Positions 1 through 56,733 of a DNA stretch of 56,733 bases are shown here, one piece after another. The position numbers were made by a program, and so were the translations under genes. The stretch spans positions 1 through 56,733 of the forward strand of contig JACPHR010000021.1 of NCBI GenBank assembly GCA_016188455.1, written 5' to 3'. A model generated the notes under the pieces. That model saw nothing but the letters and a program-made list of their open reading frames with translations, made no database searches and was not told the DNA's origin. Every line of letters starts with the position of its first letter. Positions within the stretch are counted from its first letter, which is position 1. Source of the DNA: Candidatus Tayloriibacteriota bacterium. Lineage in GTDB: Bacteria; Patescibacteriota; Minisyncoccia; Phycocordibacterales; SIBU01.

Positions 1-1029
1 AAACGCACTATTGAGCGTGACCGATATGGAGATATAAAGAAAACTGTGGAAAGAGACGGCAAACGTTATGCCGTAAAGCGAGACGGTAGCGAAGGACCGG
101 AGATTCCAGAAGCGCCCGAATTTCCCTCAGCGCTTAGAAAATGGGCGAGAAACGACATGACCCAGAGAGGCTACGAAATTATGTCTCTTATAAGACCGGA
201 GGCGCTCAAAATTCCAGCTCTTGCCCAAGTCATCCGCTATCCAATGATCTTTCAAAATATCCGTTACAACGAAAATGTTGCGTACCCAATTCGTAACGAC
301 CTGACCATTCGGAAAGATTACAAACTCTGGCGCTTCAGAGAGGACAATAAGCATCATGTACCGCCAAACACTGACATTGAAAGGGCTCGCGCTCTAAAGC
401 TTGCTAGAGAAGCTGCCCAAAAAGCTAGAAATGAGGCAAGAAAAATAGCAGGAAAATCAGCAACTGATATTGAAAACGCGGCCCGGGAAGCTTGGGAAGA
501 GACTATGGTTAACGAACTGCCTAATGACACTTTGAGGATGGCATATCTTAGAGATTGGCAAAATGATCGGGCGGCAAACGAAACACCTCGTGGAGACTTT
601 AGGAATCAAGGTTGGTGGCATCAAATATTGGATAGTAGCTCATATCTGGTTTATGCTCCAAAAGACGCTAGCGATATTGTAAGAGCCCAGGCCAGTATTC
701 TCGCCGCGTACATTAAAGATATTAATGGAGTGGCTGAAATGACCCAGGAAAATAAGGACGCCATAAACATATGGTTTGCCGACCGAAGAGGCAGGCAGAT
801 GCCAACGCCAAAACTTACTGGCGGGGAAGTAGAAGCTCTGGGATATAAAAATGGCATGGTTGAAATTGTTGATGAACACGGAAATAAAAAAGAGGTGTCA
901 CTCCAAGAAGTGCGTGAAAGACTTAGCCGAGTGGTGAAAATCGGAGACAAAATTGCTTTTGCGAGCGACCAAGCGAAGATTGGACTGCCAACGGCTGGCA
1001 TAGAGATTGGATCAGTAATCCCAAAATAA
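1..1029 (+). CDS. hypothetical protein, probably 5'-partial (ORF track lists 46..1029)
   Basis: Frame 1 has no stop from base 1 to the TAA at 1027-1029. The first listed start is GTG at 46, so the gene may begin upstream of the window. No family motif recognised. Confidence 0.4.
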   Translation, partial: KRTIERDRYGDIKKTVERDGKRYAVKRDGSEGPEIPEAPEFPSALRKWARNDMTQRGYEIMSLIRPEALKIPALAQVIRYPMIFQNIRYNENVAYPIRNDLTIRKDYKLWRFREDNKHHVPPNTDIERARALKLAREAAQKARNEARKIAGKSATDIENAAREAWEETMVNELPNDTLRMAYLRDWQNDRAANETPRGDFRNQGWWHQILDSSSYLVYAPKDASDIVRAQASILAAYIKDINGVAEMTQENKDAINIWFADRRGRQMPTPKLTGGEVEALGYKNGMVEIVDEHGNKKEVSLQEVRERLSRVVKIGDKIAFASDQAKIGLPTAGIEIGSVIPK

Positions 1030-1044
1030 TAAATAAGTAGAAAA

Positions 1045-2514
1045 ATGACGAACTATATTGACTATGTATTTAAATTGAAAGACACTCTGCAGCAACTGCC
1101 GCAAGCCGCACTTTTACCGTTCTCGGACGATGAGCCGATAATGGTTATCCGAGATGTTGGCTTAACTCATGAACTCATTATGCATGATGTGGGAGTGCTA
1201 TGCGAGGCAATTCGGCAAGTTATCACCAAAGAAATCGTAGTGGAAAACTTTGAAGAAACTCTGCGAGAGAAATTCTCTGATGATGGGCAGGAAAAATTGG
1301 CGGGCGTAGTCGCAGATATTAACGAGAAAATTTTTGTCAAACTCCTACCGGCCTTAGGCATGAAAGCCCTGCCGATAGTGCCGAAACCTGCGGTTGTTCC
1401 TGCGGCGGCGGAGTCCGCGACGCCGACGCCGCCTCCCCACGAGCCAGTAGTCTTCAAAGGATTCATTGGGCAACCGCGCCAAATCTACCAACAGCCGGTG
1501 AAAACCGCTACGGAGCCGCCAAGGCCGAAACCGCCGATTGTGGAAGTGAGCCATGAAAGAATGTCCGAAAAACCTTTGGATTCCTTTTTGAAAATGCTCT
1601 CGGATAAATTAAGCGAAAGGGAACTGCAGAACCGCTTTGACAAACTGCCTTACACCCTGAAGACCGCTTTGCGCTCCGTGGATTCGGCCAAAAAAGTGGT
1701 GGACATCGGCCGAAAATACGCTCTGCATGTGGACCAGCTCGGCGAACTGGGCGCGGAAACCGGTTTAGTGATTTTGGGCATCAGCCATCCGGCCCAATTC
1801 CTGCCGCGGCTCACAAGAAAGCTCGCCTTAAGCGAGGAAAAAGCCCGGCCAATCGCCCAAGAAATCAACACTGAGATATTTCTTAAAATCCGCGAGGCCC
1901 TAAAACAAATCAATGAGGAACCCGTACAGCCGCTTCAGGGCCTTCGGCCTGCCGCGCCGGCGCAAACAACGGGCGCTTGGCGCCCTTCGCCGCCGCCAGA
2001 ACATCAAGGTTCAACCTTGATGAAACCACGGCCTTCTCTTTCTTCTCCCCGACTTTCAAACTTGCGCACCAGCAACTTTCAAACTTCCGAGGCTTCTGAA
2101 GCCGAGGAGTCCCTTAACCGCGAAGCCATTTTGAAAGGCATTGAAAACCCGGTGCCGACTCCTTCGTCGCAAAACTCCTCAGGATCTCCGGCGAGTACGT
2201 CTCCGACCCGCCTAACAACTAACAACTCTGAACTAAAAACTGCTCCGGTTCCGCCGAATCTGCCGGGAGAAACCGAGGCGCCGCCGTTTACTGCCCAAAC
2301 CGCGCCCCAACCTCAAAAACCCCCCGAAGCCAAGCCCGAATCTCCAGTGCCTCCGTCTTCAGACTCTTCGCAACTTTCTAAACTTGCGGACTTACGCACT
2401 TCTCCAACTACTTCTGATGCAAACATCGTGGACCAGAAGCTTTCCGCCGTTGTCGCCGCCCCGAAATCCGAGAGTCAGTACGCGATGGACCCCTACCGCG
2501 AGCCGCTCGGCTGA
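1045..2514 (+). CDS. hypothetical protein with Pro/Ser/Thr-rich C-terminal half
   Basis: 489-aa ORF starting 15 nt after the previous stop. The N-terminal part looks globular and the C-terminal ~200 aa are low-complexity P/S/T-rich. No family recognised. Confidence 0.45.
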   Translation: MTNYIDYVFKLKDTLQQLPQAALLPFSDDEPIMVIRDVGLTHELIMHDVGVLCEAIRQVITKEIVVENFEETLREKFSDDGQEKLAGVVADINEKIFVKLLPALGMKALPIVPKPAVVPAAAESATPTPPPHEPVVFKGFIGQPRQIYQQPVKTATEPPRPKPPIVEVSHERMSEKPLDSFLKMLSDKLSERELQNRFDKLPYTLKTALRSVDSAKKVVDIGRKYALHVDQLGELGAETGLVILGISHPAQFLPRLTRKLALSEEKARPIAQEINTEIFLKIREALKQINEEPVQPLQGLRPAAPAQTTGAWRPSPPPEHQGSTLMKPRPSLSSPRLSNLRTSNFQTSEASEAEESLNREAILKGIENPVPTPSSQNSSGSPASTSPTRLTTNNSELKTAPVPPNLPGETEAPPFTAQTAPQPQKPPEAKPESPVPPSSDSSQLSKLADLRTSPTTSDANIVDQKLSAVVAAPKSESQYAMDPYREPLG

Positions 2515-2530
2515 AAGCCAGAGCGGCTTC

Positions 2531-2587
2531 GAAATGGAAAGTGGAAAAATTAAAATGGAAAATGACAAATCAAAATTTAAAATTGAA
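2531..2587. repeat. family-C inverted-repeat element, left arm (loaded copy)
   Basis: GAAATGGAAAGTGGAAAAATTAAAATGGAAAATGACAAATCAAAATTTAAAATTGAA. Its reverse complement matches the right arm at 2927-2982 and the arms at 6500-6617 and 47803-47936 (core TGTCATTTTCCAyTTTrAT). Confidence 0.7.
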
Positions 2588-2926
2588 TTCCGAAAACGTT
2601 TATATTCCTGGGTTCTGAAATTGATTAAATTTATAGACAAACTGCCAAGAAATTCCGGCAGTGATGTAATGGGAAAACAATTGTTGAGAAGCGGGACAAG
2701 TGTTCTTGCTAATTACATAGAAGCGGGTTCCGCGAGTTCTAAACGGGATTTTATAAACTTTTTTACTCATTCACTTAAATCAGCAAACGAGTCGGAAATC
2801 TGGCTTAACCTCTTAAGAGATACGAATAATGGCGATAAAATATAATCTGATTTCCTGTTAAGGGAACTGAAAGAAATTAGTAACATAATTGCCTCAAGTA
2901 TTTTGACCATGAAAGAGAAACGATAA
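2534..2926 (+). pseudogene. four-helix-bundle protein (23S rRNA intervening-sequence protein family) interrupted by an in-frame TAA
   Basis: The translation from ATG 2534 (..FRKRLYSWVLKLIKFIDKLP..GKQLLRSGTSVLANYIEAGSASSKRDFINFF..SANESEIWLNLL) resembles the intact paralog at 11620..11994. There is a TAA at 2843-2845, and the same frame continues SDFLLRELKEISNIIASSILTMKEKR to the TAA at 2924-2926, which is the expected C-terminal helix. Confidence 0.6.
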
Positions 2927-2982
2927 TTTTTCATTTTTTCAACTGTCATTTTCCACTTTAATATTTTATTTTTCATTTAAAC
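2927..2982. repeat. family-C inverted-repeat element, right arm (loaded copy)
   Basis: TTTTCATTTTTTCAACTGTCATTTTCCACTTTAATATTTTATTTTTCATTTAA, complementary to 2531-2587. Confidence 0.7.
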
Positions 2983-2985
2983 AAC

Positions 2986-3414
2986 ATGCGCTTCCAAGTC
3001 CCACAATTCATTGAGGTTGAAGACAAGATTTTCGGACCGCTGACGGTCAAGCAATTCATTTACCTGGCCGGCGGCGCCGGGCTCTGCTTTATCATCTATA
3101 CTTATCTGCCCTTCTACCTCGCCATCTTAGCCATTATTCCCGTGGCGACGCTCGCCGTCGCCTTGGCGCTCTACAAAGTCAACAACCGCGCTTTCATTTT
3201 CGTCATTGAAGCGGCTTTCAAATATCTTCTGGCGAACAAGCTTTACATCTGGAAGAAAACGGACAGAAAAATAGAAACCAGAAAAATAGAAAAAGAAGCG
3301 CCGGCAGTTTACGTGCCCAGACTCTCCGACAGCAAGCTCAAAGACTTGACTTGGAGTTTAGACATCAACGACAGCGCCAGCCTAGGAGCATCGGAGACGA
3401 TGCGGAAGGGCTAG
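2986..3414 (+). CDS. PrgI-family small membrane protein (T4SS-associated)
   Basis: The N-terminus MRFQVPQFIEVEDKIFGPLTVKQFIYLAGG followed by two adjacent TM helices is the signature I recall for PrgI-family proteins of Gram-positive conjugation loci. It lies upstream of a VirB4-like ATPase. Confidence 0.6.
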   Translation: MRFQVPQFIEVEDKIFGPLTVKQFIYLAGGAGLCFIIYTYLPFYLAILAIIPVATLAVALALYKVNNRAFIFVIEAAFKYLLANKLYIWKKTDRKIETRKIEKEAPAVYVPRLSDSKLKDLTWSLDINDSASLGASETMRKG

Positions 3415-3416
3415 CG

Positions 3417-3465
3417 CATTCATACCAATATACGAATTATACGAATGCTACAAATAACTACTAAT
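3417..3465. repeat. family-A (ATTAGTA/ATTCGTA-type) inverted-repeat element, left arm (loaded copy)
   Basis: CATTCATACCAATATACGAATTATACGAATGCTACAAATAACTACTAAT. It aligns with the left arms at 4575, 7580 and 46539, and is complementary to 3860-3908. Confidence 0.75.
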
Positions 3466-3846
3466 AAGGGGAAAAAGGTAGAGCTACTATACCCTGAACT
3501 ATCCTATAAGATAACTGGCGTTTGTTTCGCCGTACATAACGCGTTGGGACAATTCGCCCGAGAGAAACAGTATGGCGACTTGCTGGAGAAAAAATTTGCC
3601 GAAGCCGGAATGATATTTCAGAGGGAATTACTCGTTGGAAATATCGGCAACATTCTGGATTTTGTAGTAGAAAATAAAATCATTGTTGAACTTAAAGCGA
3701 AACGGCTGATACTTGCCGAGGATTATCGCCAACTGCAAAATTACCTCCAAGAATCCGGGCTACAACTCGGCTTGCTCATAAATTTCAGAAATAAATATCT
3801 AAAACCCGCACGGGTCGTTAGAATAGAAAAATATGTGGTAAAATAG
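3445..3846 (+). CDS. GxxExxY protein (PD-(D/E)xK-like; family known from 23S rRNA intervening sequences)
   Basis: ELLYPELSYKITGVCFAVHNALGQFAREKQYGDLLEKKF...VVENKIIVELKA...YRQLQNYL..GLQLGLLINF is the typical layout and ExxY core of this ~130-aa family. The first 7 codons lie inside the left repeat arm. Confidence 0.75.
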   Translation: MLQITTNKGKKVELLYPELSYKITGVCFAVHNALGQFAREKQYGDLLEKKFAEAGMIFQRELLVGNIGNILDFVVENKIIVELKAKRLILAEDYRQLQNYLQESGLQLGLLINFRNKYLKPARVVRIEKYVVK

Positions 3847-3859
3847 AAAAGCAATTTCT

Positions 3860-3908
3860 GTATCATTCGCAGTTATTAGTAGTATTAGTATAATTCGTAT
3901 ATTGGTAT
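3860..3908. repeat. family-A inverted-repeat element, right arm (loaded copy)
   Basis: GTATCATTCGCAGTTATTAGTAGTATTAGTATAATTCGTATATTGGTATG. Its last bases supply the ATG of the next ORF (3907). Confidence 0.75.
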
Positions 3909-4554
3909 GGCCAGTCCCACAAAGGCGACGCAGGAGTTCGTGCCGGTCAAAGAAGTCCGCGACGGCATTATCATTCTCAAAGACGGCTCGTTCCGCGCCG
4001 TTCTTATGACATCGTCCTTAAATTTCGCCCTCAAATCGGAGGATAATCAAAACGCCATCATCTTGCAGTTTCAAAACTTCCTCAATTCGCTTGATTTTTC
4101 CATCCAGCTGTTTATTGAATCCAGAAAGCTGGACATCAGGCCGTATCTGGCGCTCCTGGAAGGCCGATACAAAGAACAGGCGACCGACCTGATGAAGGTC
4201 CAGACCAGAGAATACATAGAATTCATTAAAAATTTCACGGAGAACGCGAGCATCATGACCAAAACTTTTTTCGTGGTCGTACCTTACGCGCCGGCGCCGC
4301 TCCAAGCCAAAGGCGGAGTGGTGGAGCTGGCCGGCAAACTGCTAACGCGTAAGGAGGCCGAAGAGAAAGTGGAGAAAAAGCAGGATACCTTTGAAGAAAA
4401 CCGCAGCCAGCTTTTGCAGCGGCTATCGGTGGTGGAGCAAGGCTTGCTGCGCTGCGGCATCAGGGCCGTGGAGCTAGGCACGGAAGAAGTGGTTGAGTTG
4501 TTTTATAAGATTTTCAATCCCGGCGACACCGAGAAGCCCATTCAGATAAATTAG
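3907..4554 (+). CDS. hypothetical protein resembling the N-terminal (non-ATPase) domain of Gram-positive VirB4/ConE proteins
   Basis: ATQEFVPVKEVRDGIIILKDGSFRAVLMTSSLNFALKSEDNQNAIILQFQNFLNSLDFSIQLF resembles the N-terminal region of conjugative VirB4-type ATPases. It has no Walker motifs and lies directly upstream of the ATPase gene. Confidence 0.45.
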   Translation: MASPTKATQEFVPVKEVRDGIIILKDGSFRAVLMTSSLNFALKSEDNQNAIILQFQNFLNSLDFSIQLFIESRKLDIRPYLALLEGRYKEQATDLMKVQTREYIEFIKNFTENASIMTKTFFVVVPYAPAPLQAKGGVVELAGKLLTRKEAEEKVEKKQDTFEENRSQLLQRLSVVEQGLLRCGIRAVELGTEEVVELFYKIFNPGDTEKPIQIN

Positions 4555-4574
4555 TCCCTAATTTATCTGAAGTT

Positions 4575-4682
4575 GATACCAATATACTAATGCATACGAA
4601 TCTACAAATAACTGCGAATGGAACTCACTCTTTTTCACATTAGTAGTTATTCGTAGTATTAGTATAATTAGCAGATTAGTAT
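4575..4682. repeat. family-A inverted-repeat element (empty, ~17-nt loop)
   Basis: Left arm GATACCAATATACTAATGCATACGAATCTACAAATAACTGCGAATG and right arm CATTAGTAGTTATTCGTAGTATTAGTATAATTAGCAGATTAGTAT. It fills the 3907..4554 / 4681..6501 spacer, and the ATG at 4681 lies at the arm end. Confidence 0.75.
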
Positions 4683-6501
4683 GAGTTTTTTAAATAATCT
4701 ATTCGGTAAAAAACAGAAGGCACCGGACATCGCCTCCATTTTACCTCAGGAAATCTACGAGGCCGGCGTGCTGGAGCTCAAAGACGTCATCGCGCCGTCG
4801 GCTTTGAAAGTAACCCCTAGGGCGCTTAACCTCGGCGACAAAATCGTCCGCACCTTTTTCGTCATTTCCTACCCGCGATTTCTTGCCGCCGGCTGGTTCT
4901 CGCCCATTATCAACCTTGATAAGGCCTTTGACATCGCCATCTTCGTCCACCCGATTGACACTGCCACGGTGCTCCGCCAGTTCCAGAAAAAAGTGGCCGA
5001 GGTCCAAAGCCAAATCAGCGGCCGGGAAAAGAAAGGCCTGGTCCGGGACCCGATGCTTGACACCGCTTATCAAGACCTTGAGCGGCTGCGCGACAACTTG
5101 ATGCAAGCGCAGGAGAAGCTCTTTGACGTCGGTCTCTACATTTCAATCTACGGGGACAACGAAACGGAGCTGGACAAGCTTGAATCAGAAATAAAGTCCC
5201 TTCTGGAATCAAAGCTAATCTACCTCAAACCCGCCCTCTTCCAGCAGGAGCAGGGTTTTAGGAGCGTTATGCCTATAGCCCAAGATGAGCTGATGATTCA
5301 TTCCAAACTCAACTCCGCGCCGCTCTCCTCTCTGTTTCCATTTACCTCTTTTGACCTGACCTCCGACAAAGGCATTCTCTACGGCATCAACCGGCACAAC
5401 TCTTCCCTGGTGCTCTTTGACCGTTTCAGTTTGGAAAACTATAACTCAATCGTGTTCGCCAAGAGCGGCGCGGGCAAGAGCTATATGGTTAAGCTTGAGA
5501 TTCTCCGAACACTGATGTTTGACACCGAGGTCATCGTCATTGACCCGGAGAGGGAGTACGAGTACATGGCCGAAGCCACCGGCGGCAAATACTTTACCAT
5601 TTCGCTCAACTCGCCCCACCACATCAACCCTTTTGACCTCCCCATACCTCGGGAAGACGAATCCAGCACGGACGTCTTGCGCTCCAATACCATAAATCTC
5701 GTCGGCCTCTTCAGAATTATGTTGGGCGGGCTGACCCCGGAAGAGGACGCTTTGATTGACCGCGCCATCAGCGAAACTTACGCTCTCAAAGACATCACGC
5801 CGGACTCTGATTTCAAAAACGTGGAGCCACCGCTGCTATCGGACTTTGAGCTGGTGCTCGCCGGCATGGAAGGCGGGGACTCGCTGGTCCAGCGCTTGAG
5901 CAAGTACACCCGAGGCACTTGGGCCGGCTTCATCAACAGGCCGTCAAACATAGATATTGATAGCAAATTCATCGTCTTCTCGCTCCGCGACATGGAAGAC
6001 GAACTCAAACCGGTGGCCATGTACATCGTGATGCACCACATTTGGACTGCCATCAGGAAAAACCTAAAGAAGCGGCTTATGGTTATTGACGAAGCCTGGT
6101 GGATGATGAAATCCGACGACACGGCCTCGTTTTTGCTCAGCTTGGCCAAGCGGGGACGCAAATATTACTTGGGTCTCGCCACTATCACCCAGGACGTGGA
6201 CGACTTCCTGAAATCCTCCTACGGCTTGCCCATCATCACCAACTCCTCCATTCAGATGCTTTTGAAGCAGTCGCCATCATCCATTGACCGGGTGCAAAAA
6301 GTCTTCAACCTCACCGACGAAGAAAAATACCTTTTGCTGGAGTCGGATGTCGGCGAAGGCATCTTTTTCGTCGGTCTGAAGCATGTGGCCATTAAAGTCA
6401 TCGCCTCATACACCGAAGACCAGATTATCACTTCCGACCCGTCGCAACTCTTGGCCATCAAAGAGGCGAAGAAAGACCTAGAGACATCGCAGGGGAATTG
6501 A
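4681..6501 (+). CDS. virB4: VirB4/TraC/ConE-like type IV secretion ATPase
   Basis: Walker A AKSGAGKSYMVK, Walker B-like RLMVIDEAWWMM and a long N-terminal VirB4-type domain (YPRFLAAGWFSPIINLDKAFDIAIFVHP). 606 aa. Confidence 0.8.
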   Translation: MSFLNNLFGKKQKAPDIASILPQEIYEAGVLELKDVIAPSALKVTPRALNLGDKIVRTFFVISYPRFLAAGWFSPIINLDKAFDIAIFVHPIDTATVLRQFQKKVAEVQSQISGREKKGLVRDPMLDTAYQDLERLRDNLMQAQEKLFDVGLYISIYGDNETELDKLESEIKSLLESKLIYLKPALFQQEQGFRSVMPIAQDELMIHSKLNSAPLSSLFPFTSFDLTSDKGILYGINRHNSSLVLFDRFSLENYNSIVFAKSGAGKSYMVKLEILRTLMFDTEVIVIDPEREYEYMAEATGGKYFTISLNSPHHINPFDLPIPREDESSTDVLRSNTINLVGLFRIMLGGLTPEEDALIDRAISETYALKDITPDSDFKNVEPPLLSDFELVLAGMEGGDSLVQRLSKYTRGTWAGFINRPSNIDIDSKFIVFSLRDMEDELKPVAMYIVMHHIWTAIRKNLKKRLMVIDEAWWMMKSDDTASFLLSLAKRGRKYYLGLATITQDVDDFLKSSYGLPIITNSSIQMLLKQSPSSIDRVQKVFNLTDEEKYLLLESDVGEGIFFVGLKHVAIKVIASYTEDQIITSDPSQLLAIKEAKKDLETSQGN

Positions 6502-6617
6502 AAATTAAAATATTAAAAATCAAAGTGACAATGAAAAGTTAAAAATTACTAATTCCTCGTATCCAGAAGTTTTTAATTTTAATCTGTCATTTTCCATTTT
6601 GATATTTCATTTTTCAT
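6500..6617. repeat. family-C inverted-repeat element (empty)
   Basis: Left arm GAAAATTAAAATATTAAAAATCAAAGTGACAATGAAAAGTTAAAAATT and right arm GTTTTTAATTTTAATCTGTCATTTTCCATTTTGATATTTCATTTTTCAT. It fills the virB4 / 6630 spacer. Confidence 0.75.
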
Positions 6618-6629
6618 ATTCACCTAGTT

Positions 6630-7574
6630 ATGGCACAAAAACTTTGGTCTGAAAACAAAGAGAAAAAGAAAGATGGACCAGACATCTCCAACACCGAGTG
6701 GGGTATGGTAATCTCGCTTCTTTTTATAGTTGACGGCATTCAAATCGGTCTTGACCTCTTGTTTCAAATAGGCGTTATTGTCAACCGCTTTATTGATGTC
6801 GTGGTGGGGTTCGCCTGGCCGACTTACCTCTACTTGCGCGGCGTGAACTTGAAAAGCGTGAAGGTGGTCGGTAGTATACTGCTGACTTTTTTCCTTGAGG
6901 AAATCCCCGATGTGGACGCTTTGCCGCTTTGGGGCGCCGACGGGCTCTTCGTGCTTTCTGTCACCAAAGCGGAAGAAAAAATTAAAGAGGAAACGGGGGT
7001 TGATGTTGAAAAAGCCGCGGCGCTTGCCGGAGGAGGGGGCACGGTGGAAAGTGAGGGGGGCGGTTTGGCCGCGGGCGAAGCGGCGGAAGCAGGCGGCGCG
7101 GCGGCCGAGGGGACGGCAGGGGCAAGAGGGGAAGCTGAAACTTTGGCAGAGGGTGAAGGGGTTGGAGCGGCTGAAGGAGGGGAAAGGGGCGGAGTGGAAG
7201 CCGAAGGGCCTCCTGGAGCGGCTGAAGGAGAAGGTGAAGAGGAAGAACAAAAAGAGGGAACGCAAGAACAAGCAAGAGAGAAAAAAGAAAAGGAGGGTGA
7301 GGAAACGCCGGAAGAAAAAAAGAAAAAAGAAGGAGAGGAAAAGGCTAAAGGGGAAGACAAGAAAAGACCTCGAGCTCGCGAGGAAGGTTTTGGTTTCGGC
7401 GGAGGTCAAGGGAGGAGGGAAGGCGCGGCGGGAGCGGGTTCCGACCCTCTCAATTTGCGAGGGGGGCCAGACGAAAGGCGAAAATCTGAAAAAGAGTCCG
7501 AGCGCTTGCACAGCAACCTTTTGGACCTGTCGCTCTCCTACGGCGAACGGAAGAAGCGGCAGGAAGAGGAGTAG
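6630..7574 (+). CDS. membrane protein with long Gly/Ala/Glu/Lys-rich disordered tail
   Basis: The N-terminal ~110 aa contain 3-4 hydrophobic helices. The remainder is GA-rich low complexity (GEAAEAGGAAAEG.., EEKKKKEGEEK). Operon context supports this frame; the other open frames here are artefacts of the purine-rich tract. Confidence 0.5.
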   Translation: MAQKLWSENKEKKKDGPDISNTEWGMVISLLFIVDGIQIGLDLLFQIGVIVNRFIDVVVGFAWPTYLYLRGVNLKSVKVVGSILLTFFLEEIPDVDALPLWGADGLFVLSVTKAEEKIKEETGVDVEKAAALAGGGGTVESEGGGLAAGEAAEAGGAAAEGTAGARGEAETLAEGEGVGAAEGGERGGVEAEGPPGAAEGEGEEEEQKEGTQEQAREKKEKEGEETPEEKKKKEGEEKAKGEDKKRPRAREEGFGFGGGQGRREGAAGAGSDPLNLRGGPDERRKSEKESERLHSNLLDLSLSYGERKKRQEEE

Positions 7575-7579
7575 ATAAA

Positions 7580-7690
7580 CATACCAATATACTAATGCAT
7601 ACAAATCTACGAATGGCTACTAATGTTACAACTGAGAGTCTGATTCGTAGTTATTAGTAGTATTAGTATAATTCGTATATTGGTATTGGT
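7580..7690. repeat. family-A inverted-repeat element (empty)
   Basis: Left arm CATACCAATATACTAATGCATACAAATCTACGAATGGCTACTAATG and right arm GATTCGTAGTTATTAGTAGTATTAGTATAATTCGTATATTGGTATTGGT. Confidence 0.75.
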
Positions 7691-7715
7691 GCCTGCCAAG
7701 TGATAAAATAGAACC

Positions 7716-8747
7716 GTGATGAAATACTTCTTTATTGCACTTTTGCTAATATCCGCCACATTAGTACCGAATGGTGTCTATGGACAGGCCTTCCAAAGCC
7801 TCGGCGGCGAGGCAAGTAATGTGACTGTGCGCACCGAACCGCCAGCGCCCGGGCCAAACCAGTTTGTCAGCGCCATTATTGAAAGTTACGCCACGGACCT
7901 CAACCGCGCCGACATTGCTTGGTTCCTCAACAACAAGTTGGAAAAGGAAGCCGTCGGCGCAAAAACCTTTCTGTTCAAAACCGGCAGAGCCGGCAGCGTC
8001 TCAAATATTTTGATTGTCATAAAAACGGCCGAAGGCGAAACTCTCCAGCAAGTTCTCAACATCCGGCCCGCGTCGCTTGACCTCGTCTGGGAGGCCCAGT
8101 CCTACACGCCGCCTTTCTACCGCGGCAAAGCCCTTTACCCCTATCAAGGAACGGTCAAGCTCGTGGCCATGCCGAATATCGTAACTGAAACCGGCGCGAC
8201 CGTAAGCGCTAAAAATCTTGTTTATACCTGGTCAGTGGATGGCGATGTTGTCACCAGACTTTCAGGCTACGGTAAGAATTTCATATTTTTTAACGGCTCT
8301 ATACCGCTCGGCCCCGCGACCATTGAAGTGGAAGCGGCGTCACTTGACAAAAAATACAAAGCCACGGGCTCGGTGACACTCAGCCCGCAGGGCTCGGAAG
8401 TTTTGGTTTATGAGGACAATCCGCTCTACGGCGTGCTTTACAATAAAGCGCTCGGGGGCAATGTCACGCTCCAAAACGAGGAGATTAAACTAGCCGGCAT
8501 CCCTTATTTCATCGGGGTGAAGGAGCGGGAGAACGCCGGTCTCGCTTACGAATGGCGGCTGAACAACGAGCTGGTCAGCGGCGGGGCCAAAAGCAGTCTG
8601 GCCTTCAAACAGAGCGGCGGCGCGGGCGGCACAGCCTTGGTCTCGCTTCAAATTTCCAATCCGGCTAAAATTTTCCAATTTGCCAACGTCAGTCTTTCCT
8701 TGTCCTTCGGCCAAAAATCAGCCCCCAACTTATTTGGAGCGCCATGA
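7716..8747 (+). CDS. secreted hypothetical protein
   Basis: Signal-peptide-like N-terminus MKYFFIALLLISATLVPNGVYGQA. Its stop overlaps the next start (ATGA at 8744-8747), indicating translational coupling with the pilin-like gene. Confidence 0.5.
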   Translation: MMKYFFIALLLISATLVPNGVYGQAFQSLGGEASNVTVRTEPPAPGPNQFVSAIIESYATDLNRADIAWFLNNKLEKEAVGAKTFLFKTGRAGSVSNILIVIKTAEGETLQQVLNIRPASLDLVWEAQSYTPPFYRGKALYPYQGTVKLVAMPNIVTETGATVSAKNLVYTWSVDGDVVTRLSGYGKNFIFFNGSIPLGPATIEVEAASLDKKYKATGSVTLSPQGSEVLVYEDNPLYGVLYNKALGGNVTLQNEEIKLAGIPYFIGVKERENAGLAYEWRLNNELVSGGAKSSLAFKQSGGAGGTALVSLQISNPAKIFQFANVSLSLSFGQKSAPNLFGAP

Positions 8748-9679
8748 GATTAAAAAAGCGTAAAAAAATATCAGAAAGGCTGGCGATATTCGGCTTCCTT
8801 ATTTTATTTTCCAGCATTTTGTCGGTGCCTGTGTTTTCAGCCTACGGCTTAGACTATGTGCCGCTGGCACCGATAGAGGGCACAACACTGACCTGCGCAC
8901 AACCTCCCTGCGGCACAAACTTAAGTTATTACCTCACCGGCCTATTTAAAGTCGGCATCGCCGTGGCGGGTGTTTTGGCGTTTCTGGTGATTGTCTGGGG
9001 CGGCTTCACCTATCTTTCCACCGATGTCATTACCGGCAAGGAGGAAGGCAAGGCGAGAGTGGAGCGCGCCTTAGGCGGCCTTATCATTGCCCTCGCGGCC
9101 TATATTCTTCTCAACACTATCAACCCGCAATTAGTTAAGCTTAACCTCAATTTCGGCCCGAGGGCGGAGCTGAGAGAGGGCTTGGCCAGACCAGCTGACC
9201 TTATTTCCGAGAACACGAATCTAAGAAGTATAGAAACGTTGACGGCGGATAGGGCTGAATTTAGAGGAATGAACGCGGCCCGGTTGAATCAAGAGATTCA
9301 GGCTTTGAACGCAGTTTCACAAACAAGAGGCTTAACAGCCGAGGAAGAAGAAAGACTGGTAGAGCTTGGCATAATAAGGGACGGTAGCACAGCAATGAAT
9401 AAAATTGACGAAGTACAAGGCACTATCACTTCTGGATTAGGTAGCTCTGGTTTACCCTCATCACTAGCCAGAGACGCGCGCGCTGCTTTAGAGCAGCTCC
9501 GGATTGAAGTCAACACACGCATAGCGGCAATGGCGGCTACCGGGGCAACCGTGGGACAAATGCAGGCAGTCCGAGACAGATTTAACACAGCAGCCAGATT
9601 GATAGAAGCCTGTATTACTTACAGAAAGAATATTGTAAATGACAATGCGCGGGCCAATTTCAATCGTTTCTGCAAATAA
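8744..9679 (+). CDS. T4SS pilin-like protein (TrbC/VirB2-type, CPR pilin family) with C-terminal extension
   Basis: Signal/TM region, a Cys pair (CAQPPC), then YLTGLFKVGIAVAGVLAFLVIVWGGFTYLSTD..GKEEGKARVERALGGLIIALAAYILLNTINP: two TM helices around a charged loop, as in VirB2/TrbC-like pilins. An extra ~180 aa follows. Confidence 0.6.
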   Translation: MRLKKRKKISERLAIFGFLILFSSILSVPVFSAYGLDYVPLAPIEGTTLTCAQPPCGTNLSYYLTGLFKVGIAVAGVLAFLVIVWGGFTYLSTDVITGKEEGKARVERALGGLIIALAAYILLNTINPQLVKLNLNFGPRAELREGLARPADLISENTNLRSIETLTADRAEFRGMNAARLNQEIQALNAVSQTRGLTAEEEERLVELGIIRDGSTAMNKIDEVQGTITSGLGSSGLPSSLARDARAALEQLRIEVNTRIAAMAATGATVGQMQAVRDRFNTAARLIEACITYRKNIVNDNARANFNRFCK

Positions 9680-9693
9680 CCTGTGTCAAAAAT

Positions 9694-9741
9694 ATGTCCA
9701 AAAAAACCGCCTTCATTATCATAATTATATTTGTCCTCCTT
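9694..9741 (+). repeat. direct repeat: duplicated first 16 codons of the gene at 10354
   Basis: ATGTCCAAAAAAACCGCCTTCATTATCATAATTATATTTGTCCTCCT matches 10354-10401 (ATGTCCAAAAAAACCGCCGCAATTATTATAATCGTCTTCGTCCTCCT) at about 40/48 positions. This copy hits TAA after 16 codons. Confidence 0.8.
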
Positions 9742-9748
9742 TAACTTC

Positions 9749-10249
9749 ATGACTGCGCCCAAACACAACTTTGCGTTTATAGATGCCCAGAATGTCCATT
9801 TGGGCATCCAGTCGCTCGGCTGGGAGCTTGATTGGGGACGATTCAGAGTGTATCTGCGGGATAAATACAAAGTAGCCGAAGCCTATTTGTTTCTTGGATA
9901 TGTACCTGACAATCAAAAACTGTACGAGTATTTGCAAAAATCCAGTTTCATTCTAATCTTCAAACCGCTAGTTTGGAACAAAGACGGAACCGTAAAAGGA
10001 AATTGCGATGCTGACTTAGTACTTCACACGATTCTTAAAATCAATGAGTACGATAAGGCAATTATTGTAACAAGCGACGGAGATTTTTACTCGCTCGTAA
10101 GACACCTTTACGAAAATGGTAAGCTACTTTTTGTCTTGAGTCCGTATGTAAAAACTTGCTCAAAACTTCTGCGAAGGGAAGCTAAAGAGAAAATTTACTC
10201 GATGGATAATCTGTGGCAGAAACTTGGACGAGAAAAGTTTAGAAAATGA
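9749..10249 (+). CDS. NYN (LabA-like, PIN-related) domain protein
   Basis: NFAFIDAQNVHLG...AYLFLGY...NCDADLVLH...AIIVTSDGDFYSLV is the typical acidic-residue pattern of NYN/LabA ribonuclease-like domains. Confidence 0.7.
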   Translation: MTAPKHNFAFIDAQNVHLGIQSLGWELDWGRFRVYLRDKYKVAEAYLFLGYVPDNQKLYEYLQKSSFILIFKPLVWNKDGTVKGNCDADLVLHTILKINEYDKAIIVTSDGDFYSLVRHLYENGKLLFVLSPYVKTCSKLLRREAKEKIYSMDNLWQKLGREKFRK

Positions 10250-10353
10250 AAACGCACCGCGCAGACACAAAGACTGCGAGATGCGTTTCCTTATGGATAC
10301 TGGAATAGTAGCAAACTGCAGAAAGAAGTCAAGCAAAAAGGTATAATAAACCC

Positions 10354-11589
10354 ATGTCCAAAAAAACCGCCGCAATTATTATAATCGTCTTCGTCCTCCT
10401 CATCGCCGGAGGTTTCCTGGCTTTCTATTTTTACGCCAACCAAGACCAGGACAACAACATCGTCGGGCCGGAGAGTCGCGGCAATATTTTCCCGACCAGC
10501 CCCGCCGCCGGAGGCGCCCAAACTCAGGGTGGCGCGGCGCCAAGCCCGCAACCGCCCGCCGAAAGCGGCACCCGGGCGGCACCGGTGCTTAAAGAACTTT
10601 CAGAGCGCCCTAGTGCTGGGGCGGTGGCGCTGGCCGCATCATCAACCGTACTCGTGCGTTTTGTTGAACGGGGCACGGGCAATGTCTATGAGGTCGGGCC
10701 GGCGCGAGATGGTGAAACCCGCCTCTCCAATACCACTGTGCCAAAAATAGAAGAGGTCTTGTGGCATAAGGACGGCAGAAAAGTCATCCTCCGTTACGCC
10801 GGCGATGACGGCGACTCCATCAAAACTTACAGCGCCTCTCTCGCCGCCAAAGCCTCAGGGGAAGCCGAGGACTCGCTCCAAGGAGCCTTTCTGACTGAAA
10901 ATATCCGGGCGGTGGCGGCAAATCCCGACCAAAACAAGCTGTTCTATCTCTTGCAAGACGCGGGCGGCAGCACCGGCATCATAGCAGAATTTGACGGCGC
11001 CAGAAAAACCCAAATCTTTGATTCGCTCCTACAGGAATGGCTTGTGGCATGGCCGACGCCAACGACTGTTGCCCTCACGAGCAAACCTTCCGCGGGGGTC
11101 CCGGGCTTTTTGTTTCTTTTGAACACCCGAACCGGCGCCCTGACTCGGGCCATATCGGGCATCAAGGGTCTAACGGCTCGGGTCAGCCCGACCGGCTCGC
11201 TGGTCCTTTATGGGGAAAGTCTCCCCCAAGGGCTTTCCTTAAAAATTTATCCTTTTAGTAACGCATCCTTGCGAGAAACGGCCGTGGCCACCCTGCCCGA
11301 AAAATGCCTTTGGTCAAAAAACGACCCGGGGGCTTTATACTGCAGCGTGCCGTCGTACCTGCCAACCGGCAACTACCCCGACGACTGGTACAAAGGGCTG
11401 GTGGCGTTCTCGGATGACATTTGGAAAATTGACAGCCGGACGGGGGCGGGAGAACTACTGGCAAAGCTTAAAGATAACACTGCAAAAGACATAGACGGCA
11501 TCAACCTGTTTATGAGCCCGAGAGAAGATTATCTTTTCTTCATCAACAAAAACGATTTTCATCTATGGAGTTTGCGGATTCAAAACTGA
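10354..11589 (+). CDS. membrane-anchored hypothetical protein (possible beta-propeller ectodomain)
   Basis: N-terminal TM helix (AAIIIIVFVLLIAGGFLAFYF), a Pro/Ala-rich linker and a ~330-aa beta-rich region. No family recognised. Confidence 0.5.
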   Translation: MSKKTAAIIIIVFVLLIAGGFLAFYFYANQDQDNNIVGPESRGNIFPTSPAAGGAQTQGGAAPSPQPPAESGTRAAPVLKELSERPSAGAVALAASSTVLVRFVERGTGNVYEVGPARDGETRLSNTTVPKIEEVLWHKDGRKVILRYAGDDGDSIKTYSASLAAKASGEAEDSLQGAFLTENIRAVAANPDQNKLFYLLQDAGGSTGIIAEFDGARKTQIFDSLLQEWLVAWPTPTTVALTSKPSAGVPGFLFLLNTRTGALTRAISGIKGLTARVSPTGSLVLYGESLPQGLSLKIYPFSNASLRETAVATLPEKCLWSKNDPGALYCSVPSYLPTGNYPDDWYKGLVAFSDDIWKIDSRTGAGELLAKLKDNTAKDIDGINLFMSPREDYLFFINKNDFHLWSLRIQN

Positions 11590-11624
11590 ATAACTTATGA
11601 CTAACAACTGAATTACTGAATGAC
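11585..11624. repeat. family-B (CTGAATGAC-type) inverted-repeat element, left arm (loaded copy)
   Basis: CTGAATAACTTATGACTAACAACTGAATTACTGAATGACC, complementary to 11994-12033. Same family as 14284-14379. Confidence 0.7.
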
Positions 11625-11994
11625 CATGAGAAGATTTAGATTTTTGGATTGGGATGTATACAAAGACGCACGACGATTGTTTGTTGTTATTCTGTCTATC
11701 GTAAAGAAACTCCCAAAAGAATATCGCTATGAAATAGGTAGCCAAATTATCCGTGCTTGTTTCTCTGTGGTACTAAACATTGCGGAGGGAAGTGGAAAAC
11801 ACTCTGAAGCTGAACTTAATCGTTTTTTTGATATAGCCCTTGGTTCTTTGTTTGAAACACTGGCTGCGGTAGATGTATTACGCGAATGCACCTTAGTTGA
11901 AGAAAAAGTATTTTTTGAAGTTGAAAAATTAGCAACAAGTATTTCCAACCAACTTGGTGGATTCAAAAAACACATACGAGGGGGTTCCATCTAG
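11620..11994 (+). CDS. four-helix-bundle protein (23S rRNA intervening-sequence protein / Avd-like family)
   Basis: 124 aa. F.FLDWDVYKDARRLF..I..KLPKEYRYEIGSQIIRACFSVVLNIAEGSGKHSEAELNRFFDIALGSLFETL..L is the characteristic pattern of this family. Confidence 0.8.
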   Translation: MTMRRFRFLDWDVYKDARRLFVVILSIVKKLPKEYRYEIGSQIIRACFSVVLNIAEGSGKHSEAELNRFFDIALGSLFETLAAVDVLRECTLVEEKVFFEVEKLATSISNQLGGFKKHIRGGSI

Positions 11995-12033
11995 TTATTC
12001 AGTCATTCAGTAATAAGTCGTTTGTCATTCAAT
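11994..12033. repeat. family-B inverted-repeat element, right arm (loaded copy)
   Basis: GTTATTCAGTCATTCAGTAATAAGTCGTTTGTCATTCAAT. Confidence 0.7.
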
Positions 12034-12498
12034 ATTTCTCTCGATATATTTAATCACCACTCTTCGCGACGCCCCTTGGCCGGTTGATTCCGTTTTAATA
12101 TCAGGCGACCCCGCCAGAAAGGAGTGAACGAGCATGCGCTCGTAGGCAGACATGGGGTCAAGCTCTATATCCACCTTGAAAGACCGCGCCCGTTCGCACA
12201 TCACTTTGGCCTTGGCTTTCAGGACTTCCAAGGTCTTATCATGGTAATCGTTGACGTCAATAAAAAACTTTTCAGGCGCCTCATCTCCGGCCTGTTTGGC
12301 CGCAATCCTGCGAACAATGTAATTGAAAGCCCCCAAATGCTCGCCGTTCTGGCCGATAAGCAAAGGCGACTCGTCGGTGCGCACCAGGAAACGCACGTGG
12401 TTTGATTGCGGATTTTCAATCCGCTCAATGCTTTCAAAGCGCACATTCATGAGCTTTAAAAGACCTTCCATGATTGCCTTGGCGTCGGGGCCTGCCAT
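12025..12498 (-). CDS. jag: Jag/KhpB-type KH + R3H RNA-binding protein
   Basis: KH-like LLIGQNGEHLGAFNYIVR and C-terminal R3H region (ERMLVHSFLAG..IKTESTGQGASRRVVI). Conserved position downstream of yidC. Confidence 0.75.
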   Translation of the reverse strand: MAGPDAKAIMEGLLKLMNVRFESIERIENPQSNHVRFLVRTDESPLLIGQNGEHLGAFNYIVRRIAAKQAGDEAPEKFFIDVNDYHDKTLEVLKAKAKVMCERARSFKVDIELDPMSAYERMLVHSFLAGSPDIKTESTGQGASRRVVIKYIERNIE

Positions 12499-12534
12499 GG
12501 CACCACTATACTACAAGGCATGAGAAAACGCCCG

Positions 12535-12641
12535 TCCCGTTAGAAAGTCCTGCAAAATTACTGTTCACTGTATACTAAAGCCGCGGAAGAAAAAACAAGA
12601 GAGCTGCGGCCAAATTTTTGTTGGTGAGACTTCTAACGGGA
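12535..12641. repeat. family-E (CCCGTTAGAAG-type) stem-loop element
   Basis: Arms TCCCGTTAGAAAG (12535-12547) and ACTTCTAACGGGA (12629-12641). Related copies at 14476-14588 and 32612-32732. Confidence 0.6.
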
Positions 12642-12683
12642 CCCGTATTGTTAAAAGCCCTCTAAAATCGTGAAATTGAACGG

Positions 12684-12716
12684 CTGACCAGTCAACCTGG
12701 CAGGTTGACTGGTCAC
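12684..12716 (-). terminator. hairpin immediately downstream of yidC
   Basis: CTGACCAGTCAACCTGGCAGGTTGACTGGTCAC has a 13-14 bp stem starting 3 nt after the yidC stop. There is no clear U-run, so its terminator function is uncertain. Confidence 0.4.
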
Positions 12717-12718
12717 TA

Positions 12719-13510
12719 CTAATTCTGCTCTTTCTTATTCGTAGCTATTAGCATATTAGTATCCATTGGTATATTGGTATGGCGTGAGCCAAAAAAAGAC
12801 CGCCTGACGTAAAGCTCCTGGCCAATGGCAAAAAGGTTGCTGGTAATCCAGTAAAGAGAAACCGCGCCAGGAAGATTGAAAGCAAAGACCCCGACAAGGG
12901 CTGGCAGGAAGTAACGCATTTGGAAATTAAGGTTTCTGGCGAAATCATCCTTCATAGAAACTCCAGGCGCTTTAGGCTTTATGGCCGGCATAGAGAATCG
13001 AACTTGAAAATACTGGCTGACGGAAACCAGAATCGCAAGCAAGAGAGAGCCTTTGGTAATATCAACAAAGCCCAAAAAATACATGGTAACTTTAGGGGCG
13101 GAAACTAAAGGGTACAGCAAGTCAGTTTTAATTTCAGGCAAGCCGCCGCTGTAAAAAATATAGTAGAGGGCAAAAATGATGGGGATTTGGATAAGCACCA
13201 GAAAAAAAGTGGAAAAAGGGTTAACCTTTTTTTCTTTGTAGAAAGCCATGGTCGCCTTGGCGTGGGCTTCTCGGTCGCCTTTGTGTTTTTCTTTCAGAAG
13301 AGCGAGGTCGCTTTCAAGCGCTTTCATCTTAAGCTGGGTCCTCGTGGCTTTTTGTGAAAGCGGAAAGAGAATGAGCTTGACTAGGAAGGTAAAAACAACC
13401 ACCGAGATTCCGGCGTCGGCCCAGGGCATGATACTCATGAGAAAAATCAGGCCGTTGTAGAGTGGTTGGTATACGACAAGATTAAAAAAATGACTGAGCA
13501 TGACAAACAC
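12719..13510 (-). CDS. yidC: YidC/Oxa1-family membrane protein insertase
   Basis: Short Gram-positive-type YidC: VVFTFLVKLILFPLSQKATRTQLKMKAL, PFSTFFLVLIQIPIIFALYY, NLFAIGQ. Conserved rnpA-yidC-jag order. The last ~20 codons are encoded by a family-A repeat arm. Confidence 0.85.
   Translation of the reverse strand: MFVMLSHFFNLVVYQPLYNGLIFLMSIMPWADAGISVVVFTFLVKLILFPLSQKATRTQLKMKALESDLALLKEKHKGDREAHAKATMAFYKEKKVNPFSTFFLVLIQIPIIFALYYIFYSGGLPEIKTDLLYPLVSAPKVTMYFLGFVDITKGSLLLAILVSVSQYFQVRFSMPAIKPKAPGVSMKDDFARNLNFQMRYFLPALVGVFAFNLPGAVSLYWITSNLFAIGQELYVRRSFFGSRHTNIPMDTNMLIATNKKEQN
12735..12782. repeat. family-A repeat, solo right-arm-type copy overlapping the yidC 3' end
   Basis: TTATTCGTAGCTATTAGCATATTAGTATCCATTGGTATATTGGTATGG aligns with the right arms at 3860, 7642, 33212 and 53422. 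Confidence 0.7.
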
Positions 13511-13560
13511 TATAATACTAAAATAAGAATTATACTAATCCTACAAATAGCTGCGAACTA
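13511..13560. repeat. family-A repeat, solo left-arm-type copy
   Basis: TATAATACTAAAATAAGAATTATACTAATCCTACAAATAGCTGCGAACTA resembles the left arms at 4575 and 7580. Confidence 0.5.
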
Positions 13561-13564
13561 TAGA

Positions 13565-13678
13565 GCACAAAACACAATATCCAAAATCCAAACAAAACAC
13601 AGATGTTCAGAACACGAACCAAGCATTGTTTGTGAAATTTGGAATGTTTTGTGTTTTGTTTGGATTTTGTGTATGTAC
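13565..13678. repeat. family-D stem-loop (AAAATCCAAACAAAACACA-type) in the rnpA-yidC spacer
   Basis: The left arm ..CCAAAATCCAAACAAAACACAG is complementary to the right arm TGTTTTGTGTTTTGTTTGGATTTTGTG (19-nt perfect core). Confidence 0.6.
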
Positions 13679-13708
13679 GCGCTTTGCGTTTTGTTGATAA
13701 TGTGAGTG

Positions 13709-14050
13709 TCAACCAATAACCCCCGACTTTTTTAATATCGTTTGTATCTCAGGATTTAACCCCGAGAGTGCCCGAGCATCAATTTTCTTTTTGATAAAGA
13801 AGGCGGACAGACTACCCGGCCTGGCGATAGGAAGAAACGAGTGGAGAACGCCGTAGACTCGGCGTTTTATGCCGTTTCTCCTGACCGCGCTTTTCTCAAG
13901 TTTTTTAGGCACCGCCACGGAAAATTTCGCCGGCTTATCGTTGTTGCCAAAAAAAACCCGAAGCGAAAAACCTGCCGAGTGATAACTTCGGCCTTTTCGC
14001 ATAAGAACCTTGAAAAGGTCCCGGCTGACCTTTCGTTTCGCGGGAATCAT
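13709..14050 (-). CDS. rnpA: ribonuclease P protein component
   Basis: 113 aa and basic. FSLRV..., KFSVAVPKKLEKSAVRRNGIKRRV is the RnpA signature region. Located between rpmH and yidC. Confidence 0.8.
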   Translation of the reverse strand: MIPAKRKVSRDLFKVLMRKGRSYHSAGFSLRVFFGNNDKPAKFSVAVPKKLEKSAVRRNGIKRRVYGVLHSFLPIARPGSLSAFFIKKKIDARALSGLNPEIQTILKKSGVIG

Positions 14051-14148
14051 CGGAGTAGAATAAAGATTAAAGAATCGCGATTCAAGAATAAAACAAGAAA
14101 AACCCGCCTCCAGTTATCTCTTACTTGAATCTTAAATCGTGAATCTGT

Positions 14149-14283
14149 TTATATCGCAAGTTTCTTTCGGCCTTTTTGCCGCCGCCGAGCGACTATTGCT
14201 CGGCCGCCCGGTTTTTTCTGCCGCGCCAAAAAGCCGTGGGTTCTGGCGCGCTTCTTCTTTTTAGGTTTGTAGGTGAAGCTCAT
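14149..14283 (-). CDS. rpmH: 50S ribosomal protein L34
   Basis: Not in the ORF track (44 aa). Hand translation gives [44 protein letters not shown], the classic L34 pattern (..R..THGF..R......GR.V...RR.KGRK.L). It lies upstream of rnpA. Confidence 0.85.
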
Positions 14284-14379
14284 GATGAATGACAAATCAC
14301 TGATAACTGAATGACTGAATGACAAACACCTTTATTGTGTGATTCAGTAATTCAGTTATAAGTTATCAGTTATTCAGTG
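14284..14379. repeat. family-B inverted-repeat element (empty) in the rpmH-dnaA spacer
   Basis: Left arm GATGAATGACAAATCACTGATAACTGAATGACTGAATGACAAAC and right arm GTGTGATTCAGTAATTCAGTTATAAGTTATCAGTTATTCAGTG. Confidence 0.7.
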
Positions 14380-14387
14380 TCCCCACT

Positions 14388-14426
14388 TTGTCCACATATT
14401 ATAAACATATCTGACGATTTTCCACA
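14388..14426. promoter_or_regulatory. DnaA-box-like 9-mers upstream of dnaA
   Basis: TTGTCCACA (14388-14396) and TTTTCCACA (14418-14426) each have one mismatch to TTATCCACA. Confidence 0.45.
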
Positions 14427-14475
14427 AGTTTGACGGCGGTTAAATAAGTATATAATGGGAAACACTTTAACATGG

Positions 14476-14588
14476 TCCCGTTAAAAGCTTACAAACAGCC
14501 CTTATAACATTTTTATGCCAAGCCGCGCAGATTTAATAAATAATAAAGCGTACGGAAACGACTGGGTCGTTCCCCGCTTCTAACGGGA
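14476..14588. repeat. family-E stem-loop element ending at the dnaA start codon
   Basis: Arms TCCCGTTAAAAGC (14476-14488) and GCTTCTAACGGGA (14576-14588). The last A is the A of the dnaA ATG. Confidence 0.55.
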
Positions 14589-15934
14589 TGGACAACGAGC
14601 AACTCTGGAAAAATGTGTTGGTGGAAATTGAACTGGCGGTCTCAAAAGCCAATTTCAATACCTGGTTTAAAGACACCCGGATCCTCAAGCAAGAGGAAGG
14701 GGTGGTCTTCGTATCGGTGCCCAACACCTTCGCCAAAGACTGGCTTTTCAACAAATACCACAAGATAATCATGAAAGCTTTGCGAAATCTGGCGGAGCAT
14801 ACCCGGGCGCTGGAATACGTCATTACCAAAGAAGAGCCGAAACAGAAAGAGCTTGAGCCGGCTCGGGGTGCTTTCTTGGCGGGCGCGCCGGAGCTGCCGC
14901 TTCAAGATTTTTACGTTGATAAAGACAACAATTTAAACCCCAGATACACTTTTGAATCTTTCGTGGTGGGGCCTTTCAACGAACTGGCCCACGCGGCGGC
15001 CCAAGCGGTGGTGAAAAAACCGGGCGCCGCCTACAACCCGCTTTTTATTTACGGCAACACCGGCCACGGCAAGACTCACCTTATCCAGGCCATCGGCAAT
15101 TACATTAAAAATCAAACCGCTGGCAAAAAAGTCTTTTACGTCACGTCGGAAAAATTCACCATTGATTACGTCAATTCGGTTCAAGCCAACAAGGCCAACC
15201 TCTTTAAAGAGCGGTACAGAAAATACGACGTGCTTATCATGGACGACATTCAATTTTTCTCCAACAAGGAACAAACCCAGGAGGAGCTATTTCATCTTTT
15301 CAATTCAATGTACGAGAGCAACAAACAAATCGTTTTTTCCTCCGACAAGCACCCCAACTTTATCCCTAATCTGGCGGACCGCTTGAAATCCCGCTTCGCG
15401 GCCGGCATGATTGTGGATATTCCGACCCCCGATCGCGAATCCCGCTTGGCCATTCTCAAAACAAAAGCGCGGCTTTCTGCCGTGTCCATCGCCGATGAAG
15501 TGCTGGAGCATTTGGCAACCACGATTGACGGCAACATCCGCGAACTGGAAGGCATGCTCAATGTTTTGGTCTGCCAATCACAGCTCAAAGGCAAAGAGCT
15601 CGGCTTAGGTGAAGTGAAACATCTCATTAAGAACAGCGCCAAACCGAAAAAGGCGGTGTCGGTAAAGGAGGTGACCAAGGCCGTGGCCAGCTTCTTCAAT
15701 ATTGAGGAAGAGGATATCTACGAAAAGACCCGCCGAAAGGAAGTGGTAAAGCCCCGCCAGCTCGTGATGTACATCCTGCGGGAAGATTTCAGCGTGTCTT
15801 ACCCTTTGATCGGCCAAAAGCTAGGCGGCCGCGACCACACGACAGTTATTCATTCCTGCGAGAAAATAAAAAATGAGTTGAAGTTAAACGCGGCGCTCGG
15901 CCAAGAGATTGACCAGATTCGAACCTTGCTCTGA
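14588..15934 (+). CDS. dnaA: chromosomal replication initiator DnaA
   Basis: AAA+ Walker A GNTGHGKTHL, Walker B VLIMDDIQF and the C-terminal DNA-binding signature SYPLIGQKLGGRDHTTVIHSCEKI. Confidence 0.95.
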   Translation: MDNEQLWKNVLVEIELAVSKANFNTWFKDTRILKQEEGVVFVSVPNTFAKDWLFNKYHKIIMKALRNLAEHTRALEYVITKEEPKQKELEPARGAFLAGAPELPLQDFYVDKDNNLNPRYTFESFVVGPFNELAHAAAQAVVKKPGAAYNPLFIYGNTGHGKTHLIQAIGNYIKNQTAGKKVFYVTSEKFTIDYVNSVQANKANLFKERYRKYDVLIMDDIQFFSNKEQTQEELFHLFNSMYESNKQIVFSSDKHPNFIPNLADRLKSRFAAGMIVDIPTPDRESRLAILKTKARLSAVSIADEVLEHLATTIDGNIRELEGMLNVLVCQSQLKGKELGLGEVKHLIKNSAKPKKAVSVKEVTKAVASFFNIEEEDIYEKTRRKEVVKPRQLVMYILREDFSVSYPLIGQKLGGRDHTTVIHSCEKIKNELKLNAALGQEIDQIRTLL

Positions 15935-16161
15935 CAAGACGCCAAGGACAGCCTGGGGAAAAGTTTTGGGTAAAATGTGAACAAAAGATGTGAACAAAAG
16001 TTATCCTGGCTGGCGTTAAAACCAATCTCAACATCTTACCCCTCGCTTTCCCCAGATTATCCTTATCACCTTTTCCCAAAAACCTCTGCTAAACAAAGTT
16101 ATGTTAGGTAAAAACTATTTATCCCCAATGTTAATAGTAGTAACTGTATTTAATAAAGAAT
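15935..16161. promoter_or_regulatory. candidate oriC (dnaA-dnaN spacer with DnaA-box-like repeats and an AT-rich tract)
   Basis: TGTGAACAA occurs twice (15976-15984 and 15989-15997; reverse complement TTGTTCACA), plus TTATCCTTA (16057-16065) and TTATCCCCA (16119-16127). An AT-rich tract runs from about 16100 to 16160. Confidence 0.5.
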
Positions 16162-17259
16162 ATGAAAGTTGAATGTGTACAGAATAAACTGAGCGAGGCT
16201 TTGTACCAAGCGGAAAAAATTACCGGCAAAAATTTAAACCTGCCGGTGCTCTCGTGCGTTTACATTGAAGCGAAAAAAGGCCACCTTTTGTTGCGCGCCA
16301 CCAATCTAGACCTTGGCTTTCAGAGTACTGTGCCGGCCAAAGTGGATGCTGAAGGAATAGTAGCTGTGCCGGCCGGCGCCTTAAGCACCTTCATTGCCAA
16401 CCTTCCGCGGGAAAAAAGCGTTAAACTGGAAAGCAGCAGCACGCTTTCAGTCATTACCCATAAAAGCCGAAGCACCATCAAATGCCTGCCTCACGAGGAT
16501 TTCCCGACGATTCCCGAACTGCCGAAAACCGAAGTCCGCGAAATGCCAGCCAAGGATTTTGTTTCGGGCCTTAAGGCGGTCTGGTACAGCTCGTCAATTT
16601 CAAGCATTAAGCCGGAGCTCTCCAGTGTGTGCGTCTACCCGGAAGAACATGAGATGGTTTTCGCGGCTACTGATTCTTTTCGGCTGGCCGAAAAAAAGAT
16701 AAAGACCAAAGGACTAAAGGAATTTGAGCGCGTGCTCATCCCTTTCAAAAATGTGGCGGAAATTATCAGAGTGCTCGAGCGGGCGGAAGGGGTGGTTGAA
16801 ATCCGCTTCAGCAAACACCAGATAGCTTTCGCTTTTGACGGCACCTATCTCACCTCCCGGGTGGTTGACGGCACCTTTCCCGATTACCGCCAGATTATTC
16901 CCAAAGAATTTAAAACCGAAGCGGTGCTCTTGAAGGAAGACCTGATACAATCTCTGAAAATCAGCACCATTTTCAGCGACGCTTTCAACCAGGTGAGCAT
17001 GTCCATCGCGCCGAGCGCGAAGCGTTTTTCCCTGACCGCCAAAAACGCCTCTCTCGGAGAAAATACCACCACCCTTGACGCCGCCCTGTCGGGCGCCGAT
17101 GCCGAAGCCAATTTCAATTTCCGCTACATAGCCGACTGCCTCCAGGCCATCGGTGCCGACAGCGTCTCTCTCTCCTTCGCCGGCCCGAGCCGGCCAGTGG
17201 TCATCCGCGGGGTTTCGGACAAGAGTTTTACTTATCTGGTGATGCCGATGAACAGGTAG
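16162..17259 (+). CDS. dnaN: DNA polymerase III beta sliding clamp
   Basis: 365 aa, three-domain length, canonical position after dnaA. LRATNLDLG, DSFRLAE and the C-terminal ..YLVMPMN.. are typical of DnaN. Confidence 0.9.
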   Translation: MKVECVQNKLSEALYQAEKITGKNLNLPVLSCVYIEAKKGHLLLRATNLDLGFQSTVPAKVDAEGIVAVPAGALSTFIANLPREKSVKLESSSTLSVITHKSRSTIKCLPHEDFPTIPELPKTEVREMPAKDFVSGLKAVWYSSSISSIKPELSSVCVYPEEHEMVFAATDSFRLAEKKIKTKGLKEFERVLIPFKNVAEIIRVLERAEGVVEIRFSKHQIAFAFDGTYLTSRVVDGTFPDYRQIIPKEFKTEAVLLKEDLIQSLKISTIFSDAFNQVSMSIAPSAKRFSLTAKNASLGENTTTLDAALSGADAEANFNFRYIADCLQAIGADSVSLSFAGPSRPVVIRGVSDKSFTYLVMPMNR

Positions 17260-17327
17260 TATGCGAATGGCGTTCACTAATACGCACCCTCGAACAAGCT
17301 TAGTTTGGCATTCGTATCATTCGCATA
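17259..17327. repeat. family-A-like short palindromic element downstream of dnaN
   Basis: GTATGCGAATGGCGTTCACTAATACGC...GGCATTCGTATCATTCGCATA. Confidence 0.5.
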
Positions 17328-17361
17328 GAGATTTTTCATACTTTCTCTACCCCCTATACCT

Positions 17362-17401
17362 GTCCATTGATAAGATTGCTATAGCAATCTTATCAATGGA
17401 C
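17362..17401. terminator. 40-bp perfect palindrome between convergent dnaN and PBP1A
   Basis: GTCCATTGATAAGATTGCTATAGCAATCTTATCAATGGAC. Its position fits a bidirectional terminator, but there is no U-run. Confidence 0.45.
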
Positions 17402-17567
17402 GGTTGACGGCTTGTCAGTTTGTCGGGAGGAGATTTACCTTAAACGGGGATTTGGCCTCCCCGCGGTTGAGGACGCTGTCGTAAACCACAACCCGGATTT
17501 CATTTTCGGCCGAGAGGTTTTCCATATCGGCCGGCGCGAAACTGAGACTCCACGGGAGGCGGTTGGC

Positions 17568-20045
17568 CTAGCCGATGAAGTTATCGTTTATGAAATAGTC
17601 AATTTTTGCCACGGGGAACTTCCCCGTGATGTTTAGGGCAATAACCGCGTTTTGATTTTTAGAGTAAACCAGATTCGGGTTCGGGTTAATGAAGCTAACT
17701 TTTGGCGCGAACTCCGGACGGTGCATGGAGTCTTCCGCCGTCGGCATAACCGCCGACGTTTCCTCAACGATATGGTTTTCTGCCACCCATTTTCTTATCG
17801 GGTATTCCCAAAGCTTGAACTGCGGGTCGTCCGCCGGATTGCTTGGCGGCGGTCCGTTGGGGTTGTTTTTATCGAGCCAATAGAGAATGGAATGAATTTG
17901 TTTGACCACCCGCTCCTCGCGCAGCTCCAGCGGCGTAAACTCGGTGGCCCTTTCGCCGGAAAGTTTGTTGACGAAGTAGGCCTGACCGCCCTGCCAGAAG
18001 CCGTTGAGCACCGGCTTCAGTGCCGTTTTATCTTCAATCGCCGCCGGTTTCTTCCAAGTTTCCACCGGGTATTGTTTAAGCGTCTCTTTGATAAAGGCGT
18101 TCCAAAACGGCGCCACGATAAAGCCGGCGATTTTTTTCACCATCGGGCTGTTGTCGTTGTTGCCAGCCCAGGCTCCCACGGCGAGGTTCGGCGTGTAGCC
18201 CAGTATCCAGGCGTCGCGGTAGTCGTTGGTGGTGCCGGTTTTGGCGGCCACGGGCCTGCCTTCTATGTACAACGTTCCGTGAACTCCGAATTCAGGAGCG
18301 CGCGCCGCGTCATCGCTTAAGATGTCATTTATCAAAAGGGCGGTTTGCTCGGGCAGGACCTTTATGGGGCGCGGTTCAAAGGATTCCAGTACTTTGCCGG
18401 TCTTATCCTCAACGCGCAAAATTCCTTGGTACGGATTTCTGAAGCCGCCCGCCGCCAACACCGAATAGGCTTCGGTCATATCCATCAAAGACACTTCGCC
18501 GCCGCCCAAGACCAAGGTCAGGCCGTACTGGCCGACGTTGGTGAGGCTTTTGATGCCCATGTCTTTCGCCAGACGGAGCGAATCTTTGAGGCCGGCGAGA
18601 TAAAGCACTTTAATGGCGGGGATGTTTCTTGATTGCGCCAAGGCGTTTCGGAGGCTGATGGGGCCGAGATATTTACCGTCAAAATTTTCCGGCATGTAGC
18701 ATTTGTCCTCGTTGCCTTTGATTATCGGCGCGCCGTCTGGGTTACAGTCGGTGTCAAATTCGGTGGCCAGGTCAAAAACCATCGTATCTGGAGTGTAGCC
18801 TTTATTGAAAGCTTCGGCGTAGACAATCGGCTTAAAAGACGAGCCGGGCTGGCGATGGGCGAGGGCGACGTTAAAGTTGCCGTCAATTTCTTTGTCAAAA
18901 TAATCCCGCGAGCCGAGCATCGCGAGAATTTGGCCGGTTTTCGGGTCAAGTGCCACCAAGGAGAGGTTTTCGGCGTTGAAATTTTTCTTATTGTCCGGGG
19001 CGAACTGCTTGGCCAGCGCCTCGGCTTTTTGTTGCAGGCCGTAATCAAGGGTGGTCGTAACCCTAAGGCCGCCTCGCTCAATGGCGGCTTGGCCGTAAGT
19101 GTCCTCCAGGTATTGGCGGATGAACATCACGAAGTGGGGCGCCTTAATGCCGAGATTTTCCTGCGATCTGAAAGTGGATGTACACCTTGTTACCGGTTCT
19201 TTAATAGAAGGGATGGATTTTTCCGCCGCAGCCCCAACGTATTTCTGGTTAGTTGTTGAACTAGGGAAACAAACAACCTCTTTTTTTGCGCTGTCATATT
19301 CAGCTTGACTTAGGAATTTCTTTTCAAGCATTTTTGAAAGAACCAGATTTTTTCTGTCCTCAAGCTGTTGTTTGTTGTTGCCGTAAGGAGAGTAATAACT
19401 GGGAGCGTTGGGCAGAGACGCTAGGTAAGCCGCCTCGGCGATGCTCAGGTCCAGGGCTTTTTTGCCGAAATAAGTTTCGCTGGCTTCTTCAATGCCGTAG
19501 ACAGTGCCGCCGTAAGGCGCGTCGTTTAGGTACAAATCCAGAATCTCGGTTTTTGAAAGCAACCGTTCAAGCTTAAACGCCAAAATCCACTCTTTGAGCT
19601 TTCTGGAAATCTTTTTTTCCGTGGTCAGCAGGGAATTTTTCACCACTTGCTGAGTGATGGTTGAACCGCCCTGGCTGAAGCTCCCCGCCCCGATGTTGGC
19701 GAGGACGGCCCGGAAGATTGAAGTGAGCTTGATGCCGCGGTGCTCGTAAAAATCGCTGTCCTCAATCGCCACCGTGGCGTTTTTGATGTTTCGGGAAATC
19801 TCATTGTCCAAAACGACGCTTCTTTTGACACCGCGATTGAGGTCGTAGAGGAGGATTTCGCCCGTGCGGTCGTAGATTTTGGTTGATTGGCTGACCTTGC
19901 GCTCGCTGAAGGCGGAGAGGTCGGGGAGGGTGAAGGTTGAAACCCATAAGAAAAGAGTGCCGACGGCAAAAAAACCCAAAACCCCCGTCCACAAGGCTAT
20001 TTCCTTAAGGCGATGTTTCCGTAGTTTGAGAATGCGGCGGCGCAT
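17568..20045 (-). CDS. bifunctional class A penicillin-binding protein (PBP1A-type glycosyltransferase/transpeptidase)
   Basis: N-terminal TM helix, GT51 motifs (EDSDFYEHRGI, GGSTITQQ, RKLKEW) and transpeptidase motifs SSFKP (SxxK), SRN and KTGTT. Confidence 0.9.
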   Translation of the reverse strand: MRRRILKLRKHRLKEIALWTGVLGFFAVGTLFLWVSTFTLPDLSAFSERKVSQSTKIYDRTGEILLYDLNRGVKRSVVLDNEISRNIKNATVAIEDSDFYEHRGIKLTSIFRAVLANIGAGSFSQGGSTITQQVVKNSLLTTEKKISRKLKEWILAFKLERLLSKTEILDLYLNDAPYGGTVYGIEEASETYFGKKALDLSIAEAAYLASLPNAPSYYSPYGNNKQQLEDRKNLVLSKMLEKKFLSQAEYDSAKKEVVCFPSSTTNQKYVGAAAEKSIPSIKEPVTRCTSTFRSQENLGIKAPHFVMFIRQYLEDTYGQAAIERGGLRVTTTLDYGLQQKAEALAKQFAPDNKKNFNAENLSLVALDPKTGQILAMLGSRDYFDKEIDGNFNVALAHRQPGSSFKPIVYAEAFNKGYTPDTMVFDLATEFDTDCNPDGAPIIKGNEDKCYMPENFDGKYLGPISLRNALAQSRNIPAIKVLYLAGLKDSLRLAKDMGIKSLTNVGQYGLTLVLGGGEVSLMDMTEAYSVLAAGGFRNPYQGILRVEDKTGKVLESFEPRPIKVLPEQTALLINDILSDDAARAPEFGVHGTLYIEGRPVAAKTGTTNDYRDAWILGYTPNLAVGAWAGNNDNSPMVKKIAGFIVAPFWNAFIKETLKQYPVETWKKPAAIEDKTALKPVLNGFWQGGQAYFVNKLSGERATEFTPLELREERVVKQIHSILYWLDKNNPNGPPPSNPADDPQFKLWEYPIRKWVAENHIVEETSAVMPTAEDSMHRPEFAPKVSFINPNPNLVYSKNQNAVIALNITGKFPVAKIDYFINDNFIG

Positions 20046-20107
20046 ACCCGCCTATCATAACATGAGGACAGGAGATTTTAACAAACATTTTGTGTTAGAA
20101 TGGCGGG

Positions 20108-21307
20108 ATGGAAAATCAGGATAAAATTGACGAACTTCTTACCCGCGGGGTGGAGCGAGTTTACCCAAGCAAGGAATTTCTTAAAGCAAGGCTAGAGAGC
20201 GGTCAACAATTGACCATATATTATGGTATTGATCCGACTAGCCCGACTCTTCATCTGGGGCACGCCGTCAACTTGCTAAAATTGCGGGCCTTTCAAGATT
20301 TGGGCCACCAGGTTATCATTCTTTATGGAGGCTTTACCGCTCAAATCGGAGACCCTACTGACAAATTGGCCACGCGTCAGCCGCTTTCCTCGGGGCAAAT
20401 TAAAAAAAACGTATCTAGATACAAAAAGTTGATCGGCAAAGTGCTTAATTTGAAGAAAGCCAATATCCGATTTTTAGACAACGAGCAATGGAGTAACAAA
20501 CTTAAACCAAGGGATTTAATGGATCTGGCATCAAAGTTTACGGTGCCGCAACTCTTGGAGCGCGACATGTTTCAAGAGCGGATCAAACAAGGGAAAGAAA
20601 TCCGCCTGCATGAGTTTCTTTATCCGTTATTCCAAGCTTATGACGCTGTTACCATGGATGTTGATATCCAGCTTGGCGGTAATGACCAGACCTTCAACAT
20701 GCTCGCCGGGCGGACCTTGATGCGTAAAATGAAGAACAGAGAAAAAGCCGTGCTTGCCATGAAGATGCTGGTGGACCCAACGGGTAAAAAGATGGGCAAG
20801 ACCGAAGGTAACATGGTTTCTCTAGATGAAAAACCCGATATGATGTTCGGTAAAATTATGAGCTGGCCGGACGACATGATTGTCCTGGGTTTTGAACTAT
20901 GCACGGCCACTCCACTCGCGGAGGTTACTCGGGTAAAAACCGATTTAGCCGGGGGTAAAAACCCACGCGACTCAAAACTTTTGCTAGCCGAGTCTGTTGT
21001 GGCAATTTATCACGGCGTTCCCAAGGCGAAACGCGCCAGAGAAAATTTTCTCAAGACATTCAGCGAAGGGAAAACTCCCGATGACATCAGGGAGTTCAAA
21101 TCCACTGCTGGCTCGCTCCTTTCCGACTGCCTGCTAACGGCGGGAATCATTTCTTCCAAAGCAGAGTGGCGGCGGCTTGTTGGCGAGAATGCCGTAAGCA
21201 TGATTTCACCGGACGGGACGACGAAAATTGCCGACTTTAATTTTAAAGTCGGCAATTCCGCGGTTTTTAAAATCGGCAAGCACCGGTTTTTGAGAATTGT
21301 CTCATAG
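20108..21307 (+). CDS. tyrS: tyrosine--tRNA ligase
   Basis: HIGH motif (PTLHLGHAV), GDPT.K, KMSKS-type KKMGKTEGN and a C-terminal S4-like domain. Confidence 0.9.
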   Translation: MENQDKIDELLTRGVERVYPSKEFLKARLESGQQLTIYYGIDPTSPTLHLGHAVNLLKLRAFQDLGHQVIILYGGFTAQIGDPTDKLATRQPLSSGQIKKNVSRYKKLIGKVLNLKKANIRFLDNEQWSNKLKPRDLMDLASKFTVPQLLERDMFQERIKQGKEIRLHEFLYPLFQAYDAVTMDVDIQLGGNDQTFNMLAGRTLMRKMKNREKAVLAMKMLVDPTGKKMGKTEGNMVSLDEKPDMMFGKIMSWPDDMIVLGFELCTATPLAEVTRVKTDLAGGKNPRDSKLLLAESVVAIYHGVPKAKRARENFLKTFSEGKTPDDIREFKSTAGSLLSDCLLTAGIISSKAEWRRLVGENAVSMISPDGTTKIADFNFKVGNSAVFKIGKHRFLRIVS

Positions 21308-21395
21308 CCTTTTCTCATAGCCCTTGGAAAAATTCCCTCCTTTCTATTTGAATAAATAAACCATGGTCTAGTTATTCAAATAAGGTGAAAGAACC

Positions 21396-21420
21396 AAAAA
21401 CTCCCCATGGGGAGTTTTTT
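21396..21420. terminator. rho-independent terminator (bidirectional shape)
   Basis: AAAAACTCCCCATGGGGAGTTTTTT is a GC stem flanked by A- and T-runs. It lies downstream of tyrS and of the small minus-strand ORF at 21423..21518. Confidence 0.7.
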
Positions 21421-21422
21421 GA

Positions 21423-21518
21423 TTACAGCAAGTCCACCTCCTCCTCGTCGCCTAAATCTGGCGACGCTTCTTCCATCAAATCGGGGTCCAACGGCTTGTC
21501 CTCATCCTCGCTATCCAT
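21423..21518 (-). CDS. possible 31-aa highly acidic peptide
   Basis: Hand translation gives MDSEDEDKPLDPDLMEEASPDLGDEEEVDLL*. The stop is directly followed by the terminator at 21396-21420. Not in the ORF track (<60 aa) and no homology assessed. Confidence 0.25.
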   Translation of the reverse strand: MDSEDEDKPLDPDLMEEASPDLGDEEEVDLL

Positions 21519-21677
21519 AGGCAAGAGATTAATTGGTAATGGATTATTTTCTCTGAGCCGAAAAATTTTCTAAGAAAGTAACCCTAGTGCCATAGTTGTA
21601 TCAAAAATAGTTTTTTTTGCAAACAAAGGGTACCTGTGGATAAGGTCGCTCGCGTACTTGCCCGCGAGGACGCGGAT

Positions 21678-21710
21678 AAATCCGCCCCGACGCACGTCGG
21701 GGCGGATTTT
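21678..21710 (-). terminator. terminator hairpin directly after ruvC
   Basis: AAATCCGCCCCGACGCACGTCGGGGCGGATTTT has an 11-bp GC-rich stem with a flanking T/A run. Confidence 0.65.
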
Positions 21711-21711
21711 C

Positions 21712-22206
21712 CTACGCTCGGCTTGCCATTGTCAAATGTTTTTCTCGCGCGAAGTAGGTAAGACCCAAGGCGATGGCGTCGTACTCGTCGTCCTCTTTGA
21801 TTTTTTTCTTGACCGCCAAGAGTTTCTCCACCATAAATTTCACCTGCTCTTTGGTGCATCGGCCGTAACCGGTAACCGCCACTTTCACTTCAAGCGGCGT
21901 GTACTCGGCGACTTGGAGTCCGGCTCGCGACGCTTCGTAGATAATGGCGCCGCGGGCTTCGGAGACGAGCATGGCGGTTTTTTGGTTGCCGGCGAAGAAA
22001 AGTTTTTCAATAGCGAGGTATTTGGGCTTGAATTTTTTTATAACGCGCACGATTTCTTTTCCAAGCACCGCCAAGCGAGCAGGGTGTTTCTCCTCTCGCA
22101 ATGTCTTGAAGCATTCCGAAAACAGTAAAACTTCCTTGACGGATATTTTTTCCAGCACGGCCAACCCTATTTTTTCATAGCCAGGATCCACTGCTAAAAT
22201 TCTCAT
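21712..22206 (-). CDS. ruvC: crossover junction endodeoxyribonuclease RuvC
   Basis: MRILAVDPGYEKIGLAVLE.., ..AIEKLFF.., ..DDEYDAIALGL.. are the RuvC catalytic acidic motifs. Confidence 0.9.
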   Translation of the reverse strand: MRILAVDPGYEKIGLAVLEKISVKEVLLFSECFKTLREEKHPARLAVLGKEIVRVIKKFKPKYLAIEKLFFAGNQKTAMLVSEARGAIIYEASRAGLQVAEYTPLEVKVAVTGYGRCTKEQVKFMVEKLLAVKKKIKEDDEYDAIALGLTYFAREKHLTMASRA

Positions 22207-22305
22207 AAGAGAATTTTAGCAGTAACCGGCGACAATTAACAATTGACCTTTGACAGTCAAATATTAAAGATTAATGGTCAAAAGCAGAAGTTTTCATAAA
22301 GGCAG

Positions 22306-22872
22306 TCATTCCGCGTTTATGAAAACTTCCTGCACCTCGTCATTCTCCTCAAGTTCCTCCACCAGTTGCTGAAGCCTTTTCAAATCGGTTTCTTCCAGGG
22401 GTATAGTGATTGTCGGTTTCCATTTCCCGTAATTATTCGTGTCATTCGCGCCCATTAGTGCATTGGTGTCGTGTTTTTTGAATGCCCACAGGGCGCTTCC
22501 TTGTCCGGCGAGCGTGAAGCCGTGCTTCCCCAGAATAAATTTAATTTCCTGAGCCGCCTTGTTGCGGTTCTCGGTCAGGGCTTCAATGATAAGCGCGCAT
22601 CCGCCCGGGCCATAAGCCTCGTATGTAATTCCTTCAAGCACCGCAGAATTATCAGTGGCTTTTTTAATCGCCCGCTCGATATTATCATTTGGCATGTTCT
22701 CCGCCTTAGCTCGCTCAATCATGGCCTTTAGCCCGGGTGATTCTCGATTGCCTTTGGCTTTTTTCGCCTCCGCCGCTATCAGTTTGCCGTACTTAGAAAA
22801 TGCCCTGCTCTTCTGAGCGTCGGTTTTTTCCTTTTGTCTTTTTATCTGCGACCATTTATTATGCCCGGACAT
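22306..22872 (-). CDS. yebC: YebC/PmpR-family transcriptional regulator (short form)
   Basis: MSGHNKWSQIKRQK..D..K...F.K........A.., ENMPNDNIERAIKKA, YEAYGPGGCALIIEALTENRN. The C-terminal domain is shortened and contains a repeat-like insert (see findings). Confidence 0.85.
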   Translation of the reverse strand: MSGHNKWSQIKRQKEKTDAQKSRAFSKYGKLIAAEAKKAKGNRESPGLKAMIERAKAENMPNDNIERAIKKATDNSAVLEGITYEAYGPGGCALIIEALTENRNKAAQEIKFILGKHGFTLAGQGSALWAFKKHDTNALMGANDTNNYGKWKPTITIPLEETDLKRLQQLVEELEENDEVQEVFINAE

Positions 22873-23015
22873 GGAATAGTTGATAGTAAGTAGCCTTAGC
22901 TCACCTTATTAGCAGAGCTTTTCAAGTTTTCACCAGGACTTCCCTTTGTCGTTTCTCTTTTTTGAATTACAGTGCATTCTGATGTTCTCAAGAACATCAG
23001 AACATGCTTGAAATT

Positions 23016-23213
23016 TCAATTTGAGAGCCGTTCTACCGCTTCTCGGATTTTTTCCTGCCACTGTCCGGTATGAACAAAGCGCCTAACATTTGGGATATCT
23101 CTTAAAAGTTGGCCTCGCGTTCTTACTTTTTTTGCTATAGCAGCCCAAGTTGTCTCAAGAATACGGTCAACCGCTTCTTCGTCAAGCGATTCAGGTTTTA
23201 CATTAACGCGCAC
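23016..23213 (-). CDS. hypothetical protein (start uncertain; frame open further upstream)
   Basis: 65-aa ORF with a GTG start. The same frame stays open well upstream and overlaps 23264..23608. A hairpin at 22978-23003 follows the stop. Confidence 0.3.
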   Translation of the reverse strand: MRVNVKPESLDEEAVDRILETTWAAIAKKVRTRGQLLRDIPNVRRFVHTGQWQEKIREAVERLSN

Positions 23214-23263
23214 GGTAAGCGGAATGGCGAAACCGGCATTGCCAATCCATTCGCAATCAATTA

Positions 23264-23608
23264 CTACAACCGAATTCTTTCCGCATGTTGCTTCGGAGTT
23301 TCTTGGGCATTTGCACCAGATTCTTTTTCTTTGGTGTCCAGCGGCGCGCTCGGGACGGATTTTTCTTCTACGGCGACCCTAAACACTGCTATATCTTTAG
23401 CTTCTTTGGCCGTTTGTTCTCTGACGGAGACGGCGAGACCATGCTCCTGGCAGAAGTCTTGAAACGCGTTCGCTTCTTCTCTTGTGCTGAAAGTAAGGGT
23501 GCCGGTATGAACGTCAATGTTGTCCGCCGAGCCGAGGTCGCGGGCCAAGGCGAGCATTTGTTTTGTTTCCGTCTTTTCAATTTCCGGTGTTGAGATTTGT
23601 TCTCGCAT
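23264..23608 (-). CDS. hypothetical protein
   Basis: 114-aa ORF between ruvB and yebC on the same strand. No family recognised. Confidence 0.35.
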   Translation of the reverse strand: MREQISTPEIEKTETKQMLALARDLGSADNIDVHTGTLTFSTREEANAFQDFCQEHGLAVSVREQTAKEAKDIAVFRVAVEEKSVPSAPLDTKEKESGANAQETPKQHAERIRL

Positions 23609-23681
23609 AGAGATACATTATCACACCTCGTTTGTGTGTTGCAACCCCTACCTTCCTTTGCGGCGCATAGAGAGGTGTGAC

Positions 23682-24734
23682 TTACAAAAGCGTCCGTTTG
23701 ATGCCGTTTAGATGTTCAAAAGCTTTGGGAGTGGCGGTGCGGCCGCGCGCCGTGCGTTCAATGAGGCCGAGCTGCAGGAGGTAGGGTTCGTGCACCTCTT
23801 CAATGGTTGATTGTTCTTCTGAGAGCGCGGCCGAGAGAGTGTTCAGTCCCACCGGCCCGCCGCCGAATTTTTCAATAATGGTTGAAAGCAGCGCCCGATC
23901 AGAGGGTTGAAGTCCAAGCGCGTCCACTCCCAAAAGTTCAAGTGCCTTTTCGACGGTTTGCATATCAAGCACGCCGCGTTGTATCTGCGCAAAGTCGCGA
24001 CAACGTTTGAGAAGGTAATTGGCGGTGCGCGGGGTAAATCTGCTTCTCTTGGCGATTTCTTTTGACGCCGTTTTTTCCACTTCCACTCCCAGAATTTTAG
24101 CCGAGCGCTTGATAATCTCTTCAATTTCTTCCGGCGTATAAAATTCCAGCCGAAAAACGCCGCCGCCGAAGCGGGAGCGAAGAGGGGAGGAGAGAAGCGC
24201 GATGCGAGTGGTGGCCGCAATCAAAGTAAAAGGAGGCAATTCAAGCTGAATGGTTCGGGCTGATGGCCCTTTGCCGATAATAATATCAAGCTTTCCCGAT
24301 TCCATGGCGGGGTAGAGAATTTCCTCAATGGCTTTATTCAAACGATGAACTTCGTCAATAAAAAGCACGTCGCCCGGCGAGAGATTGGTGAGTACTGACG
24401 CAAGATCGCCGACTTTTTCAATAGCGGGGCCCGATGTGACTTTGATTTGGGCGCCGATTTCTTTGGCAATGAGATGGGCGAGGGTGGTTTTGCCAAGACC
24501 GGCTGGGCCGTAGAAGAGCAGATGCTCCGGCGGGTGTTTTCGCTCGCCGGCGGCGGTCAAAAGTATCCGCAGATTTTCCTTAATGTTTTTTTGGCCGATA
24601 TAATCGTTCCAACGGCTCGGTCTAAGGGCCTGGTCGAGGAAGATTTCTTCACCCAAAAGGGCTTTTTCCGCCGGGGGGTCCTCGATTTTTTCACTCTTTT
24701 TGCTCACACGAGACCTGTTAAGGATTCTTGACAT
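23682..24734 (-). CDS. ruvB: Holliday junction branch migration helicase RuvB
   Basis: Walker A GPAGLGKTTLA, Walker B LFIDEVHRL, sensor regions and winged-helix C-terminus (PRGTPRIANRLL-type: TPRTANYLLKR). Confidence 0.95.
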   Translation of the reverse strand: MSRILNRSRVSKKSEKIEDPPAEKALLGEEIFLDQALRPSRWNDYIGQKNIKENLRILLTAAGERKHPPEHLLFYGPAGLGKTTLAHLIAKEIGAQIKVTSGPAIEKVGDLASVLTNLSPGDVLFIDEVHRLNKAIEEILYPAMESGKLDIIIGKGPSARTIQLELPPFTLIAATTRIALLSSPLRSRFGGGVFRLEFYTPEEIEEIIKRSAKILGVEVEKTASKEIAKRSRFTPRTANYLLKRCRDFAQIQRGVLDMQTVEKALELLGVDALGLQPSDRALLSTIIEKFGGGPVGLNTLSAALSEEQSTIEEVHEPYLLQLGLIERTARGRTATPKAFEHLNGIKRTLL

Positions 24735-25398
24735 AAAAACTTTTGTGTGCTAAACTCTTCTCGGTTAGAGATTTGTCGCGTCTGACGTATTTTTTGGAAA
24801 ACTTCCACTTCTTCCTTCCAAGATATAAATCTCTAAGCAATTGCCCCCCACTTTTGATTTCACCCTCACAAGGGAGAAATTGAGTTGTCTCACAAACAAA
24901 GGCAAAGATGAAATCAAAAGTGGGGGGTTCCTAGTATTTTTTTGAGGACATTCTGGTTACCCCGTTCGCGGGGTTGGCTGGGGTTATCCTTGGGAATCTA
25001 CTTAACTTTTAGTACGGATATTAAAAGCATTGCTTAGAGATTTATGTTTTGGAAGACCTGCCCGCCCAAGTTTTGTCTGACAAAACTTGGGCGGGGTGAT
25101 TTCTTCGGCCTCTCCTATAGTACCCCCGCCATTTTCTAAAGGCAACGGCTAAAAACTTTCTAACAGGAAAAATACGCAGGGGCAAGTTCTCTGTCCTTTC
25201 TTCTTTTTATCAAGTTTCTTAACTTGATATTCCAGCGAGGGTGGTTCTCCGAGCGGGTTAGCGGAGCAATCGTAAAAAATCAGAAAATTTTAGGAAAATG
25301 AAACTGTTTGACCCCGCATTGCAGGGGGGGGTTCATTTTCGGTCAAGAAATTTTCTTGATTTTTGAGATTGCGGAGCGCTTCAAAGAACTATCCAAGC
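24735..25398 (+). other. 664-bp non-coding island with nested long helices (candidate structured RNA or nested palindromic elements)
   Basis: There is no credible ORF. The outer helix 24816-24844 / 25027-25055 (~29 bp with two G-U pairs valid only on the plus strand) encloses a 19-bp perfect hairpin (24844-24862 / 24909-24927) and a C(UUCG)G hairpin (24960-24973). Further hairpins lie at 25059-25097, 25208-25228 and 25293-25341. Confidence 0.35.
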
Positions 25399-27075
25399 CT
25401 ACTCTTTCTCCAAATCCACCACTCTTCCAAGCTCTTTAAGCGAGGTAACGCCCGCCAGCACTTTCATAATGCCGTCCTCTTTCATGGTCAGAATGCCTTG
25501 GGGCAAGGCGGCCTTTTGAATTTCCCGCTCGCTTGGGTTTTGGCGGACGACCGCTTCTATGGCTTCGTTCATCAAAATGGCCTCGTAAATGCCGATTCTG
25601 CCCTTAAAACCGGTGTGGTTGCAGGCATCGCAGCCGACCTCAATCCACATTTTTGTCCGATTCGCAATCGTCGCCTTGTTTTTGATTAGAGCCAGAGCAT
25701 TGTCAATCAGGATTTTCTCTTTGCCCGCGATTGTCGCCTCCTTTCGGCATTCAACGCAGAGTTTGCGGACCAATCGTTGGGCCATGGAAACATTGATGGC
25801 CGAGGACATCGTCTTGACGTTGACGCCCAGGTCTATCAGGCGGGGGAAAGTGCCGGCGGCGGTGTTGGTGTGGAGGGTGGAAAAAACCAAGTGGCCAGTC
25901 AGGGCGGCGTTGACGGCGATTTCGGCCGTCTCGTTGTCGCGAATTTCGCCGACCATGATAATGTCCGGGTCTTGGCGCAAGGCGCTCCGCAAGCCCTCAA
26001 GAAACGAGTAGCCCTTTTCAACGTTAGTCTGGGTTTGCACAATGCCGGGCAGGTGGTACTCAATCGGGTCTTCAATGGTGATGATTTTTATGTCCGCGGT
26101 GTGGACTTTACGCAGGAAGGCGTAGAGCGTCGTCGTCTTGCCGCTGCCGGTGGGTCCGGTGGTCAATATCATGCCGTAGGGTTTGGCTATCTCATGCTCA
26201 AGGGTGGCGAGCAGTTTCGGTTCAATGCCCAACTCTTCAATCGGCACGGCGATTGATTTTGGGTTTAGGATTCTCATGACAATGGACTCGCTGTAAGCGC
26301 CCGGCAGGAGCGAAGTCCTGATTTCAATATCGTCCTCGTTTATTTTGACGCTGAAACGACCGTCCTGGGCTTCGGTTTTGACGTTAAGTTTCAGTCCCGA
26401 GAGCAGTTTGATGCGCGAATTTATCAGGGCGTAGGTTTCTTTGTCAAACTTCAGGATGTCGTTTAACACTCCGTCCAGGCGATAACGCAGTCTCGCGTAA
26501 TCCTCCTCCGGCTCTATATGAACGTCGGAGGCTTTGGTGGCCAGCGCGCCCGCCAGGATAATTTCAATCAAGCGGGAAATTCTGTAGCTCTTTTTTTCCG
26601 CCAAAATGCCTTCAATCAGTTTGGCGATATCGCTTATGGAGTGAACCTTGCCTAAAAAAGCAGCGATTTCATCACTCGACACATCAAGGGCGCCAGCGGT
26701 GGACTCGGTTGAGTAGGACAGTTCCTTGTAGTGGCTCCAGGCTTTCGCCAGACTTTCACCAGTGGCGGTAAAGACGGTGACGAAGAAGCCGGCCTCGGTG
26801 AGAGCTTTGAGAGCGGTCTTGGTTTCTTCGGCGGCGGGGGAGATGACGGCCACCTGGACTTTTTTCCCGACCAGATTGAAAGCCGCGACCCCGGCCCTTC
26901 GGGCGGTTTCTTCTTTGATGAGCCGGAGGGCGTCGGTGTTGATGGGCATCAGGGCAAGGCTGATGTATTCAACGCCGTACTTCTCGGCGATTATTTTGGC
27001 AAAATCCTCCTCTTCTTTCTTGCGCCACTCTTCCAATTTTTGCTTTTGTTTGTCCTCGTCAAATTGGATTGTCAT
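25399..27075 (-). CDS. pilB: type IV pilus assembly ATPase PilB (GspE family)
   Basis: Walker A GPTGSGKTTTLY, Asp box, Walker B IIMVGEIRD, His box LVFSTLHTN and the tetracysteine CVEC..C.AC. Confidence 0.9.
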   Translation of the reverse strand: MTIQFDEDKQKQKLEEWRKKEEEDFAKIIAEKYGVEYISLALMPINTDALRLIKEETARRAGVAAFNLVGKKVQVAVISPAAEETKTALKALTEAGFFVTVFTATGESLAKAWSHYKELSYSTESTAGALDVSSDEIAAFLGKVHSISDIAKLIEGILAEKKSYRISRLIEIILAGALATKASDVHIEPEEDYARLRYRLDGVLNDILKFDKETYALINSRIKLLSGLKLNVKTEAQDGRFSVKINEDDIEIRTSLLPGAYSESIVMRILNPKSIAVPIEELGIEPKLLATLEHEIAKPYGMILTTGPTGSGKTTTLYAFLRKVHTADIKIITIEDPIEYHLPGIVQTQTNVEKGYSFLEGLRSALRQDPDIIMVGEIRDNETAEIAVNAALTGHLVFSTLHTNTAAGTFPRLIDLGVNVKTMSSAINVSMAQRLVRKLCVECRKEATIAGKEKILIDNALALIKNKATIANRTKMWIEVGCDACNHTGFKGRIGIYEAILMNEAIEAVVRQNPSEREIQKAALPQGILTMKEDGIMKVLAGVTSLKELGRVVDLEKE

Positions 27076-27168
27076 ACTGACATTCTAGCGTCTTTCACCT
27101 TCCCGCACAACGGCAATTATTTTTAGACGGCTCACGTTAACAGGTTAATTAAAATCAATTTCTAAAAC

Positions 27169-27208
27169 ATGCTACCTAACTCAGGCGTACGCCTGAGTTA
27201 GGTAGCAT
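27169..27208. other. 40-bp perfect palindrome in the pilB-upstream divergent spacer
   Basis: ATGCTACCTAACTCAGGCGTACGCCTGAGTTAGGTAGCAT. It could be an operator or a stem-loop element. Confidence 0.4.
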
Positions 27209-27371
27209 AGCGGGAGTTTCCCAATGAGAAAGTTTCCAATTTAGCCGGCCCAGGTTAACATATTGACAGCAACGATAAACTATGATAGTATTTCAGCAGT
27301 AGTAAACGGCAGAAATTCATTTAAACCGGGTGCCGATAAATGGCACCCACATCCCAGAAAGGCGGTTGCAG

Positions 27372-27599
27372 GTGAAAAAGTTTTTGTTCCTCGCATTTGT
27401 TTTGGCAATGGTTTGCGCCGCCGGCGGTTGCGCCTGCGGTCCCTACTCTGGTTCGGGTTACTACCCGACGTACGGGCCATATGAATACGTCTACCCGAGT
27501 TATGGGTACCGTTACCACTCCTACTATCCCAGCTACGGCGGGCATCATAACCACAGCGGGCATCACCACGGCGGGGGTCATCACGGCGGGCATCGCTAG
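27372..27599 (+). CDS. small secreted/lipoprotein-like Tyr-Gly-His-rich peptide
   Basis: GTG start with signal peptide VKKFLFLAFVLAMVCAAGGC. The mature ~55 aa are GPYSGSGYYPTYGPYEYVYPSYGYRYHSYYPSYGGHHNHSGHHHGGGHHGGHR. A terminator follows at 27616-27642. Confidence 0.5.
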   Translation: MKKFLFLAFVLAMVCAAGGCACGPYSGSGYYPTYGPYEYVYPSYGYRYHSYYPSYGGHHNHSGHHHGGGHHGGHR

Positions 27600-27615
27600 C
27601 CAAAAGTTTCGCAGG

Positions 27616-27642
27616 GCGTCTCGATTTTCGGGACGCTTTTTT
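27616..27642 (+). terminator. rho-independent terminator
   Basis: GCGTCTCGATTTTCGGGACGC followed by TTTTTT. Confidence 0.7.
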
Positions 27643-27646
27643 CTTT

Positions 27647-27716
27647 CCCAGTAGTATAAATTGGCATCGCAAGGCGAAGCCTTGCTTGGAATATAATGCC
27701 AATTTTCACTACTGGG
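27647..27716. repeat. 70-nt compound hairpin upstream of tsaE
   Basis: The outer arms are CCCAGTAGTATAAATTGGCAT and ATGCCAATTTTCACTACTGGG. The inner hairpin is GCAAGGCGAAGCCTTGC. Confidence 0.5.
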
Positions 27717-27735
27717 TTTGTGCTACAATCTCGGA

Positions 27736-28200
27736 ATGGAATTTACGAGCACAAGCTCGGCGGACACGAAAAAGTTTGCCGCCGAATTTATCAATAAAAA
27801 AAAAGCCCCGCCCCCGCCCGCGGCGGGCGGGGGCGGGGCCACTGTCGTCGGTCTTTACGGCAACCTCGGCTCGGGTAAGACCACTTTCGTTCAGTGTGTC
27901 GCCGAACTTTTAGGCGTTGCCGAGCCCGTTACCAGCCCGACTTTTGTCATTCTAAAAACCTATAAACTAAAAACTAAAAACTATAAACTTCTCCATCACC
28001 TTGACGCGTACCGATTGAAAAGCGGGGACGATCTCCGCAAGCTTGGGTTTGAAAAACTGCTCCGCGACAAAACCAGCCTTATTCTTATAGAATGGGCCGA
28101 CCGCGTCGCGGGTATCCTTCCGCCCGGCCATATCAAAGTTTATTTTGAGTTTGTGGATGATAAGACTCGCCGACTCAGCTTCGTGTCAGGGGTCAGTTGA
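27736..28200 (+). CDS. tsaE: tRNA t6A37 biosynthesis ATPase TsaE
   Basis: Walker A GNLGSGKTTF, SPTFVI and HLDAYRL are the YjeE/TsaE signatures. It contains a GC-palindrome-encoded insert (APPPPAAGGGGA). Confidence 0.8.
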   Translation: MEFTSTSSADTKKFAAEFINKKKAPPPPAAGGGGATVVGLYGNLGSGKTTFVQCVAELLGVAEPVTSPTFVILKTYKLKTKNYKLLHHLDAYRLKSGDDLRKLGFEKLLRDKTSLILIEWADRVAGILPPGHIKVYFEFVDDKTRRLSFVSGVS

Positions 28201-28259
28201 CGCACGGTTATATTTCTGATAGAACAAGTGAAGTAAACACCGAAAGAGTGAAAGGACGG

Positions 28260-28604
28260 ATGAAAACTCTATGCGGCATGATTACTTGGTTACTTCTCTG
28301 TGGCTGCGCACCCATCCATTATATTACCGTGCACAATGGCACTGGCAAGTACGCGGACATTGAGCAGACGGGCGGGGGGAAAAGAAAAATACCGGTCAAA
28401 AATTTGCAGGCAGGTGACTTATACACGATAGAACTGCGATTACATCCCCGGCAACGCACTGTTTTCATAGCCACGCTTCACAACGGAGATTCCCAGCGCC
28501 ACTTTTGCCGTTTGGAGGTTTCCTGCGGCTCAAAAGAATACCACACCGTTAATCTTTGGGAAGTTGACCAAGGAGTCCCTCTCACGCGGATAGAGTGGCC
28601 CTAA
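28260..28604 (+). CDS. hypothetical protein with signal/lipoprotein-like N-terminus
   Basis: ATG 28260 is preceded by AAAGGA. The N-terminus is MKTLCGMITWLLLCGC. A terminator lies at 28634-28658. Confidence 0.45.
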   Translation: MKTLCGMITWLLLCGCAPIHYITVHNGTGKYADIEQTGGGKRKIPVKNLQAGDLYTIELRLHPRQRTVFIATLHNGDSQRHFCRLEVSCGSKEYHTVNLWEVDQGVPLTRIEWP

Positions 28605-28633
28605 GGCTCTCTTGGCAAAGAGCGCGCGCCTGG

Positions 28634-28658
28634 CCGAACCGTAATGGTTCGGTTTTTT
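28634..28658 (+). terminator. rho-independent terminator
   Basis: CCGAACCGTAATGGTTCGG followed by TTTTTT. Confidence 0.7.
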
Positions 28659-28708
28659 ATTTATTGTCTACAGCATATCCGCCGCTGAAGTTTTTATGGA
28701 AAGTTTGC

Positions 28709-28981
28709 CTAGAGGTGGTGGCGCAGAGCGTTCTCCAGTTTTTCAATGTGGTCTGTTGAGAGGTGGTGTTGGCCCGGATGTTCCTTAAGCCAGTTGATGC
28801 CTTTTTTCAACTCATCTTTACTGATGCCAGAACCCGAGCCTTCCTCGTCAATATCGCCGCGAAAAGTTTCCTTTATCTGTCCCAGTTGGTGTTCCGAAAA
28901 ACCCTCCTTGTCTTTCAAGTGGTAAAGCACTTTTTTGAATTCGTGATGCGAAACGCGGTCACTACCGCCAAAAATTCCCAT
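28709..28981 (-). CDS. hypothetical protein (His-rich; possible EF-hand-like acidic loop)
   Basis: 90-aa ORF. DIDEEGSGSGISKDEL is a loosely EF-hand-like loop. No firm family. Confidence 0.4.
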   Translation of the reverse strand: MGIFGGSDRVSHHEFKKVLYHLKDKEGFSEHQLGQIKETFRGDIDEEGSGSGISKDELKKGINWLKEHPGQHHLSTDHIEKLENALRHHL

Positions 28982-29234
28982 AGTTTTTGAATGATTACTC
29001 CTATTAGCTTAAGTATATCATTTCAAGATATTTTGTCATGGGTTAATCGGAGAATTATTTTGCTCTCTTTAACTATAAGCTAATTCGCACGAATTAGCCT
29101 AGGCGTATAAAAACCTAAAACCTAAAAACAAAATCGACTTTTTTATTTGCCGCGGAGTGCTAAAATTGTCATATGGCTTTATTCATAATTCCTTATTGCC
29201 ATTTCCACCTACGCCGAGGCTTCGGCGGACAAGC

Positions 29235-31799
29235 ATGATTCATGATTCTAAAACTAAACTCCGTTTAGTTTTGCTTGACGCCCACGCCATTTTGCACCGG
29301 GCCTATCACGCTCTGCCTGATTTTTCGTCGAGCAAAGGCGAACCGACGGGAGCACTTTACGGCCTCTCGAGCATGCTCATCAAAATTATCGCCGACTTGA
29401 AGCCGGACTACATGGCGGCGGCTTATGACCTGCCCAAAGCCACCTTCAGGCACGAAGCCTACAAGGAGTACAAAGCCGGCCGCGCCAAAGCCGACCCGGA
29501 ACTGGTTTCCCAAATCAAGCGCTCGCGGGATATTTTTGAAGCCTTTACCATTCCCATATACGACAAGGAGGGATTTGAAGCCGACGACATTCTCGGTACC
29601 ATAGTAGAATTGGTCAAAGGTCAAAGGTCAAAGGTCAAAGGTTTTGATTTGGACATTATCATCGCTTCGGGGGACATGGATACGCTTCAACTGGTAGATG
29701 ATAAAAAGGTGCGGGTCTATACTTTGAAAAAGGGCATTGCCGATACGATTCTTTATGACGAAGACTCGGTAATTAAGCGCTTTGGTTTTCCGCCCAAGCT
29801 TTTACCCGACTATAAGGGCTTGCGAGGCGACCCGTCGGACAACATTATTGGCGTCAAAGGTGTCGGCGAGAAGACTGGCGGCATTTTAGTCAGCCGCTTT
29901 GGCACCATTGAAGAGCTGTACGGCAAGCTCAAAAAAAGCGACAACAGTTTTAAGGCCGCGGGTATCACGGACAGAGTCATCGCCCTGCTCAAAGCAAACG
30001 AAGAAGAGGCCGAGTTTAGTAAAATGCTGGCGCTCATCCGCCGTGATGCGCCGATTGATTTTGCCTTGCCGGAGAAGCCCTGGCGGCAGTCGCTTGATAT
30101 GGGCAAAGTCATCAAGCTTTTTTCAGAGCTTGAGTTTCGGACGCTCGGCGCCAGGCTCACGCAAGCGCTTGTCGGGAAGAGTCAGGAAAAGAATCAAGAA
30201 TCAGGAATCAAGAATTACGAAAGAGAAAAGGAGGGTCAGCAGAAAGAGGGAAAAGGTGCAAAAGGAGAAGTGGCAAATGCCGCGGACGGAGGGCTTTTTA
30301 CAAATATTGCGAATACCATTCCGGCACCCGACCCCGAATCCCTTGCCGAGACCGCCATAGCTTTATGGCTCATCAATTCCAACATCACCAACCCGACATT
30401 AGAGGATATTTTAAACTTTAGCGGCGCCAAGAATTTCGCCGAGGCAAGGACAGCCGTTTTTAAACGACTGGCAGAACTAAAACTTACCGCCGTCTTTGAA
30501 ACTATTGAGAAGCCCTTGATACCCGTTGTCCGCGGTATGAAAGAGCGCGGTATCGGCGTTGACGCGGCGCAGCTTAAAAAACTTTCCAAAGAATACCACC
30601 ATACTCTCGCGGGCCTGCAGAAAAAAATCTGGAAGCTGGCGGGGGAAGAATTTAACGTCAGTTCGCCGAAGCAGCTTGCCGTCGTGCTTTTTGAAAAGCT
30701 TGGTCTCAAAGCCAAAAACCAGAAGAAAACCGGCACGGGTTTGCTTTCCACCAAAGAGTCCGAGCTTGAAAAACTGCGCGAGGCGAACCCCATCATCAAT
30801 CTTATTTTGGAATATCGCGAGCTCGCCAAACTGCTAGGCACCTACATAGACCCTGTAGCGCTCGCGGACTCGCACGGAGCAGGCGCCATTCCCTGGGCGA
30901 TTGATGAGAGGGGTCGTTTACACGCCACCTTTTTGCAGGCGGGCACTACCACCGGCCGGATGGGTTGCGAAAATCCCAATCTTCAGAACATCCCGAACAA
31001 AACCGAGCTCGGCAGAAAAATCAGGCGCGCTTTCGCGGCCGCGCCCGGTTTCTCCTTGGTCGCTTTTGACTATTCTCAAATTGAACTGCGCATCGCCGCT
31101 TTTCTTTCCGGCGACCGGAAACTTATTGAGATTTTCAAACAAGGCGCTGACGTGCACACGGCGGTGGCCTCCGAAGTGTTCGGCGTGCCCGGCGACAAGG
31201 TCCACCCGGAGATGCGCCGCAAGGCCAAAGTTATCAACTTCGGCGTGATGTACGGTATGGGCGTCAACGCTTTGCGGGCCAATCTGGGCGGCGACCCGTC
31301 TGCGGGTTCAGGGCAGGCCAGCCGCGAGGAGGCCCAAAAGTTTTACAACGACTATTTTGCAAAATTCTCCGGCCTGGCTCGCTACCTTGAGGCGGTCAAA
31401 GCGGAGGCGAGACGGCGCGGCTTTACCGAAACTTTTTTCGGCCGCCGCCGCTACTTCCTGGGCATCACTTCCAAGCTGCCTTTTATCCGCGCCTCGGCCG
31501 AGCGGCAGGCGGCGAACGCGCCGATTCAGGGCACCGAAGCCGATATCATCAAGCTCGCCATGATAAATGTTGACCGCTTCATTGAAAAATCTGGATTGCG
31601 CGGCAAGGCCTATCTTTTATTGCAGGTGCATGATGAACTGGTCTATGAGATTGAGGCGGGGCTGGTGAAAAAAACGGCTCCCGAGATTAAAAAAATAATG
31701 GAGAACGTTTTGCCGCCCAAGGACATCAAGGGCGTGCCGATTGCGGTGGACGCCTCGGTGGGGAAGAATTGGGGTAGCATGCTTCGCCTCGCGGACTGA
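29235..31799 (+). CDS. polA: DNA polymerase I (5' nuclease + polymerase; vestigial/absent 3'-5' exonuclease domain)
   Basis: 5'-nuclease N-terminus (LLDAHAILHRAYHAL, GVKGVGEKT) and polymerase motifs A DYSQIELR, B RRKAKVINFGVMYG and C LQVHDELV. The start is taken at ATG 29235 (the ORF track starts at 29157). Confidence 0.9.
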   Translation: MIHDSKTKLRLVLLDAHAILHRAYHALPDFSSSKGEPTGALYGLSSMLIKIIADLKPDYMAAAYDLPKATFRHEAYKEYKAGRAKADPELVSQIKRSRDIFEAFTIPIYDKEGFEADDILGTIVELVKGQRSKVKGFDLDIIIASGDMDTLQLVDDKKVRVYTLKKGIADTILYDEDSVIKRFGFPPKLLPDYKGLRGDPSDNIIGVKGVGEKTGGILVSRFGTIEELYGKLKKSDNSFKAAGITDRVIALLKANEEEAEFSKMLALIRRDAPIDFALPEKPWRQSLDMGKVIKLFSELEFRTLGARLTQALVGKSQEKNQESGIKNYEREKEGQQKEGKGAKGEVANAADGGLFTNIANTIPAPDPESLAETAIALWLINSNITNPTLEDILNFSGAKNFAEARTAVFKRLAELKLTAVFETIEKPLIPVVRGMKERGIGVDAAQLKKLSKEYHHTLAGLQKKIWKLAGEEFNVSSPKQLAVVLFEKLGLKAKNQKKTGTGLLSTKESELEKLREANPIINLILEYRELAKLLGTYIDPVALADSHGAGAIPWAIDERGRLHATFLQAGTTTGRMGCENPNLQNIPNKTELGRKIRRAFAAAPGFSLVAFDYSQIELRIAAFLSGDRKLIEIFKQGADVHTAVASEVFGVPGDKVHPEMRRKAKVINFGVMYGMGVNALRANLGGDPSAGSGQASREEAQKFYNDYFAKFSGLARYLEAVKAEARRRGFTETFFGRRRYFLGITSKLPFIRASAERQAANAPIQGTEADIIKLAMINVDRFIEKSGLRGKAYLLLQVHDELVYEIEAGLVKKTAPEIKKIMENVLPPKDIKGVPIAVDASVGKNWGSMLRLAD
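29612..29641 (+). repeat. tandem heptamer (GGTCAAA x4) inside polA
   Basis: GGTCAAAGGTCAAAGGTCAAAGGTCAAAGG encodes VKGQRSKVKG in frame. Confidence 0.85.
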
Positions 31800-31889
31800 C
31801 GTGGACTAACCCTCCTTCGTCCAAGACTTCGGACGGGCACGGCGCGGACTGACGCGGAAGGGGAAATGGCGGGCTTTTTCTTATCCTCG

Positions 31890-31938
31890 CATTATTCGTA
31901 TTGATTAGTATCATTCGTGCCATTAGTATATTAGTATC
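31890..31938. repeat. family-A repeat, right-arm-type copy immediately upstream of ATG 31942
   Basis: CATTATTCGTATTGATTAGTATCATTCGTGCCATTAGTATATTAGTATC. Confidence 0.65.
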
Positions 31939-31941
31939 TTT

Positions 31942-32586
31942 ATGTTGTATCTTATTCACGGTTCCGACACGGACAAAACCCGCGAGAAGGCGCGGGAGCT
32001 TGTCGCGAGCTTGCAAAAGAAAAAGCCGGAGGCAGAGGTTTTCCGGCTGGGTTCGGATAATTGGAACGAGGCGCGGTTTGATGAATTTATTTCCTCGCAA
32101 GGTTTGTTTGAGCGGAAGTTCATCGTTTTTGCCAATCGGCTGCTTGAAAACAAGGAAGCCAAGGCGGCAGTGACGGAAAAACTGCCCGCCATTCAGCAGT
32201 CCGAGAACATTTTCATTTTTCTTGAAGGGGCTGTAGACAAAGCAACCCTGCTGGAAATTGCCGAGGCGGCCGAAAAAGTCCAGGTTTTTGAGAAAACTGA
32301 GAAAGAAAGGTTTAACGTCTTTTCTCTGGCCAACGCTCTGCGGGCGCGCGACCGCCGAGGACTTTGGGTCAGCTATCAAAAAGCCGTGAGAAACGGCGCC
32401 TTGCCCGAGGAGTTGTCCGGCGTCTTGTTTTGGCAGATTAAGACCTTGTTGGCAACGGGCTCCAGAAATTTTTCTCCGGCGGAGCTTGAAACTTTGGCTC
32501 TAAATATAGTCAGGCTTTATCACGACGCCCACCGCGGTCTCGTTGACTTTGAAACCGGCCTTGAGCGTTTTGTCTTAACCGTGTAA
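31942..32586 (+). CDS. probable DNA polymerase III delta subunit (short HolA-like)
   Basis: MLYLIHGSD....R.KA.EL...L.......EVFRL and its length resemble the short delta subunits of reduced genomes. The similarity is weak. Confidence 0.45.
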   Translation: MLYLIHGSDTDKTREKARELVASLQKKKPEAEVFRLGSDNWNEARFDEFISSQGLFERKFIVFANRLLENKEAKAAVTEKLPAIQQSENIFIFLEGAVDKATLLEIAEAAEKVQVFEKTEKERFNVFSLANALRARDRRGLWVSYQKAVRNGALPEELSGVLFWQIKTLLATGSRNFSPAELETLALNIVRLYHDAHRGLVDFETGLERFVLTV

Positions 32587-32611
32587 AATATATTCTAATG
32601 GATCCCGTTAG

Positions 32612-32732
32612 TCCCGTTAGAAGCCGCGGTCACGGTATAAGTAGTCAAAAATATAAAATGAAATTTGGTAAAAATGTTTATCAATATAACCTTAGCAAGA
32701 GCGCGCTGACCGCGACCTGCTTCTAAACGGGA
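32612..32732. repeat. family-E stem-loop element ending at start codon 32732
   Basis: Arms TCCCGTTAGAAGC (32612-32624, with an extra TCCCGTTAG at 32603) and GCTTCTAAACGGGA (32719-32732). The inner stem is CCGCGGTCA / TGACCGCG. Confidence 0.55.
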
Positions 32733-33136
32733 TGGAACAAATACGGTTTGTTTGGAATATGATGTATCGCGTCTGGCCGCCATGCATCAGGACGGCGGAG
32801 CGCCTCGGTTTTCACAATTTCCGGCAAAAGTATTTTCTCGGCCATTTGAACGCCAATTACAACAAGGACAATTTTATCGCCTTTCTCGCGGCGCAGGGCT
32901 TTGAACGCGCCAAAATCGCCTGGCGCGACCCCGGAGAAGTCTTGAGCATGAGAAAAATCCACCGCGACATTTTTCAGTACCACATTAGGCTCTTCATTGA
33001 CGGCGAAATCCGCGCCCACTACGAATACTCGCCCGAATCTCATCCGCTTGACCACTTTTTTGAAGTTCGTTTTGACCCGGAAACCGAATTTTTTAAGCGA
33101 CTTTTAGGGGACTACCTGATTGTCTCGGAAAAGTAA
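32732..33136 (+). CDS. hypothetical protein
   Basis: 134-aa ORF. Its start ATGGAACAA mirrors the dnaA start context ACGGGATGGACAA. No family recognised. Confidence 0.4.
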   Translation: MEQIRFVWNMMYRVWPPCIRTAERLGFHNFRQKYFLGHLNANYNKDNFIAFLAAQGFERAKIAWRDPGEVLSMRKIHRDIFQYHIRLFIDGEIRAHYEYSPESHPLDHFFEVRFDPETEFFKRLLGDYLIVSEK

Positions 33137-33211
33137 AGTTTAAGAGCGACACCGCAGGGCATTAACCCTGCGGGTAGCCCCGAACTCACCCTGCGCTCCG
33201 CGCAGGATATT

Positions 33212-33258
33212 GAATTCGTAGCTATTCGTATCATTCGCACCATTTGTATATTGGTATG
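33212..33258. repeat. family-A repeat, right-arm-type solo copy
   Basis: GAATTCGTAGCTATTCGTATCATTCGCACCATTTGTATATTGGTATG. Confidence 0.65.
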
Positions 33259-33316
33259 TTTGTCTAATAAAAAGACCTGTCTGACACAGGTCTCGCGCTA
33301 TCGTCAACTATAACCA

Positions 33317-34456
33317 TTAACACACCGCTTCCTCGCGCCACGGAATTTTTTCGCCGTGCAGTATCGGCACCACTTCGCCGATTTTCTCCGGCATGGTTGA
33401 AGGCCTGGCGGCGCATTTGGTGAGCCGAATTTTCTTTTTGCCCGGCGGCAGGCGATACAAACCGCAAGGAATGTTTCGGCAGGCGAAATTTTGGAAATGT
33501 TCAAACGAGCCGATTGCCTCAAATCCCATGGCATAAATGGCCAATGCCAATCGGCCGGGGTAACAGCCGCCGCAACCGTCCTCGCAGGCTTTCGCTTTGT
33601 CAAAATCGTGCGGCGCCCTGTCGGTGCCGAGCCCTATCCGATTATTGCCTCCGGCAACCTGCTGGAGCAGTTTTTGCCGATGTGGTTCTTCCCTCTGCAA
33701 AAGCGGCCAGCAGACGAATGAAGGGTTGGAACCGCGTCTGAATGTACCCTCTCGCACCGAGCCGCGCTGGAAAATCCTGTTGCGGCTGTAGACGAAGTGC
33801 TGCGGCGTCAACGTGGCCCATGTGGGCTCGTTGTTTCTCTCGGCTTCCGCCATGTAATCCGCCGCCGTTCCGTCAGTGATGTGTTCAAGACAAACCCGCA
33901 GTTTGGGGAAACGCTTTCGCAGTTCGGGCATTTCTTCCGAAATGAAGACGCGCGGCGCGTCAAACGGGTCAATGCGGTCGCCTACCGTCTCGGCGTGAAG
34001 CAGCAGGGGTATGTCCTCCTCTTCCATCCTTTCGTAAATAGGATAGCCGTTTCGGAATCGCGTCAGCGCCCTGGCCGTGTTGGTTGAACCGTTGTTCGGC
34101 ATGTATTTGCAGGCTCGCCAAATTCTTCGCCTGTAACCCTCAACGATTTCATCAGCCTTGGCTTCGTCGGTGAGGTAGTAGGTAAATAGGGCGTCAAACT
34201 CGGCGCCGGCCGGCAACTCCGAGAGCACTTCGGCGCGGTAATCGAGGCCCAGGCGGATGGAGGTTATCGGCGGTTCGGTATTGCACATGATAAGGGCGCC
34301 GCCGAACTCGTCTAGCAGGTCGGGCAGGGTGAGCTCTAGCAAGCCTGTTTTTTTCTGGCGCAAGTGGACATGGCCGTCAAATGTGCCGGTCAGTTCCACT
34401 GTTGTTCCGTCTGGGATTTTGTTCATAGTTTTGCAAGGTTCAATTTTTTCTAACAC
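33317..34456 (-). CDS. pyrC: dihydroorotase (class II, E. coli PyrC-like)
   Basis: DGHVHLR, ..KYMPNNGSTN.., LLLHAE, LEHITD, ATLTPQHF, GLGTDRAPH and GCGGCY are colinear with homodimeric-type PyrC motifs. The alternative start ATG 34426 is likely. Confidence 0.8.
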   Translation of the reverse strand: MLEKIEPCKTMNKIPDGTTVELTGTFDGHVHLRQKKTGLLELTLPDLLDEFGGALIMCNTEPPITSIRLGLDYRAEVLSELPAGAEFDALFTYYLTDEAKADEIVEGYRRRIWRACKYMPNNGSTNTARALTRFRNGYPIYERMEEEDIPLLLHAETVGDRIDPFDAPRVFISEEMPELRKRFPKLRVCLEHITDGTAADYMAEAERNNEPTWATLTPQHFVYSRNRIFQRGSVREGTFRRGSNPSFVCWPLLQREEPHRQKLLQQVAGGNNRIGLGTDRAPHDFDKAKACEDGCGGCYPGRLALAIYAMGFEAIGSFEHFQNFACRNIPCGLYRLPPGKKKIRLTKCAARPSTMPEKIGEVVPILHGEKIPWREEAVC

Positions 34457-34523
34457 TTAATCCATACTAACTTTTGCAAAAGAAAAAGCAAGCTGTGGAA
34501 GCTTGCTTGTAAGACTAGATAAT

Positions 34524-35633
34524 TCAGGAGCGGTTGACGGAGATGTTTAAGTCGCCGATTGATTTGACCCCATCGCACTCCATGAATTTCAAGAGTCCCT
34601 TATTAATCCGCCGCGGCAGGCCCGGTCCCTCATAGATGAAGCCGGTGTAAACTTGAACTAGGCTTGCGCCTGCCGCTATCTTATCCCACGCATCCTCGGC
34701 GCTAAAGATGCCGCCCACGCCGATGATGGGAAGCGACGGAAACTGCTTGTGAATGTGCTTGACGATTTCCAGTGACTGGCGACGAAGCGGTTTGCCGCTT
34801 AAACCGCCGACCTCTTTAGCAACTTCGCCGTTTGTTTTGAGACCGTCCCGACTGGTAGTGGTGTTTGTGGCCACGATGCCGTCAATGCCGACTTCGTTTA
34901 TCACCGTGAGAATGTCATCAATTTCTTCAACCGTGAGGTCCGGGGCGATTTTGACCAGAATCGGCTTTGGCCTCTCATGTGGCCGCCTCGGCGCTTTGAG
35001 ATTTTGCCTTTGGATTCCTTCAAGCAAGGCCTTGAGAGCCTCCCGTTTCTGCAGACTGCGAAGCCCGGGGGTGTTTGGCGAGCTGGGATTGATCACGAAG
35101 AAGTCGCCGTAATCATAGAGCTTTAAAAACGTGTAGCAATAATCAGCGACCACCGCCTCCAGGTCGTCCACCGGCACTATTTTTGATTTGCCGATATTGA
35201 TGCCGAGCGGCACGCCGGGCCGGCGCGCGCGGCCGAGACGGTAGGCAACCTCTTCCGCGCCCGGGTTGTTGAAGCCCATGCGGTTTATCAGCGCTTCATC
35301 TTCCGGCAGGCGGAAAATGCGCGGCTTCGGATTGCCGTCCTGCTTCATGGCGGTGATACCGCCCATCTCCAGAAAGCCAAAGCCGAGCGATTCAAAGCCG
35401 CGGAGCGCTAAGCCTGCTTTGTCCATGCCCGCCGCCAAGCCGACCGGATTGGCGAAAGTCAGATCAAAGAGTTTTTGCTCCAGCCTTTTATCGTGGACGG
35501 TGTGGGCGCTTCTTACGAGAGCGCTGAGAACGGGCGTGTTGCCGACCCGTCTGAGCATTGACAGGACGCGGTCGTGAATTTCTTCCGAGTCATGCTGGAA
35601 GAGCAGGGGACGAACCAATTTGTCATAGAACAT
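34524..35633 (-). CDS. pyrD: dihydroorotate dehydrogenase, class 2 (quinone-type)
   Basis: Close colinearity with E. coli PyrD: N-terminal extension, NPVGLAAGMDK, RIFRL..EALINRMGFNN, catalytic-Ser region INPSSPNTPGLR, KIAPDL and GGLSG. Confidence 0.9.
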   Translation of the reverse strand: MFYDKLVRPLLFQHDSEEIHDRVLSMLRRVGNTPVLSALVRSAHTVHDKRLEQKLFDLTFANPVGLAAGMDKAGLALRGFESLGFGFLEMGGITAMKQDGNPKPRIFRLPEDEALINRMGFNNPGAEEVAYRLGRARRPGVPLGINIGKSKIVPVDDLEAVVADYCYTFLKLYDYGDFFVINPSSPNTPGLRSLQKREALKALLEGIQRQNLKAPRRPHERPKPILVKIAPDLTVEEIDDILTVINEVGIDGIVATNTTTSRDGLKTNGEVAKEVGGLSGKPLRRQSLEIVKHIHKQFPSLPIIGVGGIFSAEDAWDKIAAGASLVQVYTGFIYEGPGLPRRINKGLLKFMECDGVKSIGDLNISVNRS

Positions 35634-35724
35634 AGAAACTCCTCCGTTTTGTTGTGATTACAGTCGTTTCCGCTAGCCGGGCTATTTTTAGCACCCCAGG
35701 GAACAAAAGTCAATTTTGCCTTTA

Positions 35725-35758
35725 TTCTACTATCCAAGCGATCGCCTGGATAGTAGAA
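35725..35758. repeat. family-F palindrome centred on GCGATCGC
   Basis: TTCTACTATCCAAGCGATCGCCTGGATAGTAGAA. The second copy at 48614-48647 has a paired A/T to T/A exchange. Confidence 0.7.
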
Positions 35759-35801
35759 ATCTTTAGCGAAGTGGTTGGCGAATTTGTAAAGAGTCAGATT
35801 T

Positions 35802-35876
35802 TGGTGCCTCTGGTAGGAATCGAACCTACATAACTGGCTTAGAAGTCCAGTGTTCTATCCATTAAACTACAGAGGC
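35802..35876 (-). tRNA. tRNA-Arg (anticodon TCT), CCA encoded
   Basis: Hand fold: GCCTCTG TA GTTT AATGGATA GAAC A CTGGA CTTCTAA GCCAG TTAT GTAGG TTCGATT CCTAC CAGAGGC A CCA. Confidence 0.85.
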
Positions 35877-36063
35877 GTCAGGTGAGTCGGGCGGGCCCGC
35901 CCGAACGACCGGAGTCATCCGGTCGGGCGGGAAGCCCGCAGTTCTAGCCATTGAACCACGAGGGCGGGTAAACCGACAACTACAACTTACAACAAAAACT
36001 GCGAAAACAAAAGCTTACCACATTGTTTGGTTATCCAGTTATAAGTTACCGGTTAGAGATTTT

Positions 36064-36396
36064 TCATCTTGACGGGTCAACCGAGGGGGGATTTTTTCTC
36101 AACTGGTTAAAGGCGGCGCTTTTAGTTTTGAAAAAACCGGCGGTTTTATCAAGAAGCGCCGCTGTTGCAGTCGCCGAGTTGCCCGAGGCTTTTTTCTCCG
36201 CCGGCAAAAACTCGCCCCGGCTGATGTCCCGATAGATTAAAAAACTGCTGATGAATGCCATAATCGCAAGAAGCAAAAAAGCGACCACCATGATTTTCCA
36301 ATGAAAGAGAATCCTGACTTCGCGCGGCATGGGTGCCGGCTTATTGCCGTGATAAAATTTTTCCCAAACCGCCTGAAAAAAATTATTGAAAGTCAT
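36064..36396 (-). CDS. hypothetical single-pass membrane protein (last gene of the pilMNO cluster)
   Basis: 110 aa with one TM helix (IMVVAFLLLAIMAFISSFLIY). It starts 8 nt after the pilO-like stop. Confidence 0.4.
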   Translation of the reverse strand: MTFNNFFQAVWEKFYHGNKPAPMPREVRILFHWKIMVVAFLLLAIMAFISSFLIYRDISRGEFLPAEKKASGNSATATAALLDKTAGFFKTKSAAFNQLRKNPPSVDPSR

Positions 36397-36404
36397 AAAT
36401 TAAA

Positions 36405-36992
36405 TTATTTCAGTTTTAAAACGGCGATATCCAGAGTGCCTTTCCAATGTGGAGCGAGAAGGCTGGGCTTTTTTGAAGCACCGGCGGCTGTTTCGCCGGA
36501 AACTTTTTCCAAATCGACTCTGCCTAGATTCACTTTGAAAGGCAAAAGCTCAACCAGCGCCGCAAAACGGTAGACGTCAGACCAAGTGCCCCCGACTTCA
36601 ACGGTGGCGTTCACCGCCTCAAAAATATCGGGCGACAGAGGGGCGGCCGGGCCAACCGACACGGAAAGAACTTGCGGCGCGAGATTGTTTTCGGCGCCTA
36701 AAGACTCAATTGAATCCAGAAACTCCACCACGCCGTCCTTGGGGATGAAGTGTCCGTCGAGCTGCTCGCGCAAAGAGGCCGTTTGGGAAAAAGTTTCCTT
36801 GACTGATTTCAGGTTCGCTTTTTCTTCGTTGAAAGTCTCAACTGCGCTGGTCAGTGCCGCCAGTCGCTGATTTTTTTGCCTGACCGTTACGAATAGATAA
36901 GAATAAACGGTTACCAATAGGAGGTTCAGGCCTAAAGCCAGTAAAAAAACTCTCCAAGCTTTTTCTTTGATGATTGTGTTTAAAATGTTCAT
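36405..36992 (-). CDS. pilO: PilO-like type IV pilus assembly protein
   Basis: The start is taken at ATG 36992, 1 nt after the pilN stop. It has an N-terminal TM helix, a coiled-coil and an alpha/beta domain, and follows pilM-pilN. Confidence 0.55.
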   Translation of the reverse strand: MNILNTIIKEKAWRVFLLALGLNLLLVTVYSYLFVTVRQKNQRLAALTSAVETFNEEKANLKSVKETFSQTASLREQLDGHFIPKDGVVEFLDSIESLGAENNLAPQVLSVSVGPAAPLSPDIFEAVNATVEVGGTWSDVYRFAALVELLPFKVNLGRVDLEKVSGETAAGASKKPSLLAPHWKGTLDIAVLKLK

Positions 36993-36993
36993 G

Positions 36994-37530
36994 TTACTTG
37001 GTTTTGGCCATAATGGAAAAATTAATATCGGCGGCGGACACAAAGTTGGACACCGGCACGGACACTTCGGCAAAAGTCTTTTCCCGCTTGAGCGTCCGCT
37101 CGAACGACAACAACGCCTCTCTGTCTTTCGCCACTCCCAAGACGGCGACTGCCGGGCTCCCGCCTTCGGCGCGCTTGATGCTGACCCCCATGATTTTAAT
37201 GCCCGCTGTTTTTTGGCGGGTGATATCGCGGATCAGTTCGTAGAAATAAAAAACCGGTCGTTCCTCCTTAAACACCGCCGCCTTTTGGCCGGTGAGCTTT
37301 AAAAGGCTTGCCGAATTATCCCTGCCCCCCGTAGCAATCTCCGCTTTGAGAACGTCGGCTCTTTTAAGAATGACCGCCTCCTTCTGAAACGACAGAAAAA
37401 GCGAAGGCAGCAGGGCGACAGAAGCCACGGCGGAGAGGGCGGCGAGAAAAAGCAAACTGGTAGCGGCCAGCCTCAGCCGGTACTCGCGGTTTATCGCCTG
37501 CTGTTCTTCCTGGGGTAAGAGGTTAAACAT
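36994..37530 (-). CDS. pilN: PilN-like fimbrial assembly protein
   Basis: MFNLLPQEEQQAINREYRLR followed by a TM helix is the canonical PilN N-terminus (INLLP motif). Confidence 0.65.
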   Translation of the reverse strand: MFNLLPQEEQQAINREYRLRLAATSLLFLAALSAVASVALLPSLFLSFQKEAVILKRADVLKAEIATGGRDNSASLLKLTGQKAAVFKEERPVFYFYELIRDITRQKTAGIKIMGVSIKRAEGGSPAVAVLGVAKDREALLSFERTLKREKTFAEVSVPVSNFVSAADINFSIMAKTK

Positions 37531-37649
37531 GGTATGCGAATAGCCTTAACGAATAGGCACACACGAATAATTCAACACTCGTTTCATTCGCATCCATTCG
37601 TAAATTAGTATTATATATTCGTATCATAGAATCAATTCTTATATTGGCA
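37531..37649. repeat. family-A-type palindromic element filling the pilM-pilN spacer
   Basis: GGTATGCGAATAGCC..ACGAATAATTC..TTTCATTCGCATCCATTCGTAAATTAGTATTATATATTCGTATCATAG..TATATTGGCAT. Confidence 0.6.
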
Positions 37650-38729
37650 TCATATATCTTGCGGTAACGCCAAGCCAATGGCGCTGGCGTAATCAAGGGA
37701 GTCAAGAAAAGGGATGGCTGGGATGTGGCGGTCATAGGCGAAAGCGTTCCGCCAAACATCCGCCACTTCAACCGGAATCTGCACGGCCGTTGAAAGATAT
37801 TCGTCAAAGCCAGCCAAACTGGCGTCTCGGCCGCAGAGAATTATTTTCTCGATTTTTCTGTCAGCCGCGCCTTGGGGTTTTTGGCGTGTTTGCCAGTAGA
37901 TAAAAAGCTTGTTGACCTCGTCTTTGATGGCGGAAACCGTGTTCATGAGAGAGAAAAATAACTCCATGTTTTTGCGATTTTTTACGAAACCCCGCTCCTC
38001 TTTCAGCCGCCGCGCGGCTTCCGCGTCTACCGAGAAATGTTTTTCAAGCGCGGCGGTCAAAGCGTCGCCGCCGATGGCAACCGACAAATTAAATTGCACC
38101 GCGCCGCGGCTGGCAATGGAGAGGTCGGTACCGGTTTCCCCGACGTTAACAATCAAAAAGGTGCCGAGGTCGCCTTTGGCAATCACCGCTCTGCTTGCCG
38201 CGGCGGAGCCAATGCTGAAAGCAAGCGGTTTTAAACCGGCCGATTTGATAATCTCAAGATAAGTTGCCACCATCTTCTTGGGCAAAACTGAAACACTGAC
38301 CTCAATGCGGTCCGCATCGGCGGAGTCCGGAATGACAACGTAATCAAAGACGGCGTCAGCCGCCGACATTGGCACATTTTCCTCAAGCCGAAGCTCAATG
38401 GCTTGGCGGAGGTCGGTAACGGCTCTTTTCGGCAATTCGGTTTTGAAAAGATAGGCTTTTTCTTCGGGCAATGAGACACTGACAAATTCCATGGAAAGTG
38501 CCTTTTGGAGCGAACGGAGGCTCTCCGTCACGGCCGATTTGTCGTTGATGTAGCCTTCTTTTATGGCGCCCGAAGGAATGGCCCGCGCGCCAAAGCGGCC
38601 CAAGACCAAGCCCCGGCGAACCTTGGCGAACTCAATGGCATGCGCCGCCCGCTCGGAGATGGCGAGACCCATCGGCCGCATTGCCAAAAACGCGGGAACC
38701 GGAAAAAAATCTGAAAAACTGCTTTTCAT
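37650..38729 (-). CDS. pilM: type IV pilus assembly protein PilM (actin-like ATPase)
   Basis: 359 aa with an actin/FtsA-like fold pattern (GLAISERAAHAIEF.., VNVGETGTDLSI.., GGDALT.., ILCGRDASLAGF). Confidence 0.85.
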   Translation of the reverse strand: MKSSFSDFFPVPAFLAMRPMGLAISERAAHAIEFAKVRRGLVLGRFGARAIPSGAIKEGYINDKSAVTESLRSLQKALSMEFVSVSLPEEKAYLFKTELPKRAVTDLRQAIELRLEENVPMSAADAVFDYVVIPDSADADRIEVSVSVLPKKMVATYLEIIKSAGLKPLAFSIGSAAASRAVIAKGDLGTFLIVNVGETGTDLSIASRGAVQFNLSVAIGGDALTAALEKHFSVDAEAARRLKEERGFVKNRKNMELFFSLMNTVSAIKDEVNKLFIYWQTRQKPQGAADRKIEKIILCGRDASLAGFDEYLSTAVQIPVEVADVWRNAFAYDRHIPAIPFLDSLDYASAIGLALPQDI

Positions 38730-38772
38730 GTGAAGAGCCAGCGAGCCGGCGAGGCTCGAGGCTTCGGATATA

Positions 38773-39405
38773 TTATACTATGTCGTCAGTTTCCGCGGAA
38801 TGGGGACTCTTGGAAGCCCGCCGACCTTTGACGAAGTCCGCGAGGTTGGGAAGCATGGAAAAAAATATAATGATAAGGACTATAGGCAAAATGTAGCGGT
38901 CAATGTCGGGGATAAATTTGCCCAAACCGTAGCCGAGCGTGAGCAGACCGACGCTCCAGCCCAATCCCCCGATTATGTTGTAGAGGAGAAATGTCCTATA
39001 AGACATGAGGCCGACGCCGGCGAGTATCGGCGCGAAAGTGCGGACAATCGGCACGAAGCGCGCCAGCACAATGGTTTTTTTGCCGTGCCGCTTGTAGAAA
39101 ACTTTGGTGCGCTCCAAATAGATTTTTTTAAAAAATCGCGAGTCCTCTCGGCTGAAAAGTTTCGGCCCGACCTTGCGCCCGAAGCCGTAGCCGACGGAAT
39201 CGCCCGCTATAGCGGCAACGGCCGCGCCGACAAGCAGCACCCAAAAATTGAGATAGCCTTGGGAGGCGACAAGACCGGCGGTAAAAAGGAGCGAGTCGCC
39301 CGGCAGAAAAAAGCCGAAGAAAAGTCCCGACTCGGCGAAGATAATGGCAACGATACCGAGCGTGCCGAGGGTTTTAATGAGAAAGATGGGTTCTAAAAAA
39401 TGCAT
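38773..39405 (-). CDS. DedA-family (VTT domain) membrane protein
   Basis: FAESGLFFGFFLPGDSLLFTAG...AAIAGDSVGYGFGRK.G is the DedA signature. Confidence 0.85.
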   Translation of the reverse strand: MHFLEPIFLIKTLGTLGIVAIIFAESGLFFGFFLPGDSLLFTAGLVASQGYLNFWVLLVGAAVAAIAGDSVGYGFGRKVGPKLFSREDSRFFKKIYLERTKVFYKRHGKKTIVLARFVPIVRTFAPILAGVGLMSYRTFLLYNIIGGLGWSVGLLTLGYGLGKFIPDIDRYILPIVLIIIFFSMLPNLADFVKGRRASKSPHSAETDDIV

Positions 39406-39486
39406 ATACGATGCTAATATACGAATTGATGTGAATGATACGAATCAAATCTGAAAATCATGATTCGTGATTCCTAATTCTTGATT
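39406..39486. repeat. family-A-related palindromic element in the spacer between dedA and the tRNA-binding protein gene
   Basis: ATACGATGCTAATATACGAATTGATGTGAATGATACGAATCAAATCTGAAAATCATGATTCGTGATTCCTAATTCTTGATTC. Confidence 0.6.
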
Positions 39487-39825
39487 CTATTTTGCTCTAG
39501 TTCCGGGCGGCACATATACTGACGGTTCAAGGAGCGAAAATCCGCCGTCATCCGTTGAGACGGCCAAAAGCATGCCGTTACTTTCATGGCCTTTGATAAC
39601 TCGCGGCTCCAGGTTGGCGACGAACAGGCACCGCTTGCCCACCAAGGCCGTCGGCTCGGGGAAATAAAGCGCGATGCCGGAGATAACCTGCCGCGGTTTT
39701 TCTTCTCCGAGATTAACCCTGAGACGCAAAAGTTTATCGGTTTCCGGCACTTTTTCAACCGAAAGAATTTGCCCGACTCGGATGTCAACTTTTTTGAAAT
39801 CCTCCAACGATATTGAAGTTGTCAT
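39487..39825 (-). CDS. tRNA-binding domain protein (CsaA/Trbp111/EMAPII-like OB fold)
   Basis: F.KVDIRVGQILSVEKVPETDKLLRLRVNLGEE.PRQVISGIA..Y.PE.LVGKR.LFVANL.PR...G..S.GMLLA is the typical pattern. Confidence 0.8.
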   Translation of the reverse strand: MTTSISLEDFKKVDIRVGQILSVEKVPETDKLLRLRVNLGEEKPRQVISGIALYFPEPTALVGKRCLFVANLEPRVIKGHESNGMLLAVSTDDGGFSLLEPSVYVPPGTRAK

Positions 39826-40202
39826 TTTTTCTTTTCTAAAAAACTTTTCAGGATAAGCGCCGCCGCGGAGGCGTCATGCATCGCGGTTTTGCCTTGAAGG
39901 CGCTTCGCTTCCGCGCTGGTCATAAACTCGGGCTCAAAAAAAACCGGCAAACCGACCGCGCTCTCCAACGCACTCTTAAACCGCCGTACGGCTTCCATAA
40001 TAACATTGTCTTGGCCTTTGAAATTTTTGGACTCGCCCAAAACGACCGCGCCGATTTTTTTATTGTTAACAATTTTTTTAATATCCGCCAGAACTTTTTT
40101 ATCGTTCGGCAAAACCAAAAGAGGCAGGGCGAACCGCCCCTCCTCGTCTGAAACTGCTACGCCCACCCGCTTTGTGCCGTAATCAATACCGAGGTAACGC
40201 AT
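39822..40202 (-). CDS. ruvX: Holliday junction resolvase-like pre-16S rRNA nuclease RuvX/YqgF
   Basis: MRYLGIDYGTKRVGVAVSDE... and ..VVLGESK..G.. are YqgF motifs. Confidence 0.85.
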   Translation of the reverse strand: MRYLGIDYGTKRVGVAVSDEEGRFALPLLVLPNDKKVLADIKKIVNNKKIGAVVLGESKNFKGQDNVIMEAVRRFKSALESAVGLPVFFEPEFMTSAEAKRLQGKTAMHDASAAALILKSFLEKKK

Positions 40203-40422
40203 ACCAAGACATTATACATGGTAGGCAAAACTTACCCCAGCACCAAAAGTCATACGGGCTCGCGCTTCGCCCGGCAAGGGATGTGGCTATTCGCCACCCG
40301 CGCTCACCCTGGTATTGGTGCGGGGTTATTATCCACAAACCACATAACACCGCCGAAGCGGCGGATTCTGTGGGCGGATAATAAATTGCAAATAGGGTTT
40401 TTTTTGCTATCATGCAAATCAT

Positions 40423-40507
40423 GGAAGGGTCGGATAATGGTATTCCACCGGTCTTGAAAACCGGCGCCGGCAACGGCTTGCGAGTTCGAGTCTCGCCCCT
40501 TCCGCCA
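40423..40507 (+). tRNA. tRNA-Ser (anticodon TGA), long variable arm, CCA encoded
   Basis: Hand fold: GGAAGGG TC GGAT AATGGTA TTCC A CCGGT CTTGAAA ACCGG (variable arm CGCCGGCAACGGCTT) GCGAG TTCGAGT CTCGC CCCTTCC G CCA. Confidence 0.85.
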
Positions 40508-40657
40508 TGAACCGAGAGGACTGCTAAACGCAGTCCGAGCGGCTCATCATTAGCGTGATAGAGGCGAGACTCGAACGGCAGAGCAAAATTTTCAGCAGAA
40601 AATTTTGGGAGCCGGTGCCCAGACCAATTTTTGCGGCGGCAAAAATTTAGTCGCGGG

Positions 40658-40679
40658 CGAGTCTCGCCCCTTCCGCCAT
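40658..40679 (+). repeat. 22-nt direct repeat of the tRNA-Ser 3' end (att-like)
   Basis: CGAGTCTCGCCCCTTCCGCCAT is identical to 40487-40508. The intervening 150 nt contains an inverted T-arm copy (GGCGAGACTCGAAC, about 40563-40576). Confidence 0.8.
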
Positions 40680-40723
40680 TAAATATTTAGTATCGTATAG
40701 ACCCGAGTGCTATAATTAAAAAT

Positions 40724-42151
40724 ATGGCGATAATTTATTTGGTACAATCCACTCTTGATAAAACAAAAATCTACATCGGAAAAACCGATAGATCTTTGGC
40801 GGAAAGAAGAAAAGAACATGAGGATAAAGCAGCTAATCATAGTTCTACTAAGTTTCATTGCGAATTATTAAGGAAAGGGCTTGATAATTGGGAGTGGCGG
40901 ATACTTGAAACTCTCGATCCTGCTGCAAATGTTTTTGAAAGAGAAAAATATTGGATGCAAAAATTTGATGCACTTCCAATTGATCTATTAAATACAGCAT
41001 CAACAAATAGCAACACTGAAACGAAGCGTAAAAAAGCAGATACTCTCGCTCGTGCTGTTGGAGGTAAGAATGTTTGGAAAAGCGCCAGTGCCAAGAAATG
41101 GATGATATTGTCTGGAAAATTGAAACCGCTAGAGAATACTGAAACAAAGATTAAGTATGAAGGATTGCTTGATGCTGAGCGAAAAACTGGAGAAACAAGG
41201 GGTGCGATCAAAAAATCCTGTGATACAGGAATACCAACTTCTCGTGGCAAGCTTTATGCGTGGTTAGATATCAAGGGAAATCTAAAACTAACCGAAAACC
41301 ATATTAAGAAAGTTCCTAGGTTAAAGAGAGTTAAAAACAAAACCACGGGAGAAATTTATAATTCATTAGCAGATGCTGCCAAAAACATCGGCGTATCAAT
41401 GAACATAATTAGAGACGCATGTAATGGTAAATACAAAACTACAAAAGGTCAGATAGTTTGTTTTTTGGATGACAATGGGAACGAAGTATTAACCGAAACT
41501 CACAAAAATACCTTACTTCGGTTAGAAGAAAAAAAGAAAATTGGATTTGTGGCTTGGCGTATAGAAGATAAAAATCGCAGTAAACCTTATATATTTGACT
41601 CAATTCTTGAATTGATAAACTCAATAAAAAGGGACTCTGGCGAGGAGCTTTCTCGGAGTCATATCCTTGATATTTGCAAGGGTAAAAGACAGCACGACCA
41701 AGGTTGGAGAGTAGCATACTACGACAAAGAAAAGAAAGAACCTATTTTCAGAAACAAGCATCTACTACCAATTAGGGAAAAAATTCGTGGGGTAATCTGT
41801 TTAAATGATAATAAAGTTTTTTCAAATGCAACTGAGGCTGGCAAATTTTACAATTTAGAAAGTGGCCAAATACTGCTTTGTTGCGCCCGGAAATTAAAAA
41901 GTACAGGGAGAAATTTAAAAACAAAATACAAGTTTGCACACACCGACAAAGAAGGAAAACCGATCTTAACCCCATTACACAGTGAATCAGATTCCTGGCT
42001 CGGCAAGAAAATATTTTGCCCCGGGTTGGGAAAAGAATTTAGATCTGTGGCAGAATTTTGCAGAGAAACAAATATCCCAGCGAAACGTGTAAGTAAATAC
42101 CTAAAAGGGAAAAATATTGATCTTGGTGGCCTAACACTTGTTCAGGTGTAA
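40724..42151 (+). CDS. GIY-YIG homing-endonuclease-like protein with about five NUMOD1/HTH-like DNA-binding repeats
   Basis: The N-terminus has IIYLV..(11)..IYIGKT, R..EH and E.EKYWM (GIY-YIG). Repeated ~35-aa modules follow (..F.S...A.K..G.S...I...C.GK..). The gene is markedly AT-rich relative to its surroundings. Confidence 0.7.
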   Translation: MAIIYLVQSTLDKTKIYIGKTDRSLAERRKEHEDKAANHSSTKFHCELLRKGLDNWEWRILETLDPAANVFEREKYWMQKFDALPIDLLNTASTNSNTETKRKKADTLARAVGGKNVWKSASAKKWMILSGKLKPLENTETKIKYEGLLDAERKTGETRGAIKKSCDTGIPTSRGKLYAWLDIKGNLKLTENHIKKVPRLKRVKNKTTGEIYNSLADAAKNIGVSMNIIRDACNGKYKTTKGQIVCFLDDNGNEVLTETHKNTLLRLEEKKKIGFVAWRIEDKNRSKPYIFDSILELINSIKRDSGEELSRSHILDICKGKRQHDQGWRVAYYDKEKKEPIFRNKHLLPIREKIRGVICLNDNKVFSNATEAGKFYNLESGQILLCCARKLKSTGRNLKTKYKFAHTDKEGKPILTPLHSESDSWLGKKIFCPGLGKEFRSVAEFCRETNIPAKRVSKYLKGKNIDLGGLTLVQV

Positions 42152-42320
42152 TTTAGTCGAGCCTACTCTTTATATTATAGTCAATGATATCTCTTTCTTT
42201 GTTTAATTTTGGTTTCGGTACCTCAAATCACTCCGGATGCTCTTTGTAGGTGACTCTTAATTTCCGTATACTATTGTCAATATCCCCGAATTTAAGAAGG
42301 GGATTTGATAAAATAAATTT

Positions 42321-42566
42321 ATGCACAAAGTGCCGGCGGATTTACGAAAAGTCCTTGCCTCTTCCAAAGCGGCGAGAGCCGCATGGGAGGATAGTACGCC
42401 ACTTGCGCGCAATGAGTGGCTCTGCTGGATTCTGTCCGCGAAGTATGCAAAGACGCGAAGCCGCCGGACCGAAAGGACGCAGAAGGAACTTATAGACGGA
42501 AAACGCAGGCCTTGTTGCTTCGCAGGTTGTATTCATCGCTCCAAATATGTTGAAAACAGCAAATAA
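42321..42566 (+). CDS. YdeI/OmpD-associated family protein
   Basis: VPADLRKVLASSKAARAAWEDSTPLARNEWLCWILSAKYAKTRSRR.E......L..GKRRPCCF is the typical pattern of this small family. Confidence 0.65.
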   Translation: MHKVPADLRKVLASSKAARAAWEDSTPLARNEWLCWILSAKYAKTRSRRTERTQKELIDGKRRPCCFAGCIHRSKYVENSK

Positions 42567-42581
42567 TATCACACAACATTT

Positions 42582-42890
42582 ATGAAGCCGCGAATTTCAG
42601 TGTTAACAATCGGCGTGAACGACCTGAAAAAGTCGCTTAGATTTTATCGTGACGGACTTGGGTTGAAAACAGAAGGTATTGTCGGAGAGGAATACGAGTA
42701 CGGAGCAGTGGTATTTTTTGATTTGCAACACAGCATAAAGCTGGCGCTTTATCCGAGAAAAAACCTCGCCCGCGATGTGGGCATTAAAGAAACCCTCGCA
42801 AGCGCAACAGAATTGAGCATCGGACATAATGTGAATAGCAAAAAAGAAGTTGACGCCGTGATGGCGCGAGCAAAAAAAGCCGGCGCTCAA
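42582..42890 (+). pseudogene. VOC (glyoxalase/bleomycin-resistance) family gene, 3'-truncated
   Basis: The first ~103 aa (ISVLTIGVNDLKKSLRFYRDGLGL.., ..VFFDL.., ..SIGHNV.SKKEVDAVMARAKKAGAQ) fit a VOC fold. After about 42890 the ORF continues to 43127 as unrelated sequence that overlaps a minus-strand ORF. Confidence 0.5.
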
Positions 42891-42978
42891 GCACGAGTAC
42901 CGGCAACAGGTTTGCCTATCTTCCCTCCTCTTAATCTGTCAAAAGAGTGGTGCATGAAACGTCGTCGTGACGGCAGCT

Positions 42979-43206
42979 CTACTCGGTGCCAAAATGCTTC
43001 TCTTGCAAGACTCGCACTTCGTCAGAGCTCAAACCCTCCAGAACCGCCAACCGTCCGGAAGTGTCTTCATAGAGCATTCCCGATCCAGAGGGTAACGCGC
43101 CAAGCGCTCGTTGTGCGCTTGCTCTGATCGCGTCACCAGTGTCTTTATTCTGAATCGTGATACCCTCGCCAAAGTCTGGATGCCATACTGAGATACTGGG
43201 ATTCAT
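42979..43206 (-). CDS. hypothetical protein
   Basis: 75-aa ORF with no family recognised. It lies in a decayed region. Confidence 0.25.
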   Translation of the reverse strand: MNPSISVWHPDFGEGITIQNKDTGDAIRASAQRALGALPSGSGMLYEDTSGRLAVLEGLSSDEVRVLQEKHFGTE

Positions 43207-43300
43207 TGCTTATCCTTTCTTTTTGAACCTTTGAACCAGAATCAGCTTAACAATTATAACCCGCTTGTCAATATTTACTTACTACCTGCAAGAAGGTATA

Positions 43301-43675
43301 ATGTCTTCAGAAAAAGAGAGAAAGGTTAAAAGTATGTGCATCTCATATATACCCCCAAAGTTAGGCTTACTTGACAGACCGCTCCCAACTCATGAACCTT
43401 TGACAAGAGATACCATCCCCAGACTCCGATTCCCCGATGCGTTTGCAAAATTCCGGGATCATCTTGGACTTTTGCATTTGCCATCACCGCGGAGGCTGGA
43501 AGATGACAATCTCCGATGGGCTGTTGCTGAAATGCAACTTGAGAGAAAACGGGAAAGAGAAAAGGAGGAAGCGAGAAGACGCGAGAGTCTAGACGCATTC
43601 CTAAACCTAAACAAACAAGCAGCGAAAGACTTCGATGTACGAATAGCTGAATACCTCATTCTCAAAAAGAAATGA
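43301..43675 (+). CDS. hypothetical protein
   Basis: ATG 43301 is preceded by AGAAGG 4 nt upstream. It encodes 124 aa, and a strong terminator follows at 43701-43729. Confidence 0.45.
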   Translation: MSSEKERKVKSMCISYIPPKLGLLDRPLPTHEPLTRDTIPRLRFPDAFAKFRDHLGLLHLPSPRRLEDDNLRWAVAEMQLERKREREKEEARRRESLDAFLNLNKQAAKDFDVRIAEYLILKKK

Positions 43676-43700
43676 TGGTGAAACGAAGGTGGGTCAGACA

Positions 43701-43729
43701 CAAAAGAGACTGTTTTCAGTCTCTTTTTT
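43701..43729 (+). terminator. rho-independent terminator
   Basis: AAAAGAGACTGTTTTCAGTCTCTTTTTTT. Confidence 0.75.
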
Positions 43730-43846
43730 TAATCCGAGAAGACCAATCCTGCTATATCGTGTCTTAGCATGAAAAGGCCGATGTATTAGTGCGTGAACTG
43801 TTGCACTGTCGTCTCTTTTTCACCGCATAGGTCATAGAATGAACAA

Positions 43847-43885
43847 CCACGCCACCTGCCTGCCTACGGCAGGCAGGTGGCGTGG
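43847..43885. other. GC-rich 18-bp-stem perfect palindrome
   Basis: CCACGCCACCTGCCTGCCTACGGCAGGCAGGTGGCGTGG. Confidence 0.5.
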
Positions 43886-44457
43886 TGCTCTGCGGGCGGC
43901 ACTATTGTTCTCATCATGCTCGCTGTCTTCCTCGCTGTTTTTGCACTGTCCGCCGTCGAAGGCACAGAGTTTAGAGTTACCACTAAACGCGGATATGGGT
44001 GCGCCTCGGTCGCCGTGAGGACGGAGAAAAGAGCAATCAAAAATGATAAACTAATAGTGCTCTTTTCGGAGACTGAAACGGCGAAGCAAAACCAAAAATT
44101 TCCCTTCCATTTCTTTTTCCGCTTCGCGGCGGAGGAATCCGCGCGGGCGAGTCCGTCGCCCCGCCTCCTTCTCCTTACAGGAGCAGTACACCTTTTGGAT
44201 ATTTTGTTTCGCTTCGCTCACAAAATCTCTCAAAAGGTCTTGCGAAAGTGTCCCACACTTTCTTACCCCAGAAAAATAGTGGCGGGGCGCATCATTTCAG
44301 ATTTCGCTCTTTGCCCTTCCGTAGCTTTATGCGAAGGAGGGTTTTGGATTTGTGTATCAGATTTGGTAAAATAATTTCAAGAGTTTGCGAGGGTTTTAAT
44401 TCGGGAGCAATCGTGGACGAACAAACTCCGTTCGAGCCATCTTTAAGATACGCCGCA

Positions 44458-44925
44458 ATGAAAATTTCTGTTAAAGCCATAATCTTTGACTGGGGCAGAA
44501 CACTTTTTGATTCGGAAACCAAAAAAGAATTTTCGGAAGCGGAGAAAATATTGGCGTTGTGCAAAGGCCGAGGGTATCGGCTTGCTGTCGGTTCGCTCAC
44601 AAGTATTCATTCAAACGCGACTCTGGAGGAAAGAAAAAAACAAATAGAAGACTTCCCACTCCGAAAATATTTTGAAATTGTTGCCGTGACAGACACCGAC
44701 AAAGACAAAAGTTTTGATGAAATTGTCCAAAAGTTTAATCTGCCGAGGGAGGAAATTTTAATTGTTGACGATAGAACGGTCCGAGGCATACAGTACGGTA
44801 ATTTAAGAAATCATCCTACTGTATGGCTGCAGAAAGGAAAGTTCGCGAACGAGTTGCCAAATGAAGAAACAAAATCTCCGACATTTATTATTCACTCTCT
44901 TGAAGAATTGCTAGACATTATCTAG
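44458..44925 (+). CDS. HAD-like hydrolase
   Basis: The start is taken at MKISVKAIIFDWGRTLFD (degenerate motif I). RLAVGS.. and ILIVDDRTVRG (motif IV-like) are also present. The upstream part of ORF 44248.. looks non-coding. Confidence 0.6.
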   Translation: MKISVKAIIFDWGRTLFDSETKKEFSEAEKILALCKGRGYRLAVGSLTSIHSNATLEERKKQIEDFPLRKYFEIVAVTDTDKDKSFDEIVQKFNLPREEILIVDDRTVRGIQYGNLRNHPTVWLQKGKFANELPNEETKSPTFIIHSLEELLDII

Positions 44926-44929
44926 AGAC

Positions 44930-46024
44930 ATGAAATCTCGCTGGTTAAAAGTTAAAAAACTGCTCAAAGCGGAAAAATGTGACGCGCTTTTGGTGATAAA
45001 CGCCGAAAACAACGGACAGCCGGGGACGAGATATCTCTCGGGCTTTTCGGGGTCATCGTCGGTGTTGCTGATTACAAAAGAGAAAAAAATACTGGTGACC
45101 GACAGCCGTTACACTGTGCAGGTGCGACAGGAAGCGAAGGGATTTGAAGTAACAATTTTAAAGCCGCGCGAAACTTTTAGGGTTATTTTGAAACATCTCG
45201 CGGCAAAACTTCACCTGAAAAAAATTCTCATTGACGGCGGCATCACTTCCTACGCTTCAGTTGAGAGCCTAAAAAAAGCCGTGCCGAAAATGAAGGTGAC
45301 TTCAAAAAACGGGCTCCTTCAAGAATTGCGGATTGTTAAAGACAAGCAGGAAATCGCTCTTCTTAAAAAAGCGGCGGCTATCGCTTCACGGGCTTTCCTA
45401 AAATTTCTGCCGTCAGTCAAAGCGGGCGTGTTGGAAAAATCCCTTGCGGCACGGCTTGAAGCGATTTGCAAAGAAGAAGGCGCGGACAAAATGGCTTTTG
45501 ACACCATTGTGGCCTCGGGCGGGCGGGCCGCTCTGCCCCACGCCCGCCCTTCGGGCAAGAAACTCCGAAAAGGAGAACTGGTGGTGATTGACTGGGGTGT
45601 CCGCTACCAGGGCTATGTTTCGGATATGACCCGTACGATAGCCATCGGCAAAATTGCTCCGCGCTTGCGCGAGATTTACGAGGCGGTGCGCGGGGCGCAG
45701 GAGAGGGGATGCCAGGCGGCGCGGGCGGGGCTACCCGCCCGCGCCCTTGACGCCGCCTGCCGGGAAACTCTTAAAGAACACGGGCTTGAAAAATATTTCG
45801 CCCATGCCGCGGGCCACGGCATCGGCATGGAAATCCACGAACTGCCGGTGGTTGGACCGAAACAAAACGAGCCGCTTCCGGCGGGCGCCGTCATCACCTG
45901 CGAGCCGGGCGTTTATATCCCACGGCTTGGCGGCGCGCGGATTGAAGACAGTCTTATTATCACCAAACGCGGAGTAGTCAGTCTCACAAAAGCATTAACG
46001 AAAAAGCTTATAATTATCAACTGA
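44930..46024 (+). CDS. M24-family Xaa-Pro aminopeptidase (PepP-like)
   Basis: Creatinase-like N-domain plus pita-bread metal ligand motifs: DWGVRYQGYVSDMTRT, HAAGHGIGMEIHE, CEPGVY and RIEDS. Confidence 0.9.
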   Translation: MKSRWLKVKKLLKAEKCDALLVINAENNGQPGTRYLSGFSGSSSVLLITKEKKILVTDSRYTVQVRQEAKGFEVTILKPRETFRVILKHLAAKLHLKKILIDGGITSYASVESLKKAVPKMKVTSKNGLLQELRIVKDKQEIALLKKAAAIASRAFLKFLPSVKAGVLEKSLAARLEAICKEEGADKMAFDTIVASGGRAALPHARPSGKKLRKGELVVIDWGVRYQGYVSDMTRTIAIGKIAPRLREIYEAVRGAQERGCQAARAGLPARALDAACRETLKEHGLEKYFAHAAGHGIGMEIHELPVVGPKQNEPLPAGAVITCEPGVYIPRLGGARIEDSLIITKRGVVSLTKALTKKLIIIN

Positions 46025-46056
46025 CAACTACAAACTTTTGCTGTAAACTTATAGGC

Positions 46057-46527
46057 ATGACTCCAGCGAAAAAAGAGCCTCTTGTTTGGGAAACGTTTGA
46101 GTACGTCTATCGTGAAAAAAGCGCTGATTGGTATTGGGCGGTGAGCATCATTGCCGTTTCCATGGCCGTTACTTCGGTTTTGTTTAACAATGTACTCTTC
46201 GCCATCTTCATCGCCTTGAGCTTTTTCACCTTGATGCTATACGCCAAGCGCAAGCCTCATCTGTTGCAGATAAGACTGGACGAGCGAGGCATCCAGGAGG
46301 GCCGAGCGCGCCACCCTTACTCGTCCATTGAATCGTTTTGGGTTGAGAGCCGATTCGGCGATTTCAAAATTATCATAAAGTCCAAAAACAAAGCCTCGCC
46401 TTACATCATCATCCCGATTGAAGACGTCAACGCCGATGAAGTGCGGAATCATCTCAAAAAATATCTGCCGGAGGAGGAACACAGCGAGCCGCTGGCGAAG
46501 AGGATTATGGAATACCTCGGTTTTTAA
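46057..46527 (+). CDS. hypothetical membrane protein (two TM helices + small C-terminal domain)
   Basis: WYWAVSIIAVSMAVTSVLF and NVLFAIFIALSFFTLMLY are followed by a ~85-aa soluble domain (possibly bacterial PH-like). Confidence 0.5.
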   Translation: MTPAKKEPLVWETFEYVYREKSADWYWAVSIIAVSMAVTSVLFNNVLFAIFIALSFFTLMLYAKRKPHLLQIRLDERGIQEGRARHPYSSIESFWVESRFGDFKIIIKSKNKASPYIIIPIEDVNADEVRNHLKKYLPEEEHSEPLAKRIMEYLGF

Positions 46528-46538
46528 GAAAAAACCCT

Positions 46539-46585
46539 GATACCAATATACTAATTGGTACGAATCTACGAATGGCTACGAAAAT
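46539..46585. repeat. family-A repeat, left-arm-type solo copy
   Basis: GATACCAATATACTAATTGGTACGAATCTACGAATGGCTACGAAAAT. Confidence 0.65.
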
Positions 46586-46661
46586 AAGAGAAAGGAATCC
46601 CCTAAAGGCGATTTCTTTTTTGGTTTTACATTTTTCGCTTTTCGTTTTACACTTCACAGAC

Positions 46662-46733
46662 GCCCTCATAGTTTAATGGATAGAATGCAAGATTGCGGAT
46701 CTTGCGATCGAGGTTCGATTCCTCGTGGGGGCA
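46662..46733 (+). tRNA. tRNA-Arg (anticodon GCG), CCA not encoded
   Basis: Hand fold: GCCCTCA TA GTTT AATGGATA GAAT G CAAGA TTGCGGA TCTTG CGAT CGAGG TTCGATT CCTCG TGGGGGC A. Confidence 0.8.
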
Positions 46734-46865
46734 CCCGACCAGAAAATGTCAAGTTCTCTCGGCATTTTCTGTGTCGCTGGAGGACCCCGAGGAATCGAAG
46801 GACGGAGCGAGCGAAGGCGAGCGAGTCGGGGTCGCGGGCGAGTACAGCAGTGCGAGACCCGTGAC

Positions 46866-46885
46866 CGATTCCTCGTGGGGGCACC
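46866..46885 (+). repeat. 20-nt direct repeat of the tRNA-Arg(GCG) 3' end
   Basis: CGATTCCTCGTGGGGGCACC is identical to 46716-46735. The 130-nt insert contains an inverted T-arm copy (CCCCGAGGAATCGAAGG, about 46786-46802). Confidence 0.8.
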
Positions 46886-46912
46886 GAAAAAGGTGGCTGA
46901 TACCTTTAATTT

Positions 46913-47503
46913 ATGGCACGGATACCAATTAAAGAACTGAAAAAAGACATTGTCCTAAAAACCACGCTTTGCGGGACGCCTTTTACCTTTCATACCACAT
47001 GGGGACTTTTCAGCCCGGAAAAAATTGATGAGGGCACCATGGCGCTCTTGGAGCATGTTGTTGTCAAAGAGGGCGACGCTATTTTAGATTTGGGTTGCGG
47101 CTACGGCGCTCTCGGCATTCCGCTGGCGAAATTGGCTTCGGGTGGTACCACGCATATGGTAGATAAAGATTTTGTGGCGGTGGAATACGCGGAGAAAAAC
47201 GCCTTGCTTAACAATGTAAAAAATGTTGAGGTCTACTTAAGCAACGGCTTTGACCAAGTGCCTCGGGACACCCGTTTTGACACTATCGTCTCCAATCTTC
47301 CCGCCAAGATAAGCAAGGAATTTTTCTGGATACTGTTTGAAGAAGCCCGTCAGCGACTATCGCCCGGAGGCACTTTTTATGCGGTTACCATTGCCGGTCT
47401 CCGCCGATTCGTGGAAAGAAATTTCAAAACGATTTTCGGCAATTATGAACTGCTGGCGAGCAAGGGCACATATTTCGTGGCCAAAGCGCAAAACAACTCA
47501 TGA
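46913..47503 (+). CDS. class I SAM-dependent methyltransferase (MTS / RsmC-RsmD-like small-domain type)
   Basis: ILDLGCGYGALGI (motif I), VDKD..AV (motif II) and FDTIVSNLP (NPPY-like motif IV). Confidence 0.8.
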   Translation: MARIPIKELKKDIVLKTTLCGTPFTFHTTWGLFSPEKIDEGTMALLEHVVVKEGDAILDLGCGYGALGIPLAKLASGGTTHMVDKDFVAVEYAEKNALLNNVKNVEVYLSNGFDQVPRDTRFDTIVSNLPAKISKEFFWILFEEARQRLSPGGTFYAVTIAGLRRFVERNFKTIFGNYELLASKGTYFVAKAQNNS

Positions 47504-47504
47504 C

Positions 47505-47535
47505 AAACGCCCCCCCGCAAAGCGGGGGGCGTTTT
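47505..47535. terminator. bidirectional rho-independent terminator between the methyltransferase gene and rpsT
   Basis: AAACGCCCCCCGCAAAGCGGGGGGCGTTTTT. Confidence 0.8.
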
Positions 47536-47545
47536 TCCATTTTGC

Positions 47546-47800
47546 TTATTTGAGCAAGCGCGCCATTTGGGACTTTTTTCTGGCGGCGGTGTTTTGGTGG
47601 AGGGTGTGCATCTTAGCCGCCTTATCAATAGCCTTGTAAACTTGCGGCAGAAGAGCTTTGGCTTCGGCCACTTTTTTCGCCGCCGCCAGCTTTTTAATTT
47701 GCTTGGTCAGTTTTCGGACGGCTTCCGCTCGGCGCGCGTTAAACACCCGCCTGCGAAGCGAGGCTCGATGGGCTTTTTTGGCTGAAGAAGTAATGGCCAT
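47546..47800 (-). CDS. rpsT: 30S ribosomal protein S20
   Basis: MAITSSAKKAHRASLRRRVFNARR.......K........A........KAIDKAAK.....N.AARKKS is the S20 pattern. Confidence 0.9.
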   Translation of the reverse strand: MAITSSAKKAHRASLRRRVFNARRAEAVRKLTKQIKKLAAAKKVAEAKALLPQVYKAIDKAAKMHTLHQNTAARKKSQMARLLK

Positions 47801-47802
47801 AT

Positions 47803-47936
47803 AAAAACTTAAAAGTTAAAAATCAAGATTTAAAATTGAGTACCCAGCAATCTAACATGTCTCTTGGTAAAAAACAAGGTCTCAAAATTTTTAATTTTAA
47901 TCTGTCATTTTTCACTTTGATATTTACATTTTGAAT
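47803..47936. repeat. family-C inverted-repeat element (empty) upstream of ruvA
   Basis: The right arm CTCAAAATTTTTAATTTTAATCTGTCATTTTTCACTTTGATATTTACATTTTGAAT is nearly identical to 6569-6617. The left arm is AAAACTTAAAAGTTAAAAATCAAGATTTAAAATTGAG. Confidence 0.7.
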
Positions 47937-47954
47937 TATGTTACTATGTATATC

Positions 47955-48530
47955 ATGATTTCCCATCTTAAAGGAAGAATAATGGACGCGGGAGAGCGAT
48001 TTGTAGTTTTGGAAACCAACGGGGTAGGCTACAAAGTTTTCGTGACGTCGGAGACTCTGCGCGTCCTGCAAAAGCCGTCCGGCGAAACGAGCCTGTGGAC
48101 TTATCTCGCCGTGCGGGAAAACGCTCTGGACCTCTACGGCTTCACGGCCAAAGACGAACTTGAATTTTTTGAACTGCTCATTACCGTCTCCGGCATCGGT
48201 CCGAAAACCGCCCTTGGCATTTTAAGCGTTACCACTATAAAAAATCTCCGCCAGGCCATCGCCTCGGGCGAAACGGCGCATCTGACAAAAGTGTCCGGCA
48301 TTGGCAAAAAAGTGGCGGACAAAATCGCGCTTGAGCTCCGCGACAAGCTTGATTTTCTAGAGAGCGAAAAAGATACAGGCGACATGCGCGACGAATCGGA
48401 CACCATTGAAGGACTCAAGGCTTTAGGCTACAGCGAGCGCGAGGCGCGAGAGGCGCTGAAGAAACTGCCGAAAAAAATCTCTGGCACGAGCGAAATGGTG
48501 AAGCAAGCGTTAAAATTGCTCGGGGAATAA
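47955..48530 (+). CDS. ruvA: Holliday junction DNA helicase subunit RuvA
   Basis: MISHLKGRI......VVLETNGVGYKV, HhH motifs (LLITVSGIGPKTALGIL, KVSGIGKKVADKIALEL) and C-terminal domain III (GLKALGYSEREAREAL). Confidence 0.9.
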   Translation: MISHLKGRIMDAGERFVVLETNGVGYKVFVTSETLRVLQKPSGETSLWTYLAVRENALDLYGFTAKDELEFFELLITVSGIGPKTALGILSVTTIKNLRQAIASGETAHLTKVSGIGKKVADKIALELRDKLDFLESEKDTGDMRDESDTIEGLKALGYSEREAREALKKLPKKISGTSEMVKQALKLLGE

Positions 48531-48613
48531 CGGCGAAGAGTTTTGGGAAATAAATATCCTCTGAACTTAAGCTGACACTTTACTCTGAAAGCATAATTTT
48601 GTCCAAGAGAATA

Positions 48614-48647
48614 TTCTACTATCCTAGCGATCGCCAGGATAGTAGAA
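48614..48647. repeat. family-F palindrome centred on GCGATCGC (second copy)
   Basis: TTCTACTATCCTAGCGATCGCCAGGATAGTAGAA. Confidence 0.7.
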
Positions 48648-48704
48648 TAAAAGAAAGGCCTCGCGACGAATCGCAAGGCCGTTGTGAATGAAAGAGTACG
48701 ATGC

Positions 48705-48929
48705 TTAGAGGTCGAATTCTCCTCCTTTGACACCCTTAATGAAGGCGGTCCATTCATTATGAGTGAAGAAAAGAGTTTTCCTGTGCTCGTCCTTACTATC
48801 GCGCAGGGCAACTCCCTGTTCCTTCATAGCCACCTGAACGCACCAGTGATCATGTCTGCGGTTGGTCCAGGAGGATGTACGAAAATCAGAATCTTGGACG
48901 GGGAATTCCTTTTTTTCTTTGTTTTTCAC
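48705..48929 (-). CDS. DUF397-like small protein
   Basis: FRTSSWTNRRHDHWCVQVA....GVALRDSKDEHRKTLFFTHNEWTAFIKGVKGGEFD matches the W.KSS.S...CVEVA...V.VRDSKDP....L.F....W..F....K.GEFD pattern I recall for actinobacterial DUF397 proteins. Confidence 0.6.
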   Translation of the reverse strand: MKNKEKKEFPVQDSDFRTSSWTNRRHDHWCVQVAMKEQGVALRDSKDEHRKTLFFTHNEWTAFIKGVKGGEFDL

Positions 48930-49090
48930 GCTAAGTCCTTTCTATGTTTTTGTTGAACTGCCAATATAAAACTAGCAGAAAATGTCGCGAAAAGATGCAT
49001 TTCTGATATAATTGAGGGCATAGAGCGGGAATATCCTATAATCATAGGCACACTTAAGAGATTTAATATCCGACCTTTTCGCCGACAAGA

Positions 49091-49822
49091 ATGCTTGAAC
49101 ATCACTTAAAAGCAGCCGGATTGAACGAAAAAGAAGCCAGCGTGTACCTGGCGATTCTTGAACTGGGCGAATCATCCGTCCAGAGAATCGCCGATAAGGC
49201 GGGTATAAAAAGAACGACAGTATATGATGTCATTGAATCTCTGAAGGAAAAAGGACTGATCGGCAATACTCTTAAAGGCAAGCGGCGAAAATTCTTTGTG
49301 GACGATCCACGCGGAATTTTAAGGATGCTTGACGAGAAGAGAAATAAAATTGAGAAAATCATTCCTGATCTGCTTTCTAAGTCGGGAGCGTTCGATAAAA
49401 AACCCCGTTCCCGTTTCTTCGAGGGAATCGAGAGCATGAAGGAGATCTATCATGACATTCTCAAGCACTCCGATGCTCCAATAAAATCCTGGATGACTGA
49501 AGCATCCCTTGATATGTTTGATCGGGATTTCATTGAATTCTTCAACTCAAATCGCATTAAAAACAAAATATGGGCGCAGATGATCGGCCCTGACACGCCG
49601 CGACTGCGGGAATTTCAAAATCAAGATGCGAAATTCTTGAGAAAAACAATTCTGGACCGGCACAAAGTGTTTCCTTTCGGAGTAGAAATTACTTTATACG
49701 GCAATGGGTCAATAGGCATGATTTCCTTTGAGGAAAAAATCGGACTGATTTTTGAAAGCCAGAAACTCTCTTTGGCTTTGCAAAATGCGTTCGACGGGCA
49801 TTGGACATTCCTTGGAGGGTAG
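49091..49822 (+). CDS. TrmB-family HTH transcriptional regulator
   Basis: L...GLNEKEASVYLAILELGESSVQRIADKAGIKRTTVYDVIESLKEKGLI is the TrmB-type winged helix, followed by a C-terminal effector-like domain. Confidence 0.65.
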   Translation: MLEHHLKAAGLNEKEASVYLAILELGESSVQRIADKAGIKRTTVYDVIESLKEKGLIGNTLKGKRRKFFVDDPRGILRMLDEKRNKIEKIIPDLLSKSGAFDKKPRSRFFEGIESMKEIYHDILKHSDAPIKSWMTEASLDMFDRDFIEFFNSNRIKNKIWAQMIGPDTPRLREFQNQDAKFLRKTILDRHKVFPFGVEITLYGNGSIGMISFEEKIGLIFESQKLSLALQNAFDGHWTFLGG

Positions 49823-49850
49823 TCAACAGGAATAAAAGAAAAACGGCCCC

Positions 49851-49993
49851 GCGACGAATCGGACGCCATTGAAGGACTCAAGGCTTTAGGCTACAGCGAG
49901 CGCGAGGCGCGAGAGGCGCTGAAGAAACTGCCGAAAAAAATCTCTGGCACGAGCGAGCGCATCAAGCAGGCGCTGAAAATTTTAGGGAAATAA
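49851..49993 (+). pseudogene. orphan duplicate of the ruvA 3' end (domain III fragment)
   Basis: 143 nt align to 48388-48530. The first 106 nt have a single mismatch and the last 37 nt are diverged (SERIKQALKILGK* versus SEMVKQALKLLGE*). The terminator at 49997-50021 follows. Confidence 0.8.
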
Positions 49994-49996
49994 TAA

Positions 49997-50021
49997 ACGC
50001 CAGGTGTGGTTAACCTGGCGT
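49997..50021 (+). terminator. terminator hairpin after the ruvA-3' duplicate
   Basis: ACGCCAGGTGTGGTTAACCTGGCGT followed by a TT tail (weak). Confidence 0.5.
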
Positions 50022-50039
50022 TGATCATGCAATGGGGTA

Positions 50040-50357
50040 TCATTGCATGACAATATACTGTTCTGGCATTATCGTTTTGGGCGTAATCAAGCGGGTGGCA
50101 ACGAACCGGTCCCCTTTCTTGAGGCTGGGGAACCTTTGTTGGTCAATCTTCGATGTCACCACAATGTAACCAAGCAACGTGTCCTTGAGAACCGAAGTTG
50201 CGGTGAGGACATGGTTGGACCCAATAACGGTGTACTCCATGTCGGGATGCAAAACCCGGACGGCATGACTGGCAGCAACGAAATTCAGAAAAATGAGTTC
50301 CGCCGTGAGCGCGAGACAGAGGCCTTTGAGTAGTGTTTTGAGTACTATTTTTTCCAT
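50040..50357 (-). CDS. hypothetical protein with N-terminal hydrophobic segment
   Basis: The start is taken at MEKIVLKTLLKGLCLALTAELIFLNFVAA. 105 aa, no family recognised. Confidence 0.35.
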   Translation of the reverse strand: MEKIVLKTLLKGLCLALTAELIFLNFVAASHAVRVLHPDMEYTVIGSNHVLTATSVLKDTLLGYIVVTSKIDQQRFPSLKKGDRFVATRLITPKTIMPEQYIVMQ

Positions 50358-50485
50358 AACTGTACTTTCGAGGTTGAGGTTTATCAAAAACGAAGCCATT
50401 TTTAAGAGCTTCCACAGAAAGGATAGCATACCCAATAAGTATTGTCAATACCTTATAAAACCTTTATTTAGACTATTATTACGCT

Positions 50486-51772
50486 ATGGAAAAACTGCGA
50501 GGACTTATTAAAAAAATCATACCGAGAAAATTGTTTTTAACACTTCAGTCTCCGTACCATTATTTATTGGCTTGGCTTGGAGCGATTGTTTATCGCTTCC
50601 CCTCCCGCTATATTAAAGTGGTGGCGGTAACGGGCACCAAAGGCAAAAGCTCGGTGGTGGAATTGGTAAACGCCGTTCTTGAAGAGGCCGGTTTCAAAAC
50701 GGCGCTTCTCGGCACCATCAGGTTTAAGGTGGGCGACGAAAGCAAGCCCAATCTTTACAAGATGACCACGCCGGGGCGGTTTTTCGTTCAGCAATTTTTG
50801 CGCCGGGCGGTTGACGCGGGCTGTCAATACGCCGTCATTGAAATGACTTCGGAGGCGGCGCGGCAGTTTCGGCACAAGTTCATTACCCTTGACGCCCTGA
50901 TTTTCACCAACCTGTCGCCCGAGCACATTGAATCGCACGGCTCGTACGAAAAATACGTGGAAGCGAAACTGGCTATCGGGAAAGCCTTGGAAACTTCCTC
51001 AAAAAAGAATCGGGTGCTTGTGGTGAACGGCGATGAAAAAGAAGCGGTAAAATTTCTGGCGCTCGCTATCCCGCGAAAACTGACCTACTCGCTTGCCGGT
51101 GCCCAGCCCTATGAAAGCCATGCGGGCGGTTTGTCGCTTACCTTTGAGCGACAGAAAATTGTCTGCCGGCTAGAGGGCGTTTTTAATATTTACAACTGCC
51201 TCGCCGCCGCCGCCTTCGGACAAAGTCAGAACATCTCGCCAAAAATTATTAAAAGCGCTTTGGAAAAAGTGGTGGTCATCAAAGGGCGGGTTGAGCATAT
51301 TGATTGCGGCCAGAATTTCACGGTGATTGTTGACTACGCCCACACGCCGGATTCGCTTGAGAAGCTCTATCAGGCTTTCCCGAGCGGCAAAAAAATTGCC
51401 GTGCTGGGAAATACTGGTGGTGGCAGAGATGTGTGGAAACGGCCCGTCATGGCGGGCATTGCCGAAAAGTATTGCGATGAAATAATCCTCACTAACGAGG
51501 ACCCGTACGACGAAAACCCGCGGGCAATCGTGGCACAAATGGCGGCCGGCATGAAAAAACACAAGCCGGAAATTATCATGGACAGGCGGCAGGCGATTAG
51601 TGCCGCCCTTCGACTCGCCCAGAGGCTCGCTCAGGACACTAATCAAAACAATCCGATCGTTTTGATTAGCGGCAAGGGTACCGATCCGTTTATCATGGGG
51701 CCAAACAGCAGTAAAATGGTCTGGGACGACGCGACGGTGGTACGGGAAGAGTGGCAAAAATTGGCGCGCTAA
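50486..51772 (+). CDS. murE: Mur ligase, most likely UDP-N-acetylmuramoyl-L-alanyl-D-glutamate--2,6-diaminopimelate/L-lysine ligase
   Basis: P-loop VTGTKGKSS, TSEA.., DYAHTPDSLEKLY and a short N-terminal domain. The amino-acid specificity is not determinable by eye. Confidence 0.8.
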   Translation: MEKLRGLIKKIIPRKLFLTLQSPYHYLLAWLGAIVYRFPSRYIKVVAVTGTKGKSSVVELVNAVLEEAGFKTALLGTIRFKVGDESKPNLYKMTTPGRFFVQQFLRRAVDAGCQYAVIEMTSEAARQFRHKFITLDALIFTNLSPEHIESHGSYEKYVEAKLAIGKALETSSKKNRVLVVNGDEKEAVKFLALAIPRKLTYSLAGAQPYESHAGGLSLTFERQKIVCRLEGVFNIYNCLAAAAFGQSQNISPKIIKSALEKVVVIKGRVEHIDCGQNFTVIVDYAHTPDSLEKLYQAFPSGKKIAVLGNTGGGRDVWKRPVMAGIAEKYCDEIILTNEDPYDENPRAIVAQMAAGMKKHKPEIIMDRRQAISAALRLAQRLAQDTNQNNPIVLISGKGTDPFIMGPNSSKMVWDDATVVREEWQKLAR

Positions 51773-51774
51773 AT

Positions 51775-52035
51775 TTACTGCTCGTTATACTGATGCAAAA
51801 TTGACGCAACCAAGGTCTGATACGGCAGGCCTTTTTCTGCCGCTTTCACTTTGAGTTTATGGAGGTCCCGTTCCGCCAAACGAATATTGATATTTTTTGA
51901 CCTATTGGAAGAACCGCGCGCGTAAGAACGGTAGCGTTCCATTTCCTTCTTCACATTCGGCACAGACTTAAAACTGCCCCGTTCAATGGTTTCAAGCAGC
52001 TCCTTTTCCTCTTTGTCCAGTTCGTAGTATTTCAT
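51775..52035 (-). CDS. brnA: BrnA/CopG-type RHH antitoxin
   Basis: LDKEEKELLETIERGSFKSV... and NINIRLAERDLHKLKVKAAEKGLPYQTLVASILHQY are typical of antitoxins paired with BrnT. Confidence 0.65.
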   Translation of the reverse strand: MKYYELDKEEKELLETIERGSFKSVPNVKKEMERYRSYARGSSNRSKNINIRLAERDLHKLKVKAAEKGLPYQTLVASILHQYNEQ

Positions 52036-52045
52036 AATTTTGTTT

Positions 52046-52327
52046 TTATTTTTTACGCTTCACTATATATTTCTTTTTCGCTTTGCGGCTCGGGATAATT
52101 GTTTTAAGAAAAATCCTTTCTTTATCCTCCGCGAAAGGCACCAGATACGCGTAGCCGCCGACTGCCACCACAAAAACTTTTTGTCCCGGATACCGCCTAG
52201 TATTGGGGTTCGGAATAATATCGAGCAGCCCCCCTTCCTCAAGCGCTACCCGAATGTCTTCAAATCCGATTTCCCGTTCGCGCCGAAGCCGTTCGTTCTT
52301 CTCCGCGTTCCAGTCAATATATTTCAT
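52046..52327 (-). CDS. brnT: BrnT-like (DUF497) ribonuclease toxin
   Basis: The start is taken at ATG 52327. IDWNAEKNERLRREREIGFEDI.. and ..RIFLKTIIPSRKAKKKY resemble the BrnT pattern F.WD..KN..N..KHG.SFEE...RIISAR.A.K.E...Y. The toxin lies upstream of the antitoxin with a 10-nt gap. Confidence 0.55.
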   Translation of the reverse strand: MKYIDWNAEKNERLRREREIGFEDIRVALEEGGLLDIIPNPNTRRYPGQKVFVVAVGGYAYLVPFAEDKERIFLKTIIPSRKAKKKYIVKRKK

Positions 52328-52458
52328 TATACAGCCAATGATATACAATCCATATGAATTGTCAATATATACGTTGTGGATAAAACCGAGATGGAGAGTG
52401 TCCATCTGCGGCTTTTTAAAACTTGCGGCTAAAAGTTATAAGCTATAAACTTTTCGAT

Positions 52459-53397
52459 ATGCCCGAATTGCCCGAAGTGCACACCACAGCCACTATGCTT
52501 CAAAAGCTCTTGCCGGGCTTGCGCATTAAAGCCGTCTGGACCAATTATGACAGTCCTCATCAGAGAGGCAAAGACAACATCAAAGACCCGAAATTTTTCA
52601 GGCGCTTCGCCCGAAAAATTTCGGGCGCCCGTTTCAAAAAAATTTATCGGCGCGGCAAAAATGTCTTACTTGACCTGGACAACGGCCAAACTATTTTAAT
52701 TCACATGAAAATGACTGGACATCTTTTGTACGGAAAGTACAAAAAAATAACCAATAACCAAAAAACAATAACCAAAAAAGAAGAATGGCGGGTGGTGGAG
52801 GAGGGGCCCCTACAAGATTTAAAAAATCAGTTTATCCGTTTTGTCATCGCTCTTTCAAACGGCAAACATCTGGCCCTCTCCGACATGAGAAGATTCGCCA
52901 AGGTCACCATTATTGCCACTAAAAAAATCACAGAGTCGGAACATTTAAAAAAGCTCGGCCCTGAACCGCTTGACCCAAAATTTACTTTCGCCAAGTTTCG
53001 CCAGCGACTTATGACTAACCCGCGCGGCAAAATCAAGCAGGTTTTAATGGACCCGAAAGTGGTCGCCGGCATCGGCAACATTTACTCGGACGAGACGCTT
53101 TACCTAGCCAGCATTCATCCTTTAAGTATTGTCGGGAAGGTGCCCGAAAAAGCTCTCCGCGAGCTTTTTCGGGCCATGAAAAAAATTCTGGCCAAAGGCA
53201 TTGACTTAGGCGGCGACTCAACTTCAGACTACCGAAACCCGTTTGGCGTTCACGGAAAATTCCACCATCACCATCAAGCCTACCGAAACACCGGCAACCC
53301 CTGCTCCAGAAAAAGTTGCGGCGGCACAATTCACCGCGTCAAACTCGGCGGCCGGAGCGCCCACTTTTGCAATATTCATCAGTACGAGTATAATTGA
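52459..53397 (+). CDS. mutM: formamidopyrimidine-DNA glycosylase (Fpg/MutM; Nei not excluded)
   Basis: N-terminal MPELPEV, H2TH region (LMDPKVVAGIGNIYSDETLY) and the C-terminal zinc finger C..K.CGG.I......GGRS.HFC..HQ. Confidence 0.85.
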   Translation: MPELPEVHTTATMLQKLLPGLRIKAVWTNYDSPHQRGKDNIKDPKFFRRFARKISGARFKKIYRRGKNVLLDLDNGQTILIHMKMTGHLLYGKYKKITNNQKTITKKEEWRVVEEGPLQDLKNQFIRFVIALSNGKHLALSDMRRFAKVTIIATKKITESEHLKKLGPEPLDPKFTFAKFRQRLMTNPRGKIKQVLMDPKVVAGIGNIYSDETLYLASIHPLSIVGKVPEKALRELFRAMKKILAKGIDLGGDSTSDYRNPFGVHGKFHHHHQAYRNTGNPCSRKSCGGTIHRVKLGGRSAHFCNIHQYEYN

Positions 53398-53421
53398 TAA
53401 CAATAATAATTTCGCATTTAA

Positions 53422-53472
53422 CATTAGTAGTTATTCGTAGCATTAGTATGATTCGTATATTAGTATCGGTAC
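53422..53472. repeat. family-A repeat, right-arm-type copy immediately upstream of ATG 53476
   Basis: CATTAGTAGTTATTCGTAGCATTAGTATGATTCGTATATTAGTATCGGTAC. Confidence 0.65.
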
Positions 53473-53475
53473 TTT

Positions 53476-54474
53476 ATGCATGAAGACGTAAAATGGCTCT
53501 TCGGCCTTCTCATCCTCTTCGCCGCCTTTTGGCTGGCCTCGGGCGGTTTGAGCAAATCCGCCTCCCCCAAACCATTTCTGGAACCGGTAATAGAGAGTGG
53601 TGGCAACGGCGCGGTTTTTAACTTCGCCCATATCGGCAACAATTCGGCCGACTCCATAAACTACGTCTCTCGGACAAATACGACGCAAAGCCGCCAGGGG
53701 CTGGCCAAGAAACTGACCGCCCTAGATGAAATCAAGCAGGTCATCCTTGATGCCGGCATCCAAGCGAGTGAAATTCAAAAGGAACTTAACACCTTGGAAG
53801 AAGCCAGCCACGCTTCTCCCTTGACTGGCAAGCTTGCCATTGTCGGCAGAGCCGCCGGTGCGGGCGCCGCCGGCGAATATATCGCTCTTCGGGCGTCACC
53901 CCAAAATAAAGACAAGGTTCTCCTTACCGGCCTGCGTCTTCAAAGCTCGGCGAGCGGCCAAGGCGCCGATATCCCGAAGGCTGCGCCTCTTGTCTTCCAA
54001 AATCAACTTAACCGAGAAGAACCGGTGTACCTGAAACCCGGCGATAGCGCTTACATCATCACCGGCCGCTCGCCTTTGGGCCTCTCTTTTAGGCTCAACA
54101 AATGCACGGGCTTTTTCAGCCAGCATCAAACCTTCAATCCGAGCCTGCCCAGCCGATGCCCGAAGCCGCGGGAAGAAGACCTGCCGGTAAGCGGTACCGT
54201 CTACAATGATGCTTGCCGCAACTACATCAACTCGCTTTCAAGCTGCCGCGTCGTTACCTCTCCGCCGCTGACCCTCTCGCCGGAATGCCAACGCTATGTT
54301 ACCGAAGAAATCAACTACACCAAATGCGTGGAGCGCCACAAAAATGACGCCGACTTTTACGACCCTTCGTGGCGCGTCTATCTCAACCGCGCCGACAAGC
54401 TCTGGAAAACCAGCCGCGAGCTGATTCACCTCGTTGACCAGAACGGCAAAGTGATTGACGCCATCACCTATTAA
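53476..54474 (+). CDS. secreted hypothetical protein (possible lamin-tail-domain-like region, Cys-rich C-terminus)
   Basis: N-terminal TM/signal (WLFGLLILFAAFWLASGG). ..GEYIALRASPQNKDKVLLTGLRL.. resembles LTD motifs. Several Cys residues lie in the C-terminal third. Confidence 0.45.
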   Translation: MHEDVKWLFGLLILFAAFWLASGGLSKSASPKPFLEPVIESGGNGAVFNFAHIGNNSADSINYVSRTNTTQSRQGLAKKLTALDEIKQVILDAGIQASEIQKELNTLEEASHASPLTGKLAIVGRAAGAGAAGEYIALRASPQNKDKVLLTGLRLQSSASGQGADIPKAAPLVFQNQLNREEPVYLKPGDSAYIITGRSPLGLSFRLNKCTGFFSQHQTFNPSLPSRCPKPREEDLPVSGTVYNDACRNYINSLSSCRVVTSPPLTLSPECQRYVTEEINYTKCVERHKNDADFYDPSWRVYLNRADKLWKTSRELIHLVDQNGKVIDAITY

Positions 54475-54959
54475 CGATTGAGTATTCGGGCCAAGGCAAT
54501 GCCCGCGGCAACTGAAACGTTGAAGGACTCTTTCAAACCGCGGGTGACAATTTCGGCCACCGCGTCGCATTGCTTCAGGACGGCGCGGGGAATACCCAGA
54601 ACCTCATTGCCAAAAATAAATGCCGCCGGATAACGAGGTTTAATTTTTCTGTAATCTCCGGCGTTTGCCGTCTGTTCAAGAGCGACGATAAACGTCTGGC
54701 GACTCTTGAGAAACCGGAGGGCTTGCGAGATTCGCGGAAAGTGTTTCCAGGCGACGGTTCGCTCGGCGCCCAAGGCGGTTTTAGCGAAATCCTTGCGCCA
54801 CCGGCCAAAACGGTCCACAGGCAAAGGGCTGAGACCCGTGAGCAGTATGGCCGATACGTCAAGGCAATCCGCGGTGCGGAAAATCGAGCCGACGTTATAG
54901 ACGCTGCGCAGGTTATGGAGCACTATGAATACTTCTTTGTTTCTCGGGGTTAATTTCAT
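54471..54959 (-). CDS. SpoU/TrmH-family RNA 2'-O-methyltransferase
   Basis: VLHNLRSVYNVGSIFRTADC.., FIFGNEVLGI.. and ..IVTRGLKESFNVSVAAGIAL are SPOUT motifs 1-3. Confidence 0.85.
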   Translation of the reverse strand: MKLTPRNKEVFIVLHNLRSVYNVGSIFRTADCLDVSAILLTGLSPLPVDRFGRWRKDFAKTALGAERTVAWKHFPRISQALRFLKSRQTFIVALEQTANAGDYRKIKPRYPAAFIFGNEVLGIPRAVLKQCDAVAEIVTRGLKESFNVSVAAGIALARILNR

Positions 54960-54998
54960 GCTAAACCATACTATGATATAATCGGCTGTAAGAAAAGC

Positions 54999-55406
54999 AT
55001 GTTAAGCGTTTTCCCCAGCTTGTTTTCATACGCCCTGGTCGTGCCGCTCGCTTTCAGACTGATCGTCGGGCTGACTTTTCTTTGGTTTGGCTTTTCCAAA
55101 CTGACCGGCGAGCGGCGAAAGAACAAAACGGCAATGTTTGAAACCGTCGGCCTGAAGCCGGGAAACTGGTACCTGTGGGCAGTCGCTGTTTTGGAAATCC
55201 TCGGCGGCCTCGCGCTCGTCATCGGCTTTCTGACGCAGGCGGCCACTTTGGTTTTGTCCGCCATCGCTTTGGGAGCCATCGGCATCAAACGCCGACAGCC
55301 CGCTAAAATTTCCAGCAGTCTCGGTTTTCTGTGTCTGCTTTTCGTCATCACGCTCTCGCTTTTGTTTTTAGGCCCGGGTTTTTACGCCTTTGATTTGCCG
55401 CTCTAG
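54999..55406 (+). CDS. DoxX-family membrane protein
   Basis: Four TM helices. R...G..F...G..K and LEILGGLALVIGFLT are DoxX-like. Confidence 0.75.
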   Translation: MLSVFPSLFSYALVVPLAFRLIVGLTFLWFGFSKLTGERRKNKTAMFETVGLKPGNWYLWAVAVLEILGGLALVIGFLTQAATLVLSAIALGAIGIKRRQPAKISSSLGFLCLLFVITLSLLFLGPGFYAFDLPL

Positions 55407-55536
55407 AGACTTGAATAAAGCGGCTTTTTCCAGTATCGTGTTCCAATCGCGCCCATAGCTCCCGCCTTCGTCCCGCACAATGCGGGACTATGGACGGGCA
55501 AGCAGTTTGACCTCGCTATGGGCTTCATAAGAATAC

Positions 55537-55609
55537 GCGCCCATAGCTCAGTTGGTAGAGCACCTGCCTTTTAAGCAGAGGGTCGCAGGTTCGATTCCTG
55601 CTGGGCGCA
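55537..55609 (+). tRNA. tRNA-Lys (anticodon TTT), CCA not encoded
   Basis: Hand fold: GCGCCCA TA GCTC AGTTGGTA GAGC A CCTGC CTTTTAA GCAGA GGGTC GCAGG TTCGATT CCTGC TGGGCGC A. Confidence 0.85.
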
Positions 55610-55660
55610 CACGCCAGAAAAATCTTCACTGCTGAAGATTTTTCTGGACGTGCGCGGGAC
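55605..55660 (+). repeat. 56-nt tRNA trailer hairpin, copy 1 (after tRNA-Lys)
   Basis: GCGCACACGCCAGAAAAATCTTCACTGCTGAAGATTTTTCTGGACGTGCGCGGGAC has one mismatch to 56142-56197. It starts inside the acceptor 3' strand. Confidence 0.85.
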
Positions 55661-56072
55661 AGAGGCATGTTCGGTCAGCGGGCCGAACAGCCGAGTCCGG
55701 GTCGGGAAATTTTACTCGTGACGACGAGTAAAATATTCCTGACCACAAGACGAAAGATCTAAACTGCTTTAGATTTTTCGATAACGGTGTGAGCCGGAGC
55801 AGTGTTCGGCGTTTCGCCGAACCGCGAGGCGGAGTCGCGAGTTCCGAGACCGACGGGGCGAGGAAACTTGTGACCACAAGTGAACCTAATAAAATTGACA
55901 ATTAGTGATTCTGTTCCAACCGTGGAATATTACAGTAAAAATTATTATTTATGCCAAAATTAACTAATCAAGAAATTAAGGAGAATGGGTATTACTGGAC
56001 AATTAGCAATATGACCCCCCACCAGAAAATATGCTTATAACAATCTCTTGTTCGGCGCACCATTAAAAATAC

Positions 56073-56146
56073 GCGCGTTTAGCTCAGTTGGTCAGAGCAC
56101 CTCGTTTACACCGAGGGGGTCGGGAGTTCAAATCTCTCAGCGCGCA
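56073..56146 (+). tRNA. tRNA-Val (anticodon TAC), CCA not encoded
   Basis: Hand fold: GCGCGTT TA GCTC AGTTGGTCA GAGC A CCTCG TTTACAC CGAGG GGGTC GGGAG TTCAAAT CTCTC AGCGCGC A. Confidence 0.85.
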
Positions 56147-56197
56147 CACGCCAGAAAAATCTTCACTGCTGAAGATTTTTCTGGACGTGCACGGGAC
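56142..56197 (+). repeat. 56-nt tRNA trailer hairpin, copy 2 (after tRNA-Val)
   Basis: GCGCACACGCCAGAAAAATCTTCACTGCTGAAGATTTTTCTGGACGTGCACGGGAC. Confidence 0.85.
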
Positions 56198-56253
56198 GAG
56201 TCGGGTGAGAAGCTTCGTGGCCACTGAATTAATATTAATCCAAAAAATAAATT

Positions 56254-56550
56254 ATGCTCCGCCAAATTGAATGTATCATATCGGGCCGAGTCCACGGCGT
56301 GCTCTATCGGGATTTCGCCCGCCGCAAAGCTCGCGGCCTCGGCCTTGTCGGCATGGTGGAAAATCTGCCAGACGGCACGGTGCACGTGGTCGCCCAAGGG
56401 GACGAGTCCGAACTCAATCGTTTTATCGCGGACTTGGAGCGAGGCAGTATCTTTTCCCGCGTTGATAAGGTTATAGTAAAGTGGTCCAACGCCGAACAGG
56501 CTTTTTCCGACTTCACTATTCGTTATAATAACCTTTCCGACCGATTTTGA
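56254..56550 (+). CDS. acyP: acylphosphatase
   Basis: ISGRVHGVLYRDFARRKARGLGLVGMVENLPDGTVHVVAQG is the V.G.VQGV.FR...........G.V.N..DG.V signature. Confidence 0.85.
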   Translation: MLRQIECIISGRVHGVLYRDFARRKARGLGLVGMVENLPDGTVHVVAQGDESELNRFIADLERGSIFSRVDKVIVKWSNAEQAFSDFTIRYNNLSDRF

Positions 56551-56599
56551 TAGGCAAACATGCGAATATACGAATTTATAACAATTTATAACAAGGTAA

Positions 56600-56733
56600 T
56601 TAGACGGAAACGTAACCAAAATAGACGCTGATAAAGAGTTTGAATAAGTTGTCGTTTCGATGATTGAATCGGTACTCCACCTCTTTAAGATACATCGGGA
56701 AATGATATTTGGAAACCCCGCGATAATTGTAAA
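56600..56733 (-). mobile_element. 3' end of an IS1595-family (ISXO2-like) transposase gene, running off the window
   Basis: The minus-strand translation from the window edge is YNYRGVSKYHFPMYLKEVEYRFNHRNDNLFKLFISVYFGYVSV*. The ..GVS.K.L..YL.E.EFR.N.RN.. motif is the conserved C-terminus I recall for IS1595 transposases. Confidence 0.5.

Follow-up and report, generated by a model that had tools for sequence, protein, structure and literature searches.

The window analysed here is a 56,733-nt stretch from a Candidatus Tayloriibacteriota bacterium (GCA_016188455.1 JACPHR010000021.1:1-56733), and two of its hairpin elements were examined. One of them (11581-12038) contains a gene and is called loaded; it is located between a gene for a 411-aa protein and the convergent jag/khpB gene, not inside an rRNA gene. 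The other (14284-14384) contains no gene and is called empty; it is located between rpmH and dnaA. The features are as follows.

11581-11624, plus strand: left arm of the loaded cassette, an array of 8-nt units (CTGAATAA, CTTATGA, CTAACAA, CTGAATTA, CTGAATGA)
11620-11994, plus strand: four-helix-bundle cargo gene of the 23S rRNA intervening-sequence family (PF05635; 122-124 aa)
11994-12038, plus strand: right arm of the loaded cassette, containing the jag/khpB stop codon
14149-14283, minus strand: rpmH (ribosomal protein L34; PF00468, E 1.9e-17), first gene of the rpmH-rnpA-yidC-jag operon
14284-14384, minus strand: empty CTGAAT-type hairpin in the predicted rpmH 5' leader (arms 14286-14324 and 14338-14376, loop 14325-14337)
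14385-14470, no strand assigned: genus-conserved control block outside the element (six-congener alignment and box search)
14388-14396: DnaA-box-like TTGTCCACA (box search)
14398-14403, minus strand: putative -10-like TATAAT of rpmH, our reading, not called by the promoter consensus scan
14418-14426: DnaA-box-like TTTTCCACA (box search)
14448-14456, plus strand: GTATATAAT, putative dnaA promoter element, likewise our reading and not called by that scan

The inverted arms of the loaded copy (11582-11624 and 11994-12036) are 43 nt long, 74% complementary and spaced by 369 nt. They enclose ORF 11620-11994, the product of which matches PF05635 over profile positions 2-105 of 106 (E 1.8e-25; 89.6 bits, cut-off 33.8) and PDB 2GSC (XCC0516; E 1.5e-8). 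The first-pass annotation had proposed that the arms bracket an intact four-helix-bundle ORF whose ATG lies in the left arm, and this was borne out: the ATG is within the innermost left-arm unit (ctgaATGacc), and the TAG stop codon (11992-11994) overlaps the right arm by that arm's first base. A second ATG, at 11626, is at the position aligned with the start in relatives. The left arm also contains the TGA stop codon (11587-11589) of the upstream 411-aa gene, and the right arm contains the stop codon (12025-12027, minus strand) of jag/khpB. The 411-aa gene ends in TAA in six congeners, and in the cassette-bearing copies its stop codon is inside the first arm unit. Folding of 11570-12050 paired both arms around the whole ORF in the minimum-energy and centroid structures.

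To survey the arm family, an nhmmer profile was built solely from copies on other contigs. It recovered all four arms of the two elements, each in the expected orientation: 14384-14347 on the minus strand, the top match in the genome (E 6.5e-7), 14286-14315 on the plus strand (1.2e-3), 11581-11616 on the plus strand (5e-4) and 12038-12002 on the minus strand (7.5e-3). The word CTGAATNACTGAATNAC occurred 16 times in this genome (G000) and a backwards-read control word not at all. G001 had 11 occurrences of CTGAATNACTGAATNAC and four further congeners had none; a single one was found across 54 other genomes from the order. The arm similarity suspected between 11585-12033 and 14284-14379 is significant by these measures, and sequence comparison confirmed that both segments are copies of one hairpin-element family, in loaded and empty versions. 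The genome-wide survey that had been proposed found 2 loaded, 15 empty and 4 partial copies on 12 contigs of this 0.89-Mb Patescibacteria genome. The arms consist of 8-nt units (CTGAATNA, CTTATAA and CTGATAA) in inverted arrays; as in the broader class of such cassettes, with its units of 7-8 nt, they form a stem of ~40 bp. Within the stem is a PF05635 gene in the loaded form (~460 nt) and a 13-40-nt loop in the empty form (~100 nt).

The empty copies are nearly uniform in length (~100 nt), and the loops of all 15 are mutually unrelated, which is unexpected for recent transposition. The copies fill junctions from stop codon to start codon, with stop codons in the terminal units and 0-8 nt between the arms and the start codons, and every junction of the rpmH-rnpA-yidC-jag operon in this genome has a hairpin. 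By our own reading of the arm layouts, empty copies are in both orientations relative to transcription (3 vs 7). Like miniature inverted-repeat elements, the family has many dispersed copies bounded by terminal inverted repeats, and related genomes differ in whether a copy is present; its full-length copies encode only the 122-aa four-helix-bundle protein, and no transposase with the same ends was found. No direct repeat indicative of a target-site duplication was evident at the element ends, with relatives too diverged to provide an exact empty site, and no clean filled-versus-empty pair was seen at nucleotide resolution among relatives that are too diverged outside constrained blocks. An Rfam search gave no known RNA family at either element. 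Hairpins in spacers and in 58 rpmH leaders were judged by reading the sequences; a simple helix counter missed bulged stems, with shuffled controls at up to 7%.

We examined the cargo gene and its paralogs. Outside the retroelement loci, this genome contains nine PF05635 genes, all with inverted arms of period 7-8, and the loaded ORF is in the sense orientation to the upstream gene in 9/9 cases. One of them (C4:839-1192) is inserted in the 16S rRNA gene, a short way in from the 5' end; of the paralogs outside the CTGAAT clade, its protein is the closest (41-44% identity). The two CTGAAT-armed cargos share 72% identity, and their identity with the seven other paralogs does not exceed 44%. The earlier statement that two arm families carry the same cargo family is correct at the level of the Pfam family, but the protein of the window's other loaded copy (2594-2893) is only ~20% identical. 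Relatives of the cargo numbered 618 at E<=1e-10, and the PF05635 and bAvd (PF22296) profiles co-matched cargo relatives. Between the cargo and its orthologs, identity was 85-92% at second codon positions and 30-49% at fourfold third positions, indicating that the cargo is under purifying selection. The cargo was 70-82% identical where YidC was 46-47% and Jag 42-64% identical, and synonymous sites were saturated. The L029 cargo was slightly less saturated (49% vs 30-34%).

In the cargo tree, the CTGAAT-armed genes formed one clade (SH-aLRT 97), with the TGGAAC-armed pair nested inside and the CTTACAA-armed genes just outside, so that arm type runs from CTTACAA to CTGAAT and then to TGGAAC. With arm labels assigned by us, 18 changes were required on the tree, compared with at least 19 in all 500 label shuffles. 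Among orthologous cassettes at the junction of the 411-aa gene and jag, every unit in both arms had changed from CTGAAT.AC:GT.ATTCAG to CTGGAAC:GTTCCAG. Since arm type tracks the cargo tree, arms and gene descend together, with the arms drifting faster than the gene, and the proposed repeated capture or exchange of cargo by hairpin elements is unsupported within this cargo clade. In Pinibacter (Bacteroidota), CTGAAT-type arms surround a distant PF05635 clade, an exception that leaves some room for arm swapping or convergence. We also looked for cargo residues that track arm type; just three columns split the CTGAAT-armed from the TGGAAC-armed proteins, which makes no case for a specificity code. 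The loaded cassette occupies the jag junction also in genomes in which YidC is 47% and the cargo 76% identical. Recent horizontal homing to this junction was rejected as the main explanation because synonymous sites of the cargo are as saturated as those of the flanking genes.

The empty copy (~100 nt, no gene) has arms of 39 nt that are 82% complementary and a 13-nt loop, and Tandem Repeats Finder detected arrays of period 7-8 at 14282-14323 and 14342-14378. Folded as RNA of the rpmH strand, it gave -34.6 kcal/mol (z = -3.86), and none of 200 shuffles was equally stable. An empty copy with matching arms had been noted in the rpmH-dnaA spacer and was confirmed; the stem, however, does not start at the base after the rpmH start codon but 2-3 nt from the ATG (14281-14283, minus strand). 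The copy had also been placed inside the region expected to hold the dnaA promoter and DnaA boxes. It is indeed in the rpmH-dnaA spacer, but the DnaA-box-like sites and the putative promoter block are to its right and intact. In the genus alignment, conservation was seen only to the right of 14385, and 14284-14384 contained no DnaA-box match with one mismatch or fewer. The origin itself was placed by gene order and DnaA-box-like words only, GC/AT skew being uninformative on a 57-kb contig.

In the comparison with related genomes that had been proposed, the slot in the rpmH leader contains nothing in G002; it contains CTGAAT units in G000 and G001, CATGGAAC in G003 and G006, AATTGATAA in L132 and L184, and GAAACTTAAAAC in L130. 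The 14284-14384 segment is replaced by other hairpin families in G003, G006, L132/L141, L184 and L130, is different also in G004, and is not conserved as oriC in relatives. Across the wider order, rpmH leaders are mostly short and hairpin-free. An exact look-up of the L34 protein for strain-level contigs returned nothing on record. A slot that has nothing in one congener and is filled by other families elsewhere argues against the element being part of oriC; judged from these alignments, the 14284-14384 copy is carried as a passenger in the leader of rpmH, next to the dnaA control region, and belongs neither to oriC nor to the dnaA promoter.

Four junctions were compared among congeners in all. 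The slot between the 411-aa gene and jag has no hairpin in G002, G004 and G005, empty ATACGAA hairpins in G001, G003 and G006, and the loaded CTGAAT cassette here; rplO/secY and secY/adk are polymorphic slots as well. The four junctions are occupied in most congeners, by differing arm families, and this pattern fits turnover in place as well as re-insertion. G002 has no hairpin at any of the four, with short spacers or an ordinary terminator instead. G001 lacks any CTGAAT-armed PF05635 gene despite its 11 or more CTGAAT hairpins, and G006 has hairpins but no PF05635 gene, both assemblies being 90-92% complete. A nearly identical unit word is used in several phyla, including Patescibacteria and Bacteroidota. 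Viral vectors were considered and rejected, the hairpin pattern having only 1 match in a viral contig collection.

The elements are probably cassettes similar to the ORF-bearing rRNA intervening sequences, co-transcribed with host operons, together with gene-less derivatives. They would be transcribed as part of host mRNAs, and the mismatch-punctuated stem may be cut by the genome's RNase III (C11:16348-16740, E 4.6e-38), as in rRNA intervening sequences, or may be otherwise tolerated. Shine-Dalgarno-like words were found upstream of 8.2% of starts and of 9.9% of control positions inside genes; by this count, the genome shows no Shine-Dalgarno signal for an insert at a start codon to destroy. 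Empty copies may be derived from, or dependent on, loaded ones, and the arm sequence would spread among junctions by transposition-like insertion or by conversion of existing hairpins. For 19 loaded cassettes, mean stem energy was -34.6 kcal/mol in the sense and -34.7 kcal/mol in the antisense orientation (Wilcoxon p 0.78), with 81 sense and 104 antisense G:U pairs. This absence of strand bias in stem stability gives no pointer to selection on RNA rather than on DNA hairpins. A bolder reading, which we put forward tentatively, is that PF05635 proteins and unit arrays constitute a self-contained mobile or self-maintaining system without a transposase; the rRNA intervening sequences would then be just a special case that came to notice first. 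The conserved protein, a pentamer in PDB 2GSC, would target the periodic stem with its interspersed mismatches, in either DNA or RNA form, and so spread, convert or protect both the cassette that encodes it and the gene-less copies; the elements would be tolerated at stop/start junctions because the folded stem brings the upstream stop codon close to the downstream start codon.

Other explanations were weighed against the cassette reading. The hairpins could be old host structures at operon junctions (RNase III sites, mRNA-end stabilisers or stop-to-start devices) in which unit slippage and within-genome gene conversion renew the arms in place, the families reflecting homogenisation rather than transposition. 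The genome-specific unit families at the four mostly occupied junctions, the wholesale replacement of arms at the orthologous loaded site, the unrelated loops within one family and the hairpin at every junction of the rpmH operon all fit this, but the lack of hairpins at all four junctions in G002, the mostly short, hairpin-free rpmH leaders of the wider order and the almost identical unit word in several phyla do not, and we regard it as rather unlikely. Since conversion between loci also spreads sequence, the difference from the cassette reading is mainly one of mechanism. An RNA intermediate, in which the sense transcript is excised at the stem and copied by the reverse transcriptase of a diversity-generating retroelement with the four-helix-bundle protein as an Avd-like cofactor, is improbable. 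Three such reverse transcriptase genes are present (PF00078; LPLGNVTSQLFAN motif), each adjoining an Avd-like ORF, and the co-matching by the two profiles and the invariable sense orientation of loaded ORFs are in its favour; it is opposed by the empty copies in both orientations, on our own reading, and by the absence of a poly-A or adenine-mutagenesis signature.

Still less probable is that these are REP/REPIN-like elements moved by Y1 (IS200/RAYT-type) transposases, with the four-helix-bundle gene a mere passenger. The genome does contain four PF01797 (Y1_Tnp) genes of 224-244 aa, but each has its own palindromes (TATAGGTCAGACCTATA, CAAGGAGACTCCTTG, TAATTGGTGTCA arrays and others), and none is flanked by CTGAAT units or adjoins a CTGAAT copy; for these differing palindromes, Y1 transposases were rejected as mobilisers. 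Moreover, arms of ~40 nt made of tandem units are unlike REP heads, and arm type follows the four-helix-bundle gene tree. Finally, the units are short and AT-rich, but a merely accidental resemblance of 11581-12038 and 14284-14384, as simple AT-rich sequence, has negligible probability, having already been refuted by the profile matches in the correct arm orientation, the word count against its reversed control and the uniform length of the empty copies.

A full-text literature search found no published PF05635 cassettes or empty forms outside rRNA. In this genome, the design of rRNA intervening sequences is seen outside rRNA, at ordinary operon junctions and with many gene-less copies, which turns an rRNA oddity into a general, testable element class. 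The cargo is better conserved than housekeeping genes nearby, yidC among them, and the arms co-diverge with it. For annotation, hairpins beside rpmH/dnaA should not be taken for origin elements, and repeat units can supply stop and start codons in such genomes. The self-contained system, if true, would explain the origin of rRNA intervening sequences, the function of the very widespread PF05635 family and the hairpin-filled operon junctions of tiny genomes.

In rRNA intervening sequences, RNase III cuts a terminal stem of 28 bp, and an S23p ORF is present; for more than 30 years no origin or function has gained acceptance for them or for their S23p/PF05635 ORFs, and their mobility is unexplained (PMC4990558). 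In candidate-phyla-radiation bacteria, insertions in 16S and 23S rRNA likewise contain PF05635 ORFs (bioRxiv 10.1101/2024.02.27.582315). The intervening sequences of Leptospira and of Coxiella burnetii (helix 45, S23p) share with our elements the PF05635 family, the stem-forming terminal inverted repeats and the sense ORF, and C4:839-1192 is a true rRNA copy of the same design in this genome. In contrast to them, the copies here are between protein-coding genes or in an mRNA leader, their arms are tandem arrays of 8-nt units with regularly spaced mismatches, and gene-less derivatives of ~100 nt outnumber loaded copies. The Coxiella ORF is reported as decaying, whereas the cargo here is under strong purifying selection.

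Correia/NEMIS, ERIC, RUP, BOX and REPIN-RAYT elements are likewise short, dispersed, intergenic, hairpin-forming and lineage-specific repeats with full and miniature versions, tolerated within operons. Unlike miniature inverted-repeat and REPIN-RAYT elements, the full-length partner here has neither a transposase nor a nuclease gene, and each arm is built from repeated units instead of being a unique terminal repeat; no target-site duplication was evident with relatives this diverged. Unlike in REPIN-RAYT, the palindromes carried by this genome's Y1 transposase genes are other than CTGAAT units. Avd, the accessory protein of diversity-generating retroelements, is a homologous small four-helix bundle; relatives of the cargo match its bAvd profile, and the genome encodes three reverse transcriptases of the retroelement type. 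The cargo gene, however, is boxed by hairpin arms and is not beside a reverse transcriptase, template repeat or variable repeat. In phage T7, intercistronic RNase III sites are imperfect stem-loops between the cistrons of polycistronic mRNA, and cleavage separates the messages and leaves protective 3' stems. The elements here are likewise imperfect stem-loops between cistrons, with putative RNase III cleavage, but the T7 sites are unique and shorter, whereas the elements here are dispersed repeats.

The G000 assembly (Candidatus Tayloriibacteriota, Patescibacteria, candidate phyla radiation) comprises 893 kb in 31 contigs and is 98% complete; the window is its contig C1. The two hairpins under study lie among the following genes of the window:

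10354-11589, plus strand, gene for a 411-aa protein
11620-11994, plus strand, small PF05635 ORF
12025-12498, minus strand, jag/khpB
12719-13510, minus strand, yidC
13709-14050, minus strand, rnpA
14149-14283, minus strand, rpmH
14588-15934, plus strand, dnaA
16162-17259, plus strand, dnaN

The loaded copy consists of 43-nt inverted arms (11582-11624 and 11994-12036, 74% complementary) around the PF05635 ORF, its cargo, and the empty copy consists of 39-nt arms (14286-14324 and 14338-14376, 82% complementary) in the rpmH-dnaA spacer. TGAAT units recur at matching intervals in both copies (22 nt, then 8 nt). The empty copy, read on the rpmH strand, folded at -34.6 kcal/mol (z = -3.86), with single mismatches at regular steps along its stem. 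An nhmmer profile was trained on arms from other contigs only. It recovered all four window arms in the correct orientation, with the empty copy's right arm as its top genome-wide match (E 6.5e-7), which confirmed the proposal of the first-pass annotation that the two hairpins share an arm family. The word CTGAATNACTGAATNAC occurred 16 times in the genome, versus 0 for a backwards-read control.

This family, named CTGAAT after its unit word, has 21 copies in the genome: 15 empty, 2 loaded (11581-12038 in the window and C14:28065-28503) and 4 partial. The empty copies are 89-125 nt long, mostly about 100 nt. The arms of the family are built of tandem 8-nt CTGAATNA, CTTATAA and CTGATAA units, the order of which differs from copy to copy, and the loops bear no relation to one another. 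The elements span from stop codon to start codon. In the loaded copy, the 411-aa gene has its TGA in the first left unit, and the jag stop falls in the last right unit; flanking-gene start codons lie 0-8 nt off the arms. Shine-Dalgarno-like words were not enriched upstream of starts in this genome (8.2% vs 9.9% at control positions), so an insert at a start codon destroys no such signal.

Outside the retroelement loci, the genome has nine PF05635 genes, every one of them with inverted arms of 7-8-nt units; the unit word differs per gene, and the ORF runs in the same direction as the upstream gene in 9/9 cases. One PF05635 gene, at C4:839-1192, has inverted arms of CCAACA units and, because it is located just past the 5' end of the 16S rRNA gene, represents a true rRNA intervening sequence. 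At C27:31509-32789 (minus strand), the PF05635 domain forms the N terminus of a 426-aa open frame that continues through the right arm into the apparent next gene, the arm being translated as a hydrophobic stretch.

Skew was uninformative for the putative origin at rpmH-dnaA. An alignment of the rpmH-dnaA spacers of six congeners revealed a conserved block of ~90 nt, at about 14385-14470 in the window, containing DnaA-box-like words at 14388 and 14418, a TATAAT on the minus strand (14398-14403) and, just ahead of dnaA, GTATATAAT. The stretch from this block to the rpmH ATG varied among relatives. It is 43 nt without a hairpin in congener G002, and it holds a CTGAAT hairpin in G001, a hairpin of CATGGAAC units in G003 and G006, of AATTGATAA units in the metagenomic relatives L132/L141 and L184, and of GAAACTTAAAAC units in L130; in most others in the order it is short and hairpin-free. 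Since this variable slot lies to the left of an intact conserved block, the empty copy is neither a conserved part of the origin nor a disruption of its boxes. The location of the empty copy in the rpmH-dnaA spacer was borne out; the DnaA-box-like words and the TATAAT all fall inside the conserved block and not within the copy. The alternative that 14284-14379 is a conserved oriC segment does not hold, as the slot is empty in G002 and carries other hairpin families in relatives. Should rpmH be transcribed from the conserved minus-strand TATAAT as its promoter, the empty copy would form part of the rpmH 5' leader. We regard the 14284-14384 hairpin as a passenger in that leader and the concern about the origin as resolved.

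Other inserts were observed nearby. One of ~113 nt (cccgttaaaagc ... gcttctaacggg) occupies 14470-14587 and extends precisely to the dnaA ATG. Five congeners lack it, as does the close relative L132/L141; in all of these dnaA starts ~25 nt past GTATATAAT. A similar element lies in the yidC-jag spacer (12531-12640). The remaining junctions of the rpmH-rnpA-yidC-jag operon each hold a hairpin too: rpmH-rnpA (14064-14146; 23-nt arms of GATTCAAG-type units), rnpA-yidC (13572-13674; 25-nt arms of ATCCAAA/ACAAAAC units, 92% complementary) and yidC-jag (12685-12715; a perfect 15-nt palindrome).

For the cargo of the loaded copy, 618 relatives were found at E<=1e-10. Four of them (on L029, L031, L032 and L129) occupy the same slot, with a homolog of the 411-aa gene on one side and jag on the other, and a fifth (L125) adjoins yidC. 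These five are 70-82% identical to the window cargo. YidC is 46-47% identical to the window protein (L032, L125) and Jag 42-64%; on L032, L125 and L129, the 122-aa cargo is 70-76% identical and Jag only 42-47%. The cargo is far better conserved than its housekeeping neighbors, although paralogs inside one genome are only 20-49% identical. Fourfold third positions of the cargo are 30-49% identical, like those of the flanking genes, and second positions 85-92%, which together indicate an old separation under strong purifying selection. Judged from these sequence comparisons, the loaded cassette at the jag junction is old and its cargo protein strongly constrained. None of the six congeners carries the loaded cassette there; the slot holds nothing in three and an empty ATACGAA-family hairpin in three.

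The relationship between arms and cargo was examined in a tree of 29 cargo proteins, with arm labels assigned by our own reading. The two CTGAAT-armed proteins of the genome are 72% identical to each other and at most 44% identical to other paralogs, the next nearest being the 16S copy at C4:839-1192 (41-44%). CTGAAT-armed genes formed a clade (SH-aLRT 97), with both TGGAAC-armed genes nested inside it (SH-aLRT 99) and three CTTACAA-armed genes just outside (Gottesmanbacteria, a MAG labelled Nitrospinae and one further contig). Arm labels changed 18 times on the tree, versus at least 19 times in 500 of 500 label shuffles. At the orthologous jag junction, all units of both arms have changed, from CTGAAT.AC:GT.ATTCAG to CTGGAAC:GTTCCAG, so that the arm change is concerted and compensated. 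These results argue against cargo capture and for arms and gene descending together, with the arms evolving faster. The repeated capture or exchange of cargo suggested in the first-pass annotation is thus unsupported within the CTGAAT cargo clade. The comparison of cargo and arm histories favored joint descent in that clade, with one exception: in Pinibacter aurantiacus (Bacteroidota) CTGAAT-type arms are found on two genes of a distant PF05635 clade.

At rplO-secY and secY-adk, CTGAAT hairpins are present in G000 and hairpins of other unit families in most congeners. G002 (100% complete) has no PF05635 gene, and no periodic hairpin was present at any of the 4 junctions examined in it, where the genes are separated by short spacers or by an ordinary terminator. 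The junction comparison suggests that slot occupancy is widely shared and arm family genome specific, a distribution that fits either repeated insertion into favored slots or conversion of resident hairpins by families active in a given genome. Stem stability showed no bias between sense and antisense strands, so a selected RNA form and a selected DNA form were not told apart.

Any biochemical mechanism that we infer for the hairpin-cassette class is putative. The genome encodes RNase III (C11:16348-16740) and four Y1 (IS200/RAYT-like) proteins (C28:15658-16338, C19:6562-7296, C14:54014-54688 and C18:6202-6906). Each Y1 gene is flanked by its own palindrome family, unrelated to the CTGAAT hairpins; that on C28 sits between arrays of TAATTGGTGTCA units. 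Three diversity-generating-retroelement-type reverse transcriptases with Avd-like neighbors are encoded in the 0.89-Mb genome (C14:43758-44774, C21:4407-5489 and C30:14095-15123); an Avd-like small ORF adjoins the C14 and C30 genes on the opposite strand.

When one-genome-per-species contigs were searched for an exact hairpin pattern (21 specified bases), 77 stretches matched, against ~8 that we estimate by chance; viral contigs yielded 1 match. The 77 matches cluster in certain genomes, among them several Patescibacteria, Pinibacter, another Chitinophagaceae genome, Bacteroidales and Dyadobacter, with singles elsewhere. In Pinibacter aurantiacus, periodic arms of 7-8-nt units flank 7/7 PF05635 genes with readable flanks. 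Many (CTGAATAA)n hairpins were also seen in this species. As a cultured member of the Bacteroidota, it could be a tractable laboratory host for testing the element class.

The hairpin-cassette class is real and widespread. No description of cassettes or empty forms outside rRNA was found in full-text searches of the literature, and the class is apparently undescribed there. Like miniature inverted-repeat elements, the window family is dispersed and polymorphic; unlike them, it has no transposase partner and no visible target duplication. In ORF-bearing rRNA intervening sequences, the origin of which is unexplained, RNase III cuts a terminal stem and the ORF is of the S23p/PF05635 type (PMC4990558); PF05635 ORFs also occur in rRNA insertions of candidate-phyla-radiation bacteria (bioRxiv 10.1101/2024.02.27.582315). 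The window cassette matches this design, a terminal stem plus a PF05635 ORF, but its copies lie outside rRNA, the location that defines these sequences, and we therefore treat the window cassettes as a variant of rRNA intervening sequences rather than members of them.

What the first reader, a model, noticed from the sequence alone, without database searches (positions are those of the whole stretch)
40423..44200. tRNA-Ser 3'-end duplication followed by a low-GC island with a GIY-YIG/NUMOD endonuclease and decayed genes
The 22-nt tRNA-Ser 3' end (CGAGTCTCGCCCCTTCCGCCAT) is repeated 171 nt downstream (40658-40679). The sequence in between contains an inverted T-arm copy and three hairpins. Immediately after it comes a strongly AT-rich 1.4-kb gene for a GIY-YIG nuclease with about five NUMOD1-like DNA-binding modules (a free-standing homing endonuclease type). 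Next come a YdeI-like gene, a 3'-truncated VOC gene, two orphan ORFs and ~750 bp of non-coding DNA. A degenerate third copy of the repeat core (GCGGGCGAGTCCGTCGCCCC at about 44143-44162, versus GCGGGCGAGTCTCGCCCC at 40653-40670) could mark the distal island border, but this is weak. No integrase is present, so this is either a decayed tRNA-targeted island or a landing pad shaped by the endonuclease.
Basis: partly seen in the sequence, partly recalled or inferred. Interest (0 to 1): 0.65.

Follow-up and report, generated by a model that had tools for sequence, protein, structure and literature searches.

The report
tRNA-tail mini-element beside a stray endonuclease
The repeated tRNA-Ser tail does not mark a genomic island: it is the signature of a tiny, tightly folded, gene-less element that sits behind many tRNA genes in these ultra-small bacteria, and the neighbouring low-GC homing-endonuclease gene arrived separately.

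Summary
tRNA-Ser(UGA) lies at 40423-40507, and its last 22 nt recur exactly at 40658-40679. Between the copies lie an inverted T-arm copy and three hairpins. After them comes an intact GIY-YIG/NUMOD gene (GC 0.37; genome 0.49), then OmdA/YdeI, a truncated VOC gene and orphan ORFs.

The island reading mostly fails. The repeat brackets only about 150 nt. The same layout follows 14-17 of the genome's 45 tRNA genes: a hairpin, an antisense stretch matched to that tRNA, a conserved three-way-junction core, then a copy of that tRNA's T-loop-to-3' end. My covariance model finds the family in 249 of 301 genomes of the order. Hits lie almost always directly behind a tRNA or tmRNA, and covariation is very strong on the tRNA-sense strand. 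Rfam has no matching family, and my literature searches found nothing.

A metagenome contig carries an identical tRNA-Ser with neither the element nor the endonuclease. The endonuclease has no relative in 300 other genomes of the order and is not tRNA-linked elsewhere. The tRNA-Ser-to-pepP interval differs in every relative examined. The "third copy" at 44143 is not a recognisable element.

Most likely this is a non-autonomous integrative element that replaces the gene end and depends on housekeeping host functions. The mechanism is unproven.

The parts
39822..40202 (-). ruvX (Holliday-junction resolvase-like), conserved left anchor of the locus
   Evidence: Pfam PF03652, 1.2e-27. It is adjacent to tRNA-Ser in relatives.
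40423..40507 (+). tRNA-Ser(UGA), with CCA encoded
   Evidence: ARAGORN; Rfam tRNA, 55.7 bits. An identical 85-nt gene is present in metagenome contig L094.
40487..40508 (+). DR1: T-loop position 56 through CCA plus 1 nt. It is part of the working tRNA.
   Evidence: Exact 22-mer, two copies in the window, none in shuffles.
40509..40657 (+). Body of the tRNA-trailing structured element: hairpin 1 (40518-40536), antisense segment (40553-40576, core 40560-40576), P2 helix with hairpin 2 (40577-40613), P3 helix with hairpin 3 (40617-40658)
   Evidence: Fold -81.1 kcal/mol, z = -7.2. Model R1 scores 100.7 bits at 40513-40677. Paralogues lie after tRNA-Ser(CGA) and tRNA-Asp.
40658..40679 (+). DR2: second copy of the tRNA-Ser 3' end. 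It pairs with the antisense segment to close the three-way junction.
40724..42151 (+). Free-standing GIY-YIG / NUMOD-type homing-endonuclease gene; intact, low GC (0.366)
   Evidence: Pfam and PHROG matches. Catalytic residues are invariant in 9 homologues. No homologue in 300 other genomes of the order. GC is in the lowest 1% of windows.
42321..42566 (+). OmdA/YdeI-like small gene
   Evidence: PF13376, 4.2e-16. Homologues at 50-61% identity occur in many relatives, and in G005 one lies upstream of pepP.
42582..42911 (+). 3'-truncated VOC/glyoxalase gene fragment (the ORF reads on to 43127)
   Evidence: PF00903, 2.4e-9, covering profile positions 2-96 of 121. No homologue in 40 relatives.
42979..43206 (-). 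Orphan ORF (75 aa)
   Evidence: No Pfam or PHROG match. No homologue in relatives.
43301..43675 (+). Orphan ORF (124 aa from the ATG)
   Evidence: No Pfam or PHROG match. No homologue in relatives.
43676..44457 (.).
44458..44925 (+). Small HAD-family hydrolase gene (GC 0.39); not at this position in relatives
   Evidence: PF13419, 1.5e-5. Only 30-33% identical matches elsewhere, in G001 and G004.
44930..46024 (+). pepP-like M24 peptidase, conserved right anchor
   Evidence: PF00557, 2.6e-66. It follows tRNA-Ser in G001 and G003.
46736..46885 (+). Second member of the same element family, behind tRNA-Arg(GCG) (46662-46735)
   Evidence: 20-nt direct repeat and matched antisense segment. R1 scores 51 bits.

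Best explanation
The locus is a composite of two unrelated things.

(1) The tRNA-trailing element (shown). Positions 40509-40679 are one copy of a non-coding, strongly folded element of about 150 nt that trails tRNA genes. The family is very widespread in this order of Patescibacteria. Every copy has the same parts:
- a hairpin;
- an antisense segment written to match its own tRNA's T-loop and T-stem 3' strand, sometimes also the acceptor strand;
- a conserved three-way-junction core;
- a second copy of that tRNA's T-loop-to-3' end.
The fold is conserved by compensatory changes on the tRNA-sense strand. Copies are present or absent behind the same tRNA in close relatives.

(1, continued) How it works (inferred). 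The element is a non-autonomous integrative unit. It recombines with the tRNA gene at a fixed point in the T-loop and brings a replacement 3' end (DR1), so the tRNA stays intact. The original end is pushed downstream as DR2. In a single-stranded form, the antisense segment pairs with the carried gene end. That makes a duplex copy of the target, in the manner of CTX-phage attP or integron attC. This folded site, or plain homology with the conserved gene end, lets a housekeeping host function do the joining. New targets are probably reached through similar gene ends: the two tRNA-Ser tails share 18 of 22 nt.

(2) The endonuclease and its neighbours. Positions 40680-44929 are a hypervariable interval between tRNA-Ser and pepP. 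The GIY-YIG/NUMOD gene there is an intact, free-standing homing-type endonuclease gene acquired on its own (shown). Its cleavage target is unknown. OmdA is older in this lineage. The VOC fragment and the orphan ORFs are decaying cargo.
For: The repeat belongs to a family.
- 14 of 45 tRNA genes carry a 12-mer or longer of their own 3' end 97-183 nt downstream (16 at 10 nt or more). nhmmer adds three more loci.
- The antisense segments match their own tRNAs over 10-22 nt. For the two window copies, 0-1 of 37 other tRNAs match as well.

Conserved fold.
- RNAalifold on 9 copies gives 41 pairs, 33 of them with compensatory change.
- On 41 copies from 29 genomes, 92.7% of cells are paired, 39 of 41 pairs show double changes, and slid controls give 38-48%.
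- G.U outnumbers A.C by 81 to 20 cells, so the tRNA-sense strand is the folded one.

Distribution.
- Model R1 hits 249 of 301 genomes and 162 of 190 genera.
- 23 of the 29 best loci lie directly behind a same-strand tRNA or tmRNA.
- Copies also occur in records titled Saccharibacteria, Zambryskibacteria and Parcubacteria.

Insertion rather than a fixed feature.
- L094 has the identical tRNA-Ser and the same ruvX neighbour, but runs ..CCGCCAT|ATG straight into the next gene.
- G001 is also empty; G003 carries an element with a different core.

One repeat copy is imported.
- At a topA-like gene end the two 66-nt copies differ at about 11 synonymous sites with only one amino-acid change. The antisense segment fits DR1 (10 of 10) better than DR2.
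- Repeat length runs from a few nt to 66 nt but ends at the gene end.

No element-borne or accessory enzyme.
- The genome has a single tyrosine recombinase.
- Y1 transposase and reverse transcriptase show no association with element load.

Endonuclease is separate.
- One copy in the genome and none in 300 other genomes of the order.
- 37 full-length homologues at 35-47% identity sit in unrelated contexts without adjacent tRNAs.
- GC is in the lowest 1% and the catalytic residues are intact.
- The joints are confirmed in an independent assembly.

Variable interval.
Against:
- DR1 and DR2 are identical at tRNA-Ser, so this locus cannot by itself tell which copy came with the element.
- In one relative (L074) the repeat runs 12 nt past the tRNA end. 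That fits a local duplication as well as transfer from a near-identical strain.
- Near-universal presence and divergence among copies within a genome (76-82% identity) would also fit an RNA with a cellular function.
- How the antisense segment gets rewritten for a new tRNA is unexplained.
Confidence: 0.6

Rival explanations
1. The element is not mobile DNA in any active sense. It is a functional RNA made as the tRNA's 3' trailer. The antisense segment plus DR2 would form an acceptor/T-arm-like minihelix carrying the three-way junction. tRNA-processing enzymes (RNase P or Z, the CCA-adding enzyme) could cut it out as a tRNA-like small RNA. Alternatively it could control folding or processing of the upstream tRNA.
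For: - The elements always share strand and orientation with the tRNA.
- G.U-rich covariation lies on the sense strand.
- The family is present in 83% of genomes of the order.
- There is no link to transposases or reverse transcriptases.
- The antisense segment can extend to the acceptor strand, with the hairpin at the acceptor/T junction, as in a minihelix.
Against: - The element is present or absent behind an identical tRNA in relatives.
- The set of tRNAs that carry it differs between genomes.
- Tandem and nested copies occur.
- Copies occur at protein-gene ends, with imported and diverged gene-end duplicates.
- No Rfam family matches, even at E up to 10.
- A selfish element could also be transcribed, so the two readings are not exclusive.
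Confidence: 0.2
2. The elements spread passively. They are simply insertions flanked by their own homology arms: the whole tRNA on the left and the duplicated 3' end on the right. Natural transformation with RecA-type or homology-facilitated illegitimate recombination (Campbell-type insertion-duplication) would move them. In this reading the core has no mechanistic role.
For: - The repeats end at the conserved gene end, and the two copies at the topA-like gene differ by synonymous changes.
- Sister elements sit on two tRNA-Ser genes whose tails share 18 of 22 nt.
- No dedicated enzyme has been found.
- Earlier notes from this scan report other gene-end duplications around foreign cassettes in this genome; I did not check them.
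Against: - This does not explain the conserved fold, which has 39 of 41 covarying pairs.
- It does not explain the matched antisense segment.
- It does not explain the sharp, subfamily-specific junction inside the T-loop.
- A 20-nt right arm is very short for RecA-type exchange (general knowledge).
Confidence: 0.12
3. One reading: a decayed tRNA-targeted genomic island. Its attachment repeats would be the tRNA-Ser 3' end (40487 and 40658) and a degenerate distal copy at 44143. Alternatively, the site is a landing pad created by the GIY-YIG endonuclease.
For: - The repeat starts in the T-loop, as at classical integrase sites.
- The interval is absent from relatives.
- The 11-mer at 44143 is unlikely by chance.
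Against: - The exact repeats bracket 150 nt, not the gene block.
- The same layout recurs at 14-17 other tRNAs that have no islands.
- The 44143 site scores 6.6 bits.
- OmdA is shared with G005, while the endonuclease is unique.
- There is no integrase in the window, and only one tyrosine recombinase in the genome, on another contig.
- Homologues of the endonuclease are not tRNA-linked.
Confidence: 0.04
4. The elements are ordinary MITE-like transposons. A trans-acting transposase (for example a Y1/HUH enzyme of the RAYT or IS200/IS605 type) moves them, and the repeat is a target-site duplication.
For: - The elements are multi-copy, small, hairpin-rich and sometimes in tandem.
- The genome has three Y1_Tnp matches.
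- Y1 enzymes work on folded single-stranded DNA and read their sites by base pairing (general knowledge).
Against: - There are no constant terminal inverted repeats.
- Duplication length varies from a few nt to 66 nt and follows gene ends.
- The diverged duplicates at the topA-like gene cannot be a fresh target duplication.
- Y1_Tnp is absent from many element-rich genomes (G003, G007, G011, G027, G034, G049, G055) and present in at least 8 of 20 element-free genomes.
Confidence: 0.04

Closest known systems
Integrase-type genomic islands and prophages integrated at the T-loop sublocation of tRNA/tmRNA genes (attL/attR duplication of the tRNA 3' end; P4-like, and the sublocation scheme of Williams 2002, cited from my own knowledge)
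   Same: - The direct repeat starts inside the T-loop and runs to the gene end.
- The gene is kept intact by a carried replacement end.
- tmRNA genes are also hit.
- One copy of the repeat is foreign at the topA-like locus.
   Different: - The unit is only 110-190 nt and has no integrase or any other gene.
- There are up to 10 or more copies per 0.6-1 Mb genome, at many different tRNAs.
- It has a conserved three-way-junction fold and a target-matched antisense segment.
- The genome has only one tyrosine recombinase.
Folded single-stranded recombination sites: CTX-phage attP(+) used by host XerCD, and integron attC sites (from my own knowledge)
   Same: - A duplex recombination site would exist only when one strand folds on itself.
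- Pairing is strand-specific (G.U/G.T bias).
- The joining enzyme is supplied by the host or in trans.
- Tandem arrays occur.
   Different: - Here the folded duplex copies the target gene itself and differs for every tRNA.
- No single-stranded or circular intermediate has been shown, and no link to Xer or IntI.
- The targets are gene ends, not dif or attI.
Free-standing GIY-YIG homing endonucleases of phages (T4 Seg proteins, of which SegB acts in the tRNA gene region; I-TevI-type domain layout), from my own knowledge
   Same: - The GIY-YIG catalytic domain has all key residues, followed by NUMOD/helix-turn-helix DNA-binding modules.
- The gene is free-standing, AT-rich and next to a tRNA gene.
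   Different: - It is a cellular (Patescibacteria) gene and the protein is long (475 aa).
- The phage collection gives only a 33% identical match over 17% of the protein.
- Homologues lie in diverse bacterial chromosomes without tRNA neighbours.
- Target and activity are unknown.
REPIN-RAYT systems and other bacterial MITEs (Correia, ERIC, RPE), from my own knowledge
   Same: Small, structured, non-coding, multi-copy and persistent across a clade; often co-transcribed with neighbouring genes.
   Different: - No constant terminal repeats.
- The arms are rewritten for each target and the gene end is duplicated.
- No association with Y1 transposase.

Membership tests
GIY-YIG homing endonuclease (free-standing) | GIY-YIG catalytic domain with the conserved Tyr, Tyr, Arg, His/Glu and Asn residues | tested here: met
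   PF01541, 34.1 bits against a cut-off of 22.6. I4, Y5, Y17, G19, R28, H32, E74 and N90 are invariant across 9 homologues, including this protein.
GIY-YIG homing endonuclease (free-standing) | C-terminal modular DNA-binding region (NUMOD or helix-turn-helix modules) | tested here: met
   PF22083 scores 31.7 bits, above its cut-off. NUMOD1 scores 23.7 bits for the whole protein (cut-off 22.8), although no single stretch passes on its own. Two further modules match weakly and two are seen by pattern only.
GIY-YIG homing endonuclease (free-standing) | Selfish, horizontally moving gene: sporadic distribution and foreign composition | tested here: met
   Found in 1 of 301 genomes of the order. GC 0.366 lies in the lowest 1% of windows. 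Homologues sit 15-20 GC points below a 60-65% GC host.
GIY-YIG homing endonuclease (free-standing) | Site-specific cleavage of endonuclease-free alleles and preferential inheritance | not testable with these tools
   This needs an enzyme assay. Candidate substrates are the empty alleles in L094 and G001.
Integrase-type tRNA-targeted genomic island | Integrase gene inside the island | tested here: not met
   No recombinase domain in any island ORF. The only PF00589 match in the genome is on contig C15.
Integrase-type tRNA-targeted genomic island | Direct repeats of the tRNA 3' end bracket the whole island | tested here: not met
   The exact repeats are 171 nt apart. The distal 'copy' scores 6.6 bits, E 0.37.
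Integrase-type tRNA-targeted genomic island | Repeat begins in the T-loop or anticodon loop of the tRNA, and the gene stays intact | tested here: met
   The repeat starts at T-loop position 56, and the tRNA scores as complete.
MITE / non-autonomous transposon | Constant terminal inverted repeats and a fixed-length target-site duplication | tested here: not met
   The arms differ for each tRNA. Duplications run from a few nt to 66 nt and end at gene ends; the copies at the topA-like gene differ at synonymous sites.
MITE / non-autonomous transposon | Cognate transposase co-occurs with the elements | tested here: not met
   Only Y1_Tnp and reverse transcriptase were tested. Y1_Tnp is present in 175 of 301 genomes but absent from several element-rich ones. 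RVT_1 is present in 9 of 26 element-rich and 7 of 20 element-free genomes. Other transposase families were not tested.
Folded single-strand recombination site (CTX attP / integron attC type) | Conserved strand-specific secondary structure that recreates a duplex site | tested here: met
   The antisense:repeat helix and the three-way junction are supported by covariation. G.U outnumbers A.C by 81 to 20.
Folded single-strand recombination site (CTX attP / integron attC type) | Single-stranded or circular intermediate, and dependence on a tyrosine recombinase | not testable with these tools
One tyrosine recombinase exists in the genome, but nothing links it to the elements.
Any curated RNA family (Rfam 15) | Match to a family covariance model | tested here: not met
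   Only tRNA reaches its gathering score. With E up to 10, nothing above 17.5 bits falls on the element.

The most novel reading that the evidence does not exclude
The tRNA-Ser trailer belongs to a so far undescribed class of enzyme-less, target-programmed genetic elements. A folded single strand (DNA or RNA) of about 150 nt would use an internal antisense segment to build a duplex copy of its target. It would insert at a fixed bond of the T-loop of any tRNA, tmRNA or T-loop-like gene end, while bringing a spare gene end with it. Only universal host machinery would be needed. Alternatively, the same module is cut out by tRNA-processing enzymes as a new kind of tRNA-like small RNA found throughout Patescibacteria.
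Probability: 0.3. Interest if true: 0.9.

Novelty: new variant of a known kind. Interest (0 to 1): 0.66.

Why it matters
- The repeat would be misannotated as an island scar by standard tRNA-island finders. In these genomes it instead marks a very abundant structured element. The element is absent from Rfam, and I did not find it in the papers I searched.
- The element is in five of every six genomes of a large order of ultra-small bacteria. It keeps a covarying fold and carries a target-matched antisense segment. No enzyme of its own is evident. That makes it a candidate either for a new route of site-specific DNA insertion or for a new tRNA-linked RNA.
- The identical tRNA-Ser gene without the element (L094), and the sister copies on two tRNA-Ser genes, give concrete substrates for experiments.
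- The endonuclease part is ordinary. It shows that tRNA-flanking intervals in these reduced genomes are entry points for foreign genes.

Tried and rejected
- Island attachment-site reading. Rejected by the genome-wide tRNA scan and by the family models.
- Endonuclease as the elements' mobilising enzyme. Rejected: it has one copy, no homologue in 300 genomes that nevertheless carry elements, and homologues that are not tRNA-linked.
- Known ribozymes or RNA families. Nothing in Rfam at the gathering score or at E up to 10. By eye the junction strands lack the hammerhead core.
- C/D-box guide RNA on the opposite strand. An AUGAUGA word occurs only in the two tRNA-Ser copies, and the G.U bias puts the fold on the sense strand, so I dropped this.
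- Y1/HUH (RAYT or IS200-type) transposase as partner. No co-occurrence.
- Reverse transcriptase (retro-homing, tRNA priming). The genome has three RT genes, but RT is present in 35% of both element-rich and element-free genomes. The antisense segment also usually stops short of the CCA end.
- Phage vector. Two exact-word scans of IMG/VR returned only chance hits with no model match and no tRNA. This is a weak test.
- DGR reading of the repeat upstream of tRNA-Ser. The alignment shows a hairpin element with inverted ends, not a template/variable repeat pair.
- The genome-contig scan with a 17-mer mostly returned chance hits in GC-rich genomes. Only the Patescibacteria records contained true copies.
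- Three literature searches found nothing relevant.

Full report
**Observation**

- tRNA-Ser(UGA) is at 40423-40507.
- Its last 21 nt plus one flanking T (CGAGTCTCGCCCCTTCCGCCAT) recur exactly at 40658-40679. No shuffled sequence gives a match even with three mismatches.
- An inverted copy of the T-loop and T-stem lies at 40560-40576: 17 nt, 94% complementary.
- The 172 nt from the tRNA end to the second repeat fold at -81.1 kcal/mol (z = -7.2). The fold has one stand-alone hairpin and a long helix between the inverted copy and the second repeat. That helix encloses two further hairpins.

The next ORF (40724-42151, 475 aa) carries several matches.
- It matches a GIY-YIG domain and an I-HmuI NUMOD-like domain, both above Pfam cut-offs. 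It also matches NUMOD1 and PHROG homing-endonuclease families.
Two rest on sequence pattern alone.
- Its GC content is 0.366, against a genome mean of 0.492, in the lowest 1% of windows of that size. The other genes of the 'island' sit at 0.45-0.53, with the HAD gene at 0.39.
- OmdA/YdeI and a VOC fragment lacking the last quarter of the domain are confirmed.

**The repeat is not an island border**

The 150 nt between the two repeats occur again in the same 893-kb genome. One copy lies after tRNA-Ser(CGA) (82% identity) and a partial one after tRNA-Asp. In both places the downstream repeat copies the 3' end of the local tRNA, not of tRNA-Ser(UGA). The inverted segment also matches the local T-arm.

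A scan of all 45 tRNA genes gave these counts.
- 14 are followed, 97-183 nt downstream, by a 12-mer or longer of their own 3' end; 16 at 10 nt or more.
- nhmmer with two family alignments adds loci behind tRNA-Lys(CUU), tRNA-Arg(UCG) and tRNA-Lys(UUU).
- It also finds two copies away from tRNAs.

The antisense segments pair with their own tRNAs over 10-22 nt. For the two copies in this window, at most one of 37 other tRNAs fits as well. The window therefore holds two clear members: 40509-40679, and 46736-46885 behind tRNA-Arg(GCG). The family covariance model scores them at 100.7 and 51 bits. The shared 11-mer there is statistically unusual. It lies between fragments of other dispersed repeats, and I cannot interpret it further.

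**Anatomy and conservation of the element**

Nine copies from this genome align from the first hairpin to the second repeat. RNAalifold predicts the following:
- hairpin 1, often with an AACUGCUU loop;
- a closing helix between the antisense segment and the second repeat;
- two internal helices, P2 and P3, each capped by a hairpin;
- 33 of 41 pairs with compensatory changes.

I built a covariance model from this alignment (R1). It finds the family in 249 of 301 genomes sampled from the order, and in 162 of 190 genera.

On 41 copies from 29 genomes:
- 92.7% of cells are paired, against 38-48% when partners are slid;
- 39 of 41 pairs show double changes;
- G.U cells outnumber A.C cells by 81 to 20, so the folded strand is the tRNA-sense strand.

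Of the 29 best loci:
- 23 lie directly behind a tRNA on the same strand, one of them behind a tmRNA;
- three more have a tRNA-like 3' end that ARAGORN missed: an intron-containing tRNA, a tRNA cut by the contig end, and a probable tmRNA;
- two are at contig starts;
- one is a remnant.

True copies also occur in records titled Candidatus Saccharibacteria, Candidatus Zambryskibacteria and Parcubacteria, again behind tRNA or tmRNA genes. Rfam 15 has nothing for the element, either at gathering scores or at E up to 10. Three full-text searches found no description.

**Inserted, not constitutive**

- A metagenome contig (L094) carries a tRNA-Ser(UGA) gene identical over all 85 nt. It has the same ruvX neighbour and a similar promoter region. 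It then runs ..CCGCCAT|ATG directly into a methyltransferase gene, with no element and no endonuclease.
- In congener G001 the tRNA is followed after 19 nt by pepP.
- In congener G003 it is followed by an element with a different core but with the antisense segment and repeat matched to that genome's tRNA-Ser. pepP follows about 100 nt later.
- G013 has no element.

**Which mechanism**

Several facts argue against a simple target-site duplication.
- At a topA-like gene end (contig C20, 22344-22503) the two 66-nt copies encode the same peptide apart from one residue, yet differ at about eleven synonymous sites. One copy therefore came from another lineage. The antisense segment there fits the upstream copy (10 of 10) better than the downstream one.
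- Repeat length ranges from a few nt to 66 nt. Its 3' limit coincides with the end of the gene, as expected if similarity is kept only where donor and recipient are conserved. In one relative it runs 12 nt further, which fits transfer between near-identical strains.
- The 5' limit of the repeat is sharp and subfamily-specific inside the T-loop (53|54, 55|56 or 56|57), and it abuts the conserved 3' end of the core.

The elements behind tRNA-Ser(UGA) and tRNA-Ser(CGA) are sisters. They share even an extra segment found in no other copy. Their differences are concentrated in the antisense segment and the repeat, each matching its own tRNA. The two tRNA tails share 18 of 22 nt.

From this I infer a small integrative unit that carries a replacement gene end. 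It crosses over with the resident gene at the base of the antisense:repeat helix. It can shift to a new target through a similar gene end.

The strand-specific fold suggests that a single-stranded form presents a duplex copy of the target, as CTX-phage attP and integron attC sites do. This step is inference only.

Candidate enzymes were checked.
- The genome has one tyrosine recombinase, three reverse transcriptases and three Y1-transposase matches.
- Y1 transposase is missing from many element-rich genomes and present in at least 8 of 20 element-free ones.
- Reverse transcriptase is present in 9 of 26 element-rich and 7 of 20 element-free genomes.
- Any helper is therefore more likely a housekeeping function.
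- Two exact-word scans of viral contigs found no copies.

A functional tRNA-trailer RNA remains a serious rival and need not exclude mobility.

**The endonuclease and the rest of the interval**

- The GIY-YIG protein is single-copy and has no relative at E 1e-6 or better in 300 other genomes of the order.
- The large protein collection holds 37 full-length relatives at 35-47% identity.
- The contexts I inspected are unrelated chromosomal sites without adjacent tRNA genes. One is a 60-65% GC genome in which the gene is at 43-46% GC.
- The phage collection gives only a 33% identical match to the catalytic domain.
- All catalytic residues are invariant in an alignment of nine homologues.
- An independent Logan assembly from a public run reproduces both joints: second repeat to endonuclease, and endonuclease to OmdA. 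It carries a protein that appears to differ at two residues, so the arrangement is not an assembly artefact.

Comparison with relatives gives the following.
- OmdA has homologues at 50-61% identity in many relatives. In congener G005 it lies upstream of pepP, as it does here.
- The VOC fragment and the two orphan ORFs have no relatives among 40 genomes. The HAD gene has only distant ones elsewhere.
- Across G001, G003, G004, G005, G013 and L094 the content between tRNA-Ser and pepP is different every time.
- The 4.2 kb is thus a plastic interval. It holds one clearly foreign, probably active selfish nuclease gene, older accessory genes and decayed pieces. It is not a single island.

**Verdict**

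The island interpretation is only partly supported. The most interesting part of the finding is the 150-nt tRNA-trailing element. I file it as a new variant of gene-end-replacing integrative elements. There is about a 30% chance that it represents something categorically new: either target-programmed insertion without an enzyme of its own, or a new tRNA-like RNA.

Earlier notes of this scan on other windows reached similar descriptions. I treated them as leads and re-derived the points used here. New here are:
- the identical-tRNA empty site;
- the sister-copy comparison;
- the order-wide count;
- the strand test;
- the negative associations with Y1 transposase and reverse transcriptase;
- the separation of the endonuclease from the element.

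Noticed in passing
window 46662-46885: tRNA-Arg(GCG) is followed by a second member of the same element family. It has a 20-nt repeat of its own 3' end and a matched antisense segment (R1, 51 bits).
   Followed up: partly
window 55611-55900: Behind tRNA-Lys(UUU) lie two tandem units of a related subfamily (nhmmer E 0.0096 at 55756-55875). Their antisense segment targets the extreme 3' end of the tRNA. The same unit forms a three-copy array behind tRNA-Lys(CUU) on contig C20.
   Followed up: partly
window 40228-40345: The spacer between ruvX and the tRNA-Ser promoter holds a hairpin repeat of about 105 nt with inverted ends (CCCCAGCACCA...TGGTGCGGGG). At least 8 copies at 72-93% identity occur in the genome, one of them upstream of tRNA-Asp. 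It is absent from the empty-site contig L094.
   Followed up: partly
window 43846-43886: A perfect 19-bp GC-rich hairpin (ACCACGCCACCTGCCTGCC / GGCAGGCAGGTGGCGTGGT). A similar CCTGCCTGCC...GGCAGG insert is nested in two copies of the hairpin repeat family found at 40228-40345 (contigs C20 and C28).
   Followed up: no
window 44076-44135 and 44172-44247: Fragments of two other dispersed repeats. The first matches four places on contig C26, in inverted pairs. The second matches contigs C23 and C31.
   Followed up: no
own genome, C14:23786-23947 and C29:30866-31033: In the elements behind tRNA-Gln(CUG) and tRNA-Ala(GGC) the second repeat is split inside its T-loop by the same 14-nt insert, AAGCGTA(A/T)TCGCGG. 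This may be the footprint of a further insertion or excision at the displaced T-loop.
   Followed up: no
own genome, C20:70213-70366: A remnant locus. The 5' acceptor strand of a tRNA is joined directly to hairpin 1 of an element, which ends with the matching tRNA 3' end. Most of the tRNA has been deleted.
   Followed up: no
L074 1160-1440 (G009): A tRNA, probably Asn, has an insert of about 200 nt in its anticodon loop, so ARAGORN missed it. It is followed by two successive elements of different subfamilies, both matched to it. The first repeat runs 12 nt beyond the tRNA end.
   Followed up: no
L067, L117, L176: Copies of the element sit directly behind tmRNA genes in three different genomes.
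   Followed up: no
L048 8020-8107 (G004): In this congener tRNA-Ser(UGA) is inverted relative to ruvX and pepP. A methyltransferase-like gene fills the interval.
   Followed up: no
L089 (Logan contig of a public run) versus window 40724-42151: In the alignment the endonuclease from this assembly reads Q and G where the window's translation has R. Both positions are CGG codons in the window. The flanks I aligned are identical. I did not compare the gene's DNA directly.
   Followed up: no
own genome, C14:43932-44540, C21:4671-5279, C30:14251-14859: Three reverse-transcriptase genes (342-380 aa ORFs) in an 893-kb genome. I did not characterise them.
   Followed up: no

Follow-up and report, generated by a model that had tools for sequence, protein, structure and literature searches.

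Structured inserts 3' of tRNA genes in Paceibacteria, and a possible miniature T-loop insertion element at tRNA-Arg(GCG)

The window, i.e., the whole 56,733-nt stretch of DNA that was analyzed, contains an intact tRNA-Arg(GCG) gene followed by a compact set of repeats and hairpins and then by a methyltransferase gene. The features at this locus are listed below, where R1 denotes a covariance model that was built from an alignment of 26 structured cores and run on the window.

46662..46735, + strand: tRNA-Arg(GCG), intact (ARAGORN; Rfam tRNA, 64.4 bits)
46716..46735, + strand: direct repeat copy 1 (A), tRNA position 56 to the 3' end (repeat search, 100%)
46740..46771, + strand: hpA, hairpin immediately 3' of the tRNA and centre of the A/A' inverted repeat (14-nt arms; fold)
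46785..46799, + strand: A', inverted copy of the tRNA's own T-loop, T-stem 3' strand and acceptor start (repeat search)
46789..46876, + strand: diverged type-B structured core with helices P1, P2 and P3 (R1, 22.7 bits, E 2.5e-4, filters off)
46866..46885, + strand: direct repeat copy 2 (A''), exact, followed by native flank and then the methyltransferase gene
46913-47503: methyltransferase gene downstream of the unit

The gene neighbours in the window are bacterial (RuvX, RuvA, PilM, a Mur ligase, DnaA/DnaN and a type IV secretion ATPase), and the best named relatives of the adjoining methyltransferase belong to Candidatus Taylorbacteria/Paceibacterota of the candidate phyla radiation. As dnaA and dnaN both lie within the window (14588-17259), it probably spans the chromosomal replication origin region.

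An earlier note, made from the sequence alone, had described a recurrence of the tRNA-Arg 3' end with an inverted T-arm copy and hairpins in between, and these elements were all recovered. The two exact copies of the 20-nt end, CGATTCCTCGTGGGGGCACC, at 46716-46735 and 46866-46885, are spaced 150 nt apart, and the inverted copy and the internal hairpin lie at 46785-46799 and 46740-46771. Over 15 nt, A' is 93% complementary to 46714-28, and over 13 nt it is 92% complementary to the second copy, at 46866-78. As a whole, the 229-nt stretch is much more stable when folded than shuffles of it (z = -6.4). The insert is identical in an independent Logan assembly (L008) and is therefore not an assembly artefact. 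An empty site would be marked by a direct join of tRNA-Arg to GAAAAAGGTGGCTG; a Logan unitig breaks 10 nt ahead of the second repeat, but this break could not be interpreted as such a polymorphism.

The same layout had been claimed for tRNA-Ser(TGA), and this also holds, as the following features show.

40423..40507, + strand: tRNA-Ser(TGA), intact, CCA encoded (ARAGORN; Rfam)
40507..40547, + strand: hpA (inverted-repeat search)
40560..40576, + strand: A', 17 nt, 94% complementary to 40484-40500 (repeat search)
40565..40668, + strand: canonical type-B core (R1, 96.6 bits; 55-nt homology to L012/L013)
40658..40679, + strand: direct repeat copy 2, 22 nt exact, followed by native AT-rich flank

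The direct repeat at 40487/40658 is 22 nt when exact and 25 nt at 96%, and the Ser insert is 82% identical to the element of a relative (L012/L013) across 55 nt. The two inserts also have in common a 13-mer, GTCGCGGGCGAGT, with 2 matches against 0.11 expected, at 46831-46843 in the Arg insert and at 40650-40662 in the Ser insert, one position away from where it was first placed. It had been taken as a link between the loci, but the covariance-model alignment puts its two copies at different model positions, and the 13-mer is therefore neither a homology signal nor a landmark of the family. Pairwise MAFFT alignment of the Arg and Ser inserts gave nothing convincing, and their homology is visible only by the covariance model. 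Since both inserts match this core model, they are homologous. A 475-aa ORF of homing-endonuclease type (GIY-YIG plus NUMOD/I-HmuI-like; 40724-42151, + strand) begins 42 nt past the tRNA-Ser direct repeat, a position where relatives have no such ORF, and a small GIY-YIG ORF adjoins tRNA-Phe in L020.

Between the inverted and the direct arms lies a recurring core, of which there are at least three types (A, B and C). The type found in the window, type B, can be written as GGCGGAG-P2(loop CAGCAG)-GAGCCGGTGCCCAGAC-P3(loop GACGG)-AGTCGCGGG; about 85 nt are conserved and fold as a three-way junction (P1/P2, P3). In the alignment of 26 type-B cores 96.6% of cells are paired, compared with at most 54% in slid controls, and 100 cells carry double changes, compared with 30 in shuffles. 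The loops of the core are invariant, and on the tRNA strand G-U pairs in the core exceed A-C pairs (13 vs 5). Type A (GAA-GCCYNNTTGAGC-hairpin-CCAANNRGGGGTACTG-stem/TGTAA/stem) likewise folds as a three-way junction, with compensatory change in 18 of 29 pairs. The type-A core was also considered as hammerhead-like or k-turn-like, and both readings were dropped.

In the window, R1 finds at least four core matches within 16 kb, linked to Ser, Lys, Arg and Val. No exact tail duplicate was found at the remaining three tRNAs of the window, and the matches beyond Arg and Ser are as follows.

55646..55753, + strand: type-B-like core 3' of tRNA-Lys (R1, 41.7 bits, E 6e-9)
55783..55884, + strand: second, weak core-like unit 3' of tRNA-Lys (R1, 11.3 bits, E 0.15)
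56138..56218, + strand: weak, truncated core-like sequence 3' of tRNA-Val (R1, 15.1 bits, E 0.018)

The first Lys core has no T-arm arms and is preceded by a hairpin (55611-55645) and the anti-acceptor GTGCGC. Its region is conserved in L010, and the second Lys unit is 87% identical to L010 18862-18990. Near-identical hairpins, ACGCCAGAAAAATCTTCACTGCTGAAGATTTTTCTGGACGTGC(G/A)CGGGAC, follow tRNA-Lys and tRNA-Val (55611-55660 and 56148-56197), with outer bases complementary to the tRNA 3' end (GCGCAC/GTGCGC), and the hairpin of tRNA-Arg(GCG) has similar ends (CCAGAAAA...TTTTCTG).

A mirror-image layout is seen on the 5' side of tRNA-Lys, where the first 13 nt of the gene are duplicated (55449-55461 vs 55537-55549) with a gap of 75 nt to the tRNA start and an inverted GCTATGGGC in between (55515-55523). 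A similar duplication, 89 nt upstream, involves the first 19 nt of tRNA-Arg(GCG) in L015 (8155-8173 vs 8263-8281). Both duplications stop in the conserved D-loop, and the native promoter-like flank TTTTACACTTCAC remains with the upstream partial copy; it is to this upstream copy of the window that the intact tRNA start of L010 aligns.

Across loci, the order of a complete unit runs from the tRNA up to T55 through the tail (C56 to the 3' end), hpA, an anti-acceptor, AG-hpB-GT, an anti-T arm ending in ...GGATTCGAAC, the core and the second tail copy to the native flank. A unit is about 150-240 bp long (150-236 bp among the loci measured) and contains no ORF or gene remnant. The hairpin hpA often consists of an A-tract, a GC stem and a T-tract, so that a terminator-like element, which has to be added to the layout first described, stands between the tRNA and the rest of the unit. 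The inverted copy A' is often split by the small hairpin hpB, and the native flank after the second repeat often has a terminator of its own.

The start of the direct repeat correlates with core subtype: it is position 56 in 12 loci with B1 cores and position 60 in 9 loci with B2 and A cores. All junctions lie within the T-loop, where 8-11 nt are identical among tRNAs. Of 23 loci, 11 have a repeat that stops precisely where the tRNA ends and four have one that continues 6-15 nt into the locus-specific trailer; the length of the repeat varies from 14 to 33 bp. Where a gene lacks CCA the second copy usually lacks it as well, which shows that the copies were made from DNA and not from mature tRNA. 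A retro-copy of a mature tRNA 3' fragment was rejected on this ground, as only L051 ends in ...GCCA. Also rejected was the idea of a primer-binding site in which the arm matches mature tRNA including CCA, because the palindrome extends beyond the tRNA to the genomic trailer, and only genes that encode CCA have it mirrored. Finally, the arm of L015 tRNA-Arg(GCG), TGGTGCTCCCG, is a perfect complement of the 3' strand plus an anti-CCA, whereas the actual 5' strand is GCTCTCG (U-G wobble). The arm therefore does not derive from a decayed tandem tRNA copy, in which it should correspond to the 5' acceptor strand.

Syntenic loci of relatives were obtained via homologues of the methyltransferase, and every tRNA in them was scanned. 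Among 20 tRNAs of related Paceibacteria, 11 are followed, no more than 260 nt downstream, by their own tail in inverted form over 10 nt or more, compared with none of 20 when the tail was reversed as a control, and four of the 11 have a direct copy of at least 12 nt as well. The tRNAs with tail copies are Ser-TGA, Arg-GCG, Arg-TCT, Arg-CCT, Val-TAC, Lys-TTT and Glu-CTC. The inverted copy matches the local tRNA in every case, and even rare T-loop variants are mirrored (TTCAATT, TCCGAT, TTCGAGT). Position 55 of the T-loop is a near-universal U. The element-linked tRNAs of L023 and L043 have the T-loop TCCGAT with C at this position, and their inverted arms mirror it.

One metagenome scan with the type-B core motif returned 56 loci. 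In about 31 of these, a tRNA on the same strand ends 67-152 nt upstream; they represent at least 15 tRNA species and one tmRNA-like 3' end (L037), and the tRNA-linked units are always on the tRNA strand. About 12 loci are true cores interrupted by a contig end, and about 12 are chance matches in coding DNA. The latter explanation applies to L031, L065 and L066, which have a tRNA-Gln 1301 nt upstream and were considered as a cargo-carrying version before being set aside as chance matches in a coding region of a high-GC organism. L038, which has a GC-rich P3, also belongs to Paceibacterota. Scans of viral contigs for type-A and type-B cores gave zero matches, and a genome-contig search with an M24 peptidase gave, among the matches listed, only distant Thermotogota and others.

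These results show that there is a family of structured inserts 3' of many tRNAs in Paceibacteria that is much larger than two loci. The proposal of an element was to be doubted if no other tRNA locus had the pattern and if the inserts did not align beyond the 13-mer; instead, many tRNAs and genomes have it, and the covariance model links both inserts. The family appears to be unannotated. Rfam searches over the inserts, at the gathering threshold and at E<=5, gave tRNA matches only and no ribozyme or sRNA, the inserts of L010, L012 and L014 had no Rfam match, and a literature search by topic and core sequence returned nothing relevant.

Comparison of loci in related genomes reveals turnover, in that an orthologous site may lack a unit or may contain a different core type or tandem units. 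At the tRNA-Arg(GCG) locus the window has a type B core, L014 a type A core plus a fragment with an arm matching tRNA-Arg(TCT), L015 a type C core, L018 types B and A, and L012 no unit. L012 also lacks a unit at tRNA-Ser; this empty site has an upstream flank homologous to that in the window and a downstream flank similar to the one past the window's second repeat. Tandem units are found at L015 Ser and in L067. L043 and L073 have the core, the repeat and 3 kb of flank in common and differ in their tRNAs, hpA and inverted arms, which indicates that cores recombine between loci.

The tRNA-Arg(GCG) position of L010 is occupied by a prophage-like element (1-9750), directly upstream of the methyltransferase gene. 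Its genes include a large serine recombinase, a terminase, a ParB-methylase, a PvuII-type restriction-modification system and a transposase. It also contains a LOOT RNA (1369-1487; Rfam RF03000, 87 bits), and a tRNA-tail-like GGTTCACGACCGAGCGGGGGCACCA lies near 9104-9128.

Our preferred explanation, to which we give a probability of roughly 0.5, is that 46716-46885 represents a single inserted member of a family of miniature, non-autonomous elements found 3' of Paceibacteria tRNA genes. On the best reading, the element is specific for the tRNA T-loop, possibly via a folded-hairpin attachment site. The earlier suggestion of a small non-autonomous element that targets or copies tRNA 3' halves is thus the one best supported by the comparative data, and it stands in part. 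The unit would sit in the T-loop, and the tRNA gene would therefore stay intact while the second tail copy downstream forms the direct repeat. Insertion at this universally conserved site might be carried out by a trans-acting recombinase or nuclease, with the core hairpins as the recognition module and with the tail, paired with its own inverted copy, as the folded attachment site. Such pairing would give the order direct - loop - inverted - body - direct. CTX-phage/XerCD integration and integron attC recombination of folded single strands leave this same order. After insertion, the inverted arm would decay and cores would recombine between loci.

Several points weigh against this reading. 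Among about 45 loci, no protein, whether a recombinase, an HUH enzyme, a reverse transcriptase or another, recurs beside the elements. A RAYT-like ORF did not recur in this sample of loci either, RAYT being the Y1 HUH transposase with which REP/REPIN repeats and their GTAG head are associated. No integrase domain was found in the window ORFs scanned. Cas1-solo was considered and dropped, as it was seen only in L010/L011. Moreover, since the arms match at least 15 tRNA species, simple excision and reinsertion would need an additional step that copies or selects arms, and since a double-stranded circle of 150 bp is implausible, the scheme requires an intermediate that is single-stranded or replicative.

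The covariation, the fixed orientation, the G-U excess and the conserved Lys-linked copies fit a functional RNA equally well. A tentative alternative, less probable than the element, is a structured RNA made by read-through from the tRNA, with a closing helix built from the tRNA's own T-loop, T-stem and acceptor, which would mimic or pair with the cognate tRNA. Possible roles include 3' processing, recruitment of RNase P/Z or the CCA enzyme, and action as a decoy or guide, with selection keeping the arms matched. The many compensatory changes and invariant loops of the core agree with this, as does the frequent native terminator after the second repeat, and the order anti-acceptor / small hairpin / T-stem 5'-like strand ... 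T-stem 3' / acceptor 3' looks like a tRNA in reduced form. However, the unit is missing at the same tRNAs of close relatives (L012) and at other tRNAs of the same genome and is therefore not essential, core types can replace one another at a single locus, and units may stand in tandem. In addition, tRNA and unit are separated by a terminator-like hairpin with A- and T-tracts, a trailer within the direct repeat would have no role in a mimic, and no Rfam family corresponds to the insert. The inverted arm is often reduced to a 7-10 bp helix of T-loop sequence that lacks an acceptor-like stem, while the direct copy is perfect (L022). This speaks against a strict form of the tRNA-like mini-helix, transcribed together with the tRNA, that the earlier note gave as its alternative. 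Mismatches between tail and inverted arm on the tRNA strand show no G-U enrichment (5 vs 18), in numbers too noisy to decide which strand is folded.

The element and RNA explanations are compatible, as a mobile element can carry an RNA. A further reading, which we regard as unlikely, is a new class of mobile element or RNA in CPR bacteria in which the variable arm serves as a guide. The inverted tail, fused to the conserved ~85-nt scaffold, would direct an enzyme acting in trans to the tRNA gene, or the tRNA, that matches it. Targeting of the T-loop would then be guided by structure or nucleic acid, and the arm would be re-templated from the target at each insertion.

Replication template switching in situ would dispense with a dedicated enzyme. 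Here, the strand would fold back at the terminator hairpin and then, through T-loop microhomology, copy a core from elsewhere, with cores spreading between tRNA loci by gene conversion. This accounts for locus-specific inverted and direct copies in the order direct-inverted-direct, for junctions confined to the shared T-loop nucleotides, for recombinant loci such as L043/L073, and for the mirror-image duplication of a tRNA 5' end that stops in the conserved D-loop. Nevertheless, we find it improbable, as each event needs three coupled switches and should thus be very rare, whereas units stand at most tRNAs in some genomes, and the sharp subtype-specific junctions (56 vs 60) together with a conserved core suggest a selected, specific process.

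A similarly low probability is given to the remaining explanation, in which the units are what is left of ordinary integrase-mediated islands or prophages after almost complete deletion, i.e., attL and attR with short arms: a tail repeat starting in the T-loop is reportedly the classical T-loop att signature, and both the prophage-like element of L010 (serine recombinase, terminase, ParB-methylase) and the 144-bp ruvA duplication around a 1.3-kb insert in the window are in line with it, but no unit has a gene remnant, an inverted arm is not a feature of attL/attR scars, and independent deletions would not leave the same ~85-nt covarying core, hairpin order and unit size at dozens of tRNAs in many genomes.

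Among known systems, the family lies closest in kind to tRNA-targeting integrative elements and to hairpin-type repeat elements, while departing from what defines each. T-loop integrative elements with tyrosine integrases also target the 3' part of a tRNA, leave a direct repeat from the T-loop to the tRNA end (here 20 nt at Arg and 22 nt at Ser, among 23 examples in the family), restore the gene by an element-borne copy, and use a tmRNA-like 3' end too, as in L037. In contrast, the units measure only 150-240 bp and have no integrase gene inside and no recurrent neighbouring protein, one core type is found at at least 15 tRNA species, and each unit holds an inverted copy of its target.

MITEs, REPINs and Correia-type repeats are likewise short, multi-copy, intergenic, hairpin-forming and non-autonomous, and they too break assemblies and mediate rearrangements. 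Dispersed copies are numerous in the present family as well, given the clustered matches in the window and the many contigs that end inside cores. However, MITEs have terminal inverted repeats that are constant within a family and short target-site duplications of fixed length (2-10 bp), whereas the arms of the units copy the adjoining tRNA and vary with it, the duplication is variable (14-33 bp), and location and orientation are strictly tied to tRNA genes.

With the folded single-strand sites of CTX phage (attP(+)/XerCD) and integrons (attC/IntI), the units have in common the integrated order, an imperfect hairpin set by structure rather than sequence, and an attC-like size (60-150 nt). The likeness is topological only, as the units lack a dif-like core and the GTTRRRY core site that belongs to the R''/L''...L'/R' hairpin of attC, and their target is the tRNA T-loop; the junction is GTTCGAAT/CGAATCC, with C and not R at position 4, and no IntI was seen in the sampled loci.

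The small RNAs linked to tRNAs (3' external transcribed spacer; tmRNA TLD, YrlA, mascRNA) are structured, lie directly 3' of a tRNA on the same strand and use a helix of acceptor/T-stem sequence, but in the units a core replaces the T-loop, there is no D/anticodon domain, presence is variable and tandem copies are possible. Dictyostelium TRE and yeast Ty3 are mobile elements that also home to tRNA genes as safe havens; unlike the units, they are eukaryotic retrotransposons guided by Pol III factors, with no copying of tRNA ends.

If the units are mobile, they would be an unusually small type of element that rewrites the 3' ends of essential single-copy tRNA genes without breaking them, and that uses the universally conserved T-loop as a landing pad in very reduced genomes. 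This would bear on tRNA genes as integration hot spots, on the evolution of folded-hairpin recombination sites, on CPR genome rearrangement, as cores recombine between loci, and on the origin of split, permuted or interrupted tRNA genes. If they are RNAs, an uncultivated phylum would have a large class of structured RNAs, linked to tRNAs, that is so far unannotated. Either way, they break metagenome assemblies, give rise to pseudo-tRNA fragments and spurious ORFs (e.g., ...KFSAENF...), and are missing from Rfam.

Other repeats in the window were also recorded. The last 144 bp of ruvA are duplicated at 89.6% identity (48387-48530 and 49850-49993), and the duplicates flank a 1.3-kb insert that encodes a TrmB-family HTH protein (49091-49822). 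It is the downstream copy that matches the ruvA of a relative (L010), and the insert therefore seems to have supplied a replacement for the gene end, in the manner of integrative elements. Intergenic repeats of ~45-50 nt, which make up a separate family, occur at 3420-3470, 3860-3910, 4576-4682, 7581-7686, 12737-12781, 13515-13565, 33214-33258, 46538-46582 and 53419-53466, with one copy just upstream of tRNA-Arg(GCG) and copies in relatives too (L012 9078-9107). They may serve as promoter or terminator modules, or represent a further repeat element. Many perfect or near-perfect intergenic palindromes of 31-40 nt are also present (17362-17401, 27169-27208, 25061-25095, 27805-27839 and others) and are probably bidirectional terminators.

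Follow-up and report, generated by a model that had tools for sequence, protein, structure and literature searches.

A DUF397 and TrmB-type gene cassette at a duplicated ruvA 3' end in a Candidatus Tayloriibacteriota genome

Little is understood of how genes move horizontally into the tiny genomes of Patescibacteria, and to our knowledge few classical mobile elements occur in these bacteria. The locus described here raises the question of how two genes came to stand between ruvA and a second copy of its 3' end in the window (the whole 56,733-nt stretch of Candidatus Tayloriibacteriota DNA that was analysed). An earlier note, made from the letters alone, had proposed site-specific insertion of a small cassette into the ruvA 3' end, with a new terminus regenerated on the gene and the original one orphaned. 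Insertion, regeneration and orphaning are upheld by the gene order of relatives, by the nucleotide identities of the two tails (32/37 vs 24/37) and by the protein tails, whereas site specificity is not demonstrated. The ruvA portions of the locus are as follows.

47955-48530, plus strand: ruvA, 191 aa, intact but chimeric (Pfam RuvA_N, HHH_5, RuvA_C)
48387-48493, plus strand: repeat copy 1 (R), 107 nt, starting with the 12-mer CGCGACGAATCG
48494-48530, plus strand: foreign ruvA tail, ..EMVKQALKLLGE and stop, brought in with the insert
49850-49956, plus strand: repeat copy 2 (R), 107 nt, with which the orphan ruvA fragment begins
49957-49993, plus strand: native ruvA terminus, now an orphan, ..ERIKQALKILGK and stop, 32/37 nt identical to the closest relative (L003)
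49996-50022, no strand assigned: 10-bp hairpin downstream of the native stop codon of ruvA, folding at -18.7 kcal/mol (minus strand) and -18.0 kcal/mol (plus strand)

The repeat of the ruvA end is confirmed by repeat search as a direct repeat of 144 nt (48387-48530 and 49850-49993), shifted by 1 nt from the position first given, with a spacing of 1463 nt. As originally described, a single mismatch is followed by a diverged, RuvA-like tail: counted by hand, the copies agree at 106/107 nt and then at 23/37, an abrupt switch (Fisher p = 7.8e-9). The sole mismatch in the 107 nt, A/G at 48403/49866, places Thr in ruvA and Ala in the orphan. Repeat search, 12-mer count and Fisher test rule out a chance origin of the 144-nt repeat. 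The idea that the ruvA 3' region is an unusually conserved homology anchor was also rejected, as stretches of exact identity occur throughout the gene.

The body and repeat copy 1 of ruvA are native, the encoded RuvA sharing 85% amino acid identity with P0002, and the final 37 nt are foreign. The orphan, which has no start codon and reads ...RDESDAIEGLKALGYSEREAREALKKLPKKISGTSERIKQALKILGK before its stop, agrees with the consensus RuvA tail of relatives, SERIKQALK(I/L)LGK. One further RuvA, P0040, encoded on a contig of 694 nt, has a tail that departs after KKLPKEI. The tail now attached to ruvA matches that of L003 at 24/37 nt and those of all relatives at 24-26/37; many of its differences from the orphan and the relatives are synonymous, and its terminal E is unique among 120 homologs. 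As the orphan matches L003 at 32/37 nt and the attached tail at only 24/37, the orphan is the original terminus and the tail on ruvA is foreign. The 10-bp hairpin that had been noticed after the orphan is present at 49996-50022, between the orphan and a convergent 131-aa ORF (50040-50435, minus strand). The orphan lies in frame after the TAG stop of the preceding TrmB-type gene, an arrangement with a 1 in 3 chance; read-through is regarded as coincidence, since that gene stops at the usual C-terminus of its family.

A purely local history would have the ruvA end duplicated in tandem in a genome already carrying DUF397 and TrmB-type genes downstream, followed by divergence of the copies. This would produce a direct repeat of a gene end, and TrmB-type genes do lie near ruvA at 3/82 other TrmB loci. 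However, divergence is not gradual (1/107 differences, then 14/37, mostly synonymous), and it is the selected copy on ruvA that has diverged while the unselected orphan is conserved. The backbone of close relatives lacks the cassette, and the order of the three 12-mer copies (p in ruvA, q and h, described below) is not what unequal crossing-over between p and q would give. Such an origin is already disfavoured, and we consider it barely credible.

The ancestral order, as relatives show, is S20-ruvA-Mur ligase. Comparison of the regions downstream of ruvA, which the earlier note had recommended, found the Mur ligase gene following directly: S20(-)-ruvA-Mur ligase with a 62-nt spacer occurs in L114/L115, and ruvA and Mur ligase are directly adjacent in L009, L010, L022 and L023. 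The closest relative has a single ruvA tail and no cassette, which together with the ruvA-Mur ligase order of the relatives identifies the block as an insertion relative to the backbone. No empty-site allele of the same species was present in the protein collection. The ruvA loci of 18 other relatives contained no integrase-bearing element and no further orphan tail.

Pfam searches bear out the DUF397 and TrmB-type HTH genes reported between the copies.

48705-48929, minus strand: DUF397 (BldB-like) small protein gene, 74 aa (PF04149, E = 2e-13)
48930-49090, no strand assigned: divergent intergenic region between the cassette genes (by position only)
49091-49822, plus strand: TrmB-type winged-HTH regulator gene, 243 aa (PF01978, E = 2e-16)

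Judged by its domains, the cargo is probably regulatory: a winged-HTH regulator and a BldB-like small protein, divergently transcribed. From its position, the region at 48930-49090 presumably holds both promoters; about 45 nt upstream of the TrmB-type gene are conserved with L006. The TrmB-type family is widespread in Parcubacteria (106 protein clusters and 348 metagenome loci). The Pfam match covers the N-terminal HTH only (residues 6-68), and with NCBIfam TrmB models, whose cut-offs are 500-650 bits, the protein reaches just 27-33; with only the HTH detected, it is not an equivalog of sugar-sensing TrmB/TrmBL. Archaeal TrmB/TrmBL proteins combine a winged HTH with a C-terminal sugar-binding domain, in contrast to the HTH alone here. 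The DUF397 protein has 1238 homologs, the best at 63% identity. It had been taken for an Actinobacteria-type gene, but its nearest named relatives belong to Paceibacterota and Zambryskibacteria; an actinobacterial import is rejected, these relatives being Parcubacteria.

The view of the two genes as an antitoxin-like pair likewise finds no support. DUF397 stands beside a TrmB homolog at 0/82 other TrmB-homolog loci searched, the small divergent genes adjoining TrmB in L006 and L007 are not DUF397, and the neighbour of the nearest DUF397 homolog is not an HTH protein. Given the 0/82 count and a partner that is divergent and not of the XRE type, a conserved DUF397-TrmB module or toxin-antitoxin pair was rejected. 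Two warnings for annotation follow the locus: the DUF397 and TrmB neighbours are neither operon partners of ruvA nor a toxin-antitoxin pair, and the C-terminus of the window's RuvA is xenologous.

The closest TrmB homolog, at 67% identity, lies 1.2 kb 3' of ruvA and in the same orientation in L006, whose own RuvA shares just 53% identity with that of the window; where RuvA identity reaches 75-85%, no TrmB homolog exceeds 53%. The cassette has a GC content of 0.427, against 0.51-0.52 for ruvA and the Mur ligase gene. The lower GC and the occurrence of the best TrmB homolog in a genome with a distant RuvA mark the cargo as foreign. The cassette was unique in the databases searched, which also yielded no donor genome combining foreign tail and cassette, a point against the insertion-duplication favoured below. 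P0048, with the tail motif SEMVKQALK, was rejected as donor: only 25/37 nt are identical and a GH15 gene follows.

The borders of the block can be read base by base from three further features.

48612-48649, no strand assigned: palindrome of 38 nt within the spacer that follows the new stop codon of ruvA (second copy at 35721-35758)
48657-48680, minus strand: terminator q of the DUF397 gene, GGCCUUGCGA-UUCG-UCGCGAGGCC then UUUCUUUUAUU (terminator scan)
49831-49867, no strand assigned: right junction h (alignment of the three 12-mer copies)

The 12-mer CGCGACGAATCG has only three copies in the 56.7 kb, at 48387, 48662 and 49850; that in ruvA (48387-48398) encodes R-D-E-S. The third copy of the junction motif claimed earlier is real, with the 12-mer at 48662 and AATAAAAGAAA..GGCC preceding it at 48646 and, before the last copy, at 49831. 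Terminator q contains the 12-mer at 48662-48673 and folds with -18.9 kcal/mol (z = -5.5). Junction h is a q-type terminator of which the A-rich tract, left stem and loop remain; at the 12-mer (49850-49861) ruvA sequence takes over. The minus-strand hairpin of h (-12.2 kcal/mol, z = 0.14) is no better than shuffled sequences. An intact form of h would be GGCCCCGCGA-CGAA-TCGCGGGGCC. A terminator hairpin paralogous to that of the DUF397 gene forms the right junction, where it breaks off at a 12-nt identity with ruvA; repeated terminator families are common in the source genome. No inverted repeats were found at the borders of the block by repeat search. The palindrome is odd in that its only other copy lies in the same genome, which counts against insertion from a distant donor.

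Support from independent assembly is mixed. A k=31 assembly (Logan SRR12113390, L001) matches 48464-49956 at 100%, including both junction motifs. The contig is exactly 1463+30 nt with identical 30-nt ends, a loop in the k=31 graph, and passes the expected ruvA-body merge point without breaking. Logan contigs with the Mur ligase gene, from four samples, all start exactly at the end of repeat copy 2, and none of the Logan contigs seen spans the repeat; those carrying S20 already stop ahead of it, at a promoter-like motif that is itself repeated, and are uninformative. It counts against the integrated state that the assembler had to cross a repeat of 89-107 nt, the de Bruijn graph fitting a circle plus an empty site equally well. 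The assembler could then have joined a native ruvA to a separate 1463-bp circle (R-foreign tail-DUF397-TrmB-h) or tandem array, threaded through the shared repeat, as the unbroken loop and the start points of the Mur ligase contigs would allow. However, a 1.46-kb circle without a replication gene is not credible as a stable replicon, and RuvA with the native tail (~97% identical) is absent from a 5.8-billion-sequence collection, in which the window's RuvA forms a one-member cluster. Moreover, the equivalent architecture in a sister lineage is assembled straight through in three independent assemblies, its repeats being diverged enough to resolve. A non-integrated cassette is accordingly very improbable, and a circle, even if real, would represent this element in its excised state.

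In this sister lineage (L116-L118, three assemblies) the corresponding ruvA end holds a RelB/YafQ cassette, with a repeat of 74 nt from the ruvA tail on either side. By lineage, the slot between ruvA and the Mur ligase gene contains DUF397/TrmB, RelB/YafQ, Cas1 plus a 102-aa gene, or nothing, and the ruvA end is duplicated in 2/3 occupied slots. With a different insert at the same place in a related bacterium, the ruvA end is a site at which foreign DNA enters repeatedly. Such recurrence would be predicted by a site-specific system, counts against an explanation by insertion-duplication, and keeps the site-specific reading alive; alternatively, cassettes living downstream of ruvA may always travel with a ruvA tail.

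On the site-specific reading, the insert would be an integrase-less cassette: a remnant of the CIME kind, or else a satellite relying on functions supplied in trans. The ruvA 3' end would be attB, attP would carry the replacement ruvA end, the 144-nt and 74-nt repeats would be attL/attR, and a tyrosine or serine recombinase encoded elsewhere would have performed integration. The target is regenerated and the native end orphaned exactly as at att sites in tRNA and protein genes, and the second lineage shows the same architecture with other cargo. The repeats of the two lineages overlap in ...AAACTGCCGAAA(A/G)AAATCTC..., and both cassettes are lower in GC than their flanks. In addition, q and h carry 8-10-bp inverted repeats around a short spacer and can be read as core sites of a putative recombinase, which argues against insertion-duplication. 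Integrase-less cargo CIMEs of 1.2-13 kb are well documented in the 3' ends of housekeeping genes (PMC7563491).

The enzymes and kin expected of such a system are nevertheless missing from the places searched. As the earlier note had stated, there is no integrase or transposase: Pfam scans of the 42 ORFs of the window detected no integrase, transposase or resolvase domain, and no recombinase was called within 5 kb in L116. The insert holds only the DUF397 and TrmB-type genes, and no conjugation or phage gene remnants occur in 48494-49849. The 18 other ruvA loci show neither integrase-bearing element nor orphan tail, and none was found in viral contigs. The repeats also differ in their left ends (codon R145 in the window, L168 in the L116 lineage), the two cassettes have no sequence in common, and in place of a conserved arm the right junction has a truncated copy of a functional terminator. 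A terminator interrupted at a 12-nt microhomology is what illegitimate recombination leaves, and not the mark of a dedicated att site. Weighing both sides, we hold site-specific integration, the strongest competitor of the explanation favoured below, to be possible but unlikely.

Two classical vehicles were rejected. A transposon or insertion sequence is not indicated, with no transposase, no terminal inverted repeats and, in place of a short target duplication, one of 107 nt. For a phage origin, neither the TrmB family, nor the RuvA family, nor two conserved ruvA-tail DNA patterns had a relevant match in IMG/VR viral contigs, which contained no relatives of either protein.

The explanation that we favour, while giving it only about an even chance, is single-crossover insertion-duplication of DNA from another Parcubacteria lineage, joined by ruvA homology on one side and microhomology on the other. 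A 1356-nt segment (48494-49849) would have entered the ruvA end through a Campbell-type event, or a homology-facilitated illegitimate or template-switch equivalent, without an insert-encoded recombinase. The incoming DNA would have been a contiguous stretch downstream of the donor's own ruvA: the ruvA end, spacer, DUF397 gene, TrmB-type gene and the terminator of the next gene. The donor would accordingly have had a ruvA ending ..SEMVKQALKLLGE, then DUF397(-), TrmB(+) and an intact GGCCCCGCGACGAATCGCGGGGCC hairpin. That the donor had ruvA-x-TrmB synteny is made plausible by the TrmB gene 1.2 kb 3' of ruvA in L006, and such a donor would explain the foreign ruvA tail as flanking DNA.

At the left, homology inside ruvA may have produced the native-to-foreign switch at 48493/48494, one junction thus lying in recipient-homologous sequence where identity drops from 106/107 to 23/37. 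At the right, the donor's terminator hairpin would have been joined to ruvA at the chance 12-nt identity CGCGACGAATCG, the microhomology that now links a half-hairpin to the gene. Since the right join point lies 107 nt upstream of the left junction, 107 nt were duplicated; since the incoming fragment contained a stop codon, ruvA remained whole and now ends in 12 foreign codons. Native tail and hairpin would have been left behind as a promoterless orphan. The insertion should be reversible, as homologous recombination between the two near-identical 107-nt direct repeats could release a 1463-bp circle and restore native ruvA.

Two points complicate this insertion-duplication. With a donor ruvA diverged to the same degree as its tail, a Campbell event predicts diverged R copies, and the 106/107 identity would need gene conversion or a template switch. 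The 107-nt duplication would itself need a circular intermediate, a sister copy or template switching. The window encodes a type IV pilus (PilB/PilM) and T4SS-like genes, circumstantial evidence for DNA uptake and dependence on host RecA-type recombination.

The locus belongs to an already known kind of insertion, and offers a clean and recent footprint in which homology inside an essential-type repair gene is combined with a 12-nt microhomology in a terminator hairpin. If the pattern is general, scans for orphan gene tails would be a cheap way of mapping insertions and their mechanism in uncultivated bacteria. A wider proposal, that Parcubacteria harbour a class of tiny integrase-less cassettes using a copy of the ruvA 3' end as a portable attachment arm, is doubtful, and we lean clearly against it. 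If true, such cassettes would enter and leave via host recombination at ruvA, by RecA or a recombinase acting in trans, always restoring the gene. Different cargos, regulators or toxin-antitoxin pairs for example, could pass with them from one lineage to another, which would be a simple route of gene flow in minimal genomes with few classical mobile elements.

The cargo resembles the XRE-DUF397 pairs of Streptomyces (Scr1/Scr2; BldB paralogs), in which a small DUF397 protein is likewise encoded beside an HTH regulator (PMC6262351, PMC10364602, PMC10294661) and which act as regulators, not toxin-antitoxin systems (PMC6262351, PMC10364602). In those pairs the XRE gene lies upstream in the same operon, whereas the partner here is TrmB-type and divergent, and the pairing is not conserved at any other locus examined. 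As for the target, a protein-coding gene is less unusual than the earlier note supposed, since the 3' ends of rpsI, fda, rpmG, rplL and guaA are known to house ICEs, IMEs and CIMEs without integrase (PMC7563491). Like these streptococcal elements, the insert targets a protein-gene end, with direct repeats flanking it and the gene regenerated; small cargo-only elements (1.2-13 kb) without integrase, and different cargos per site, are also found among CIMEs (PMC7563491). As in integrative elements generally, ruvA 3'-end repeats flank the insert and the native end is displaced, though it has no recombinase or transposase of its own. As in CIMEs, attL/attR-like repeats are kept without genes for recombination, conjugation or mobilisation. 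CIMEs are decay products of ICEs or IMEs with integrase-bearing kin at the same site (PMC7563491), and no related intact element was found in the limited sample of ruvA loci examined or in viral contigs. Unlike CIMEs, the window has a broken terminator as junction, and the repeats (107-144 and 74 nt) begin differently by lineage.

Phage 21 and e14 in Escherichia coli replace the native 3' end of icd with an alternative one (~165 bp) and leave the native end as a downstream orphan. The likeness is close in that the insert supplies a new gene end; these elements have their own integrase and span many kb, in contrast to two genes without integrase here. Minimal mobile elements of Neisseria are exchanged through two crossovers, one in each flanking gene, and are not known to leave a duplication. 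They share with this locus a fixed slot between conserved genes, here ruvA and Mur ligase, holding differing small cassettes, whereas two of the three occupied slots here have a duplicated ruvA end. Homology-facilitated illegitimate recombination usually deletes recipient DNA. It is documented in naturally transformable bacteria with 3-10-bp microhomologies (de Vries & Wackernagel 2002; Prudhomme et al. 2002, as summarised in PMC6382021). Campbell-type and homology-facilitated illegitimate events resemble the present case in having one homologous and one short microhomologous junction, in trapping foreign DNA beside the anchor, in needing no element-encoded recombinase and, where the fragment carries a gene 3' end, in yielding an intact gene and a 5'-truncated copy. 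The window differs in its 12-nt microhomology and in a duplication of 107 nt in place of a deletion, and whereas the homology-facilitated process is known from experiment, here it would have left a natural footprint in uncultivated Patescibacteria.

The 3' end of ruvA is duplicated in the window. A repeat search recovers a second copy of the final 144 nt of the gene at 49850-49993, without a start codon, and the neighbourhood holds no other long repeat. Over the opening 107 nt (R; 48387-48493 and 49850-49956) the copies differ by a single mismatch (48403/49866), but the final 37 nt match at only 23 positions, an abrupt drop in identity (Fisher p = 7.8e-9). The repeat described in the earlier note is borne out, with coordinates shifted by 1 nt, and window positions 48464-49956 are recovered exactly in the Logan k=31 assembly of SRR12113390. 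ruvC, yebC and ruvB are grouped at 21712-24734 on the minus strand, 23 kb away; ruvA thus lies outside any ruvAB operon here.

Features of the ruvA locus
47955-48530, plus strand: ruvA, with all three RuvA domains (Pfam)
48531-48656: spacer of 126 nt, holding a 38-nt palindrome at 48612-48649
48657-48680, minus strand: terminator q of the DUF397 gene (-18.9 kcal/mol, z = -5.5; terminator scan and fold)
48705-48929, minus strand: DUF397 gene, 74 aa (Pfam, E = 2e-13)
Between the DUF397 and TrmB-type genes: divergent intergenic region, 161 nt
49091-49822, plus strand: TrmB-type winged HTH gene, 243 aa (Pfam, E = 2e-16)
49996-50022: hairpin downstream of the orphan ruvA copy (fold)

By the names of its RuvA homologs, the organism belongs to the Parcubacteria/Paceibacteria and stands near 'Candidatus Taylorbacteria'. 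The nearest RuvA (85% identity) is encoded at a locus syntenic with the window (methyltransferase, S20 on the minus strand, ruvA, Mur ligase, Fpg) in which the ruvA end is single. Over the last 37 nt, the orphan matches this relative at 32 positions and the tail attached to ruvA at 24; with each of the other tails examined, the attached tail shares 24-26 positions. The C-terminus of RuvA in relatives reads SERIKQALK(I/L)LGK and the orphan is alike, whereas the attached tail encodes SEMVKQALKLLGE, the final residue of which is unique among 120 homologs. Judging from these alignments, the native gene consists of the ruvA body, R and what is now the orphan tail, and the attached 12-codon tail is of outside origin. 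Its differences are mostly synonymous, which favours descent from another lineage over rapid divergence following duplication.

The intervening cassette (48494-49849) is an insertion of foreign DNA, beginning with a sharp native-to-foreign switch within ruvA (48493/48494). Its GC content is 0.427, against 0.51-0.52 in ruvA and the Mur ligase gene. The TrmB-like family is widespread among Parcubacteria (106 protein clusters, 348 metagenome loci), with no member in the viral contigs searched. The best homolog of the TrmB-like protein (67%) comes from a genome with a RuvA just 53% identical, and genomes with RuvA at 75-85% hold no TrmB homolog above 53%. On the contig of this best homolog, the TrmB gene lies 1.2 kb 3' of ruvA in the same orientation, which suggests that the donor carried it downstream of its own ruvA; the foreign ruvA tail would then be plain flanking donor DNA. 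A search with the DUF397 protein detects 1238 homologs, with identity reaching 63%; the nearest ones bearing names come from Paceibacterota and Zambryskibacteria rather than from Actinobacteria. The orphan fragment continues the reading frame of the TrmB gene past its TAG stop (49820-49996), which is judged a coincidence. A 131-aa ORF between the orphan tail and the Mur ligase gene (50040-50435, minus strand) has no family match and no counterpart in relatives, and is also called in Logan contigs. The near-perfect palindrome of the inserted spacer (TTCTACTATCC..GCGATCGC..GGATAGTAGAA) has a second copy at 35721-35758, between tRNA-Arg(TCT) and pyrD, with a single base pair altered in both of its halves; an operator or a REP-like terminator are possible roles, and its occurrence in DNA taken to be foreign is unexpected.

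A role as a small regulatory module with divergent promoters is likeliest for the cargo. In the TrmB-like protein the HTH is of TrmB type but the archaeal sugar-sensing architecture is missing, and the DUF397 protein is BldB-like. The proposal that the two genes form an antitoxin-like pair finds no support: a search of 82 other loci with a TrmB homolog found DUF397 beside it in none, no HTH gene adjoins the nearest DUF397 homolog, and Streptomyces XRE-DUF397 pairs act as regulators, not toxin-antitoxin systems (PMC6262351, PMC10364602).

The right junction (49831-49867) is composite. The window has just three copies of the 12-mer CGCGACGAATCG: one opens R in ruvA, where it encodes R-D-E-S, one lies within q and one at this junction. 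The fold of terminator q is GGCCUUGCGA-UUCG-UCGCGAGGCC with a U-tract after it. The junction shares with q the left flank (AATAAAAGAAA..GGCC.), U-tract, loop and one stem half; the other half and the right flank come from ruvA, and the fold of the junction is no more stable than that of shuffled controls (z = 0.14). This makes it a second member of the q terminator family, broken at the 12-nt identity with ruvA. Repeated terminator and promoter-like motif families are common in this genome, so two similar terminators around a donor gene pair would be unremarkable. tRNA-Lys and tRNA-Val are each followed by a virtually identical hairpin terminator of ~50 nt (55611-55660 and 56148-56197). Two families of AT-rich, promoter-like intergenic repeats of 45-60 nt lie upstream of genes (47885-47932, 6567-6614, 2926-2973; and 3859, 4633, 7637, 31888, 33208, 53417). 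Logan contigs break at these repeats, and the copy upstream of ruvA joins different sequence in one sample.

The slot between ruvA and the Mur ligase gene is variable in the clade. It is empty in an 81% relative (62 nt), and in more distant Parcubacteria ruvA adjoins the Mur ligase gene or is followed by Fpg. In the closest relative (locus L003), it holds Cas1 (TIGR00287, E = 7e-68) and a 102-aa gene (6638-7959), and an orphan tail is absent; a few kb upstream are genes for a terminase, a ParB-methylase and a transposase. In the 78% relative, a sister lineage (L116), the slot is occupied by a RelB-like gene and a short YafQ-like toxin gene, after which come an orphan tail of ruvA and the native spacer. 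The direct repeat there spans 74 nt (5505-5578 and 6226-6299; 92% identical), begins 70 nt further into ruvA than that of the window, and has its differences clustered at the 3' end, as in the window. This cassette has a GC content of 0.378 against 0.47-0.50 in its flanks and shares no sequence with that of the window. Three assemblies made independently, two by JGI and one by Logan, show the same structure, which argues that such architectures are real. No further orphan tail was found in the loci of 18 other relatives. A RuvA of 78% identity (694-nt ENA contig) ends, past ..KKLPKEI, in 18 residues unrelated to RuvA (LHYKKENARLEEKLKSLS) and may represent a third breakpoint in the same stretch. 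Between the Mur ligase gene and Fpg, the window carries a CopG/BrnA-like antitoxin gene and a weak BrnT-like toxin gene (51775-52405, minus strand); their absence from the 85%, 81% and 78% relatives marks another small accessory insertion.

The insert contains two genes only, Pfam scans of 42 ORFs across the window detected no integrase, resolvase or transposase, and a repeat search found no inverted repeats bounding the block. The window encodes type IV pilus and T4SS-like components. The T4SS-like module (46-11589), 3-14 kb from dnaA (14588-15934), is set among large ORFs without a Pfam match and includes:
2986-3414: PrgI family
3445-3846: PD-(D/E)XK nuclease
4681-6501: VirB4/TraG-type ATPase
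A free-standing GIY-YIG/NUMOD-like endonuclease ORF (475 aa, 40724-42151) adjoins tRNA-Ser (40423-40507).

We give an even chance to insertion-duplication by a single crossover, with no dedicated recombinase involved, a reading that fits the sharp homologous junction, the microhomology junction in a broken hairpin and the resemblance of the foreign DNA to a contiguous piece from downstream of the ruvA of another lineage. Such a contiguous donor segment could have circularised and recombined in R; other possible routes are homology-facilitated illegitimate recombination and template switching, and the latter would directly explain the near-identity of the two R copies. Because the incoming piece held a ruvA stop codon, ruvA would be regenerated automatically and the native end orphaned, the textbook outcome when a 3'-terminal gene fragment integrates. 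Homology-facilitated illegitimate recombination, with microhomologies of 3-10 bp, is documented in transformable bacteria (PMC6382021). The main rival, a site-specific system acting at the ruvA end in the manner of an integrase-less CIME, would account for recurrence at the same gene end, as seen, and integrase-less CIMEs of 1.2-13 kb are well known in the 3' ends of housekeeping protein genes (PMC7563491); it is nevertheless less likely, given that no integrase-bearing relative occurs at ruvA in the loci examined, the repeats in the window and in L116 have different limits, the ends of the two cassettes have no common sequence and the right junction is by nature a broken terminator. Far less probable is a free 1463-bp circle beside a native ruvA, or an assembly artefact. 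The assembly graph is compatible with such a circle: every Mur-ligase contig starts where R ends, and the Logan contig covering 48464-49956 measures 1463+30 nt, has identical 30-nt ends and runs unbroken across the merge point with the ruvA body, which could reflect a loop present in more copies, or a ruvA body with little coverage, in that sample. However, a circle that carries no replication gene makes an implausible replicon, and a native-tailed RuvA of this species is absent from the protein collection; the circle would at most be the excised form of the same element.

The insertion is real and recent, with the ruvA terminus regenerated. Its recurrence in the sister lineage is suggestive and merits a systematic survey. 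The anatomy set out in the earlier note stands, while its mechanism, site-specific insertion as in tRNA-targeting islands, and the novelty attached to a protein-coding target went too far, CIMEs being known in protein genes (PMC7563491). The locus is an insertion-duplication at a gene 3' end, of a kind already known.
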